64,000 bases of DNA from Paraphysomonas bandaiensis (Eukaryota; Protista; Chrysophyceae). Below the pieces are notes generated by a model. It was not told where the DNA came from, ran no database searches, and saw only the letters and a program-made list of their open reading frames with translations. The stretch's first letter is position 1; each line of letters starts with the position of its first letter. The translations under genes were made by a program, and so were the position numbers. The stretch lies in the NCBI GenBank assembly GCA_965644295.1, contig CBFFRP010000419.1, forward strand, positions 1 to 64,000. The letters run 5' to 3'. Positions 1 through 64,000 of the stretch are shown in pieces.

Positions 1-3000
1 CGACAACGAGAATACTCGTGGGACTTGGTATCTGAAAAACACCCAATAATTAGTTATAATATCACGAAATACTCTACACATCATGCATATGTCATACACT
101 TCAATCTTCTCTTCCCTGTTTACTCCTTTCTCATTCTCAAGCAAACAACGGCCGAAGGCGATGAGAGCTTCAACAGGACCTAAAGCGTTTAGTCAGAATA
201 TCAGCAACATTTGATTCTGATGGCACGTGTTGAAACCATTATCACCTCCTTCCACGCACCTTTTGCCTCAATTGCAAATTCGGCATCTTGTAATATAATG
301 TCTTGACCCTCTTATGATTTTCCACCAAAATCTCCGCCAGAGTAATCATCGACGCATTTATTCGCAAAAATTAGAGTAGGTTCCAACTGCACACAAGTAG
401 GCCTAGCCCGCAAGCAATTCTTCGAAAACCAAACATCTCTCAGTATTGGACTTCATCTCACACAAATGATCACCATGTAGTCGACCCTTCTGAACTGACC
501 ATATATAACCAGCTCTGATCCTTGTTCGTGCCTAAGGACCAAGTTCTCCTTCATAATATCACCAACTCATACTTTGAAATAAAACTATCGACCAATGCAT
601 TGAACTCTTTCGACATTATATCCTTCGCAGTAATGATGGATTTGTTTGAAAATAACACTCGACGAAAGAGTATACAGTAGTATCACACTCCTCCCAACAA
701 TGTCAACATTATAAACTCACATGGAGAATGCAGATGCAATTGTTTGTCATTCATTTAACTGCTGCCGATAACCATCATCGAAATTGAAACTTGCTGTCAG
801 GAAATCTCCAATAAATTTATGATCAAATAATGTCATCGCTACAATAACACTCCTGATAATATGATACTGTTGAACAAATATTCTTCGTAACATCACACAC
901 AACCATCACGAATGCGTAACTTTAAGAACCATTGGAATATAAATAACAACGGGTCATTCGAGGAAAAAAGAAAACACACACACTGTACCACTGCACGAAT
1001 TAAATAATGTTGCATGGTCCTTGAATTCACAAGCTGTCGAACACTGAACCGGCATTGTCGAAATACCAATCACTCCTTTCCTTTATAATTGTAGCACAAT
1101 ATTTGAACATAACTCATAACGAACAACTGAACATCCGAATTACTTTGTCTCAAAGATTCTCACACAATCTATTAAGATCATCAACTAAATCCATACAAAT
1201 TGCAGAACAAAATATATGTACTCTACTTCACCATGTAACATATACCCTGTTATATGTTTGAGACACTTTTCAACTTATTCCGAATTAACTCTTCTTTTGC
1301 ATTCATTGAAACAGTGAAGAACGACGAAGAACTATAACTGATCACACTGACAAAACTTTCACCCTGATCATTCAGTCTCTCTCAAAAAAAAAACTTTGAT
1401 ACGCTGACACCTCATTCGCAACATAATAACTCTTTCTTTCAAAAGAAATCGTAACTTCACGCAGTCGAATAATAACAGTACAAATCCCAGAAACCAACCA
1501 AACGAAATAAACGCTCTGCTGCTTTGTATACCTACTAGGTCCTTGAATAAAAATAACCTTAATTTTAACTCTCGGGTTTCCCTCGTGTTGCTGTCACTCG
1601 GCGGGTGTATATACCTTTGAATAGGTTGTCGATCTCTAAATAAACTCTTATAGCCACATGCACGACACAACCAAACCAGACCCCTGTAACATATATGCTG
1701 CTCTCCTGTAGCACACCCTCCTGATCATGTGTACTGTTTCCATTGCCTATACACCCTCCTGAACTCTTGACCAAACATATCTATTTATGGTTAGAGTACC
1801 ATGATGCCGCACACAACTCAACAGTTCCCACAGAAGTCCTTGAACTGATTTATAACTCTCTGGTCCATTTCTCATCAATCGTAGGAACCATCTCCTGAAT
1901 CTTTCATTCATTTAACATAATTTTCAACTCCTAACTTCACCACCCGCACATCTCCATGCACATAGAACTTTCCACTTCCTTTCGACCCGGTATATATAAT
2001 TTTTTTTTTTGTACCACAAGTTGAGCCTATACCCAAATTCAAACTCTGCATGCGGTACAAACACAAAATTTTAACTGCTACTGTGATGCAATACCACTGA
2101 CACCACCGGCCGCTACCCAATAATACGGAGTATATTCTCCACTAAAAGCTTTTATGAAACTGATGCGCAAGAACAACCGGTACTCCTTTATCCACTGTTG
2201 GCATCGACCATACCGCAAGCTTTTAAAACTATGCTTCATGAGCTGCCGGCTCTACAACAATTCTCGCAACGAGACTAAGTACCTTAACCTCATGACCATC
2301 TATTTATAGAAACGCACGAGTTGACACAACTGCAGCCAATATATAGATCTTCCGACTCCTCGTGTTCTCTTACCAACGACGCCCATTTATATCTTCTTGA
2401 CACGTCCACACACATATATTATATATATATAATCCAATCCAATCATATGTCCAACTATCACAATATGAATCCCGGAAACAACTGTTCGATGCAACAGATT
2501 AGGTTGCCCTTAGCTAGTAGCAAACATGCGAAACATCTGATGTAAATACACCTCCTCTATCACTGACGGATTATAACAGTAACTCCTGGCAACAAGCACC
2601 ATTTTCTAAATTGCCAACACCTGATACATATCTCGAGTCATCTACTGAACCCTCCTGAACATTATATTCACACTCAACTAAGGCTCTGATATCAACATAA
2701 TCCAACTGATGTATATGCCTTACGTAATATATGCTACTGGCTGTCGTACAAACCAAATCTCCATGCCGATCCCACACTCAAATATACTCTCGACCTCAAC
2801 ACAGCAGCAACAATTTAGTGATAGCACTGTTTGCCCTTAGAATCCGGCGGCCATCATGCATGCATCCTCCTATTGATTCTGACCCTTATTTACCCCAACA
2901 AACCGCTACAGCACATACTCTGTCGAGGCCCACTGGATCTAACTCATATTTTTCACTAATTATAACATCGCCCTCTTGATCGTACTCTATGTTTGACGAT

Positions 3001-3560
3001 CACAGACAACAACCGGACATTCGCAAAAATCATACGTAAGATCCTGCATCGAAGATCACCACTTTCCACGCATTCCAATCTCTGCCGATTTTCACCGCCC
3101 AATGGAAGGCGAGGCTAATGTTCCCGGAAAAGCCAGAACAGGAGGAATATTGATGCCACCTTGGTACATTATAAACCAATCAACCCAGAAGAACTACAAA
3201 AGTCAATCCAATCCCCAACAAAGAATTACTTGCACTAGTTACACTCCTATTACGCCGTTGAACCACTCGAATAGTCATTATTTTATAAGCACAAGGGCCT
3301 CCTCATTCGATAAACACTCCAAGAGGCCGCCACCACAGGAGCAAACGGCTGGTGATCTGTGTTCTCCAAATACCCGTGATATGTTTCTTTTTCAATTCCT
3401 CTTCCACAGTCTCTAAACTCAAAAACAACACTCCTATACCCCATACATACATACTCTCTCTGCTCTTCCAAATACCGTAACCACACTGCTGGAGCGATGG
3501 CTACCCAGATAACATACCTCGAGAACAAGTTAATGTTGTAAGGCAATTAACAAGCCACAA
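1..3560 (+). mobile_element. Heavily degenerate, A/C-rich coding-like relic, possibly a non-LTR retrotransposon
   Basis: No long ORF or coherent exon chain over 3.5 kb. The + strand is A/C-skewed as in LINE coding strands, with fragments such as SNHRRI (~340) and TLSALPNTVTTLLERWL (~3450-3505). No diagnostic RT motif was recovered. Confidence 0.25.
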
Positions 3561-3777
3561 GTTGATAGTAATGATAGTGTTATTAACTTGTTTTATCAGA
3601 GGTTATCTGTGATAATAATGACTAGCATTCTAATCTGTCTTCTATCACAGACTACACCTACAGTTTTCTACACTTGGCTACATATATAGCCTCTACTCTT
3701 ATACTAACCTACTGTACATATTGGACTGTATATATCCTACACTGTATTGTCATCATACACTGCATAATGGTATACCG

Positions 3778-4719
3778 TTACCCTACTGTAGCTGGCTGTT
3801 CATACACTGTATATATCCTGTATACTATACATCCACAGTATAGTGCAATATACAGCAGTATACTCTCAAACCAAGCTTTCACTCCAATGACAGCCAACCT
3901 CCTATACGGGGATGACAACACCTCGTTTAAACTGTAATTTGCATTAATTAAATAATTATTAATATTTGCAGCCTGATATGTTGACTCATGCTTTTGATTT
4001 ATTATATAGACGTCGCTCGTCGTATATCGTTTTAATTTAGTATTGATTGCGTCCCAATCAGCCCTGCTTTGTTTTTCTAGTTCTTCAAAATATACAAATA
4101 ATTTACCTCCTAGATCTGAATTAAATTTAGATGTCAATACGTCCGCGCCAGCCTCTAAACACAGGTCACGGCCAAGTACGTAAGTATTCATAAATAGGGA
4201 TATGGTTGATTTACCTATACCCTGAGGGCCTTTTAAAAATATAATGGATTCGTTTTTATTACCCTTTGTCATGTTTGCAAACCACTTCAATAAATATTCA
4301 TATTGTGCCTGATCATTGGATGCCAATATTTCTTTAATATATGATAAAAACGCCTGTACACCTTCCTTACTCTCATCATCAAAGTCTTCATATGGTTTAT
4401 AGTCATGTGCAAACTGAGCGGCTAAATTTAATTTCTTTTTATCAGGGAATATACCTTTGCCTAATTCATAAACTATTTCACGAAGCCCTTTAAATTCAGT
4501 GAAATAATATTTTGCTATCCGTTTATCCATTCTGTTAAAATACGTTTCTTTAACTTTTTTGTGTTCCATAATGCTAAATTTTTTATGCCCTGTTCTATAT
4601 GCATGTGCACCGCTTGTAAGTGGGAAAAAATAATTTGTTACGTAAGTTTTTGACTGTTCATAAGTCAGGTTATCAAGGTGTTCTAAATCAAACTTTTCAA
4701 AACTCTCTTTTGTACTCAT
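3778..4719 (-). CDS. Superfamily 3 (D5/NrS-1-like) helicase, probably C-terminally truncated and reading into host DNA
   Basis: Walker A GPQGIGKS, Walker B VYFEE, motif C NYLINAN, and upstream YEYLLKWFA typical of viral SF3 helicases. The last ~45 codons come from host-like low-complexity DNA. Confidence 0.88.
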   Translation of the reverse strand: MSTKESFEKFDLEHLDNLTYEQSKTYVTNYFFPLTSGAHAYRTGHKKFSIMEHKKVKETYFNRMDKRIAKYYFTEFKGLREIVYELGKGIFPDKKKLNLAAQFAHDYKPYEDFDDESKEGVQAFLSYIKEILASNDQAQYEYLLKWFANMTKGNKNESIIFLKGPQGIGKSTISLFMNTYVLGRDLCLEAGADVLTSKFNSDLGGKLFVYFEELEKQSRADWDAINTKLKRYTTSDVYIINQKHESTYQAANINNYLINANYSLNEVLSSPYRRLAVIGVKAWFESILLYIALYCGCIVYRIYTVYEQPATVG

Positions 4720-4801
4720 TAATATACAAATATATATTATTTTTTAAATAATAAATTTTTTAATTTTTTATTTTTTTAAAAATCTAAAGGTTTTTATAAA
4801 T

Positions 4802-6160
4802 TTAATATTGCAATGTTGCGAAACCGTTTTCAATCAAAATGACTTGATCAAAATAAGCGTATGTATCTATGCGTGCGGTCACAGTACTAGCGGATGAGCT
4901 AAAACGAGGCATAAAAAATATATCGTCAGTGCTAGAATTATAACCCTGATATACTGTTTCCATGCCTGAGCTGCTGTAACTTTCTAGATCTAAACCCAAG
5001 TAAAAGTTGGATGATGTTGAAAGGTTAGTCATATCACCGGCTACCTCAGCATTTGCTACTGGATCTTGTAAACTATAACTTATTGAATTAATAGAGGGCT
5101 CATGATTCAAATCGCTTACGCTTCCAATAGCTCTGACCAATTCGCCGAAAAATTCAGGAATACAACTGGGTGCTTTAGTTGGTACAGTCTTACTACCTAG
5201 TCGGACACTGTATGACTCTAGACCGAAATGATTTGATGACAGAGGGAAATAGGTGACTTCTCCAGCGTGCTTAGTACGCATACTGAAAAACAAGGATCGC
5301 AAAGAGTTAAATTTAGCAGATACGGGTATTGAAAGCTCAACGTTGGGGGCAATATTTCCAGTATGTGAATAATTTCTGTAATCTTGCACAACCCATTTTA
5401 TAGGTCCACCATTTGAAGCCTTATTAATTGTACCCATTGCATCATCTGATAACTCCATAAAATTACAAATATATTCAACGTCATTAATAGCTATTGATGT
5501 TATGGCTTTATCGCAACAAATGCCCTCTAATGGATTATTAACCAGAGTTATTTCTAGTCGTAAAGGCGCGCCGGTCATTGCGAACAGTGGAATATATTTA
5601 TCACTGTAGCTTAAAAAATTCACTATTGGAATTGTATAATATTTTTTAGCTGTACTGGCTCCATTTGCAACTGTTGCATAATCGTTTAAACTTTGCCCCA
5701 CTGTCAAGTGATCGGTGACATTTGCTGTCGCATCAATGGAGCCTAAAGTCTCAGTTCCCGTTAAAATTGAATGCTTATTAATAAAAGAGTCGCTGGACTG
5801 TTGTAAAACCATGAGCTCACCGACTAGATTATTATAATTTTGAATATCTGAAAGTAAAGTAGAGCCATGAAATACTCGCACTCTAGAAATTAGGGAATGA
5901 ATACCCGCCTTATCTAGTCTAACGAATTGTGACACGGTCGCAGGGTCAGATGTTTCTGTGGTAACAATCAATGATAATTTTAAAAGTGAATCAGCGCCCG
6001 ACATTACGAGATTACGACCGGTAGGAACATTAATAATTATGGTCTCTCCTGCACCATATGGCCCCAAACCATTTTGTGGAGCTATATTATTCTGATAATT
6101 ACGCGCATAACTTGAATTTATATTATTTGTATATAATACGTTTTTTGGTAATCCTGACAT
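4802..6160 (-). CDS. Major capsid protein (double jelly-roll, PLV/virophage-type)
   Basis: 452 aa, beta-rich. Motifs include P-x-N...GETIIINVP, SLISRVRVFHGSTLLSDIQNYN, KYIPLFAM-APLRLEITL, SLRSLFF and FYLGLDLE, and it sits next to a penton-like gene. Confidence 0.88.
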   Translation of the reverse strand: MSGLPKNVLYTNNINSSYARNYQNNIAPQNGLGPYGAGETIIINVPTGRNLVMSGADSLLKLSLIVTTETSDPATVSQFVRLDKAGIHSLISRVRVFHGSTLLSDIQNYNNLVGELMVLQQSSDSFINKHSILTGTETLGSIDATANVTDHLTVGQSLNDYATVANGASTAKKYYTIPIVNFLSYSDKYIPLFAMTGAPLRLEITLVNNPLEGICCDKAITSIAINDVEYICNFMELSDDAMGTINKASNGGPIKWVVQDYRNYSHTGNIAPNVELSIPVSAKFNSLRSLFFSMRTKHAGEVTYFPLSSNHFGLESYSVRLGSKTVPTKAPSCIPEFFGELVRAIGSVSDLNHEPSINSISYSLQDPVANAEVAGDMTNLSTSSNFYLGLDLESYSSSGMETVYQGYNSSTDDIFFMPRFSSSASTVTARIDTYAYFDQVILIENGFATLQY

Positions 6161-6208
6161 ATATACTATAAATAGATAAATATTTTTTATAGTATAATAA
6201 AATATAAT

Positions 6209-6649
6209 TTATATAAATGTGCTGTCATCTTGTGTTAACTTAGCTAAAGCTTTTCTTGTGTTGTGTTTTTCTAATTTATTACCTGCGTTATGAGCCTTTT
6301 TAAATGCTTTTTTACTGTGTTTGTCGGCTTTATTGTGTAGCTTATGTAGCTTATGTACGCCTTTATGCCCTTCGTGTAATCCTGCTTCCAATAGTCTAGA
6401 TGCTGATCCAACAACGGGCATTGTATTTAATCCTGCTTTATTAATAGCGTGTATAGTTTTATCGCCGACGCCTAATATTTTATCTGCTACGTCAATTGCC
6501 TTTGCTGATTTATCAAGTCCTTTATTTACTCCACTCTGAACCTTGTCTAATACGTCGTGTGTTTTTTGTCCTAGTTTATGGATTCTGTGATCGGCCTTAC
6601 GACCTAGTTTACGAAATTTACGATTTAGCTTTTTGCCTAGTTTTGACAT
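6209..6649 (-). CDS. Basic Lys/His-rich viral protein (putative core or membrane-active virion protein)
   Basis: 146 aa with repeated KLG-x-K units at the N-terminus and a His/Lys-rich C-terminus. Lies between mCP and MCP and shares an upstream motif with MCP. Confidence 0.7.
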   Translation of the reverse strand: MSKLGKKLNRKFRKLGRKADHRIHKLGQKTHDVLDKVQSGVNKGLDKSAKAIDVADKILGVGDKTIHAINKAGLNTMPVVGSASRLLEAGLHEGHKGVHKLHKLHNKADKHSKKAFKKAHNAGNKLEKHNTRKALAKLTQDDSTFI

Positions 6650-6679
6650 GTATATATACTATATTGAGAGAAATATTTT

Positions 6680-7417
6680 TTATTCAATAGTTAATAATAA
6701 ATTTAAAGACCAATGTAAACCGTTTAATTCTAATATATCTGCGTCTTGGTCTAATAATTGGACATGTAAAGTATTTATATTATGTATATCATGTACTAAG
6801 CTCTTAATATTATTAATGTTTTTATAATTAATAATGGATCCTGCATTAACATCAACAGGGACAGAGGTAATAATAGAGGCTTTATTAGGTGTGGCACTAT
6901 TTATATTATTTAAAACAAAATTTGACGATGCTATTAAAACGTTTCTTACTGTAAATAAATTTATACCAATTGTTGATAATAATATTAATGAATCTGAATA
7001 ATAGGTTGTATTATCTTCAAATCCTAATAATTCAAAACAGGTTGAAGTATTTGAAAAAGAAAAATCATAAGTACTATGGGTAAATTGTAATTTATTAGTT
7101 GATGAGTTATAAGTTATTGTAAATCCTGGCTCTAAATTGGACTGTAAAAAACTTATTAAAGTTCTAATATTATAATTGGCTTTTGTAATTGTAAGTGAAT
7201 ATGGAATACTATTTAAGGTATAATTTAGTGTGTTATTAGTTGAATTAACATTATAAAAAGAGTATGGGATAGAGGCATCAATTACTGATATATAGGCTTT
7301 ATGACGTCGTTTAACGTCTATCTTTGGTAATATAAAAATACAATCAGTAGTTTTATTATTTAGGTATTGATTAGCTGTCTTGCTGTTTAGAACAATCTGT
7401 ATTTTCTCCATTAACAT
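6680..7417 (-). CDS. Minor capsid (penton) protein, PLV/virophage-type
   Basis: 245 aa with the motifs I-x-LNS, SIPYSFYNVNSTNN, NY, ELLGF, and C-terminal LLDQD..LELNGLHWSLNL, typical of PLV single jelly-roll pentons. Confidence 0.85.
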   Translation of the reverse strand: MLMEKIQIVLNSKTANQYLNNKTTDCIFILPKIDVKRRHKAYISVIDASIPYSFYNVNSTNNTLNYTLNSIPYSLTITKANYNIRTLISFLQSNLEPGFTITYNSSTNKLQFTHSTYDFSFSNTSTCFELLGFEDNTTYYSDSLILLSTIGINLFTVRNVLIASSNFVLNNINSATPNKASIITSVPVDVNAGSIINYKNINNIKSLVHDIHNINTLHVQLLDQDADILELNGLHWSLNLLLTIE

Positions 7418-7586
7418 TATTAGATATTTTTATTTCTGCAAAATCATAAGTCAACATGTCTGTATCTATATTATTATTTCTGTTTAATTTTGGTGTGTCT
7501 AAGTTAATTACTTTGTCTAAGTCTATAATATTTTTCTTTGGAAATTCATAATTATCATAGTTTATTTCCCATTCTAGGCCGTCCAT
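7371..7586 (-). CDS. Small hypothetical viral protein (71 aa)
   Basis: ATG at 7586 is preceded by TATAT like the other viral genes. Its 3' end overlaps the mCP start. Confidence 0.5.
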   Translation of the reverse strand: MDGLEWEINYDNYEFPKKNIIDLDKVINLDTPKLNRNNNIDTDMLTYDFAEIKISNNVNGENTDCSKQQDS

Positions 7587-7626
7587 ATATAAGTATATCA
7601 CATAATATATTTATATATTTTACATC

Positions 7627-7669
7627 TAAGGGATAATTTCGCGAACAATTATCGCGTTTTTATCCCTTA
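7627..7669 (-). terminator. Hairpin 1 (putative transcription termination/polyadenylation signal)
   Basis: TAAGGGATAA...TTATCCCTTA perfect 10-bp arms with an inner CGCGA/TCGCG stem. Confidence 0.55.
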
Positions 7670-7750
7670 ATTTACCTTATCAGTTTATCAATTGCATTTT
7701 TTTATAATATTTTATTTCCATCCTACAGAATCACTGCGATATTTTATATC

Positions 7751-7793
7751 TAAGGGATAATTTCCCCGAAAATTTAGGGATTTTTATCCCTTA
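7751..7793 (-). terminator. Hairpin 2 (putative transcription termination/polyadenylation signal)
   Basis: Same 10-bp arms and same 43-nt length, with an inner TCCC/GGGA stem. Overlaps the stop codon of ORF 7791-8075. Confidence 0.6.
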
Positions 7794-8075
7794 TTTCCAT
7801 CCTACAGAATCACTGCGATATTCACCGTGTAGAAAATCATATTTTCTTAATAATTCAGTCCTTTTATCTTCGTCTTTATTTTCATATATGATTAATTGCC
7901 GTTCATTTAATAGCTCTACTTGTAACTCTTTCTTTTGTTTCTGAAGTTCTGATAATGTAATTTTCATGTCTTCTATTTCTCTGTCTAAATTCCTTATCTC
8001 TTCCTGAATTTTAGGCATATGCGTTTTTCTAATACTGTATACTTCACCTTTCAACTTTAATAAATACTCACTCAT
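7791..8075 (-). CDS. Small coiled-coil viral protein (paralog A)
   Basis: 94 aa, heptad-rich. Aligns by eye to ORF 8175-8504. Confidence 0.7.
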   Translation of the reverse strand: MSEYLLKLKGEVYSIRKTHMPKIQEEIRNLDREIEDMKITLSELQKQKKELQVELLNERQLIIYENKDEDKRTELLRKYDFLHGEYRSDSVGWK

Positions 8076-8126
8076 TATAATATATAACTATATATTTTTT
8101 TTTAATTATTTTATATTTTTACATAT
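8073..8126 (-). promoter_or_regulatory. Repeated viral promoter/leader motif (copy 1)
   Basis: ATATGTAAAAATATAAAATAATTAAAAAAAAATATATAGTTATATATTATAATG is nearly identical to the leader of ORF 8544-8975. Confidence 0.6.
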
Positions 8127-8174
8127 GTAATAATTGAAATAAATTATAATTTAATGGTCAATGTTTCATTGCTG

Positions 8175-8504
8175 TTAACAGTCCTCGTCGCTGTCTGTGT
8201 CATCATCAATATAAACATCGGTAACATTTTTTTTGAATAAATTCAAGCACGGTATGCGTCTCTTGCCGCGGTATAATTCTAATAGCTGCCTCTTTGTTAA
8301 CAAAGACATTTTTTTATCACTTATTTTATTGTTAAGTTTTAATAATTCTTCTTTTATGCTATTCTGTTTATCTATTAAAATGTTCATTTCCTTTTTGCCT
8401 TGTTCTATTTCGTTCTGTACGTTTGTTTTGTGATCACGTTTAACACTAAAAATTTTACCTTCCATTTCCATAAAAAAAAATTTATTACTTTCGGCCTTTG
8501 ACAT
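8175..8504 (-). CDS. Small coiled-coil viral protein (paralog B)
   Basis: 109 aa with an acidic tail, preceded by ATTATA before the ATG. Confidence 0.7.
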   Translation of the reverse strand: MSKAESNKFFFMEMEGKIFSVKRDHKTNVQNEIEQGKKEMNILIDKQNSIKEELLKLNNKISDKKMSLLTKRQLLELYRGKRRIPCLNLFKKNVTDVYIDDDTDSDEDC

Positions 8505-8543
8505 TATAATGTATCATTACAAAAAAATAATTCTATAATGTTT

Positions 8544-8975
8544 TTAAAACGTTAGTTTATCAATAGCATTCATTGAATATACCCACTTATCCGTTTCCAT
8601 TTTCTCTTTATCGCCGTCATTTTCAATGATATAAACAACTGATTCCCAAAACTTATTTTTAAGATAAAATTCATCTTGAACATCATCACCTTCGTTTTCT
8701 CTTAAACCTGATTTAATAATAAATTTTTCATGCCAATCGTAACATTCAGGTGTATTGTTTGCTGGTCTAAAAGTAAAAAAATTGCTACTTAAAAAACCCT
8801 TTTCAAACCGTTTGCTTATTATATCATTGACTTCATCAGCTGGCCTATTTAACTTATGTTTTAGACAGTCAAATGGATCATTATGAATGTACTTTTTATG
8901 TTTGTAGTAGTACTTACCGTTACGCTCGGAATCAACATTACTACAACAATGAAAATATTTTAATTCTTTTGACAT
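8544..8975 (-). CDS. Hypothetical viral protein
   Basis: 143-aa intact ORF, the first gene after the right terminus, with the conserved leader motif. Confidence 0.7.
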   Translation of the reverse strand: MSKELKYFHCCSNVDSERNGKYYYKHKKYIHNDPFDCLKHKLNRPADEVNDIISKRFEKGFLSSNFFTFRPANNTPECYDWHEKFIIKSGLRENEGDDVQDEFYLKNKFWESVVYIIENDGDKEKMETDKWVYSMNAIDKLTF

Positions 8976-9024
8976 TATAATATAACTATATATTTTTTTT
9001 TAATTGTTTTATATTCTTACATAT
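8973..9024 (-). promoter_or_regulatory. Repeated viral promoter/leader motif (copy 2)
   Basis: ATATGTAAGAATATAAAACAATTAAAAAAAAATATATAGTTATATTATAATG. Confidence 0.6.
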
Positions 9025-9128
9025 ATAAAATAGGGAGTGAAATACGGCATGTCTATATATAGTGTTAAACAGGTCTGTTGTTCCGTCTATCTGTTGTAAT
9101 TGTTCGGTGTTTAAGTCAGGGTTGGTAT

Positions 9129-9194
9129 ATCGTTTGGTTAATAGGGTCGGTTGATCGTTTGGTTGATAGGGTCGGTTGATCGCTGGGGTTAATA
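9129..9194. repeat. 25-bp tandem repeat (~2.6 copies) in the viral subterminal region
   Basis: ATCGTTTGGTT(A/G)ATAGGGTCGGTTG at 9129 and 9154, with a partial copy at 9179. Confidence 0.85.
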
Positions 9195-10644
9195 TGTATA
9201 GTATTATTTTATTTTGATTGCATTTTTTTTGACATTTTTGTTGAAAATATTTATTTCTGATATTTATTTTTTAGAAAAAAGTTTTTTTTAAAGAAAAATG
9301 TTGTAAAAAATGTAGTGTATACTGTTGCAAAATTTGTGAAAATAAGATTTTTTTTGCATTTTTTATTGTGAAAGGTGACACGACATTTTTTATGTAAAAA
9401 AGTGTATAAAAAAATGTAATGTATAATATTGGAAGCACTTGTACGTGATACACAGCGATACCATAGGGGTAAGGGTCAGTATAAATTAATAGTTTTTATG
9501 GTCACGGTTAACACGGCTAGGGTCGAAGACCCCCCCCCCTCTCTCTGTGTGTGTCAGAGAGAGTACAATATAAAGTTGATAATAGTTTTATGAGGTAGTT
9601 TGGACAAACTGAAATGTATTGTCTAATACCGTTAATTTCTATTGGTTGGTAGTAGTGACAACTTTAATGTAGTAAACGACAAGAAAAGATTTGAATATAG
9701 TTATATTTAACCACGGAATATATTATTTAATCTAGTCTAATTGGTTGAATTACGTAGTCAAAGAAACAAATGATTCAACCTAGTCAACTTAGTATGATGA
9801 TATATGTATATGATACAAAGGGAAGCACTGTATATCTGGCGATATAGCTAGAAACTACAACAAGAATAGGCATTTTCTTTTGTTTTACGGATACTTATCT
9901 ACACGGACTTATATAATATAAGGAGATTTTCGTATGGGACTATCAAAATATAGATTGCTATTGACTATTAGCCATTTTCAAACAAGTTAGAACGTTAAAA
10001 GAAGTTTATAGTATTCAAACAATATATATATATAGACTCGATTATTATTGCATATAGGCAATAATTTATGCGCTATCATGTTATCATTCATGTCAAACAC
10101 ATCAACAACATAATGTTATACTGCTTTCATCAACCTCTAATTATCTTCCGGATCTTGACACGCAAAAGAGTTTGTCAGTATGAGCGTATGAGCTTTCATC
10201 GCAACTTAGTAATATTCGATTAAATAATTAATATCTATCTAGTTCACACGGCATTAATTTATTCAAAATCTAACTGTTTTCTAGAGCACAGATTAACATG
10301 GTCAATGAAATACTACCACTAAGCCGAAGTGCACATATACACTTAATAGTCATGTCATAAAAACGTGTGTTTAGGTACGTGAGTCGGCTTTAGAAGTTTC
10401 TCAATATCTCAATATCGTAGATAAGCGGAAATGATAATATCGATCACTGAATTATAATATGCACAACCAAAACTCCACTTTAAGCTGAGCTTCCCCTTAT
10501 AAATCTACTAATACTCATACAGTGAACTTATAATTGCTGCCTTCAATAAGAAGAAACTGGTAAAGTAAATACCTTAGCACCGCTTGTGGAGGACAATGAC
10601 CAACGACATCAATATCTAGCTATAGAGCCGGGAAACTGCAGGAA

Positions 10645-13121
10645 TCAATTCGTCGGCTTTCCGTGCAATTGAACACCGGGTGGATCCGTCGTCTCTACAT
10701 CACTAACAACTACATTCGTGGATGTAACTTTCACCGACTCCTCAATAACATCTCCACCTTCATTAGTTTTGTTTGAAATAGCCTCGAGACTGCACACACT
10801 GGATCTACTAACTGTTCCAGTCCTAGAAGCAACACTGGAAGTACTCATGACTCTACTCCTACGACAAGTCTTGATAATATCCAATAATCCGTCTGAAGGG
10901 GTCATCAGGAGCTGACCGAGTACTACAGTTTCTTCACCCTCCACTGAAACTAGGCCAAGAGTGGAAGTGATTTGAGCGACTACCATCGACATCATCAAAC
11001 TGCGCTCATCGAAAGGAATGTCTGCGGGAACCAGAGAGCAGGGGACCACTCCAGAGTCGATCGAATGGTCGTGTGAACACCCCTCAGGCTTTTTTTCCGA
11101 TTCCTACACACGACATTTTATCAGCTCATCACTACTAAATTTCGCATGCATTGTGCTCACCACAAGGGCAGCCTCGACGAGTCCTGCCATGAGGGTAACA
11201 AACTGATCTACCACAGCATCTACAATTTCACCCGTCGCTCTAGAGAGCATTACGGATTCCCAAGCTGCGGCATCAGGGGGACATACGGTGCTGTCCAAGT
11301 GATGTAAAAGATACCCAAGAGAACCTGACAAAAATTTAAACCAACACTTGAACATAAAAGATATAATACCTGCAGGGGAGCCCATATGTACTCCCGACTT
11401 CACCATAGATGTTCCTCCAGTACGAGGGGAAGAAACCGCCTCTACTCCCCACAACAGCGACCCAATAGCTCCAATCCATCCACCGTCTTGTCCTGAAGCA
11501 GCAGATGCCGGTGGATCTGTCGTCCCAGGGCCAAGGTCCAAAGAAACAGAGTAAACACACGGCACCACTTCGGCTGGCTTACCGTTGCTGTCATTCGTGC
11601 TCCTTCCATTACCAGTGAAAGTATGTTTAACCGAATGGTGAGGAGAATGGGAAGAGGGGCGGGATTGTGAAGGCAACACAGACGACCACGGAACATGTCC
11701 CACGTTGCCGTTGCTTTGATCTTGACTCGACCCTACAACGGCTGCTGCCCTAGTATCAGAACCAGCTTTAGTACCCATTGGAGAACCATTTTTGGTGAGG
11801 GATGAAAGACCCTCTACATCCTTACTGGAACCGTTCTTACTTTCTTGCGAAGCATTCTTACCTGCATCAAAACGTAAATGTGTTGTACATAAAGCATATT
11901 ACAAATGGCACCTAATGTGTTACTGATGTCACGCTCTGTGAGGGCCTCCACTGGTTTCTCTTTGAGAAGTGATCCCAAAGCACGCTCTGTGCTTGCCGCT
12001 CGTCGGCTGGCCTCTTCCAAACTCGTACTATCGCTCTCAGTGCCCGTCGCATTCACGACTTTAGTAGGTACTTGTGATTTTTGGTGCTTATTATTAGTGC
12101 TGCCGTTAGAGTGAGACTCCGTAGCCGGGGTAATGATTTCATTTTTCAGCACAGCCGCAGACATGCGCAGGACATCGCTAGTGGGCAGTCCACGAAGTGC
12201 ACCTGTCAATCCCCATAATATCTCTTAGATACAGACACATGGCAAAGAATAAAGTGTGCTTCACTTACCTACAAGAACTACTCGAACAGCTTCGTAAACA
12301 ACAGCAGGCCGGTGGGTATTATGTCCACCCTTGAAGAAGATGCGCATCTTGGGCCCTGCCAATGCGCTATAAAGCTCCTCAGATAGAACAGGCGGAACAA
12401 TTTTATCTTCGCTACCCGATAAGACGATCGTCGGGACATTTATTCGAGCTGCAGCTGCCAAAGGGCTGATGTGATTGATGTCAAAACCGTAACCCGAATG
12501 AATACTGCTCCTCAAGTAATGTACTGCAGGCGAGAGTAGAACTCGGGGCACTGCAACCCTTGATGTAGTGTACTCATTAGCTAACCCTTGCATAGAAGTG
12601 AAAGGAGAGTCAAGGATAAGAGCCACCACAGACCCCATTAGTAGCTCCTTATAAGCCCCATAGAACATTGCGGCAGTGGCAGCCCCCATGCTGCGACCCC
12701 ACAACACAAAGCGCGTAAACCCCCTGGAAAACAAATACGACATGACTGCACATACATCCTCCTTTTCCCGCACCCCTAGACTGACACAATCGCCCTCAGA
12801 CTCTCCACATCCCGCAAAATCAAACCCACATGCAGTACATTTTGCATTAGCAGCAATAGACATAATTCTTGTCCTCACCACATCTACTCTACTACCACTA
12901 TTGGGATGAAGATAGAGTATACATGATTCAGGATCACCACGATGAGGATGCATGAGCATCCATACTGAGCCATTTAGTTTTAACCCTCTATAATTTGTAA
13001 CAGTAAAATCTTCCCTCTTATACTCCACACCTCTGTGTCGTATTCTTGTTGGACCCAAATCAAGTGATGTATATTTAGCACGTGGGGGTCGTACGATAGC
13101 AGATACAATCCCGTCTATCAT
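10645..13121 (-). CDS. Alpha/beta hydrolase (ABHD/YqkD-like) with long low-complexity C-terminal extension; multi-exon
   Basis: IVRPPRAKY N-terminus, nucleophile elbow LWGRSMGA, LDSPF, D(KIVP), GGHN. Downstream ORFs join via short GT-AG introns. Confidence 0.8.
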
Positions 13122-13857
13122 GGTAATCACGTCTACTATATATGAATATATTCAACTCTCTATAGAATAAAATTCAAATCAAATTCTTGTAATAATAAGA
13201 TGATTTTATTATGAATTGAATTGTTTCATTTGTATGATGTTTAGATTGGTAAGTAGAGTTTAATAGATATGTATGTATGTATGTATATAGAGGTGTGGTT
13301 ATGTTAATGTATGTATAGAGCCGCCTAGTAATGCTTGACAATAATGAAATATAAGGGCTACAAAATTACATACTATGGTTAGATGGGGAATAAATAGCAT
13401 CCAAATGTTAAAAAATTGAAAATGAAAAATTTAATTTTTTTTTTTTTGTAAAATTTATGCGAACGTCATTCTGTTAAGGAAATGATTGGATGAGGAGTTG
13501 GTATGGAAACCCTCGTAGTGTGGTTTATAGTTCAATGTACCCGGAGAGATGTACTACAATATTACAACACAATAGTCCAGCTGTACAAAAAGTACTACAA
13601 TACTCCAGCTGTCAGTTACTTTTTTTCTATTGGTATGGAGGCATCGCTCTCTATGTACACAGCAGTGTCGCAGTACTGTGCATACAATAACTGCACTGCT
13701 CAAGGAGTTAACTATACTAGAGGTGGTGTTACCAAGGCAGATACGCTATATTCTATCTCATACTATACTACTCTTAATAGTTCCATATATTTCTTAGTGA
13801 TCTCTCCCTTCATAACAAGAGAGTATCTGTAAAGAAGTTTATTATTGAGTTATTGCA

Positions 13858-14833
13858 ATGTCAAATTTAGCTCTTACAGGTGATATGATATATGAAATAG
13901 AGTAAATACCATACGTGACGTTATTCTCTAATAGGATCATGGGGAAAGGAAACTTTCGGTCGACCCCCCTCTCCTTCGATTCCTAAATCTACCTCATCTG
14001 AAATGTATGATATGGCACCGAAACTGCATGCTGCTGAAATGGAACAAAATAAATTTGCGAAATTTGTAAGTACAATCAAGTGGAATAATACTTATTCATT
14101 AACTATCTACTCAGACTAAGATGCAAAAAACCGGGCAAATGATTCTCAGTCCCAATACAGAGTAGGGTGTTATTCTCCAGACATTAATTGATTTAATTGA
14201 TTAATAGGGCCTACATTGAGCCACGCAATGAGGATTCTGACGACAAAGATAGATTTATGACTACACAACAAGTAAATATTTTCTGTTGTTTCTCTATATA
14301 TTACATTTACTCTATTTCTCAACAGGAACCTTACGGCGCTCGAACCAAGGAAGCCTATGTGACTACCATGCGTCGGGTACGATCGCGATTACTCTAATTC
14401 CACAGAATAGCCTTACATTTTGTTGCAGGTAAAGAATGGTGAAATACCTCCGGCAGTAGGAAGATCAGGAACACGACAGGAAAGAGGAATTGCTGCATCA
14501 GGCCTTCTTGGCGAAAAGTTGTGTCTAAGTGAGGAACCTTCGAGGAATACTTTCGTCCAGAGAACTTGGTTGTACGACGACGATAAGGCACTCCACTACA
14601 AAGTTGCAGGCATTCCACAGGCTACCGACGTGACTGAAAATTCTTTAATTGTTGGGACCAACACCCTTACTGAGAGCGAAAAGTTGGAGCAGATCATGAA
14701 TGATACACAAAAATCCTACGGAAGAAAATCGTGTGATCTGAGAATGAATCCAATTGCCAAAACTGGGTATAAAATATTTTCAGATGATCAAAATGCACCT
14801 CCTTCCGATTTAAGCTATCACTATAAAGTGTAG
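13858..14833 (+). CDS. Hypothetical protein, about 6 exons
   Basis: A consistent chain of short exons flanked by GT-AG introns ends in ORF 14420-14833. Confidence 0.6.
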
Positions 14834-16238
14834 TGATGCGACGGTTTTGTGGAGGTGAGCAATGTACTAGTCATTTCTGGAAGTAGGTTGTTTTGTTGTA
14901 TTTCATTTCTTGTGTGAAGTATGGTAGTTTAATTTTAATAATCTATGACGTAGATATTTGTTATTCTTTTGCTTGATTGCTAAGCGCTGAATTGAGAATG
15001 CACATTACACACTTCTTTAACTGCATAACTACAACATTCGAGATAACTCCTACATAAAACTTTGATTTTACTATCGTATTATGTATTTGTTAAACTGCTA
15101 CTTTATTTTGCACATTATATAAATATGGGACCCTTATGATAAATACCTCATAGGGTAATATGTAATATGTACAAATATGCTTACATCGTGACATCAATTA
15201 CACTTAGGTCTTACACACACACTACGCTGGCGTTTCATTTCGGTTTTACATCTCTCTTCCAATAGCCAATAGTACCACATCGTACTATATTTCTTTAACG
15301 ACATCACACTTCCGAGCTCTATATAACTTTGGAGGACAAAAGTAATTGTTGAAGTGCTATGTAATTAATTGGAAGACGTTCATTGAGTCATTTTCGAAAA
15401 TGATTCAATTTGTAATATGCCTTTTAATTTGATAGCTATTCTATATAAATTGAGAATCCTCCCTATATCAACAATCTGGGTCAAGCAATGAAACTTCACA
15501 TGATTAATAGAATCTCCTGATAGTGTTTGTCAATGGAGGTTATTGGATGTGTAGAATAGGTGCAAAGTTGTAGTTTTCTATGCATTGATAGGCTGCTGTG
15601 TCGGCTCTATATTATAAACTGCAATCATTATGATCAGAAAGAAGCGATGATGAGAGTGAAGGAACTTATTCCTTGGGATCACATTTCGAGTGCATGTGGC
15701 TGATGTTTTGGTTCTTATTCTACTGTTGAGGATTACAAGATATGATGCATAGCTACCAGCATTTACCATCATCGAGATATATGCCACTGCATGTTGCATA
15801 TATACATGCTGTATACCGGTATATATACATACTCCATACTATATCAGCTCTATGTACACACATGTACACATCATCCCGTATTATATATATACTGCTGTAT
15901 ACGGATAGTATATGTACAGATATGTACACAAGATATCCCATATACAGTTATGTACACATAACACCATACATAAGATATCCCATATACAGTCATGTACACT
16001 CTCGGACAAAAACGTACCACCCACTGCCTGTTTTTGGACGTCATTGGATGGTCATTGGAGGACTCCTCTCACCTCATGTATCGTACTGGTGTGTCGTATG
16101 TCAGTTAACTGCAGTGGTGTGTATCATATACATGATACGCCTACAGCCGAGTGTCTCTCTATATATAATCCAGTGTAAAGGACATTACATGCATTATATT
16201 AGATACACCGAGCAGATATACATACATATATACCTCAT

Positions 16239-18006
16239 ATGCCCAGTCGTAAACAAAGAGAACGTGCTCTAACTAAGCACAGTCTACACCGTCCAATACG
16301 AACTGAAAGTACAGGCACTGGGAAGGCTGTATGTAATACATTACGTATACGGCCTGGTAAAGGTAATATATGGAATCCTAATGTATCTTTAAAGGACACT
16401 GAAGAATACATTCTTTCACTTCATATATCAATAAAAGATTTTAGTGAATTAAATTCACAAAAATCTGTAACATATGAAGAATTTCATTCCTATTGTGTAA
16501 AATTACATCGAAAAAAATTAATTGATTGTTGTAAAATTTATAATTTAAATCCTCCTATATATGCATGGGAAAGATGGCAAGCCACATCTAAACACCATGA
16601 AACAATGCACGATATTTCAGTACTTCAATCCGGTGATTCTCATGCAATCAATACATTAAAGAAGACTTATCGTAGTCCGATATTACCCAGTAGTGGGTAC
16701 ATTGATCCAGGACTTATACAGAGTCTTATACGAGCATCATTTACTGAAGCTGCGAGTGTTTCTATTGCAACTGAATTAGCAACATATGCGATGAGTTTAG
16801 TCAAGCAATTGGAATCTTATGGTAATGATCTTATGATGGATCGAATGGACAGTGCGGCATATCGGGCCAATCAGTTATGTCGAGTGAAAGTAGTGTCTCA
16901 TAAACATACGCTGGATTTTATACTTGAGAGAATTCGTGAAGTTAATACTAATAGATTGAAGAAGAAGAAGAATGGACGAAAGAAAGCGAAACTATCTGAT
17001 TCTGTCAGTTCTACTGATACCCCAACAGCTACTGAAGATGTATGTGCTGAAGAACGAAAGCTTTTAAAGCTTAATCATGCTCACTATCACAAACTGAAAG
17101 AGATGTTTTATCGATGTCGTGAGGGTGAACAATCAGTCACAGAAACGGGTGGGTCATTGCACGGTGATGAAACTGAATTTCACAACCGTCTCTACGTGGT
17201 CCTTTCACAATACCACTCTCTCAGGGGTCATGGAATGCAGGCGGCTCTCAATGAGCATAGCTTTGATGTCCTGTGTAGTCGTATGGAAGTGAAGTTTGAA
17301 TGTTTTGCTTCTCCTCTCAATTGTCGGTTTGGGAAGTTTTGTACGGCTCTCCCGACTTGTGACAAGTACTTCGGTGGAGTTGGAAGTTTTTTTTTGTTCA
17401 GGTACACATCACAGAAGTACTCTATGAGTTGTGATTAATATGTATTATATATATCTCATAGGCCCACCAGTGGATCTTTTGAAGCGAATCCACCTTTCAT
17501 ACCTGAGATCATGCTTGCCATGGTTCGACATATTCACACTCTTTTGGAGAACGCAACAGGACCACTTTCATTCGTCATTGTAGTGCCAGGGTGGGAAGAG
17601 GATCTGGCATGGGCTGAACTCAACTCTAGTCCATGGAAACGGTGTCGATGGCTCATTGCTGTTGAGGACCATGGATTTTGTGATGGAGCACAGTATCAGC
17701 GGCAAGATAGATTTCGGGAGTCGCCCTACGACACTGGTGTATTCATTCTGCAGAACGATGAGGGGCACCACTCCTGGCCACCAACTGAAGAAATAGAACG
17801 AGAGTTTAGAGTCGCCATAGCGCATGCTATACCCACGCCTATGATGATTCAACGTCGACTTAGGGATGCGAGGGGGATGGCTGACAAAGGTGGTATACTT
17901 TGATTATTTGACATTATGTTAAGTTTTCGTTTATTTCTTAGATGGTAGCGGGGGAGTGTATAAAGGGAAGAAAAGTAAAAGCAAACGAAAACTAGACGAG
18001 AGGTAG
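16239..18006 (+). CDS. PCIF1: PCIF1/CAPAM-like cap-specific adenosine N6-methyltransferase; 3 exons
   Basis: QAAL...ECFASPLN...DKYFGGVGSFF and spliced GSFEANPPF (NPPF catalytic motif), then PLSFVIVVPGW. Confidence 0.88.
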
Positions 18007-18912
18007 TTGAGTGTATGACGAGTAGAATATGAATAGGATGTGACGTAAATATGATTCTGAATGCCACCCAGCTGTAGGCACAGATGTGATATTACGTAGC
18101 GTTGAAAATATGGTACCCAGCTTCATGGCAAGGTGATGCTTGAGAACGTCATATATTATTTTACTGAATTATAATAAAGTATAAGCATGTTTCGTATATT
18201 TCACAAATAGAGATATTATAATATTGAAAGCATACTCTTGTCATGTGTTAGTATTATGCGCACTTCCTTTTCTTTGGTACAGGCCCTTCTTAAAATATAT
18301 CACTATATGTTAATAGTGATTAGATATTAGTTATGCGTTGCCGAACTCTACGTACTGAACAGGAGCGTGAAGACTGTTAGAATTTGGCAAACTGATTTCA
18401 CACGCGAGGAAGTAGTAAAAACAAAGTTATAGCATGCTAATAATATCGTTTACGTATTATGTATATTAGCACATCTAACTGTTTATGTGATGCATACAAG
18501 CGATATTGTTAAATTATTCATTTACGTGGGGTCATGTACATGCTACACCATACATGTCTAAAGCATGTTACCCTATATTACAGCAACAGCCACGAACGCA
18601 AGGTAATCATAACTATCAGAAATACCACGAACAAGAAGAATACAGAAATAAGATAGAAGAATATCAAGAGGCAGGAGGCAGTAGCCACAAATGCAGTACA
18701 TAGCTTACATAATATATACATACGCAGTAATCTCACAACCACAATACGCAAATGATATAGAGATATAGTACAAAGTGCCCATGATATAAGATGCTCATAG
18801 TAACCTTAAAAGGAACGAGGATTGGCAATGACAATCACAACAGTAAAATATAAGTAAACATTCTGTATACTCATGGTGACGTATTGAAGTGAACTATTTA
18901 GCTACCGACCAC

Positions 18913-20286
18913 CTAGACAAAAAATCCATTCGAATCATCATCCATATGCGTCGCTCCGGCGGAGCTTGATGTCAAGCCAGTGTTCGACCTACGCATAGGG
19001 TGCGGTCGATTCGGCATGGCGTCTGGAGCTCCACAGCTATCAAAATCCGGAATCATACTGGCTAAAAGTCCGATTACAAGTGAGATACCAATGCATGATG
19101 CAGTGATAAGTCCTGCACTACTGTTGGTATATACATATCTGAACTTGGCATACACGAAAACAGCAATGGCAACCAGTAAAAGGGCAGTACCTAGGTAAAA
19201 CATACGAAGTGCGGAAGTAGATAACTTTTTACAATGCGCCACCCAATACTCCGCAAAAGAAGTCTCGTATGGAAATGACGTCCCTCCTCCCCCACGGAGA
19301 GACTTCCACACTTGGTTTACGGTCTTATGAATACTCGGTGGACGAGGAGCACATTGAGCACTATCCTCGGGGCTGGCAACACCACCTGGGAATAGTTGAT
19401 CTAGTATATCCTCCCTTTCCTCCATCCACCGCTGAATGTGTTTGAAGTGTGTTTCAAACCGCCTATCAATGGCTTCCGATGTAGTCTGTGTTTGCGACAG
19501 ATTTCTGATTTCACGCATTTTGCCGAGAACTTCTTTCGTCTTACGAAACAGAGAGCGTGCTGTCTCATTATTAACATGGGAGCGTTTGTACATGAATCTG
19601 GTCGCCCGTATAACCACTTTTAAAGAAAGTACGATAGAGAGAAAAAGAAAGGCAAAAGAGAGGCCAGCGGAGAGTGCCATTGTATTCTCCACAACTGCTC
19701 CAGCGTTAGTAGGTAATGCACCTTCTATTATAACAGTACAAAGTGCAGCAAACATAACTGTCGAGCTCACGATAATTGTTTGGAACTGAGCGTTTCTCTG
19801 CTCGTACATGTCCCTATCAGACTCCCTGTTGGCAGATATAAGGTCCGCATTTAGTTGCTGAAAGTGTTGTTCCAGCTGTGTACTCGCATCCCAAAGATAT
19901 ATTTTCTTGGATATTTCCATTTCTTTGTAATGATATGATTCGGCTTGTTTATATTCGATACGGTGGAACTCTTGGGCTAACTTCACCTCCTAACAATCCA
20001 TGTATTAACATATATGTGCATGTATAGACGCTTATAGGTACATATACGTATGTCAATCCATCTCTTTCTACATACATATGTATGTATATACATCTATATG
20101 TGTATCTATCTATATATGTGTATGTATATCTATGTATGCATCTCTACGCATCTCTCTCTGTATATCTGTGTATGTGTGTATGCTTATCTGTCTCTATATC
20201 TGTCTCTATATATGTGTGTGTACCTTCTCATGGAGTGTATGAGCGAGCTCCACATCCTTCTCATGATGCCGCCACTCCTGCGTCAT
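18913..20286 (-). CDS. Four-TM membrane protein, possibly Orai-like; 5' end unresolved
   Basis: Four hydrophobic segments, with TM1 ending in VIIEG. An upstream exon MTQEWRHHEKDVELAHTLHEK splices into the main ORF. Confidence 0.55.
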
Positions 20287-20870
20287 CGGCAGACCCGTCT
20301 GAAGGGCCCCACCAATAGCAGCCATAAGATACCCTGGATTATCGAATAAATTACGAAACATGTTAAGTATTATGTGAATGGCTTATATATGTATGTATGT
20401 GTACGAGCAGTGGGTTCAATGGAAGAGTGTACTGGTCTGCTTGTCCGTATGGAGAGTGTACACAAGTATGTCATGGATATTATGGTTGTAGCTAGAAATG
20501 TCCAATTGATGTCCTGGATTGTATGCGTGGAAGAGGTACACAAGTACGTGACAGGAATTCCTACATACACACCAGATAGATCTACTATACAATTTATATA
20601 CAGCAGTATTCTATTACAAACAAACCAAAAACTGAAAACCGTTCTTTGAAAAAGAACATCCTTTCAAGATTTCATCCATTTCGAATGGTGGAGACTGAGT
20701 AACCAACCAATCATACAAACATACCAACCCCCTGCATATATTCATACATATCTCACATAATTACCATCCTGACTTATTAAGTTAGTCGACTCTCTTCTTT
20801 AGTTAAGAAGCATCCCTATCTTATATTTAAAAGCCCAGAAACACTATAAAATCAACAAAAACATATAAAA

Positions 20871-22819
20871 ATGTTAGCTAATCCTACTACACCATTTCAA
20901 TCTGCTTCTCTCTATGTTGGAGATCTTCAGCCTGATATTACCGAGGTAACACACTCAGTGATATCTTAAAATAAGTCTTTATGGTGTTTTTTTATAGGCT
21001 TATCTCTTTGAGATGTTTAATCGTGTCGGTCCTGTGGCCTCTATTCGTGTATGCAGAGACACGGTACGTATATATATATACCCCTCTAGTCCTCATATAT
21101 TAACGGGTATCTTATCAATAGGTCACTCGTCGATCTCTTGGATATGCTTATGTTAACTTCCATCATGTTCAAGATGCGGAACGTGTTCTTGACACCATGA
21201 ACCATACTGAAATCAAGGGAAAGCCTTGCAGAATGATGTGGTCTCAGCGTGACCCCAGCCTCCGTAAATCAGGCGTTGGTAATGTGTTTGTCAAGAACTT
21301 GGCACCAACTGTGGACAACAAGGGTCTCAATGATGTGTTCTCAGTCTTCGGTAACATTTTGTCCTGCAAAGTTGCCACTGATGAGAATGGCAACTCCAAG
21401 GGATATGGATATGTGCACTACGAGACTGCTGAGGCTGCCCAAGAAGCTATCCAGAAGGTTAACGGTGTCGTGATCGAGGATCAGGAGGTCGTTGTGGGCC
21501 CTTTCCTTCGTCGCCAGGATCGTGTTAACAAAAATGACTGGACCAATCTGTACTGCAAGCAGTTTCCTGAGTCGTGGACTGAGGAGAAGTTGAAGGACAC
21601 CTTCTCCCAGTACGGCGGCACTGTCACAAGCTGCAAGCTCGCTGTCGACGAGGAAGGCAAATCCAAGAAATTCGGATTCATTGATTTCGCTGATCACGAG
21701 TCTGCTCTTAAAGCCCTTGAGGAACTCAACGGTAAGCAGATTAAAGTTGAAGGAAAGGACGGAGAAACCGAAACCTTCGAGCTCTATGTGAGTCGCGCCC
21801 AAAAGAAGTCTGAGCGCGCTCGTGAGATGAAGTACAGAATGGATCTTGCCAAAGCTGAACAGATGAACAAGTACCAGGGCATGAACCTGTACGTTAAGAA
21901 TATTGACGAGGCTCTTACTGAAGAACAGTTCCGTGAGTTGTTCGCTCCTTTTGGTACCATCACCAGCTGCCGCGTTGTGCGTGACCAGGGATATGCTTTC
22001 GTCTGCTACTCCAGTCCCGAGGAAGCAACACGTGCCGTGTCTGAGATGAACGGAAAGATGATTGGTGGCAAGCCTCTCTTTGTTACTCTGCACCAGCGCA
22101 AGGAGCACCGCCGTGCTCAGATGGCTCAGGTCCACGGACTTGGTGCCAGGGGTGGTCCCCGTTTCATGGGACAGCCTCCTATGCATTACATGGGCATGTA
22201 CATGAACCCCTCTGGACAGCCTATGCCTCCTCGCCCACCATACCCCATGATGGGAAGTGGCATGATGCCCCGTGGACAAGGCGGCAGAGGTGCCACACCT
22301 GGCTTCCAGGGCGGTAGAGGTTACCCCATGCCTCAGTACAACATGCCTGGCCAGCAGGGTGGTGTCAAGAGAGGCCCAGTTATCAGTGGTCAGGGTCGTA
22401 GAGGACCTACTGGAGGAAGAGGTGCTCCCGGTGGACGTGGTATGCCTCCCCAGCAAGGTGGACGTGGTGTCGCTGGTCCTGGCATGAAGTATAGCAACCA
22501 GGTGCGAAACCAGCCTGCTATGCAGATGGGAGGTATGCCTATGCAACAGCAGCAGCCCCCTGCACAGATGCATGCTACAGATGGACTCGATCACGCCACT
22601 CTTGCCCAGGCTGACCCCCAGACCCAGAAGAATATGATCGGTGAGAGACTTTACCCTCTTATTCTTCAACACCAGCCTACTTTAGCTGGAAAAATTACTG
22701 GTATGTTGCTTGAGATGGATAACAGTGAGCTTGTTCATTTGTTGGAATCACCTGAGGCGCTCGCGACCAAAACCCAAGAAGCGATGAGTGTCCTCGAGGC
22801 CCACAACCAGGGCGCGTAG
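20871..22819 (+). CDS. PABP: Cytoplasmic poly(A)-binding protein (4 RRM + MLLE); 3 exons
   Basis: ASLYVGDL, RRSLGYAYVNF, SQRDPSLRKSGVGNVFVKNL, and C-terminal QKNMIGERLYPLI...AGKITGMLLEMDN. Confidence 0.97.
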
Positions 22820-23383
22820 ATAGGTTGTAGCTAATGATAAGATAGGGATGTCTTTAAGCTAATAGTTAAGAGAAGTTGCAAAATAATGTGTCTCCTGAAT
22901 CCGCAAGGTATTCATCTTTATTTGAACAAAATATGTCATACTTAGAGCAGAGGTCGTATATCTACCTTTTACATACAGAAGTAGCTATCTCATTTAAATG
23001 CAAAGGAGTGCAAGCTTACACAGTATGATTCCAGTGTAAGTCAACAATATATGTAAATACATTGCTGGTCCCAATGTGTCTCTATATAGAGTACTGAATC
23101 CCAGAATATCAATATTATATATTGCTACCGATTATAGCTATAGAACATGCCATCATATATGATATTAGAATTTAGCATATCAACCCTTGAAGTGGCAAAG
23201 CTAAACGCAGTCAAGCAGAGCATACTATTTCTCATTATTCAATTTGCTATAATAAATTTTAAAATTGGAGGTTTTAAACACTTCATTAACTGAACTTGAT
23301 TCACTCAATGTATGCTAGAGTTAGAGTAAGAGGAATTCCGAATTTCCGAATGTCTAGTATCCAGTAGTGAATGTCTGATTATT

Positions 23384-23795
23384 GGCAATAGGCGTGTAAG
23401 AGTCCGAACGAATTTGGCAAAACAATTTAACTGCTTAACTCTGATATCCTAATTATCGACAGCTGCATGTGCGTCACTGCAAGCACCAAGGTGCAACCCC
23501 TTTCGCTCTATCACTCAAAACACACGCAGTGAGCAAGAAGAATGTTGATATACCTGGCATCTGATGACTTCAGGACTTTCGAGTCCTTAAGAAGGTGAGC
23601 AGCCCGGATGCTTGACTTCAACAGGCAGTCCAAAACCCCGGTTACCCTAGAGGTGGGGCTTGTCTCGGATGCCTGTTATTTCGTCAAGGCCCAAAGACGT
23701 CAACACAAGCATATATGTGGCTATGTATGTGAGTAGACAGAGAACTATTTCATGACGATATATTCGGCTCACGTTAGTTTTCCGGAGAGAAAGGT
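23384..23795 (-). repeat. SINE-like structured repeat, copy 1 (body + tail)
   Basis: Colinear similarity to 55245-55735. Inverted similarity to 24218-24368, 23978-24085 and 25107-25258. Confidence 0.75.
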
Positions 23796-23977
23796 ATAGT
23801 GGTGTTCTGCAAAATAAGTACTGGAGATATATCTCCGGAAGTCAATGTAAACCGCACAATGTAAATTTTTTTAACATAACAATGTTACTTTTAGTATCCA
23901 CCAACAAAACCTGGCAAAACCACTTTACCAGGTTTGGGCATCACATCGAATTTATATCGTCAGCAGGTATCCGAAAA

Positions 23978-24085
23978 GGGCCTACCTCAAGGGTAACTGG
24001 GGTTTTAGACTGCCTGTAGAAGGTCAAGCATCCGGGCTCTTTACCTTGGACTTTAAAGTCCTGATGTCAGCAGCTGTCAGGTATA
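23978..24085 (+). repeat. Partial copy of the repeat body
   Basis: CCTCAAGGGTAAC..GGGG..GACTGCCTGT..GTCAAGCATCCGGGCT..GGACT....AGTCCTGA matches 24218-24330. Confidence 0.8.
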
Positions 24086-24217
24086 AAGTCTGTGTGATAG
24101 TGATTTCACCAGGTTTAATATTATATTATATGGAAAAGTGTCATGTGTATATGGAAAAGACTTATTTGAAGACTATATGTTATCGTCAATGTATGTTTTC
24201 ACCTCAATGTTGTAAAT

Positions 24218-24368
24218 GGGCCCACCTCAAGGGTAACCGGGGTATTGGACTGCCTGTTGAAGTCAAGCATCCGGGCTGCTCACCTTCTTAGGACTCGAAA
24301 GTCCTGAAGTCATCAAATGCCAGGTACATCAAAATTCTTCTTGCTCACTGCGTGTGCTTTGAGTGAGT
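24218..24368 (+). repeat. Copy of the repeat body (near-perfect inverted repeat of 23511-23657)
   Basis: Direct reverse-complement match over about 150 bp. Confidence 0.85.
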
Positions 24369-24374
24369 GTGCTA

Positions 24375-25106
24375 GTCTTATTTTATTAGCAGTAGGCGTC
24401 AAGAACCAACACCAGATAAGTAGTCAAGCTAGATCGACCTTTACCTGTAACTAACAAGCACAAAGTCTTATGTATTCTACTATGTAACGCTACAGAATCA
24501 GCTTGTGCGTCTCCGCAAGCACGAAGGTGCGACCACTTCCGTTCTTGTGTGTTAGGGAGAAGCTCTGTGAACGTTGATCCTCCTTGAAATACAGTAGGAT
24601 CAGTCAGACTGACAGGGGGACGCCCTTTAGGGTATAGAGGTCCCCTCAGGACTTTGTGGAGGAGGATTCTGTGGAGTGTTCTTAACCTAAGATACATCGA
24701 CGAGGGGGTAGATCGGGGCGCTCCAGCTGCGACTTGGGCCTGGGACAGAGGAGTAGCTAATGGAGTTGGTATCGTGGAGGCGGAGGTGATGGAAGAGAAG
24801 ACGACCGGAGGGGCTCTTGAGGTCTCCGTTTTTTACACGTAGTAAGCGTAGTGCTGGGTGTTGCTCGATTTATATCGGCTCTGGGAGAAAACTGCCGACT
24901 CCGCCATGTTCTGCTTCGTATGTTGCTTTGTGTGTGTCGACGTCGCTGACGCGGTCTAGGGGGAGTTGATGTAGGGTTGACAGCAGCATGACGCTCACTA
25001 CGATCTTGGAGCATTTGTGTGGCTGAAGCGGAAAGCGGTTGGAGGAGGGTAACAACTGCTTTATCAATGGCATGTAGTCTACGCGAATTGAGGGAGCAAT
25101 TGTACT
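24375..25106 (-). mobile_element. Putative 3' fragment of a non-LTR retrotransposon ending in the shared tail motif
   Basis: Arg/Pro-rich ORF remnant (24757-25014), then a UTR ending GCACCTTCGTGC...GACGCCTACTGCTAATAAAATAA on the minus strand. Confidence 0.45.
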
Positions 25107-25258
25107 GTTTGAGTTATAGAGCGGAAATGTTTGCACCTTGGTGCTTGCAGTGACTTCAGTAGAGGGTTAAATAGTAGGATATCAGTGTTCAGAACTAGTT
25201 AGTTGTGTACCAATTCTAAATTCGTCCTGACTCTTAAACGCCTATTGCTAAGTAAAAA
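25107..25258 (+). repeat. Tail-only copy of the repeat family
   Basis: TTGCACCTTGGTGCTTGCAGTGAC...ACGCCTATTGCTAAGTAAAAA, the reverse complement of 23384-23520. Confidence 0.8.
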
Positions 25259-25836
25259 CATTATGCAAACGTGGGAATTTTAGAATATTTTAGGAAAAAC
25301 TAGGAGAATTTTCAGTATTTAAGTAAAGATGCTAGAAAAGGTTATTCTGTTTGTAGAATAGTAAACAGAAATACAACAAAATATATTAATTTTATTAAGT
25401 CTTAAAGAGGCTAATCGAATAGTAATAGTAAGACATGTATTTTCACTTCCAAGACTAACATTACTCACTGCCTTTCAGCATTTCTTAAGAAAACAGACTG
25501 TCTCTAGAATACACTTGGAGGGAATGGCGATGCCTTTTAATAGAAGTAAAGGCTATAAGCAAATTGAAATTATCAAGGGGAAAAGCCCCTTGGGGGTTTG
25601 GGGGGTAAAAAGGGCTCGCCTCTCCATCCCCCTGTCTTTTACTCTGTTTATAACTGTGTCATTCATATTAGTGGTATCGAATGTGGCACATATTTTCTTT
25701 AAATATCTATTATTACAGTAGCACATAGCTAAGCTCTAGAAATAAAATACAATTATAGATTGACATCTACCCCTTGACTGTGTAAACCCCCCGCAGCCAC
25801 AACAGTAGGGTTAACTTGTAATGAGTAGCATTATTA

Positions 25837-27472
25837 CTATTTATTAGAAACACAAAATTCTTCAAGGACATCCAACGGCCATATAGGCCTCCTAACGTGT
25901 TCATATAAATCACCTCCACCCTTCAGTACTACGCTCCCTAAGCCTCCGCCGTCTACGGTGACAACCTGACGACTTAAAGGCTCGAAGTGAGCCCTGAAGT
26001 GATGCTTTGATTTTAGAGCAATGGTGCGGCAGCGACTAAGATCGCACCTGATTAAACGACGCAATTATATCAACGGCAGTACCAGACATTAGCACTTACC
26101 CCATAGATGTCAACTGAGCTGTGTCAAAGGCTTGCCCATTATTACTAGTCACACATATATCCACGTTAGAATTGACCGTGAATCGCATACATCTGCCGGT
26201 AGGGGCAATATGAACAGCCATTGGCCCACAAGGGGGTGAAGGATTGTCCGGGCTGTATTCTGGCGATTCGCCGAGGAAGTTCACTACACCTGTTACTTCC
26301 AGCGGTCCACCCCCCAAATGTGGGGCTTTCCGTCCTCCCATCATAATCTTTCCCGTTCCTCCGATTCCAATTGCCTCCCCCTGCTTCACTGCTTCTGGAT
26401 CACAGATAGCAAAGAATGCAACTGGTCGGGATAAACCTGCAGACAAAAGAGCTGATAGTAGGGCAGTTGTATCGCCATAGTGTCCGCTTCCAGGGTTGTC
26501 TGACACGTCCGCCAAAACAAGGGGCCCAGATGAGCCACCATTCTGGTCATCATTTTCCGTACTCTGTGCGAGAGCAACCGCATCTGACACAGACATTATA
26601 TCCAGGCTGCAAAATTCTCGGGTTTCCCATATATATTGACCAAGCGAATCAGCTAAGGTCTGAGCCCGTTGCTTTTCACAAGACTCATCTTCCTCTGTCT
26701 TGCACGTAGACAGGTTCACTGTGACAGTAACACTAGGACCAATTTCATATATATCAGACGCAGTAAAACCTGCACACACACTCACAACAAGTGCCGTTCC
26801 ATCATCTTCCATAGTCTGCCCACGACGAATTAGTTCCACCATAGGTCCCTGCTGTGTACGCCCCCCATCACACCCGCCTATGATTGGCAGCTTACAAAGA
26901 GATGTATAGAGACGCACCTCTCCTAACATGCAACGCTGAAGCAAATCACCTGCTTGTATTGCCCGTTCATAGAAATCAATATGCGGGTAGGTACGTACAG
27001 CAATAAGTGCATCCGAGTTCTCTACCATCTTCTTTGTGATATTACCATGCAAGTCAAGTGTTGCAATGATTGGTACATATCTCCCCACTGCATCTCTTAT
27101 ACGCCTTAAGATCTCCCCCTCAACATCCTCATAGCTCATTGATACCATCGCTCCATGTAAATGCAAAACCACTCCATCAATGTCTTGTTTATGGATCTCT
27201 TGCAACAGACGATCGATGACAAGGTTCACTACACTGTCCTCAACTCGACCAGAGGGATTGGCAGATAATCCAATCACTGGTCTTAAATTCCAATTGTAGC
27301 GTTTTGATTGGTTAATAGTCGCAGCTAATGAGGAGCGTGTGTTTGTGTGTTTGTCATAGATAGAAGAAGCAGTGTCGCAGTAGGAGTGCTGTTGGAAGTT
27401 CAGGAGGGTGGTAGGAGTGGGAAGGAATGTGTTTGTTTCGTGAGAAAATTCGGCGGTGAGAACTTGTTTCAT
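25837..27472 (-). CDS. mlrC: MlrC-family (peptidase M81) metallopeptidase; 2 exons
   Basis: FSHETNTF, LHLHGAMV, TLDLHGN, YPHID, DNPGSG, and C-terminal ALKSKHHFRAHF...RRPIWPLD. One GT-AG intron at about 26049-26098. Confidence 0.9.
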
Positions 27473-27517
27473 TATAGAGATACAGTCGCAAGAAATGACA
27501 ATGACACACTGCGTATA

Positions 27518-28555
27518 GTATGTATGTATGTATGTATGTATGTATGTATGTATGTATGTATGTATGTATGTATGTATGTATGTATGTATGTATGTATGTA
27601 TGTTTGTATGTATGTATGTATGTATGTATGTATGTATTTATGTATGTATGTATGTTTGTATGTATGTATGTATGTATGTATGTATGTATGTATGTATGTA
27701 TGTATGTATGTATGTATGTATGTATGTATGTATGTATGTATGTATGTATGTATGTATGTATGTATGTATGTATGTATGTATGTATGTATGTATGTATGTA
27801 TGTATGTATGTATGTATGTATGTATGTATGTATGTATGTATGTATGTATGTATGTATGTATGTATGTATGTATGTATGTATGTATGTATGTATGTATGTA
27901 TGTATGTATGTATGTATGTATGTATGTATGTATGTATGTATGTATGTATGTATGTATGTATGTATGTATGTATGTATGTATGTATGTATGTATGTATGTA
28001 TGTATGTATGTATGTATGTATGTATGTATGTATGTATGTATGTATGTATGTATGTATGTATGTATGTATGTATGTATGTATGTATGTATGTATGTATGTA
28101 TGTATGTATGTATGTATGTATGTATGTATGTATGTATGTATGTATGTATGTATGTATGTATGTATGTATGTATGTATGTATGTATGTATTTATGTATGTA
28201 TGTATGTATGTATGTATGTATGTATGTATGTATGTATGTATGTATGTATGTATGTATGTATGTATGTATGTATGTATGTATGTATGTATGTATGTATGTA
28301 TGTATGTATGTATGTATGTATGTATGTATGTATGTATGTATGTATGTATGTATGTATGTATGTATGTATGTATGTATGTATGTATGTATGTATGTATGTA
28401 TGTATGTATGTATGTATGTATGTATGTATGTATGTATGTATGTATGTATGTATGTATGTATGTATGTATGTATGTATGTATGTATGTATGTATGTATGTA
28501 TGTATGTATGTATGTATGTATGTATGTATGTATGTATGTATGTATGTATGTATGT
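27518..28555. repeat. (TATG)n microsatellite, ~1.04 kb
   Basis: Near-perfect tetranucleotide array with 4 point variants. Confidence 0.99.
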
Positions 28556-28633
28556 GTATATGGATATGGTATCTATGGTATGGTATGTTGGTCTTGTCAT
28601 TATTAACACTATCATATCAAATCACTTAACCAA

Positions 28634-30960
28634 ATGACCGACCACTCCCCAACCTTCTCTCATCCAAACTACATTCTCCTAGACAATGAACGCATTGTTC
28701 GTCGTGCTCAAACCACTTCCCCCCCTTCTCTCTCAGAGGAACAAGAGCTCCTTACAGCTACTGCTCAATACATACACAACACCCTCATAAACCACATGAA
28801 CTTTGAAGAGATTCTAATACCAGATGACGAATCAGAGATATCTACTTCAATATTAGTTACAAATGATTGGCAAACGAACACTAGACTGCTGCTGGTGATA
28901 CAGAATGCAGTGGGATCCCTGATGGGAATATTCAGTAGAACACTATGCTTAGAACAAGGGCTATCAAAGGGGTCCATGTTACCTTATATTAAACATGCTA
29001 GACGGGCTGGATATGCTGTGATGATACTTCGACCCAATACGAATAGTGTGTCAGTGCAAGAGGATCCGACATTACCTCCAAAGAAGGTACCTATTAATGG
29101 ATCGGAGTCACCTGAGATGCATGCGCTGTTTGTTTGGAATAATATCATATCGAAAGCTGATAATATTGAACAAATTGCTCTGTTGAGTTATGGAAATGGT
29201 GCGAGTCTGTGCAAGGACATCATTATCCGTCAGATGGTGCGGTCTCGGGAAGACGAGATGGATGTCAATAGAATTGTTGCCTTCTGTGCTATAGAGGCCA
29301 GCCTCATAGTCGAAGATGATGATGCTGCGGACTTTAAAAAGTTTTTGAAAACGATGGCTGTGAACATGGAGCAAAGTGTTATTTCTCGTGGATATCGACT
29401 CAAGTACCGTACGGAAAAGCTCGGGTGCGTAACACTCTCTCTGGGTTTACCGCCTGGCTTCGACCCGGAATCAATACAGAATGTTGCAACTAGCATCCCG
29501 TTAGCGCTGGATCCAGTCTTTAAATATCTCGATATGGCATTTAGTAGCGTGCGGAACCTGGCAGTGTCTTACAGTGCCGCTGTGGCATCTGATGAGGGTC
29601 TCGATCCAAGTCAAGCAGAGGTTTCCGTTGCTCCTGATGCCCCGACTTCCGATGTGATTGCAGACAGCGGAGAACCGAGTCAGCCTAAAGTAGGAATATT
29701 TTCCCGTCTTCTCGGACGGAAGCCTGCAGCTGCTCCTTCGCCTGAGACTCCTGTGGGTATTCCACGCGCGCAACAGGGTAAACGGACATCTGCTTCTGAT
29801 ATCAATATTGGATCTGAACTCGAAGAGACTCTCACTGTCTCAGATTTTGATCTATTGAAAGTTGTTGGAAAGGGGGCATTTGGCAAAGTAATGCTTGTAC
29901 GCAAGAAGTCTAACAAAGGAGCTGGACAGATTTACGCAATGAAGGTCCTCAAGAAGAGTGTGATATCCGCTAAAGGTCAGATTGAACACACGAAGAGTGA
30001 GCGGTCGATATTATGTGAGATCAAGCATCCATACATCGTACGCCTGCGATTTGCGTTTCAGAGTGAGGATAAACTTTATCTAGTGACTGACTACTATAAT
30101 GGAGGGTCTTTATTCTACCACCTTCGGAAGAGTAGAGTTTTCTCGGAGGAGCGGGCCAGATTTTACGCTGCAGAGCTACTGTCGGCCTTACACCACCTTC
30201 ATCAACAACATATTATATACAGGTGAGTGTACATGCTTATGTGGTGAGTATATATATGCTTAACTCCAGGCTTTGTATACAGAGACCTGAAGCTAGAGAA
30301 TGTATTGATGGATAACATGGGCCATATTGCACTCACAGACTTCGGACTCTCAAAGCAGAACATTGACCTAACTGGGGGTGCCACAACGTTTTGCGGCACG
30401 GCTGAATATATCGCCCCTGAATTGCTGAAAGGACAAAAGTACGGTGCCCCTGTAGACTGGTGGAGCTTCGGTATCCTCCTGTTTGAGATGATGCATGGTC
30501 GTACGCCATTCTACGACAAGAATAGAAAGGTATAGCGATCTATATTACCACCGTTTCCTCATATTTTGCTGTGGTGTGCTTGCCCCAGCTTATGTTCTAC
30601 CGCATCATCAACACTGCACCAAGCTTTCCTCCGCAGTTCTCCATCGAGGCATGTGACTGTATCCGCTCTTTGCTGAACGTATCAGAGCAGGATCGTCTCG
30701 GATCTGGTCCCAGAGGTGCACGTGACATCATGGAGACAGCGTTTTTTTCGCCCATTGACTTTGAGGCACTTATTCGTCGCGAACTGATACCACCTTTCCG
30801 TCCAGATGTTGTAAACGAGTTTGATACCAAGTATGTACCAAAGACATACCTACAAGCCGAGGCGCGCGACTCTGTGGTTGAAAATAAGAAGGGCGAGGTT
30901 AACCCCAACTTCGAGGCGTTTACTTTCCGAGGGGATAGCGCACTAGATGACGAAAAATAA
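28634..30960 (+). CDS. AGC-family (Akt/SGK/S6K-like) kinase with N-terminal Arb2/FAM172-like domain; 3 exons
   Basis: [37 protein letters not shown], and hydrophobic motif FEAFTF. The N-terminus has [30 protein letters not shown]. Confidence 0.9.
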
Positions 30961-31404
30961 CCACACTATGTTATTCGTATGTATGAAAATATATATTGAG
31001 ATAAGTTTATGTGAAATGGTCTATGTGTTGGGTGAATTATATCAAGATGTCAGAAGTATCAACAATGTGTGTTGAATGCGGCTATATTAAAGCAACACTG
31101 GATTAATTTAATGACAATAATAATAAGTATTGAAGCTGTTGTATTTTCTTATATACTTTCGAGTTCGGCTAGTCCTTAAGAGAAGCTACGCCCTACACAT
31201 TTATTCAATGTCAGGATTATTTTGACATTAAGGAACCCAATTCAGAACCCTTCATTGCGGTTGATATTTATGACCTCATCACAGGTGATAATGTACTCAA
31301 GTCCATTCCCATACAAATCACAATTTTTATAACATAAAGTGAGAACTCGAGACACATATGTAACGCTACAAGCTACCATACACAAAAAGAACACAAAGCT
31401 TATG

Positions 31405-34097
31405 CTAGCTCCTTCTACCACTACCGTTTATTTTATGTTTACGCTGCCCGTTTCTTAATTTCTGAGAGTTACCAGGCTGAGGCTTAACAAAACTCTCAAA
31501 GGCTCCACGAACAATATCCTGTCGCTTCAAAACAGTGCGCACCTTAGTGCTATCACAAGGGAAATGAGTCGCTACGTCGCGGTTCTCTTCCCATCCGAAT
31601 AGCTTATCACTCTTGTCAGAAACCATCACTTTTAACCCTCCTGGAGGAATCCACGGTGCTCCTGTTGCAACGATCTGGTTTAGCTCTGTGGCAGAGCGGA
31701 CTGAGCTCTCAGATACTTGAACAGGAGATGTATTCAACGAGGACAGACTTGACCCAAGCTGCTCTAGAGTGGGTTTGTACCGACTCCTCACAAACAACTC
31801 CGGGACTTCTGTATCTACAGAGGGAATAGAACGAGATAAATGCGAGAATTCTTTGTCATAAAACACATTAGGGGGGCATGTTTTAGCCTTCATCGAAGTG
31901 TCCTTGGTTGTGCTGTCGACCCCTGTCAAAAAAAACGCATCATCTGCACTTCCCGCTACCGTCACGCCTTTTGAGGGTCGCGTTGACTTCTGTTGCCCCT
32001 CCTTTACAGGCAACAGATTACCACTCGATTCAGATGCCCCAACAGTGCGTATAAATTTGCTTGCTTCATCTTTAATTTTTTTCTCTCTGAGAGTGAGTGA
32101 AATGTTTTCCCCTGTAGTCATGGTCTCAGCCAGAATTTCCACAATGTCCACATTCGACTCGACAGGGGTGCGCTCAGGAAGTATGGGATTCTTGCCCCTT
32201 TTCAATTCGGGGAGGTACTCAGCAGGTTTGTACTTAGCCCTTGCTGCAGCGACTTGTTTGTTCACTTCCTGCTTCGCAGAGAGAGGTATTTTCTTTTTCC
32301 GGATAACATGCGTCCTGTAGGGGTGCCACCCAGCAGACGATCCATCTGTTGCCTCCCGCTCTTTTCCATCGTACCACAGCATTGCTTGGCGCTTATCTGG
32401 ATTTTCCTCTAGACGCAAGTCAAGGCCCAGAAGATTACTGGGGTTGGCCGGAATAAGTGGGGCTTTGCTTTGTATAGATAGTGCTCTGATTCCGATAGAT
32501 GACGCCGACGAAATATCGCTTGTGAGGCTGCGCTCGTCATCCTCGTCGTGTGCTTTAAGCGCAGAGACATCTCTACCACTCATCAAAGAGATACTATCGT
32601 TCAATTCCAAAAATGGCTTAGAGTCTGAATTTACTCTTTTACTAGCCCTCGATCCCCCGCCGCTATTGGATCGGGCAATGGGGATGGTTCCACGCGAAGA
32701 GAACAGACTCAATCGGTCCCTGCGCGGAACAGACATTGTGCGTTCCCTCTTCCCCGTCGAAAACTTTGGAGAAGACTCCTGCGAGATGGAAATTACAGTA
32801 CTGATCCAGTCCTTCAAATCAATACTAAGTGGTCCCTTGCCGCGGGACATATGCGGATTATCAGGAGAACGTCTGGACGCCCGATACTTTCCCTGGTCTC
32901 GATACCTGCTTACTACCGGTTCGTGGGAAACGTTCGCCGTGGAATGTGCGCGCCCATGAACGGTGGGAAGTACAGGATTATCTATACGCTTGGCTCTTGA
33001 AAGAGAAGGGCTCTGTGGTGAATCTCCGCTTGAACGGCTCCGAGGACGAATAACAACCTCACCGCTGTTCATACGGGTAGTGCGGTGAGTACTACCAGCA
33101 GTACTATCGGTGTATTCAGACCCATCCTCACTCAACATGTCTGTAATCACAGGGGGCCGCTCATTCAGATCATCCGGTGTGCTCGCTCTGCTTTTATCAC
33201 GATCAATATTGGACTTGGCAATATTCAAAATATCAAAGAAGTCCTTTACATTCTCTTCTTTGTGCAATGCTCCTGCTCGCCTTGCAGCAAGTCGCTTTTG
33301 AACCTATTCTTCACTTAATCGACTGCAGCCATCATATATATCATAGTAACGTACCTCGGGGCGCAACTTAGTGCTTGTCAGCCATTCGTTTTTTACACGA
33401 ATATTTGCTCGACTTTGTTTATCTTGAGAGAATTTCGCCAAAATGTCTTGCTCGCTTTGAACTGCAGTAATGCACTCCACAGCCTTCTTTGACCTTAGCT
33501 TTGGAGGAAAAGCTTTCACATCAACTACACTAGCCAGTAATGCCCAAGCAAAGGCAGCATAATATTTAGGATTCACCATATCAGCCCATGTTTCTATATA
33601 GGCAACATAAATCACAGATTATCTATATATAAGATGCATATATCGCCATACAGTAACTTACCGATTAACTCTGATAACATATCATAGAAAGTAATTTCAT
33701 TAACTTCCCCATGAACTGCAACATCATATGCATAATCTGCATATGCACATTCACGTGATTCTTCATCATTTATAGCATCACCCATCAGAGCTTTCTGTAA
33801 TAACATGTTGAATCGTATGTATGCCTCTTTGGAGAGATAACCATAAGAAGCATCCGGTGAGATGACTAACCAAAACATTGTAAAGATTTCTTTTAGTTCA
33901 TTATTTGATGCTAATGATTGTCTTCTACGTTGAATTTCATTAGGATCCAGTGTAGTAGGCTCTAATTCAGCCATTGTTTTAGTTAGTGTGTGATGAGCTG
34001 ATTGAATCTCTTCGAGCTCGTCTGGGGAGAGATTTCCGTATTTGATCATGAATTTAGTCATCATCCATGCTTTCTTGACTTCCTGTCTGGCTTGCAT
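31405..34097 (-). CDS. Hypothetical protein (EF-hand-like N-terminus, long Ser/Arg-rich C-terminus); multi-exon
   Basis: Three successive minus-strand ORFs separated by short intron-like gaps. Confidence 0.65.
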
Positions 34098-34371
34098 GGT
34101 GTGTGAGGTGGGATTATAGTGTGTATGTATGTGTATATATGTATGTGTGGATATATATATAGAACTATACGTAGAGGGAATACATATGGAACTATAGAGT
34201 ATACAGTATACTGCTATAAGAGGAGATGTGTGTTGATATCATGCGCTGATTATATGGGCTTCATAGGAACTACACTCCTCATATGATAGAAGTATATATA
34301 TAGGGACTCACTTCCACTTCATATGCCCTCAATACCTATACTTAAGTATGTGAAACGACAGATATATAATG

Positions 34372-34959
34372 CATACATACATACATACATACATACATAC
34401 ATACATACATACATACATACATACATACATACATACATACATACATACATACATACATACATACATACATACATACATACATACATACATACATACATAC
34501 ATACATACATACATACATACATACATACATACATACATACATACATACATACATACATACATACATACATACATACATACATACATACATACATACATAC
34601 ATACATACATACATACATACATAGTACATACATACATACATACATACATACATACATACATACATACATACATACATACATACATACATACATACATACA
34701 TACATACATACATACATACATACATACATACATACATACATAGTACATACATACATACATACATACATACATACATACATACATACATACATACATACAT
34801 ACATACATACATACATACATACATACATACATACATACATACATACATACATACATACATAGTACATACATACATACATACATACATACATACATACATA
34901 CATACATACATACATACATACATACATACATACATACATAGTACATACATACATACATA
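34372..34959. repeat. (CATA)n microsatellite with periodic GTA interruptions
   Basis: Tetranucleotide array with interruptions at 34624, 34743, 34862 and 34941. Confidence 0.99.
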
Positions 34960-35086
34960 TACTGTGGTATGGATATGCTGGGCTTATATCAGTACTGTAG
35001 TGTATAGAGGGTACATGTATGTAGAGGGTATCTCATCTGTGTGGATATCATAATATCAAACCACTCCCATTCACATACCACACAAC

Positions 35087-36463
35087 ATGAGTCTCAATAT
35101 AACTGTAGTAGCTGGTATCATCGGCAATATTCTCTCTGTAGTTGGTGTTGTCATAACTAACAAGTACATCACTGAAGTGGATGGATATAACTACATGGTC
35201 TTCCTGTCATTCCTTCATTTCGTATTTACCACTATAGGCACACGAGTTCTATTAGGATTGAATACTTATTCATATAAACCTGCTGCAATGTCGGGAGTTC
35301 TTCCAGTTGCTGTGGTGCGGTTTGTATATATATAGACGTATATATGATGAGATGTACACACGTATAGATGATGAGGCTTACATTACTCTGTAGGGGTCAC
35401 TTATGTCTGTAGCGTTTATGAATTTAAATTTGGCAAAGAATTCTGTTGGATTTTATCAGGTAATGTATCATCTACAAGTACATGATTCTATACACTAATA
35501 TGTGGGGTTTAGTTATCGAAGTTGGCTTGCATTCCGGTTACTCTCCTTATACAGTATTTTGTGTATAACACCTCAGTGAATCGTTATGTTCAGCTGACGC
35601 TAGTACCCATTACATTTGGTGTCGGGTATGCTACAGTATATGATTTGGATTTAAACTTTGTAGGAACTGGTGAGTTTCCGTAAAGTTGTGTGTGCTTGGT
35701 TAGACTGATTCTGTTCCACTATACAGTGTTTGCAATGTGCGGAGTGATTGCCACTTCTCTAGCACAGATTTTCACGAATACGTACCAGAAGTCTCTGGAC
35801 TGTAATGCTATGCAACTTCTTTACCATACTGCCCCGGTCATTGGAGTGGTGCGTTTAAGAGTGGTGACATTGTAGTGTTGATTCTATTTTGCAGGGTATG
35901 CTTATTATGTGCCCCTTCTTCGACGACGTCTCGGCGCTGGTGAAACACGAATATACCTTTGACTGCATCTGTCGCATATGTACTAGCATATTTGCATTAT
36001 GCACACTATGCCTTACTTTTCTGTTTTTCTTTTTGTGTAGTGTTATCATGCTGCTTTGCATTAGGAGTCAACATATCGAACTACCTCGTGTTGGGGAAGA
36101 CATCACCCCTCACATACCAGGTATATTAAAGTTACCCTCGAGTTAGGGCGATAATAACTTTCGTGCAGGTTTTAGGACACTTAAAGACTATTCTGATTTT
36201 GATTTTAGGATTCACTGTGTTCAATGTACGCTTACGTTTCCTTCCGCTTCATTCCTAACAGTGAATGTGTAGAAACCACTGGACGTGAGGAATGTCATTG
36301 GAGTTATAATTGCAATGATTGGGTGGGTGCATATGTAGGAGAAATTGTTCCCGTCTGACGTTATGCCTGTGATAGGGTAATATCTTACACCGAGGTGAGG
36401 AGGCGCCAGAGTCCAGGTGCTCAGAAATCGTCCTCCAAGAGTCAAGCAGAAGACAGGGCATAA
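35087..36463 (+). CDS. Nucleotide-sugar transporter (TPT family, SLC35E3/UXT-like); multi-exon
   Basis: VVITNKY, FMNLNLAKNSVGFYQ, SKLACIP, GKTSPLTYQVLGHLKT across GT-AG introns. Confidence 0.88.
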
Positions 36464-37029
36464 AATAAAGTGCGATTCATCAAGCTGGTTTCGGAGTGTC
36501 AATAGCATTTTATATATAGAATAGACATGGTTGCTAGAACTATACTATCTACGGTACTACACCATTAGCTGCTTAGAGTTCTGTCTTAACTAGCATCATC
36601 GTAGAGTTTATATTCGTGAATGGTGACCTCTATGATGTATGATGTACTTCTGTTTATGAAATTTGTATCGATTCCGATGTCTTTTAGAGTGATTGTTACG
36701 ATTGTTAGGTTAGTACAACAAGCAATACATTCATGATTATGAGAAATCCCGCTTATTTTCTTTTATTGCAAATCCAATATATTGTTCCCTAGCCCTGATA
36801 TAAGCTATAAACCTTTACTCGAACACGTGCATCGACAATTAATCTACGCTATACATAGCGTCAGTGTCAGCAGCTATAATAAAATAATGACGCTGAAAAT
36901 ATTATCACCCAGGTATCGAAACGCAGCTACCACAATGGGACCTCCTAAGGATACCCCTCTACCTTTTCGCTATGCTTAAGAAACCTAATTTTCAGTTAAA
37001 AATAGCAGACTATTGCTACTCTAGTCTTC

Positions 37030-37166
37030 TGCTTTGAGTTGTAGATCGAATTCGAGGAACATGAGGTGCATTCTTACTTTAAACTCTCATCTTTTGGTTG
37101 GAGGTTGCCAATTAAAGTAAAAATGATATTGGTACAGGTTTCTAACGCCTATTGCTAAATAAAAAG
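37030..37166 (+). repeat. Diverged tail copy of the repeat family
   Basis: Ends in AACGCCTATTGCTAAATAAAAA and contains GCTTTGAGTTGTAG. Confidence 0.55.
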
Positions 37167-38307
37167 ACGTTTAATAAGTAAAAATGATAGATAAACCTAC
37201 TAATATTTAGTTGAAATAAGCAAAGCAGTAGTACTCACGCACTAAAATGCGTTCAGCTAACTACTAAGTAGCAGGGATCCACCGTTTCATAATTCAGCAA
37301 CGTCATGTACCCCTGAGAAGAAGCTATCCTTTTTGCATCTGAAGCACCAGCGACAATAGAGGCGTTGCATCGTAGGCAACACATTATTCGGCACGGAACA
37401 GGTTAAGGTAATAGAATCAGAAGTAAATCAATATCACAACACTGATACCTCTTGCTGGAGGAATGCATTTGTGATTCGTATTGTTTTGCAAATGTCCATT
37501 GTAACGTTGCAGGGTCAGAGTGTATGTAACAATAGTCAAAGTGCAACGCGATGTCGAGTGCAACGCGTATTTGTGCTTAGACTAGGGTGCATAAATAGCC
37601 ACCTTGTACATATGAGCACAAACATAATTTGCTTGCGTACATGACGCAATTCGCACCATCCAAAGATGTCAGACGATATTGTCCCTATAAAATGAAAACT
37701 ACTTGCCAGGAATGCTCTTAATTCGACCCATATTTGTCATATGATTATGGCGAAATGATTATGTCCCAATCCGTAAATATGAGGACAAAAATGCGCATTG
37801 TCTCTCCTCCGTTTGAATCGTCTAAATATCCTCAAAATCTTTCGAAATCCCAGGATTTCTAGACATATTTACTAGAACTGATAAAAAAATCTTTAAAATT
37901 CGTCTGTAAATTGGTTTTCGTGTATACAATATACAAAGTATACTGTAAATATGGGGATATTTAGGGTTTAGGGAGTGGGGAAGGTACACTGCTCTACGCA
38001 TATATGCATATGGTGGGAAGAGGTACGATAGAATATGCGATGGATGGAATACGTCGATATATACAGTGTATACATGCACCGACAGTTGGGTCTTATATAT
38101 GGATATATACGTAGGATGATATCACATGCATGGAATATATATACATGCACTCTTGAAGTTATGACGGTGAGGGAACATTGCATTGAGTGCAATTAGGGAT
38201 CATTCTACATAATCATCTTGCATGGTAATGTACAGAAAAGAGCTACCGAGTTGGCAATGTGTCTATATATGCCATACAGTTCACACTGCAATTGCATGCA
38301 ATAGACC

Positions 38308-41060
38308 ATGTTTTGGCCTCGCCTTCCCAAGCTAAACCGTAGCATAAGAAGTGAGATAGATGAACATTCCAATTCAGATCCTCCTGTTACCAAGACATTG
38401 GAGCCTAATCAAGCACAGAAGACCTCTGAGATGTGTGTATTTAGAGCTCTTGTCCTATTGTCTCTATGCACTGCAGCGGTACTATGTGGCTCCATCTCAT
38501 ACATTAGTTTGAGTAAACTCGAGCAAAGGAATTATAATACACATTATGATTCAGTCACACGTCAGTTGAAGCAATCAGTTGAAGGATTCGTAGAAAAGTA
38601 TCATGATGCAGCTCATGAGCTGTCGAACTTGGCTGCTGTCTTCAACCCGAATGCATCGGCGTGGCCGAATGTTGCCCTTCCAAAATATTACTTGTTGGAT
38701 AAATATTCTAATAAAGTTTCTGGTGGGAAATATTCTGCTGTCATACCTATTGTGAAGCCTGAAGATTTAGCAGAGTTCGAAGAGTTTAGCAAAGACGTGA
38801 TACGAAATGACGAGTATATGTCGTCACAGCCCCAGCTGTATTCTGCTTATGGTATTGGTGTGTTTAACATCAGCACAACAGGTGTGCCTGGTCCTGACAC
38901 GACTGGAGCTATTCCAGGGCGTACCAGGCGGTATCTGGCACCCGCATTGAATGTAGGATCCGTTCTCGTTGAGGCTGGTTATCTTCTTCTCAATTTCCGC
39001 ACCATACCTTTTGTGGCGGACTCTTTGGATGATATTTTGACCTGCGTAGAGGACAGCCACTCCGAATGCTATGGAATGACAGATTTTATTGGCCCTTCCC
39101 ATGAAACTGCCGTAATCCGGCCTGTGTTGTCGTTAGATGGGACTGATACCGTTGTGGGATTCAGTACAGTTGTCTTTAGTTGGGAAGAAGCGCTCTCCAA
39201 AGAATTACCAGCAGGTGGAGTAAATTTAAATATTAAATTATTGATTCTTTGTTACACATCAACGTATACTCGCAGGAATGCCATCCTTAGACTGCGTGAT
39301 CACTTCGAGTGGAGACACAACGCACACTTTCTCGCTAAACTCTAAAGGAGCACGGCACAGAGGACAAGGAGACCTACACGATAAAAAATTTTCAGGAATG
39401 GCGTCTCATATCCATTTGTCCTCTCCTAATTCAGAGGCTGAACTATCGGCAGTGTATACTTTTGTTATGTATCCTACTGATGACTTCATGAAGGAATATA
39501 TATCTAACACTCCGCTGTACGCAAGCATCGGGTCAGTATCCCTCATAATATTCACCTCAATCGTGTTCATTACATACGATGCCCTGGTGAAAGAGGAAAG
39601 TCGTGCTAAAATCAACCTGTTAAATATGAAAAGAGACTTTGTGCGGTATATTTCTCACGAAATCCGCACCCCTCTGAATACGGTTTCTGTTGGTCTGGGC
39701 CTTTTGGAGGAGATCATTCTTAAAGATCGGTCTTCATATGGAGAGCTTTTGGAATTAACTCGTGATGTGCAGTTGGGTTCTGAATTGGCTGTGTCTGTAC
39801 TGAACGACCTTTTAAATTTTGATAAGCTTGAGGCTGGAGAATTCCAAGTTGCACGCGCTCCTGTTAAAATATACAGCCTTGCTGAAACCACGCTTAAGTG
39901 CTTTAAAATGACCGCACTCAAAAAAGAAATTGAATGCACTTTAAAATTTGTTAATGAATTTGACAAGTCATTGTATCACAATTCACCAATAGTATACGGT
40001 GACAAGATGAAACTATCTCAAGTGCTGAGAAATCTAATATCGAATGCGCTGAAGTTCACTGATAAGGGTGGGTCAATTGATATATCTGTTACATGGAAAC
40101 AAGCAGCCGACTGCGAGATGTTTTCACTCAATAAGTCGAATAGGAATAACAGGGAAAGACCTGAAGGGTATGTGATTGTGTCAGTCCAGGATACCGGAAA
40201 TGGCATATCTCAGGAGAGTCTGCGCCTACTCTTTCGTGATGGTATGCAATTTAAAGCAAATGAACTGCAGGCCGGTCAAGGTGAGCTATATGTTTTTGTA
40301 TTGAAATTACTTTTTACGAAAATGACACAGGAAGCGGGTTAGGATTGTTTTTGTCTTACAAAATTATTGAGATGCATGGCGGGTATGCTATTCTTACTAT
40401 AGCGCGCTCTGTTGACTATCCTGCTGTTTATGACAATGCAGGAGGATGTGGGCGACATCGCCCGGTGAAAACAGGGGCGCCGTATTTTCTTTTCAACTTC
40501 CGACCTTCTCTTCTAAAGAATCGGTATCCTCGAAACGATATTCTGGACACAAACAGCTTCAATATCCGTTGACAGAAGAGGCAAATTCGCTATCAAGGAT
40601 ATCCTCCAAATCAACTCATGGTGAATACCTACAGAGGAAGTCTACGATAGAGCTCATGTCGGGGTCACCCGACGCTATTCAAGTACCTCAGTCAGATCGA
40701 ATGAGTATTTTAGTAGTAGATGACACGAATTCGAACAGAAAAATGGTCTGCCGTCTGCTCAGTAATCGAGGATACGATTTTCTAGAGGCCCGTGATGGCA
40801 GAGAGTGCATTGATATAGTTACACAAGGAATAGAAAAAGTGGACTGCATCCTCATGGATTATGAAATGCCTATATTAAATGGGCCCAATGCAGCGCAGCA
40901 GCTGAGGAATCTAGGGTATACACTCCCGATTATTGGCCTCACCGGAAACGTAATGCAGGATGATATTCATCATTTTCTGAATTCTGGGGCTGATCATGTC
41001 TTATCGAAGCCGTTGCAATTAGATAGTTTCATTGATATTATGAATGAGGCCATTGTATAG
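38308..41060 (+). CDS. Membrane hybrid histidine kinase (CHASE-like sensor, HisKA, HATPase, receiver); multi-exon
   Basis: Two TMs flank a domain with WPNVALP..PIV. H-box FVRYISHEIRTPLN, N-box NLISNALKFT, DTGNGI, receiver ILVVDD..ILMDYEMP..KP. Confidence 0.93.
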
Positions 41061-41242
41061 TACATATTGTATAGTTTTCATTATGCTCCTGCCCTGTTGT
41101 TATGTGATGTTAGCACATTGAACACAGTATATTCATGTGTCTGATAAAATAAGACACAATTTTAACTGATAAAAGGATATGAATATAAGTCGTTCTAATT
41201 GTTGTGGTTAATACTTATTCATTGGATTTGGGAATCCACATA

Positions 41243-41910
41243 TCAACTATTCATGATTCTTTCCTTGACGTTTAAATTTTTAGCAATTTTGAGATCCTTG
41301 TAGTTTCTCCAGCAGCCCTTCTGTGTATGACCACTCTTGCAACACTTATAACTGCACGCGGTGTTCATGTTTACTTCTGGTGTTTCTTCCTTAGATACTA
41401 ATACTATCATCTCATTGAACGATATATCACCTTGTAGACAGAGATTAGTGTACCAAATCACTTCGAGATTGAGGGCTGCTTGGAATTTTGTTTTTAGTAA
41501 TATTACTAGATGGTTCTCTCTGATGTCATTTTTAGAGTTATTCCGCTAAGCCTTGCTATTGCTTCACACACCAACTACTCCCCCGGTAGAATTTTGAATC
41601 TCGCGAACTTTTTATTCAACTCAACTAGTTTCGCATTGAATTCCCCCACGAAACCGATCAATCTAGAAATTTGCTCACTAGCAAAGTGTTCTTTTCCAGG
41701 GTCGTCCTGTGTAGTAGCATGTCCTCGGAAATTCTGGTCTATGAACTCGAGAGCGCTTCGGCAACTGGCTCAACGACCTCAATTATCGAACTGGTACAAT
41801 TGTATTTCGGTTCTATCCACTTATGAAGAACCTCCTTGTATTTATTTTCGTTCAGCTGGTCTCATTTTGGATGATCCTCTAAGCCCAAATGGTTGCTATT
41901 ATTTCTCATG
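41243..41910 (-). pseudogene. Degenerate Ty1/copia-like gag relic
   Basis: Broken frames with FARFKILPG..EAIARL and a zinc-knuckle-like SYKCCKSGHTQKGC. Confidence 0.5.
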
Positions 41911-42624
41911 AGCCACACTTTCAGTTTCATTAACCAATGAACTCCAAACTGATAAAATTTCGGAAGCTGTTTCCAATCCAAACTACCACCCGCTACCATA
42001 TCAACTTTCGACATGTTTGAATGGTTTAAAACTTAATTAGCTGATCGTATATATATAATCAATACGTTTAAATTATGAATTATAATCAATCTCATCTATC
42101 ATTCATTTCCATTCACCAAATTCATGTTATCACAACATCATTTTCATACGATCTTCTTAGATAGACATGATCTTATACAGTCAATATATTTCAATTTTAT
42201 TACTGCTATCATCATAATGGTTCATGCAATACTGTTAGTAACTTCAAGTAACTGTTACAATTCAAAAACCTTGATCTGCTGTCAATTGCTCTCAAAACAG
42301 CAAAACCAAACAGATTATTTAATGAAGATACATTTTCGTTCATAACCTCGACTTGTTAACGCCACGGTAGCAACGTAAAATATTCTAGTGGACTGCTATC
42401 CATATTCAGAAACTGTTCACTATTTCGTGCAAACGTACTATTCTAACACTGATTTAGCTAGGGTAGAATATATTACAAATTTCGCAATGCATTGCAATAT
42501 ACACCTCTTGCATTATAATATATATCTCATATACAAGTGGCACATGAATTCAAAACATACAATTGCACAAATAAAAGAATATGATCAGTTCTAACTGTTT
42601 AAGGGAATCATTTCACACAGGATA

Positions 42625-45600
42625 TCACGAGTTATCACGACTGTAAAACTGAGATGATGTAGACCCGCCGGATTGATGAGACGAAAATTCTGAGTATCTA
42701 ATCGAGGCTCCAGTCTTCGACATGCTTCTCTTGTTTCCACTACTCACAGACAGGGGGGCATTCACTGACCTCGACTTTACAACATCACGCTGGTGTTTCC
42801 ACTTCCCAGTTGTGACATCATGTGATCCGGCATCCACAAGAAGCTGCCTGGCTGCCTTTAGGCAAGAATAAGGCACACGAGAGTCGTCAATATCGAATAT
42901 TGTTCTCCCAGTCCGGTCGGAACCTCCAATGCCTCCCCCCGGTATGCTTTCAAGAACTAATTTAAGAATGTTAGGACCCTCTGGGTAGCTATCTTGGCTA
43001 GTACAGGCTAACTGCTCACAGAGAACAAACAACGCACTTCGCCCAGATTCATCCTCAAGTAGAGGACTTATGCGAGCCCGCAAGCAGGATGATAGGAGAG
43101 TGCGATATGCGGTCATGTCCTCCTTCGGAGGAGGGAAAGCTTGCAGCAGGAAGTATAGCTGCGTATGCCCCTTCGACACTTGTTGATTGGAGTCCCATGC
43201 GGCCCCTACAAAACAATAATCATTACTAAAAGCTCTCTAGAAACAATAATAGACTCTCCTACCAGCCTGGATTAAAACTTGCGCAGCTTTGACCCAGCAC
43301 TTTACAGCACTGCTCCTAGTGCGAGTAGAGGGCTGCGTATGTGAGTGGATGGTACCATGTATTGTAGACAGTCCTGTCAAATTCAACGTTGAATCGTCTA
43401 AAACACTCTGCATATCGCCAGCATCTGAAGTGTGGGGATGGACGGAAAGCTGAGCTGCACGTTGAAGCACGAGATAGAGCGGGCCGACTTGGGAGTTACC
43501 CAGCGGCATCAGTCCATTCACATCACAACCTGATGCAACCAACCTTTCGATCACTGCAGTAGTTGCAGTTCTGACACTGTATTTAATACATAAACCATAG
43601 CATCGCGTATACATAATGAGTTATACCGTGAACATTCCACATGTAGTGGAGTTTGACCTAATGCATTCTTGATAGTAGACGACACTCCACGTTTAAGTAG
43701 ACAGTCCACTACACTCACTACACTTGTGGAAGTGCACACTTGTATCGCCTGTACAGAAATCAACACTACAACTTTGATACTCCAACCTGCTATCACCTTA
43801 TGCACAGCACTGTTCCCAGCGTGATCTTGCGCATTCACCTCCGCACCAAGCTGCAGTAAAGCTTCAGTTGTTTGGATAAGAAGCTTATCGTTTCCGTGAA
43901 AGTGTAGGCCCGAAATAGCCCGGTGAAGTGGAAGGACAGTGTGCGCAGAATCTCGCCAAAAATCAGATACCAGTGAATCACCTCTAGAGCGCACTATAGA
44001 CCGAATTCCCTGAACATCCCCGTCAAGAATAGCCGCAATCAGCTGGTCGATAGGTGTTGTTTGCTGATCAGAGTACAAGGAATTTTCAGAACGCCGTCGA
44101 GGGTGAGAAATCCCGGTGTTAGACGCATAATCGCGAGTATAAGTTCCATTTTGAGAGGAAGTACTCGGACGTCGTGAGCCATCGTGATGCAAATCGTGAC
44201 GGTGGCTGGAGACATCAGAAGACCTATTTAGAGACACCCCATTTGCAGATGGTCGAACTTCACTCCTCCACTTCTCCTTTGCCGTGACACTTTTCCAAGT
44301 CACTGTTTCCAATGGGCGATTAGCGCGCTGTACGTCAAAGCGACTTGATCCCTGCTTATCTTTCGAAAGTTCACTTCCAGCATCACTCGAACGATGTTCA
44401 AAGGCAGCATCAAGATCTTGGCGCAATTGATTTCGAAGAGTGTCTGGAAGATTCTCTATCATCGACAGAAATTTTCCTTGCATTTCTATAGAAATAATTA
44501 ATAATATCCTATCAAAGAACAATGTACTATACTCATATATAAATGCCACGAAATATTAGTTTTTACCACACCTTCAATTCTAGGAAGAGATGTCGTCTGG
44601 TTTTGTGAGTGAACAACACTCATAAAGCTCTCCATTTGCTGCTGCAGCAGAGATAGATAGCTATTCTGCATTTGTTCACGTTGTAAACTTAACTCTCGCT
44701 GAAACTCTAGCTTCAGTCCATCAACATCTATAGGCGTATGTTGAGATACCACTGCTGTGTTTTGAGTCTTCGAAGTAGACAACTCTTGTTGCAAGCGAGA
44801 CACCTCACGCTCCAAATTATCAATTATATTGTCCTTCGCCTACATACACGCTATCAATGATACAATGGTGAAGAATTCAACAATATATACCCTTAGAGAA
44901 GACATATGTTCAGTGACTAGAGACTGAATTTTAACACTATTATCAGAAGAATGTTTTTGACTCTGTTCTGACAATCTCAGATTCGATTCCTTTAGCTGTT
45001 CAGACAGTTGATGGATCGTTTTCTGTGCCTTCAACTCAGAAGACTTTGACGAGCTCTCCAACGAACTAATTGACTGTTTGAGAGTGGAAATTTCACTCTC
45101 GTATGAAGATTTCAGAGACAATAGCTGAGCTCCATAAGAAGACTCCGAGGCGGCGGCAATATCACGCGTCCGCGTATCGTATTCTTCCTGAAGAGCCTGA
45201 TACTTGGATTGTGTCATCTGGAGCATTTGTTTTGTCGATTGCAGTTCTTCTTTATGGCGTGTCATCAGTTCTGCGGTAGACCTCTCATAAGACTTTTCCG
45301 CGTGCTGGATCTGCTCTTTGTGAGTCGCTTTCAATTTAACGATCTCCTCAGACTGTGATTTTAAGTCCTGAATGTACTGCTCAATGCGCTCGGATAATTT
45401 CGTAATCTCCTGGTCTTTTGATAACGCTTTAGTAGTCAATCTCTCTATCTGTTGAGTCAACTCCCCTTTGGCACGATCAGTTTGTATTTTTAGAGAGGTA
45501 ATCTCATCATTATGAATGTCAGTCACTCTCATTATCTCATCTCTCCAAGACTTCGAAAGAGTATCCAACTCAGCTTTGTGTTCATCTGAAGCTACTAACA

Positions 45601-48600
45601 ATGCCTCTTCGATGCTCTTTTTTCGTTTCTCTATCTCTTCAACAGATGCCATACGCACAGCATTTTTAAGATCATCTTGTAGTGTCTCAATCTGGCAACT
45701 TAATTCGCGTACATGTTCATCATGGCTCTTTGACATAGTGGCTCGTTGATCTGCAAGTCTTTCTTCTATACGGACTTCATACTCGCACACAAGCTGGTCT
45801 CTGTCCTTATCATGCGACTCCTGTAGAGTAAGAATGCTCTGGCGCAACTTTTCCACTTCTTGGGAGTAATTTTCTTGCATTGTGAGGCACTCAGCATCAT
45901 GCTTCGAATTCAATTCTTTGATCTTATCATCATACTCTCGAGTCATTTGTTCCTTGTCACTGTCAGCAACAACATGAGAAAATTCCAGTCTATCGCGAAG
46001 CTGTTCTATCTCTTTATCATACGTGCATTTCAAAGCCTCAATAGCGTCGCTATGCTTTCGCTGTTCCTGTTGAATATCACGTTGTAGCTTAGCGCTAGCA
46101 TCCTCTCTTATTCGCAAAATATCTTCGCTATACCTAGACTGTGTATCTTGAAGAGCCATTTCTGACTCGGAGAGCTTTCGTTCAACAATGACTAACTGAT
46201 GGCTGGCAGCCTCATGTGAAGTAGTCACATCAGCAAGTTCGAGAGCCTGCTCCTCCAATTTCTGGGAAAGTTGGTCCTCCTTGCAGCGTAACGTTTCTAA
46301 CTGCTCACGAAGTTCCTGTTCTGTGCGGACTGCCTCCTCTTTTAAAGCCTCTACCTCCTGTTGGTGGTGAGTCATTAATCTGTCCAGCTGCTCATCCAAA
46401 GCAGTAGACATATGACTGCGTGCTTTAGCTTCGACATCCATTAGTTTTTCCTCCATGCTAGCAATCGCAGTACTCATCTCCTCATATAAATTTTCTCGCT
46501 GCTCCTTCAATGCAGCCTCATGGCCCAACTTCAGTTGGGCTATGAAGTCTTCGTGCTGGGAATTCAAGCGGGATGTAATATCAGCACACTCTGAGCCATG
46601 ATTTTCGCGCATATCTTCGATTGTTTTCGTCATAGACTTTATTTCAGCGTCATGCTTCACACGAAGCTCCTCTAGTGTACGATCAAATTCATTACTGGTG
46701 GCGGTCATTTCATGATGCAACTCTTCTAATTGCTTCACTCGTACTGCGTCCATCGTTCGCTTTTGCTCATTGAGAGCATTTTTCAGGGCTTCATCGGCTC
46801 GACTTTGCTCGGTAAATTTAGTTTCGGCGAATTCTTGCTTCAAAGATTCTATGTCTTGTGTATGTTGCGCCATCAATCGCTGTTCCTGGGCGTTCATTTC
46901 TTCCCGATGAGCCGCCTCGAGATCTTCACGCAGACTCACCTCTCTCTCTTGCAGAGCCTTCACGTCTTCTGCATGTTGCGCCCGCAACCGCTGCTCCTGG
47001 GCGTTCATTTCTTCCCGATGAGCCGCCTCGAGATCTTCACGCAGACTCACCTCTCTCTCTTGCAGAACCTTCACGTCTTCTGCATGTTGCGCCCGCAACC
47101 GCTGTTCCTGGGCGTTCATTTCTTCCCGATGAGCTGCCTCGAGATCTTCGCGCAGACTCACCTCTCTCTCTTGCAGAGCCTTCACGTCTTCTGCATGTTG
47201 CGCCCGCAACCGCTGCTCCTGGGCGTTCATTTCTTCCCGATGAGCTGCCTCGAGATCTTCACGCAGACTCACCTCTTTCTCTTTGAGACAATGTATATAA
47301 TCCTCCTCCATACTAGATATTTTCGATTCGATTTCAAGGCGGTGCTTATCTAATAGCGACTGTCGCTCCAACGCAAACTCATTTCTCAGTCGTTCCGACA
47401 GATTAAATTCGTTCTTAGTCATATTGACCTCGTACTCCTCTTTCAAGGAAGACATTACACTTGACACTCGATACTCTGCATCAGCATTGGCAGTCTCCAG
47501 CGCATCATGCAACATGGCCGCGTGTTTAGCTTGCATTTCTTTAATATCTTCTTCATGTTGCTCGCGTAGCTGCTTCTCATACGTGGAGTGAGTTTCAACT
47601 AAACTTGACTCAAGCTGTTTTATAGCAATTTCATGCTGTGCTTTGAGAGCCGATTCCGTAGATTCCACGACGTTGGCCAATTTCTGCTCATGATCCTGAC
47701 GCAAGGAGTCCATCTCCTTTGTATGCTCACTGCTAATTTGAACACGCAACTCCTCGAGCTCTATGCTGTGCTTCTCATCCAACTCCTGTTTCTGTTCTTC
47801 CAACTTTTCCGAGAGCAATATGTCGAAGGAGCCCTCCATGCTTTCCTTTTGTAACTTTAAACTCTCACCAAAAGATGTTTCAAACTGCTCTTCCATACTG
47901 GCTTTAAGGTTCTGCAATGCCTCGTCTTTATGCCTTTCAAACATTGAGTGAAGCTCATTTTCTTGAGTTGCTAACTCCTCTCTCAGTTGCACAGCATATC
48001 TACTTTCTAACTCCTCTGACTGCTGTGAGAGCGCGAATTCATGCTGCCTATTCAAACGGGATTGCGCTTCGTCATGTGATTTGAGTAACTCCGAAACGTG
48101 AGACTCGTAATGAGATTTAATGGAAGACTCCTTATGTTCGAATTCTTCCTTAAGCATAGATATAGAGTTTTCATATTCCGCCAGCAACTCCGATTTCAGT
48201 GCCTGAACTGTAACGTTTACATCATCCGCATGCTTCGCCAGCAATGACGCGCGTTCTTCGTCCCACTCCTCGTTCAAGCGAGCTATTTCCTGTTCGTGTT
48301 CTATCCTTGCATTGCTCAGAACCTCTTTGCTGGTAATATCCCGTTCACTCAATATATTTTCGATTTCATTTAGACGAGCCCTATCCATTTCTTGTTTCTG
48401 CTCACGAAGAGATACCTGTGCATATATTAAAGGCTAGAATATAGGAAAAATTGTATAAATTATACCTCCAGCTTCTCTGTGAATTCAGAGACAACACTTT
48501 CGAGATGCTCCTGTGCTGCAGCAGCCTCTTCTCTATGAGCCTCTTGCAGTGCCATCATGTCTTCTGCATGTTGCGCCCTCAATCGTCGTTCTAGGGCGTC

Positions 48601-51600
48601 CATTTCTTCCAGATGAGCCGCCGCAAGTTCCTCCCGCAGACTCGCCTCCTTCCCTTGTATGCGAAGTGTATAAACTTCCTCTGTTGTAGATATTTTCGAT
48701 TCGATCTCAATACGATGTTGTCTCTCAAGGGCTGCAATGGCCTCAGCACTTTCGTTCTCTAACTTTGACTGCAACTCAGATAGTTTGAACTCAGTCTCTG
48801 CTCTCAGCTGTTGTTCTTGCATGTCCAAGTGGCTCTCCAACTCTCGTTGTGCGGCCGCATTGGCTTCTTCAAGAGCCCCCTGTAGCTCCAAAGAGTGCTT
48901 AGATTGAAGTGCGACTATCGTTTCCATACTTTCAGATGAGATGCTCTCGCGAAGCTGTTCCATATCCTGCATCAAGCCCTCTAAGTTTTAAGAAATGCAC
49001 TAGGGCATACGTACCTGCTCATATGCGACTCTCATTTCCTGTTTCTCCACCTGCATTTTACCCTCCATTTCAGCTCTAAGAGCGCTGATACGTTCTTCAT
49101 ACGTCTTTGTCAAAGCTTCCATTGCCATTTCTCTTTCTTTATTTGCATCCCTCCTGACAGCCTCGAGCTCCGCGTCATGAGCAGCCGAGATACCTTCTAG
49201 CTCCTCATCGTGTGTCAGATTCAAGCTGTGTCTCAGTTCATCCAACTCGACACTGTGCTTCATGGCCAGAGACTCTAGCTCCTCCTTTAATCTTACCTCA
49301 TAATTTGCATTCATTTCAGTAAGTTTATTGTGAAGCTCACTCTCGTATTCATCCTGTAGTGATAGTGTCACTGCATTCTGTTCTTGCAACAGCTTGCTGC
49401 GAAGCCTCGATATTTCTTTCTCGTGTATGAGCTCGATTTCCTCACGCAAAGACTGTAGGTTCTCTGCTAGCCTAGTCTTGTAAGTTGCCTCACTGTTCGA
49501 CAGCAATTGAGCCTCTTGGGATGCTTGCTCCACTTTAAGATCACGAATTTCTCGTTCATGGGATTCAACAAGACACTGATAGCGCAACTCATGCTCCTGC
49601 CGCAATGCTTCTATCTCTTCGATATGTCGGGACTTCAAGGCGCTCTCCCGAGATTCTTGGGTACGTTTGAAATGAGCGTGGGCCTGCGCAACGGATTCTT
49701 CTACGTACTTTGCACGTCCATCCTCGAGCTCAGTGCGTAGGTCATGCAGAGCACTCTGCATTTCATCTCTATGCTGGATCTCCAACTCAGATTCTCTATT
49801 CCTCAATGCAGTATCTACGGCTTCTTGCAAGTCAACTTCCATCGAATTCTTCAAACGCTGCATTTCCTCTTCGAATTCGGCCAACAGTGCGCTTTGTAAC
49901 CGCTTCTTATCATCCTCGAATTGCTGATTTAATTCTTCCCGGATTTGGTCCATCTCACGGTCATGCTGTGCAGCCATTTCTATTCTTTCTTCCCCGCGCT
50001 CAACGGAGTTGTTTTTATATATTCTGTCAATCACAGCTTTATGCTCCATTTGCAATGTCTTAATTTTTTCATCATAAGTGGAGATAACCTCTGACAATGC
50101 AGTATCGTGGTCATTTCGCATCTTTTCAATAAGTTCCTCGTGCTGCTGGATGGCAATGTTTCTCTCTGCAAGTAAAGTCTCTACCCGCTGTTGATGGGTC
50201 CTATCGGACTCCTCCATCAACTGATAGTGTTGTGCTCGTAACTGCTGCAACTCCTCCTCATGGGAATCTACAAGCCCCTCCCTTTCCTCTTCTACCCGAG
50301 AATCGTATTGCGCAGTGAGCTCCAGACGCAATGTTTCTATTCTCTTGTCATGCGTTTCTAGCAGCTCTGATATGCGGAATTCGTACTCCTCCACCAATCT
50401 CTCCCTTTCGCTCTTGGCCTCGTTTTCAAGTGCACATTTTAGCTCCGTCAGCGTAGTCTCGTAGTGTTCAGCACGTTGTTTCATATCATCTTCATTTTGC
50501 GCCCTCCACTCACTGTAAGCCTCCTCGATAGCTGTTTGAAGTCTCACTTGGAAATCACTTTCAAGACTTAAACTCCGATGATCAAGAGCCTCTTGCAGCT
50601 CTAACTTCTGTTGACTGATGAGATGCTCTTCTTGCCTTCGTAGAGCAATCTCAACTGCCTCTTCTTTCTCGGCTTCGAAGGAAGCTCGTACTTGAGCTAT
50701 TTCTTCAGCATGCCGTGCAGATAATGTCTCCTGTTGAGTCATCACAGCAGAAGACACATCATCTCTGAACTTGACAATTTCTGATGTACTGTGGTCATGA
50801 AGCTCCTGCAATTGCACCGCATGTTCTTTCTTGAGCTTCTCCACAGCCTTCCTGTGAGCATCGTATGCTCCTTCCAATTCTTTTGAATGCGTTTTAGACA
50901 TCTCCTCGAACTTTCTACGAAATTTCTTCGAATCATCTTCGAGTACACGTACAGTATCTCGTAGACGGACAATCTCCCTTGACAATTCTTTGTTCCGTTC
51001 CTCAGAGGTTTGAAACTTTAGTAGTAACTCCTTTCTGATACATTCGTTCGACTCAAGAGACGCATTCAATCGACTAATGGTTGCCTCGCGCTCCTCGGTT
51101 ACTGCTTCCACGTTACCGTGTATGTCGAGTAAGCGCCTCTACAATATATAGGTTTGAAATCAATCGCAATAGCAAAGGCAGTAAAAGAATACACACCTTC
51201 AGCATTTCCATCTCACTTATAGCTGCCTGACACTTGTTCTCAGCTACAACTTTTTGTTCCTCCACATCAGCAATACTAAAAATAATATTAAGCTCACACC
51301 TGAACTCCAAAATAATAAAACAAATTTACCGCTGTGATGACTGCTTTACAGTTACCGCAAGCTTGTCTTCAATTTCCCTGCCAATACAGAGTTAAGAACA
51401 TATACGACCTGTGACGAGTGCTCTCACTTTACAGCATCATTGAGACGAACTTTCAGCCGCTTATTTTCATTTTCAAGAGAGTGTATAGTATGTTGATTAT
51501 CTTGCTCCAATTGAGAATACTCTGTCTTGAGCTGAAATTGCAGTATTCAATCAGTTTAATAAATAAAGAACAAGTGATACTCACTCTATTCAATTCCGAT

Positions 51601-54334
51601 CGCGCTAGGGACAATTCTTTTTCTACTGAATTTACACGCCCCATTAACTCCGCGTTGCGAGAGTTACTCGTCAATGCGTCTCGAGTTGCAGAACTTACTG
51701 CTTCCTAAACACAAGAAATTATTACAAACAAAAATAACTTCAAACTCTAGATGTGACCTTTAGAGACGCCAACTCTCTGTCATGACTCTCTTTCTCACTT
51801 TTCATTGAACTGATTGCTTTACCATTCTATAGTAAAGACACAATGAAAAATATAATAATAGCGAGCATTGAACTGCACTATACCTCTTCCAACTTTTGCC
51901 TAGCCAACAAAAGGTCTTCTTTCAGCTTCCGGTTTGTCGTTACAGACTCACTTAAGTTATTGGAAACAGCACTATTAATGGACCGAAGCTCATTCAGCTC
52001 ATTCTTGACTGACTCCAATTCTTCTTGGGAATGCTTGGCCTAAATCCACCACGCATTATAATTGGCCACACACGAAGTATAATCCCGTGCAGAACGAAGA
52101 AAAATACACCCAGTAGATGTACCTGAGACTGCCACGCATCTGCAACTCTCTGTGCCCTTTCAAGCTGCTCCATTGGTTGCACTACTGCTTGTGAAGTCTC
52201 GTCCAGCGCACTGAAAAAACGAACCATTTACATACCGCCTGGACAAGCAAAATCTGCAACTTTATCCAGACCATTTTCTGGCTATGAGAACTCTAAACAT
52301 ACTCTACTACTACCACAATAGCACAAGGAATCTGACATACCGTTTTAACCAGCTGATTTCTTTTTCTTGCTCAGCAATCTTATTGTGAGATATAGCGAGC
52401 TCCTGTTGCAGTGCTGATTGCAGACTCGAAAGCTTCTTCTTCTGCGACGCCAGTTCACCCGCTTGAGAGTGAATCACTCGTGACATCTGGGACTCCAAGG
52501 CTGCCTTCTCCTTTTCATTTGCCTCATGCAGTTCCTGTAGTCGACTCTTGAGAACAGCATTTTCCTTCGCGTCTCGCATCTGAACGCTGCGAAGACGATC
52601 GAACTCCATTGACCGGGCATCCAGACGAGTCCTAAGTACAAATTTATAATTCGTAGTTCTAAAGTGATAGCTTCAATACAATAGTTCTACCTTAGTCTCT
52701 CAATCTCCTCTGATACTGCATGGATACCGGAATCTCCAATGACATCTCTGTTAACCAGTGATCTGTTCCGCACCTGGTCACAGTAAAGTCATCTCAAAAT
52801 ACAAACGATATACACTAATTTACAGTATATAAGCAAACTCGCATACCTTCTTCGCCCGGGATGCATATTTTAGCGATACCATTGTCTGGTGATAGTACTC
52901 GGAAAGCATATGCACAGTTGTGATCATGATTGTCTTCGAATTTCCTCCCAGGGAGTCCTTCAGAAGGTGGGTAAGCTTGCTATCCCTATATGGCACAGGA
53001 ACAATTGAAGGAGAGTTGTTTGTGGGAGAACGTGGAGCCATGCCCTTTCCACCTCGAGGAGAGGAAGCGGAAGACATCTGTTGCATCATGGCAGCTGCGT
53101 TGCGGGAGAGCGCGGATAGTACATTCCCTATCATGCAAACTTAGTGAACAGCGAAAAGCATTATATCACATTACCAAGAGCAGTAAGAGAGAGATTAATG
53201 TTTTGGGTTTCTATAAGAGTATCTCCCTCGGCGCCCGACATGGCTACCCGTTCGCTTCCTGCAAGGTCAACTAGATGAATTTTACCCAAACGTAACTCTG
53301 CGGGCTGATCGCTGCCAGTTGGTTCTTCGACTGCAGTGGTATCGCGTCGACCTAGACGACTCTCAACGTGTAAAGTAAGTATCGCATGGCTCCTGAATAA
53401 CTACATCAGTGGAGCCAAGCACCATTCAGAGCACTAACCTAGAGGATATGTCATTACACTGCGTTGATCCTGTCGCTCTTCCTTTATTTCCTCGGTTGAT
53501 GAGTTTAAACGCCTCCTGGGCAGTAGTCACAGGAATACGCAAATTGTGGCCGGCAAGAAACACCCCAGCGCTCTGGCTCTCACGAACCTCGATCTTGTCC
53601 GACCTATATAGTGAGATGCATTATTTTACGCAATGTAGATGCAATTCATTTCACCTAGATGAAGCAATGTTTGGATGAATCGTAGTAGGGGATGTGGAAC
53701 GGCCAGGAGGACGATCATCATGCGAGGTATCTAAATCCTTCGAAGCAAACTCCAATAAATTCCTAACATCACGTTTTAGATTTAAACTTGTGTCCCACGC
53801 ACCGCAGTACCTGAAGTTATTGTTGTACAACTCGACAAAGCTCAGTCGAACATAGAAGAACACGTCCTTTTCTTGGGCTGCTGTTGCCTCAATTATTGAG
53901 AATATTTCTGAGATAGCCCTAGGAATGATTCCAGGTGCAGCACTGGTTCCGGTCATAGTGTATGTCTTTCCGCTGCCCGTGCAACCAAGGGCAAATATAG
54001 TTGTGTTGTACCCTTGAATAGTGGCCCGAACATGCTGACTAACTCGTTCATACACATCCTCTTGAGTGCAATCAGGCGAAAATATCGTATCATACGTAAA
54101 AATCTTGTCATCAACGGCAGGCACACTCTTCCTTGACCCATGAGCTCCATCAGGGGGTGTTATCCGTATGGTTTTATCATCTATAGCAGTCAAACACTTC
54201 GACACTTCAAATGATCCATTAGTAGATGATTTTAATCCACGTGATCCACTATTACGTAATAAATCAGGTCGAACACGTATAAAAACTTGTACTGGTTCAA
54301 CTGATGAAGCCGTAGGATCGTCCCTGACTGGCAT
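42625..54334 (-). CDS. Giant kinesin: N-terminal motor, very long coiled coil, C-terminal ankyrin repeats; multi-exon
   Basis: [49 protein letters not shown]. More than 2000 aa of E/K/L-rich coil, then [22 protein letters not shown]. The single-gene model is inferred from continuous short introns. Confidence 0.8.
46862..47280 (-). repeat. 111-bp (37-aa) coding tandem repeat, ~4 copies
   Basis: [47 protein letters not shown] recurs at 46930 and 47041 (111-bp period). Confidence 0.95.
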
Positions 54335-55244
54335 ATGTATATATATGTACACAGATATCTATATAAATGTATACATAAGTAATTAACTTCTACAGGAATT
54401 ATACAGTTGAATGAATCAATAAGAACTATCAGACAATCTATAGAGATGAATGAATTGATGTCTTAGTTATATCTCTTCCCTCTATGAGTTAGCCTGATGA
54501 CTTGTTTACGATCGTCGTCCATGTATGTATGTGTATATATATGAGCAGATATATGCGTATTTTATAAGCGTTGAGATTCAAATTTTGCCTTTCAATTTTC
54601 ACACATATATAGAGGTGTGTATAGTTTGGTATATAAAAATAGGGAAAAAATTCAATTTTACGAAAATCAAAACTTGATTTTTGCTACTCCTGATTTTCGA
54701 AAATAAGCCGTCTGATAGCAAATCAAAAGTCAAGGAACCCCACTCATTGGCTATAAAGGCATATCGTGCACCAGCATTGGATTGTTATGATGCTTAGTGC
54801 AGCACAATGGTCATGAATGCACATCAATGACTATGAACTATATATCCTGCCCATTTCCGAGAGAATGTCCCAGTAAAGTACTAGTGTTGATTAAACTAAG
54901 CAATGTATTGGTTTCTATTACAATCCCGGCATAGCAAGTTCTAGATAGATCTACACTATACTTGCATGATCCAAACATGATTAATGACAAACCCCGTGCA
55001 AGTAGGGGAGGAGGGAACTCAGCCAATGCCATACTAGGCCTATATGGAGTCATACATGGCCTTAAGAAGCTCCACATAATCTTGGTTAGGGGATGGGAAG
55101 GTGAACCAGGCCTTGCTAGAATCTGTGCCATGCATAGTTATGAGAAATCCCGCGTAATCATTGACGTGGCAATCGATTTTACAAGCCAGTACTGTGTCTA
55201 CATTGTCTATGTAGAGTGAGTAACAGTCTATTAAAAGTCTTATT

Positions 55245-55735
55245 ATTAACAATAGGTGTTAAGAATCAGCACCAGCTTAGTAGCTAAATGAAAACAACTC
55301 AAGTTAGATAGACGTCTACCTGTAACTAGCTAGCACTAACTCTATTATCCTACTATTTAACGCTACGGAGGCTGCTTGTGCGTCGCCGCAAGCACCAAGG
55401 TGCAACGCAACTACCTCCGCTCTATCACTCAAAGCAAACGCAGTGAGCAAGCAGAATGTTGACGTACCTGACATCTGCTGACTTTAGGAGATTTGAGTCC
55501 TTAATGCGAACATCCCGGATGCTTGAATTCAGCAGGCAGGCAGCCCAATACCCGAGTTACCCTTGAGGTGGGCCCATTTTAGATGTCTGATTTTGTTCGG
55601 GCCCAAAGACGTCTACACAAGTGACACTAATTAGTGTCTCGTGTACCACACAACACACAAGCATTCGGCTATGAGTGGGTAGAACAATATCTGCTGTCTA
55701 TGTTTACGGCTCACGTTATTTTCCCGAAGAAAGAT
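55245..55735 (-). repeat. SINE-like structured repeat, copy 2 (body + tail)
   Basis: Colinear with 23384-23795. Its tail most resembles 24386-24545. Confidence 0.75.
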
Positions 55736-56225
55736 CTCTGGTACATATCCCCCAAAACACCACGAAAAGGTGCGAGTCCGACTTTGTTGAGGGAGTAGCA
55801 GGGTAAGAAAACACACGAATGAAGGAATTTTGTGGCTTCGGGGTGTTGACCGAGCTAGGACTGAAGGTTTATGCAAACCCATTTCATTATTCCTGGACAG
55901 CCAAAGCACACAAAATCTTTCCCTTAAGGTTATTATTAGAGAAATTTGTCCAAACGACGTAGAACAGCGTAAGAGTGCTGACTATGGTGAGTGGTGAGGC
56001 TAGCTGAAATACCGGCAGTCATGCAGTCGAAAACTAAACTTTAATCTCTAAGAGAATTGGAACTATCAAATGCACCAAAAAAATGCTTGTGATGGTAAGG
56101 GTATACCGGCAGACAGGGAAAATAATTAATCCCTAAATATTTCAAATGGTTCTATGCATTATATCATTTTTCTACTTCCAAGAATGTCGTTTTTGTTAAT
56201 TTGAGTTATTATCTCATCACTATAG

Positions 56226-57625
56226 CTACGATACGCAATTTAAAGTAACATCGGGTACAGCCAAAGGCGACACCGATGCTAAATCGATAAAAACAGGTGT
56301 CACCCCATTGTAGTTGGTCCCTTCCCAAGTGGGCAAAAGCGCAACATGTCTCATGTGTATGTCATTGTGCCTAAAATTCTTTGAAGCAAAAAAGGCAACT
56401 GCCTCATTTTTCGCATCTTCAGGTTTCCACTCTTTTAAACTAGATATCAAGTTGCTACAATCTACGTCACTGAAATATATTTCGGTGTCATTTTCCCTAT
56501 CATATTCCTCGCTTTCACCACCCCAACAGCGCAATTGCGCTGTGAACAGATACGATTCAGAACGACGATGAAGATGGAAGCAAATGGCAATGCAAGCACT
56601 TCTTTTGTCAGTAACGTGCACATGAATGAGGAAGAGAGTTCAGAAATGATACTTTGCCAGACTTCACCTTCGTGAGCAGTCGTAGCTGGGTAGTATCCAA
56701 ACTTCAAAACCACCAAATGCCCTGACTTGTCACATGCCAACCACACCTTTCCATCTGCACCTCCATGAAAATCTCGCAAAATATAGAAACTTTGAGTTCG
56801 AGGAGATGGTGGTCGCAATTTTAATTCAAAATTATTATTGCTTGGCAGTTTCTCCCACAACCAAGTGTCCGGTGTGAGTTTGATATACATTCTATTTACA
56901 TCTACCAATGGAACTCTGGTATAGGTAGCCATTTTCATCTTCAATATAGCAGAAACAAGGGAGGGGAATAAATCGGAACTGGTCTGAGTCATACATTTAG
57001 TACCATGGAGCTTCCTCGCCGATACTACAGCCTCAGATAGCACGAATTTGCCCTCCTGATGGGCAGAAGACAATCCCTTCGATATGTCATCTCCTGAAAA
57101 TTCTTTAAGAGCCGCCACATCTGTATCTGGCATCCAGCAAATCCGCCAATCCGTGTATGTTGTTACAATTCCAAATATTTCATTCTGTCCGTAAAAAGCA
57201 CGCAATCTCAGCATATAATCGTATAACTGGCCCAGTACAGAGAAGGAAGGTTTCTTGAGTAAACGTTTTCCCGGTAGTTTAACTTCTATCACTCCTAGCG
57301 GCATTCCATTTTTATATCTTATGGTCCAAATATCTGGCCTGTAGACACCATCTAAACACTCTGAAATTATATCAATCTCTCTCTCAGCCAAACCGCAAAA
57401 ATGAAACAGGTCTCTCATTAATAACTTAACGAAAACCGCGAGATCAATTTCGCTGCCATATCTAAGTGAATATCCCCTAGAATATGCCAATAAGGAAGAG
57501 TATATCCGATATCTCCTATCTGTTAACTCTGGTAACTGAACTATACCCAGAGGCGACTCTTCCAACTCTAGTAGTGGATCATATCCATTATTTAAGGAAG
57601 AAGACGAGTGTGTACAGTGCAACAA
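56226..57625 (-). pseudogene. Frameshifted PD-(D/E)xK nuclease + kinase-like gene (Crinkler/CR-effector type)
   Basis: RPDIW...GVIEVKLPG...LGQLYDYM...FGIVTTY..WRICW, then GGADGKVW, VVLKF, and in another frame HNDIHMRHV, FIDL. Frameshift near 56585. Confidence 0.7.
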
Positions 57626-58507
57626 ACTAGGTAGACCATATGAGATAAGATGCTCTAACGATGTGCTATCACAGGTAGATGTCTCTTCCTTCTTCTCTGT
57701 CGTTAGAGTGTTAAGGAGAGCTCTCCCTTACTCTAAGTCTGTTGACAACTGCCGATAGAGAGCAATGCAATTAGCTCAGTATGACTCATTGCACTTATTT
57801 CAGATTCACTATACATATGGAGTTAATATTATGTTGTATTAAATCTACCTAACAATTTACTTAAGGTCTCACATATCCATGTATGATCAAGGCACACCAG
57901 ACAACATGAAGCCCAAACATCTCAGATATGCCTCATATATTGAGACAACAATTATGTGTATTACAGCCGTAGTTGTGTATTAGTAATATACAGTATTTTT
58001 GCCTCAATAATTTTCCGAATAATAAGATACTGACTGCCGATATCTTGAACAAATCAACGTTTTATGTACGTATGTACAGCAGTATATACAACTGCATACA
58101 GGAACCGCGTTATATCGCGAGTGGCTGCTATTGTATTGTGTGGCCCTTCCACTTCTCTAATTTTTTTTGGCTAAGGGCCTTAGCCGGTATAGGCGTACGT
58201 CGTAGTATGTATACACCAACACTACCTGCGGTCCTCTCCCCTCTACGCATATATCCATACTGTATATGGACCATCTTGAGATCCTGGGTTCCCTTGTGCC
58301 CATTGCATCCAATAATGTTTGGCATCGTAGTGGTATCCAATACACTCACTCCTTATCTATGACATAACCATACTAACTAACTCACTTCTATATTACATAC
58401 ATTACATTAAACTATACATCTACAATCCCTTCGAACCCTCTACCTCCATACATACCCTCTGTATAATATTTAATTAACCTCAACACGTGTTTTCAGCCAT
58501 TCCTTCA

Positions 58508-59646
58508 ATGGAGAGGTATCAGAAGTTAGAGAAAATAGGGGAAGGTACTTATGGTATAGTCTATAAGGCAAAAGATCGTGTATCAGGTCAAATTATTGCT
58601 TTAAAGAGAATCAGATTAGAAGCAGAGGATGAAGGTAGTGATACGTATGTATGTGTGCGTATGTAGAGCTATAGATGGATGTGTATGTATATATATATAT
58701 ATATGTATGTGTATAGATACTATACATGTATATATATAACTACATATATAAATATATGTCCTGTACATGAATATGATTTGTTATTCTTTTATTCTAAATA
58801 TTTATCTGCACAGGAATCCCGTCAACAGCAATCCGCGAGATTTCACTACTTAAAGAATTACGGCACCCCAATATTGTTCGACTCTTTGACGTTGTACACA
58901 CGGAGAGGAAGCTGACTCTAGTTTTCGAATATCTAGATCAAGATTTGAAGAAGTACTTGGATGTGTGCGAAGGCGGTCTCGACCCTACAATTTTGAAATC
59001 ATTTCTTTTTCAGTTGATTACTGGTGTAGCCTACTGCCATCACCATAGAGTACTTCATAGAGATCTGAAGCCTCAAAATCTTCTTATCAATCGCGAGGGA
59101 GAATTAAAATTAGCGGATTTTGGACTTGCGCGTGCGTTTGGTATTCCAGTAAGAAGTTACACCCATGAGGTTGTAACCCTATGGTACCGTGCTCCGGACG
59201 TTCTCCTGGGCTCACGGCATTACTCAACACCAGTGGATATGTGGAGTATAGGTTGTATCTTTGCGGAGATGGTGAATGGAGCTCCTCTATTTACAGGCAC
59301 ATCTGAGCGTACACAGCTAGATACAATATTCCGACACCTGGGTACCCCCACAGAGTCAACTTTTCCGGGAATATCTCAACTTCCGGAGTGGGGTAATGAC
59401 TTCCCTTCGTACTCGACACCTAGCTCACTCAGCGCGGTTGTTCCGAATCTGGACGAGGTCGGGTTGGAGCTGCTTGGTGCACTCCTGACATACGACCCTA
59501 CTCGTCGTATCACTGCTCAAGATGCGCGTAAACACAGGTAGGATAAAATATTTGAGTGGCAATCTGAAGTTATTTAACGCTATATTCACAGATACTTTCG
59601 CGATATTCCTGAAGCGCTAAAGCGCGTTGGAGAAGATATGTCCTGA
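58508..59646 (+). CDS. PSTAIRE cyclin-dependent kinase (CDK2/CDK5-like); 3 exons
   Basis: [18 protein letters not shown]|[43 protein letters not shown]. Confidence 0.97.
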
Positions 59647-61247
59647 TTTGATGATTAATGCCTCCTTTGATACCTTAATTCGTGGTGGGACCTTATCATT
59701 TCCTGTATTTGATTACTTGTTTTGAGAGTAGTGTAGTGAATATCAAGGAATTGTGAGACTGGACACAGTGGTATTGTTATGAAATTGGGAGATGGTGCAA
59801 TAATAACCATTGATTACTGAGCCATTAATTTAATTTTTGTGTCGAAGATACTTTAACGTGCCAAACCATGAGCAGAGTGGGATGTCTACTATTCGCTCAG
59901 TGAACTATATTACAATGCTTTATACAATGTCGACAACTACTTTTCTGTAACGAAATAAGGGGATTGTGAATGTACATGAGGTAAAATGCTAAAATACAAC
60001 CAACTTTGATAGACTATATATGCATCCATACATTCTATCACTTTATGTTGATTGGTGTCCATTTGGCGATAACATGAAACTTACAAACGTTCTCCTTTTC
60101 CGAGTTATTTTATGCTTGATAGCCTACCATATATATCCAGCTGTCAGACTGTTCAATAACGATGGATTGATTACATTACCATTTACTATACAAGATGTCT
60201 AGAAGTACTTGTATCAATGCCATGGTATTTTTGTTGGAACATTTTTACTTATTTAGATCGTGAAAGGAATGATATGTCGTTAGACTAGATAGATAAATAA
60301 GATTTCAGGTTAGTCTTGATATTTAATAAGAATATACTTGATATTATTAGAGATAAAGATTGAACGGTAAGGCCTAATAGTATAATAGCAAGACACGTTT
60401 GAGAAGAGCGTTAGCACCACACATGTGCGTATCTTGTACAGTCGCGTATCATGTATAGTTTGGTAATTATTCAGTCTACTTGGTATTTCATTGTATACTT
60501 GTGTTGTATTCACGCGTTAAGAGATATACGTGAATCAATAACTCCTAATATAGATTATTATTATATTATTATTGCATAGGAAATTAAACACATCAACAAC
60601 ATAATTTTTTACTTCTTTCATATCGCCCCCTGATCCCTGATTAATTTCCGTATCTTGGATCGTCATGATACTTTAGTTTAACTAAATATAAACCATATGT
60701 TTCGAATGGTCAGTATTAGAAATGCTCAATAGATCAGTATAAAAAGCATGAAAGGCTAACTGTACTTTATGGACGACCTTTTATTCATAAGTAGTTGCAT
60801 CTTCTATTAGTTATTTTTCCTACTAGTTTCTGCATAAGATTAAAAATTCAATAATCGGATTACATAAAATACGTTCAAATTCCATTGCTACATCAACGTC
60901 ATCCTGGTGTTTGGGGAGACTATATACTTGTCTTCGATGTCACAATAAAACATGTGTGTTACCATTAGGTTATTGGCATCATAATCTCACCCAATACCAC
61001 ATCATGTCAACAGGTATTGGCATCACAACACCAAATCAATTCACACTACAGATATTTCAGCTCTCATAATTTCATACTTCAGTTTCAACATATAACAACT
61101 TCTACCTAAATACATATAATTATACTCAGTTTGAGCACATTCCATAATGACATACAACGCATAAGAAAACTGTTTGAAAAAATATTTTTCAGGACGGCTG
61201 TGTATATGGACAAACGCCTTATTGTCCATTGCACTGCTCTTTCACAA

Positions 61248-63253
61248 TTAATGTACATTCTTTGACATCACAATGTCATCCTGAATACAAATAATAAAAT
61301 CCAGCGTCCTTTCGATTATAAATACACAGGCCACTTACTTGTGAGAGAGTGACTTACGCCGTCCCACATTAGTATTTCCGCCTACACAGCAGTGGAGTCA
61401 AGCCAATAACTTACAGTGATGTTATATTGATACCCTCCGGGACACGCCCACGGAACGACAAGCTGTGTCGTCGCTGAGTCAAAGGAACAGGGGAGGGAGC
61501 ACTAGAGTTCAGAGTGTTTATCCCTGCCACTTCGACCTTGCCTTTGATTCGGTCCTCGATACTTATTTTACTGGACACACACATAAGACACTGCACTGCG
61601 AGATGGTTTGGACGTACTCTGACTGCGCCCGCAACAATGCAACATTCTGCAGGGTCAGACCTCCTCCACCACTGCTTGATGTCCCACTAACGCAATACAT
61701 GTCACACATTTCTATTTCAGTCTCTAATTATTGGTAGGCACCTGTCAGTCACGTTCTTTTTCGTTGCAGAGGAAGCCCGCTCCCGCGTGGAGGGACTACA
61801 AAGCAACGGCACTCAGACAGCACAGTGACGAAAATGTGAAGTAATTTATAATATCAAATATATACACAAAAAGGTACATGAGTATGATTTACTCCTCACC
61901 TAGTATGATTTACTTCTCGACTTTTAGGAGACCCCTGTGGTGCTTGTGCTACACTGTAATTCATTGTTACACACCCATACACACTCACAATGCATACGCA
62001 TGATACGTACGGGACTCGATCAGGAACAATGAATCTATCAAGGTCATATTCATTGGGCATGGACGGTGCTCCCCTAATGAAAAAATGAGAAAAAGGCGAT
62101 ACACTGACTAATGAGCTTACACTGATGATGACGAGTTAGCGGGTTTAATACGCTGTGATCCAGCCTGTAGGCTATGCATATATTACACACGTATCGCGAA
62201 AAAAAAAAATTCGTAACTTACACAGCGTGGGCAGAATTAGGAGGTCGGGTTGGTCCTGGACTAGGGTGCACCTTCGTAGTCGAGGTGTGTGCTGGTACAG
62301 TGGGCTGAGAGTCATTACCTCGTTCATCCGGCCCAAACATAGAAGAGCTCGGCTTTGTTTTGGGTGTAGAGGACGGTAACATGAACCCATCAGAATGTCG
62401 GCGTTTCTTCGCACTCTTCACAGCCAGTCGTACAGGATGGTATGTCTTCCCATACTTATCAATCCGATATTTTTCTTGTTGCATCCAATATCTATATACA
62501 TCATATATACATATGAATACACCATTATACAGTGTGTTATATATATCACCTTGTACCAAATACTTTCATACGAAGCTTACGCTGTATCTCCATAGGGATC
62601 TCTAGTATCGTGATGTTCTCTTGAATGAATTGACGAAACACTTCGAGATTTATTTGACGATTAATCATCATAGCAAATTTATTATAAGCCCTATATGTAT
62701 ATATAACACAGTGAGTGTCTCTCTCTATACATATATATATATATACATGTATACTTACTTAAGTATCTCATAGCATTTAGTAAACCCCTCTCCATATATA
62801 TCTGTTAACAGCTTCTGTGCTTCAGTAGGATCAATATCACCACTATCATCTTCATCATACAGATCAAATATGAAATCCACTGTATATAAATCAATCAACT
62901 AGATACATACATATATATATAGATACATACATACCTAATCCTGCTTTATTAAGTGTACAATAATTCCATATACAAAATACAAAATTACGAAAATTAATTT
63001 CGTAATTTAATTTTTTATTATCATAATAACTAAGTGCACGTGTAGCATATCCACAATTTTCAATATTACATTGTTGTAATAATTTTGTAACTTCGACTTT
63101 TTCACAATTATTTATTTTTGCATCATCAAAACATTTGTAAAATTTTCCCACATAGGCTTCACTTATATTCAATGCCTCAAATTCTACTTCATATTGTTTG
63201 AGACTTGGTATATATGAGTATACTTTCGAATACTTTCCAGTTACTGCACCCAT
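61248..63253 (-). CDS. EF-hand calcium-binding protein with low-complexity tail; multi-exon, 3' end uncertain
   Basis: MGAVTG start, FRNFVFCIWNYCTL, and canonical EF loop FDLYDEDDSGDIDPTE. Confidence 0.7.
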
Positions 63254-64000
63254 TGTATCATTACACACAGTTATAGTATGTATGTATGTATGTATGTATG
63301 AGATGAGAGGTAATTGAATTGGCTTACTTTCCACTTCGCTCATACTTCAGAACAAATACGATGAGATGTTATCGTACATATATATGGATCTATATACTAG
63401 TATAGTATATGTATGTCTGTTATAGATACAGGTTTATATATATGTATACTCATATAGTATACAGCAGTATTATATGCGAATCCTCTTCAAAATCTACACA
63501 GCAACTCACACACATACTGGCTGTACATAACGGTATACACTGCTGTATATTTTCTTTAATGGATTGTAGAACTGAAAATAAATGACTCTTGATGATACCG
63601 CTCAGAGATATGGGCATCGTGGCCATATAGCAATACATACATACATATCAGCATCTAATTTTTCGGAAATAAATTGAACCGAAAATCCTCTACATTATTG
63701 TACTCCAACTACGGCTGAAATACACATAAATGTTGTCTCAATATATCAGGCATTTTTTAACAAAAAAATACAAAGCATGCCGATACGCATACAATATCCT
63801 TGCAAACAATGCATCACCATTAAGTTACTATAGTTGTAAATGAAACGTATCAATATCAACAAACTCTATGCATCAGTGTTTACTGCTGATCATCAACCAT
63901 CACTGATAATCGAGGATACATTGTTAGTAGCAGCTGCATACAGTGTCGTTACACACCGAAACGGCCTTAACACATCTACAACTCATACATCATATTGCAT

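Follow-up and report, generated by a model that had tools for sequence, protein, structure and literature searches.

What kind of element is the AT-rich island that lies among the genes of this contig from Paraphysomonas bandaiensis, and how much of it remains? The window considered here is the whole 64,000-nucleotide stretch of DNA, within which the first-pass annotation had recognised an endogenous Polinton-like virus (PLV)/virophage-like element at 3923-9546. Taken as a whole, the results suggest that the island is probably a truncated, non-autonomous PLV remnant in the nuclear genome of Paraphysomonas, a heterotrophic chrysophyte, with junctions that are known from the assembly alone.

The demonstrably viral part of the island spans ~3930..9030 on the minus strand (~3.93-9.03 kb of the window) and is PLV-derived, as indicated by homology to PLV contigs and proteins. 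The left bound (~3930) is good to within ~10 bp, and the right bound (~9030) is a minimum, as the element possibly extends to ~9550; the size of the island is ~5.1-5.6 kb. The GC content is 30.2%, compared with 38-52% across most of the window, and 90% of the island is coding. The eight co-oriented ORFs originally described in an AT-rich island are all present, each on the minus strand. At the composition of the island a stop is expected every ~12 codons, and the chance of 452 open codons is ~3e-18 while that of 245 open codons is ~3e-10. The island retains the core of a capsid block and three accessory ORFs, together with an SF3 helicase cut to its N-terminal half; the features are arranged as follows (the source of each assignment is given in brackets):

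3778..4719, minus strand: SF3 (D5/primase-helicase type) helicase, ORF of 313 aa (Pfam, relatives, PHROG, PDB)
4802..6160, minus strand: major capsid protein (MCP), 452 aa, predicted double jelly-roll, intact (homologs, Pfam in relatives, AlphaFold and Foldseek)
6209..6649, minus strand: 146-aa lysine/histidine-rich protein (lies between penton and MCP in every relative)
6680..7417, minus strand: penton (minor capsid), 245 aa, predicted single jelly-roll, intact (Pfam, homologs, model and Foldseek)
7371..7601, minus strand: 76-aa ORF, the conserved small ORF of the capsid block, overlapping the penton start (relatives)
7693..8543, minus strand: variable cassette with two coiled-coil ORFs (absent from the metagenome contig L005)
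8075-7791, minus strand: 94-aa coiled-coil ORF of the cassette
8504-8175, minus strand: 109-aa coiled-coil ORF of the cassette
8544..8975, minus strand: 143-aa ORF, first gene of the fragment (diverged homolog in L005)
8976..9028, minus strand: AT-rich gene-start segment preceding the 143-aa ORF (repeat of 8082-8130)
9029..9550, no strand: non-coding stretch with G-over-C skew and tandem and short A/T-rich repeats

The capsid genes have been probed at the level of both sequence and structure. The MCP has 315 homologs (best 85% identity) with 99-100% coverage, indicating a full-length protein, and Pfam PF16903 (Capsid_N) is matched by 23 of the 56 MCP family members. The penton matches Pfam DUF5901 (E 2e-7) and is full length against its relatives (121 homologs, best 99% identity). 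Both frames are uninterrupted, as had been claimed, and are of full length when set beside hundreds of relatives from metagenomes. Sequence searches of the two proteins against PDB chains gave no meaningful match; consequently, the folds are taken from predicted models. The AlphaFold model of the MCP (pLDDT 88.7, pTM 0.88) aligns with PBCV-1 Vp54, iridovirus MCP, Sputnik and PRD1 P3 at a Foldseek probability of 1.0 and E values down to 7e-19. NCLDV-type proteins head the structural matches, Sputnik following only at rank 43; in BFVD both NCLDV and virophage MCPs are matched, the top matches being unnamed, and the TsV-S1 capsid protein is a weak match (rank 35). The penton model (pLDDT 90.6, pTM 0.80) best matches the mavirus penton (6g42, E 1.5e-10), followed by Sputnik 3j26_N, PBCV-1 8h2i_bG and the adenovirus penton base. 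These models predict the double and single jelly-rolls expected of the 452-aa and 245-aa proteins and, together with the SF3/D5-type helicase, uphold the description of a PLV-derived island with a capsid module. No MCP relative was found in the INPHARED phage collection.

The order of the small ORF, penton, ~150-aa basic protein and MCP is common to PLV contigs of 12-20 kb, where it is accompanied by genes for an A32 ATPase, an rve integrase and a long DUF5906 helicase. In three contigs (L001, L002, L008) the penton of this block is preceded by small ORFs that share 40-55% identity with the 76-aa ORF; in L005 the value is 97%. Identity of the 146-aa protein to its positional counterpart is 44-52% in L001 and L002 and 97-99% in L005 and L007 (dN/dS 0.06-0.12); the protein matches no Pfam or PHROG family and may be an internal or DNA-associated virion protein.

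Could the island instead be a fragment of a giant virus (Nucleocytoviricota)? Giant viruses, too, are marked by an MCP with similarity to Capsid_N, by a penton and by a D5-type helicase; Capsid_N is matched within the MCP family, the closest structural matches of the MCP are NCLDV capsid proteins, and both DUF5906 and DUF5901 are virus-derived Pfam families. However, every longer relative is a contig of 12-20 kb laid out as a PLV, with an ATPase, the penton and MCP block, an rve integrase and few genes, and the island holds only the MCP, penton and helicase half, with no other NCLDV core gene in the window. Some PLV groups have capsid modules resembling those of NCLDVs (10.64898/2026.06.19.733378), and a giant-virus origin is hardly credible. 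Two further assignments were rejected. A virophage (Lavidaviridae/Maveriviricetes) does not fit, as the island has no protease or ATPase, its MCP best matches NCLDV-type proteins and only the penton fold resembles mavirus; the label 'virophage-like' was thus dropped, as neither sequence nor Pfam connects the island to virophage capsids. A Maverick/Polinton was also rejected, as no protein-primed PolB, rve integrase or adenovirus-like protease occurs in the island or the window.

As a PLV-derived element, the island is far from complete. Complete PLV elements are ~15-40 kb and often have TIRs; the island measures ~5.1-5.6 kb and is not bracketed by any inverted repeat pair. The A32 ATPase adjoins the penton block in five relatives (L001, L002, L008, L058, L061), but no A32/FtsK-type packaging ATPase was matched by Pfam in the island ORFs, and the ATPases of these five relatives match nothing in the 64 kb. 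Relative L002 carries an rve integrase with a chromodomain; no integrase (tyrosine recombinase or rve) and no polymerase was found in the whole 64-kb window, nor was any other gene of the relatives found elsewhere in it. These genes are judged 'missing' by reference to relatives of 60-66% identity, and the nearest contig, L005, has no ATPase beside its penton block. IMG/VR scans did not recover a long contig from the closest (>85%) lineage: a single-protein MCP scan gave no match, and an alignment-based scan gave 47 loci, all at ≤42% identity. The first-pass statement that ATPase, DNA polymerase and integrase are absent therefore extends to the full 64 kb, as does its corollary that the copy is defective alone. 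By itself, this copy is unable to replicate, package DNA or move.

The helicase provides a further view of the truncation. The ORF matches Pfam DUF5906 (E 6e-15), PHROG DNA primase families and PDB 6k9e ('Primase'), and it is the only island ORF with a PHROG match. Its 3369 relatives are mostly 500-620 aa in length, and only their N-terminal halves are matched. The gene is broken once, by a 3' truncation that removes approximately the C-terminal half; the C-terminal halves of the relatives match nothing anywhere in the 64-kb window. The frame is open as had been described, with no internal stops or frameshifts, but it encodes only the N-terminal half of the protein. No polymerase or primase domain was detected, and the replication gene seen is the N-terminal SF3 helicase half. 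The same MCP-to-helicase order is retained in L007.

The left edge of the island lies inside the helicase gene, the end of which reads into flanking DNA, and there is an abrupt switch at this point to unrelated sequence. Homology and composition both change there, in agreement with the earlier coordinate of 3923. On the right side, the last demonstrably viral feature ends at ~9028 and the GC content stays low to ~10.5 kb, with neither a homology boundary nor a sharp composition change; the earlier right end of 9546 is plausible, but viral features can be demonstrated only to ~9028. The intervening 9029..9550 stretch is either a terminal region of the element or host DNA. It contains a 25-bp x3 tandem repeat (9118-9194) and a poly-C/(CT)n/(GT)n tract (~9530-9565) and matches none of the fetched PLV loci. 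A 20-mer from the tandem repeat had 0 matches in IMG/VR and one chance match in JGI metagenomes (L059, unrelated, 54% GC), and an Rfam scan gave no match. A repeat search of the window found no TIRs, flanking direct repeats or target-site duplication bracketing the island, and the flanks show no homology to any of the fetched PLV loci.

These features are relevant to whether real viral DNA from the culture, either a free PLV or a full-length endogenous copy, was mis-joined or cut short by the assembler, in which case the apparent truncation would not be biological. Such an artefact would be consistent with a left edge within a gene and a sudden change to unrelated DNA, with the lack of a TIR or target-site duplication and with the low-complexity tracts at both island edges; moreover, assemblies of PLV-rich protist genomes are often fragmented or mis-joined at such elements (PMC10120064). 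However, a single contig holds the island together with ~3.9 kb of flank to its left and >54 kb of coherent eukaryotic genes to its right, and all frames of the island are clean, lacking the spurious stops typical of collapsed multi-copy assemblies. Truncated PLV fragments are also a known biological outcome, and likely truncated TsV-like fragments have been mentioned (10.1101/2025.10.09.676808). An assembly artefact is considered unlikely, and a remnant in the host genome is the preferred reading.

The location of this remnant among protist genes, proposed earlier, agrees with its flanks, which contain genes for PABP, kinases, kinesin, an M81 peptidase, PCIF1-WW and a hybrid histidine kinase. 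The PABP ORF matches a transcript from MMETSP1103, which is Paraphysomonas, at 100% identity over 540 aa (10.1101/2024.05.15.594285). Chrysophyte genomes contain 33-104 PLV/virophage MCP copies, and a typical EVE measures 15-30 kb and has a lower GC content (PMC10120064); PLV MCP transcripts are present in Paraphysomonas vestita (PMC7805220). PLV capsid genes are known to number from tens to hundreds in chrysophyte genomes, which makes the island another case of a known phenomenon. The suggestion of a probably undescribed lineage was too strong, as the MCP belongs to a family with 315+ database relatives, including IMG/VR contigs, and chrysophyte PLVs have been published.

Among the closest known systems are the endogenous ochrophyte/chrysophyte PLVs (PMC10120064; PMC7805220), which belong to class Aquintoviricetes as used in 10.64898/2026.06.19.733378. 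Shared features include a double jelly-roll MCP and penton, an SF3 helicase-type replication gene of which the island keeps the N-terminal half, a low-GC island in host contigs, a stramenopile host and relatives that are abundant in aquatic metagenomes. In contrast to endogenous chrysophyte PLVs, the island is ~5 kb rather than 15-30 kb, lacks ATPase, integrase and TIRs, and has a truncated helicase. Like Gezel-14T/PgVV, an isolated PLV with a virophage lifestyle (10.1101/2022.07.28.501842), it has co-oriented, apparently monocistronic genes with AT-rich spacers and an MCP and penton with double and single jelly-rolls, and no sequence-level link between the two was found. PgVV, by contrast, is a complete virus with ATPase, tyrosine recombinase and TVpol; it also has the mimivirus-type early motif AAAATTGA, which is not enriched in the island. 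Mavirus and the endogenous mavirus-like elements of Cafeteria (PMC8547959, PMC10945749) are likewise small DNA viruses of a heterotrophic stramenopile flagellate, and the mavirus penton is the closest solved structure to the island penton fold; virophages, however, have a cysteine protease, pPolB, rve integrase and virophage-type MCP, none of which occurs in the island, where the MCP is closer to the NCLDV type. The endogenous Tetraselmis PLVs (TsV-like; 10.1101/2025.10.09.676808) resemble the island in their conserved structural core and variable accessory and replication modules, and truncated fragments are reported beside complete copies. Unlike the island, they reside in a green-algal host, and the complete copies are 18-19 kb with 0.6-1.7 kb TIRs.

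The spacers between the genes offer some indication of how they might be expressed. The gene-start segment at 8976-9028 has a 94%-identical counterpart at 8082-8130, in front of the 94-aa ORF. The core of this segment recurs upstream of ORFs in distant PLV contigs. A strict gene-start pattern is not significant within the window alone, and a bacterial promoter/terminator scan was uninformative, the virus being eukaryotic. Judging from the AT-rich gene-start segments and the hairpins between genes, each gene is apparently its own transcription unit. At most, the copy might supply capsid proteins in the presence of a related PLV, or of a giant virus whose transcription machinery recognises the gene starts.

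A related idea is that the host retains or exapts the capsid block, expressing it from gene starts shared with other PLVs, because its products hamper infection by a PLV or giant virus, a defence-like role of the kind proposed for endogenous virophages and PLVs. None of the seven complete ORFs is disrupted, dN/dS is <0.3, the gene-start core is common to distant PLVs, and there is precedent for endogenous virophages/PLVs acting against giant viruses (PMC10945749; 10.1101/2025.10.09.676808). However, pairwise dN/dS is mostly a record of the viral phase, and the environmental contigs are so close (98% identity) that too little time has passed for visible decay. The exact MCP is absent from a protein collection that includes the MMETSP transcriptomes, and thus there is no sign of expression. 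Nor is there a known defence mechanism for a capsid-only fragment, the published cases being complete, reactivatable elements. Retention by the host is very unlikely on this evidence. There is a similarly slim chance that a retained capsid-only module is activated, via the shared gene-start signal, when a PLV or giant virus enters, its capsid proteins disturbing assembly of the invader; if true, this would amount to the virophage/PLV-type defence known from Cafeteria and Tetraselmis, reduced to a minimal form without mobility.

The preferred reading, a truncated PLV remnant, is also informed by divergence from marine metagenome contigs. DNA identity to the island is 98% for L005/L006 and 89% for L007, and dN/dS between the island genes and close contigs is 0.06-0.28; together these values point to a recent insertion and to divergence under selection, in support of the earlier suggestion of recent integration. 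A full-length relative, of the 12-20 kb size seen in metagenomic contigs that share the block, may have integrated recently via its own integrase, and the copy would then have been cut down by deletion or rearrangement, unless it was only partly inserted. Divergence is mosaic along the element, with dS of 0.05-0.15 for the penton and 146-aa genes versus 0.38-0.59 for the MCP and helicase. Gene content also varies: the 98%-identical L005 begins with a diverged homolog (~50% aa) of the 143-aa ORF, which itself matches no Pfam or PHROG family, and proceeds directly to the 76-aa ORF without the cassette. The 94-aa and 109-aa ORFs of the cassette are weak paralogs (25% identity, E 3e-5) with coiled-coil Pfam matches below threshold. 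Duplicated intergenic sequence flanks the cassette (7712-7743 is 100% identical to 7791-7822), and a hairpin-bearing repeat relates 7615-7672 to 7739-7796 at 81%. By these sequence comparisons, the lineage appears to evolve by cassette swapping.

Large-scale PLV endogenisation in chrysophytes has already been published, and that picture is unchanged. The island adds a documented PLV insertion in the genome of Paraphysomonas, an ecologically important marine bacterivore, and illustrates both element variation (cassette gain/loss, mosaic divergence) and element decay, in which packaging, integration and replication functions are lost while capsid genes are still intact. Through the near-identical open-ocean sequences, a metagenomic PLV family that otherwise lacks a host is linked to one; one of the close contigs is from Tara Oceans, and another bears a name suggesting the Malaspina survey.

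Eight co-oriented ORFs on the minus strand span positions 8975 to 3778 of the window and encode, in that order, proteins of 143, 109, 94, 76, 245, 146, 452, and 313 residues. The island that they form (~3.93-9.03 kb) is 90% coding and has a GC content of 30.2%, versus 38-52% over most of the window. A stop codon is expected every ~12 codons at this composition, and the chance probabilities of 452 and 245 open codons are ~3e-18 and ~3e-10, respectively, indicating that the ORF island described in the first-pass annotation is real and far beyond chance. At the left edge, composition and homology shift together near 3.93 kb. At the right edge, the last demonstrably viral feature is a gene-start segment ending near 9028, while low GC continues rightward to ~10.5 kb. 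The stretch to the right of 9028 matches none of the fetched loci of Polinton-like viruses (PLVs), and a database scan with a 20-mer from 9029-9565 returned a chance match only. The right bound of 9546 assigned initially is thus no more than plausible. The interval 9029-9565 may be either the terminal region of the element or junction DNA. This non-coding interval has a strong G-over-C skew and a 25-bp tandem repeat in three copies, with a poly-C/(CT)n/(GT)n/(GA)n tract at ~9530-9565. The island is not flanked by inverted repeats.

The identity of the capsid genes has been probed using a combination of sequence searches and structure prediction. A word-indexed search with the 452-aa protein, the major capsid protein (MCP), returned 315 relatives with a top identity of 85%; coverage is 99-100% against relatives of 436-465 aa, indicating that the gene is full length. 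The 452-aa protein itself has no direct Pfam match, and 23 of its 56 aligned relatives match PF16903, the NCLDV-type capsid N-terminus. The model predicted from the alignment of relatives is confident (pLDDT 88.7, pTM 0.88). Solved capsid proteins of the double jelly-roll type match it with a probability of 1.0, E-values down to 7e-19, and TM ~0.6; these include the iridovirus MCP, PBCV-1 Vp54, Sputnik, PRD1 P3, and faustovirus. Its matches in BFVD include NCLDV, virophage, and adintovirus capsid models. The 245-aa protein, the penton, matches Pfam DUF5901 and has 121 relatives (top identity 99%). Its predicted model (pLDDT 90.6, pTM 0.80) has the mavirus penton crystal structure as top structural match (E 1.5e-10), followed by the Sputnik, PBCV-1, and adenovirus pentons. 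These models and structure matches bear out the folds anticipated in the first-pass annotation, a double jelly-roll for the 452-aa protein and a single jelly-roll for the 245-aa protein. Among the structural matches there are also animal-virus capsid proteins, which had no further part in the analysis.

The 313-aa ORF, the SF3 helicase, matches DUF5906 (E 6e-15), the helicase portion of phage primase-helicase families, and the solved 'Primase' chain 6k9e. In full-length relatives, DUF5906 lies within the first half, and the long C-terminal region after it lacks a Pfam family. An exhaustive search returned 3369 relatives, mostly of 500-620 aa, with alignments confined to their N-terminal halves; the C-terminal halves have no match anywhere in the 64 kb. 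These results indicate that the gene carries a single break, a 3' truncation at the left bound of the element. The ORF is free of internal stops and frameshifts, and its end runs on into unrelated flanking DNA. The helicase frame, initially described as uninterrupted, thus lacks about its C-terminal half in the window. The order of MCP followed by helicase also occurs in the Tara Oceans contig L007, indicating that this arrangement is native to the lineage.

Comparison with the unaltered sequences of five PLV contigs of 11-16 kb (L001, L002, L008, L058, and L061), whose MCPs are 59-66% identical to that of the window, identifies the genes that are missing. The block common to these contigs comprises an A32 ATPase, a small ORF, the penton, a ~150-aa protein, and the MCP. 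In addition, L002 carries an rve integrase with a chromodomain, and L001 a long DUF5906 helicase. Counterparts of only four of the relatives' genes are present in the window (76-aa ORF, penton, 146-aa protein, and MCP). The A32 ATPases of all five relatives, the rve integrase, and all of their other genes have no match in the window, in agreement with the absence of a packaging ATPase and an integrase reported initially. As a caveat to this comparison, in the closest contig, L005, a homolog of the 143-aa ORF rather than an ATPase lies upstream of the small ORF, indicating that the gene order of the island's own sub-lineage differs; its full gene complement may differ as well. Tests of PLV membership were positive for both capsid genes and negative for the ATPase, the integrase, and size/TIRs (terminal inverted repeats); therefore, the island is PLV-derived but is not a complete PLV. 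The same tests ruled out a virophage and a Maverick/Polinton, and a giant-virus fragment is an extremely improbable source. Taken as a whole, the island is probably an endogenous PLV fragment that arose recently, is truncated, and is not autonomous. A mis-joined or collapsed assembly is an unlikely alternative; such errors are, according to a published warning (PMC10120064), common for PLV regions.

Two further observations concern the relatives. Assembly GCA_014466275.1 (NCBI) holds at least three distinct relatives on separate contigs (L008, L060, and L061; MCPs 59-63% identical to that of the window), and one of them, L060, includes a gene for a 761-aa protein kinase in the midst of its PLV genes. 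The Lys/His-rich ~150-aa protein matches no known family and always sits between penton and MCP in this PLV family:

Positions of the ~150-aa Lys/His-rich protein
Window, 6209-6649, minus strand (146 aa)
L001, 9504-9947
L002, 9459-9914
L008, 2221-2706
L058, 4207-4713

The recent origin of the PLV fragment has been examined using DNA comparisons and substitution rates. Contigs L005 and L006, the latter from the Malaspina survey as its contig name suggests, are 97.8-98.1% identical to the window over 7692-6030 and 7456-6510, respectively, and L007 is 89% identical across 6964-4335. Estimates of dN/dS by the Nei-Gojobori method range from 0.06 to 0.28 across the genes for the penton, the 146-aa protein, the MCP, and the helicase, with strong purifying selection on the ~150-aa protein (0.06-0.12). 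These values indicate that the divergence built up under purifying selection, in a functioning virus. A defence-like module retained in the host is a very improbable reading of the island. The dS values form a mosaic, from 0.05-0.15 in the penton and 146-aa genes to 0.38 in the MCP gene and 0.59 in the helicase gene, indicating that modules have been exchanged. The cassette at 7693-8543, which contains the 94-aa and 109-aa ORFs, is wholly absent from the 98%-identical L005. Its two coiled-coil ORFs are weakly paralogous, and it is flanked by duplicated intergenic segments (7615-7822), namely an exact 32-nt repeat and an 81% repeat with a hairpin.

The 94-aa and 143-aa ORFs are each preceded by a 49-nt segment, and these two segments, which lie within 8076-8130 and 8976-9028, are 94% identical. 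A comparison of the cassette region with every fetched PLV locus gave matches in distant contigs (~10, with MCPs 26-42% identical to that of the window), all of which fell on this gene-start segment, including those below:

Gene-start core in distant PLV contigs
L010, ~3496-3563
L028, ~4853-4920
L053, ~2957-3024
L025, ~4628-4695
L056, 362-450, directly upstream of the helicase gene

A 14-nt core, defined as the window sequence just upstream of the 94-aa ORF start in which one position may be G or A, was counted 7 times across 645 kb of PLV loci versus 1.0 +/- 1.1 expected, and in six of these seven cases an ORF of 50 aa or more begins no more than 40 nt downstream. For a 10-nt core, the count is 67 versus 31 +/- 5 expected. 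The evidence for an AT-rich gene-start core common to the island and distant PLVs is modest, as the loci are AT-rich and may include some near duplicates, and the window alone gives no significant result for the pattern. In contrast to PgVV, for which the early motif AAAATTGA shared with mimivirus has been reported (10.1101/2022.07.28.501842), the island has a different motif, and AAAATTGA is not enriched in the window.

Long open frames in the flanks of the island code for typical eukaryotic proteins, among them a poly(A)-binding protein (PABP; RRM, MLLE), protein kinases, a kinesin motor, an M81 peptidase, a PCIF1-WW protein, an ankyrin protein, and a hybrid histidine kinase with a receiver domain. 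The PABP ORF (21197-22819) is 100% identical across all 540 residues to an MMETSP1103 transcript with taxon tag 36769, genus Paraphysomonas (Chrysophyceae, Stramenopiles), and the runner-up matches are at 70% and then 62% (P. vestita). The host is therefore a species of Paraphysomonas, a colourless phagotrophic flagellate. MMETSP1103 is listed as a Paraphysomonas transcriptome (10.1101/2024.05.15.594285). Endogenous PLVs are already known from such hosts: chrysophyte genomes reportedly contain 33-104 copies of the MCP, belonging to as many as ten types (PMC10120064), P. vestita yielded PLV MCP transcripts (PMC7805220), and ochrophytes are known to harbour TSV-like PLVs in endogenous form (10.64898/2026.06.19.733378). 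The island therefore adds another case of a known phenomenon; its value is that it ties a metagenomic PLV family to a host and offers a clear case of partial decay.

Further features of the flanks
27513-28555, (GTAT)~260 array
34372-34959, (CATA)~148 array, the reverse complement
39278-41060, eukaryotic hybrid histidine kinase (HisKA and HATPase_c, then a response-regulator receiver domain)
44840-51111, minus strand, very long ORFs (1182, 171, and 703 aa)
46853-47283, in-frame 111-bp tandem repeat (x3.9) within these ORFs
56462-57625, 387-aa ORF

The two very long tetranucleotide arrays are inverted to each other, and the ~5.8 kb between them contain host genes, namely an Arb2-kinase gene and a 620-aa ORF. 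Short GTAT-like repeats are also present in the left flank of the island (3674-3937). The ORFs at 44840-51111 have a strong T-over-A skew, and their sole Pfam match is a weak one to DUF4431. The 387-aa ORF matches DUF5898 barely above threshold (29.5 versus 28.9 bits). A viral link is conceivable for this ORF, as the DUF5898 accession number is close to those of the virus-derived DUF5901 and DUF5906.
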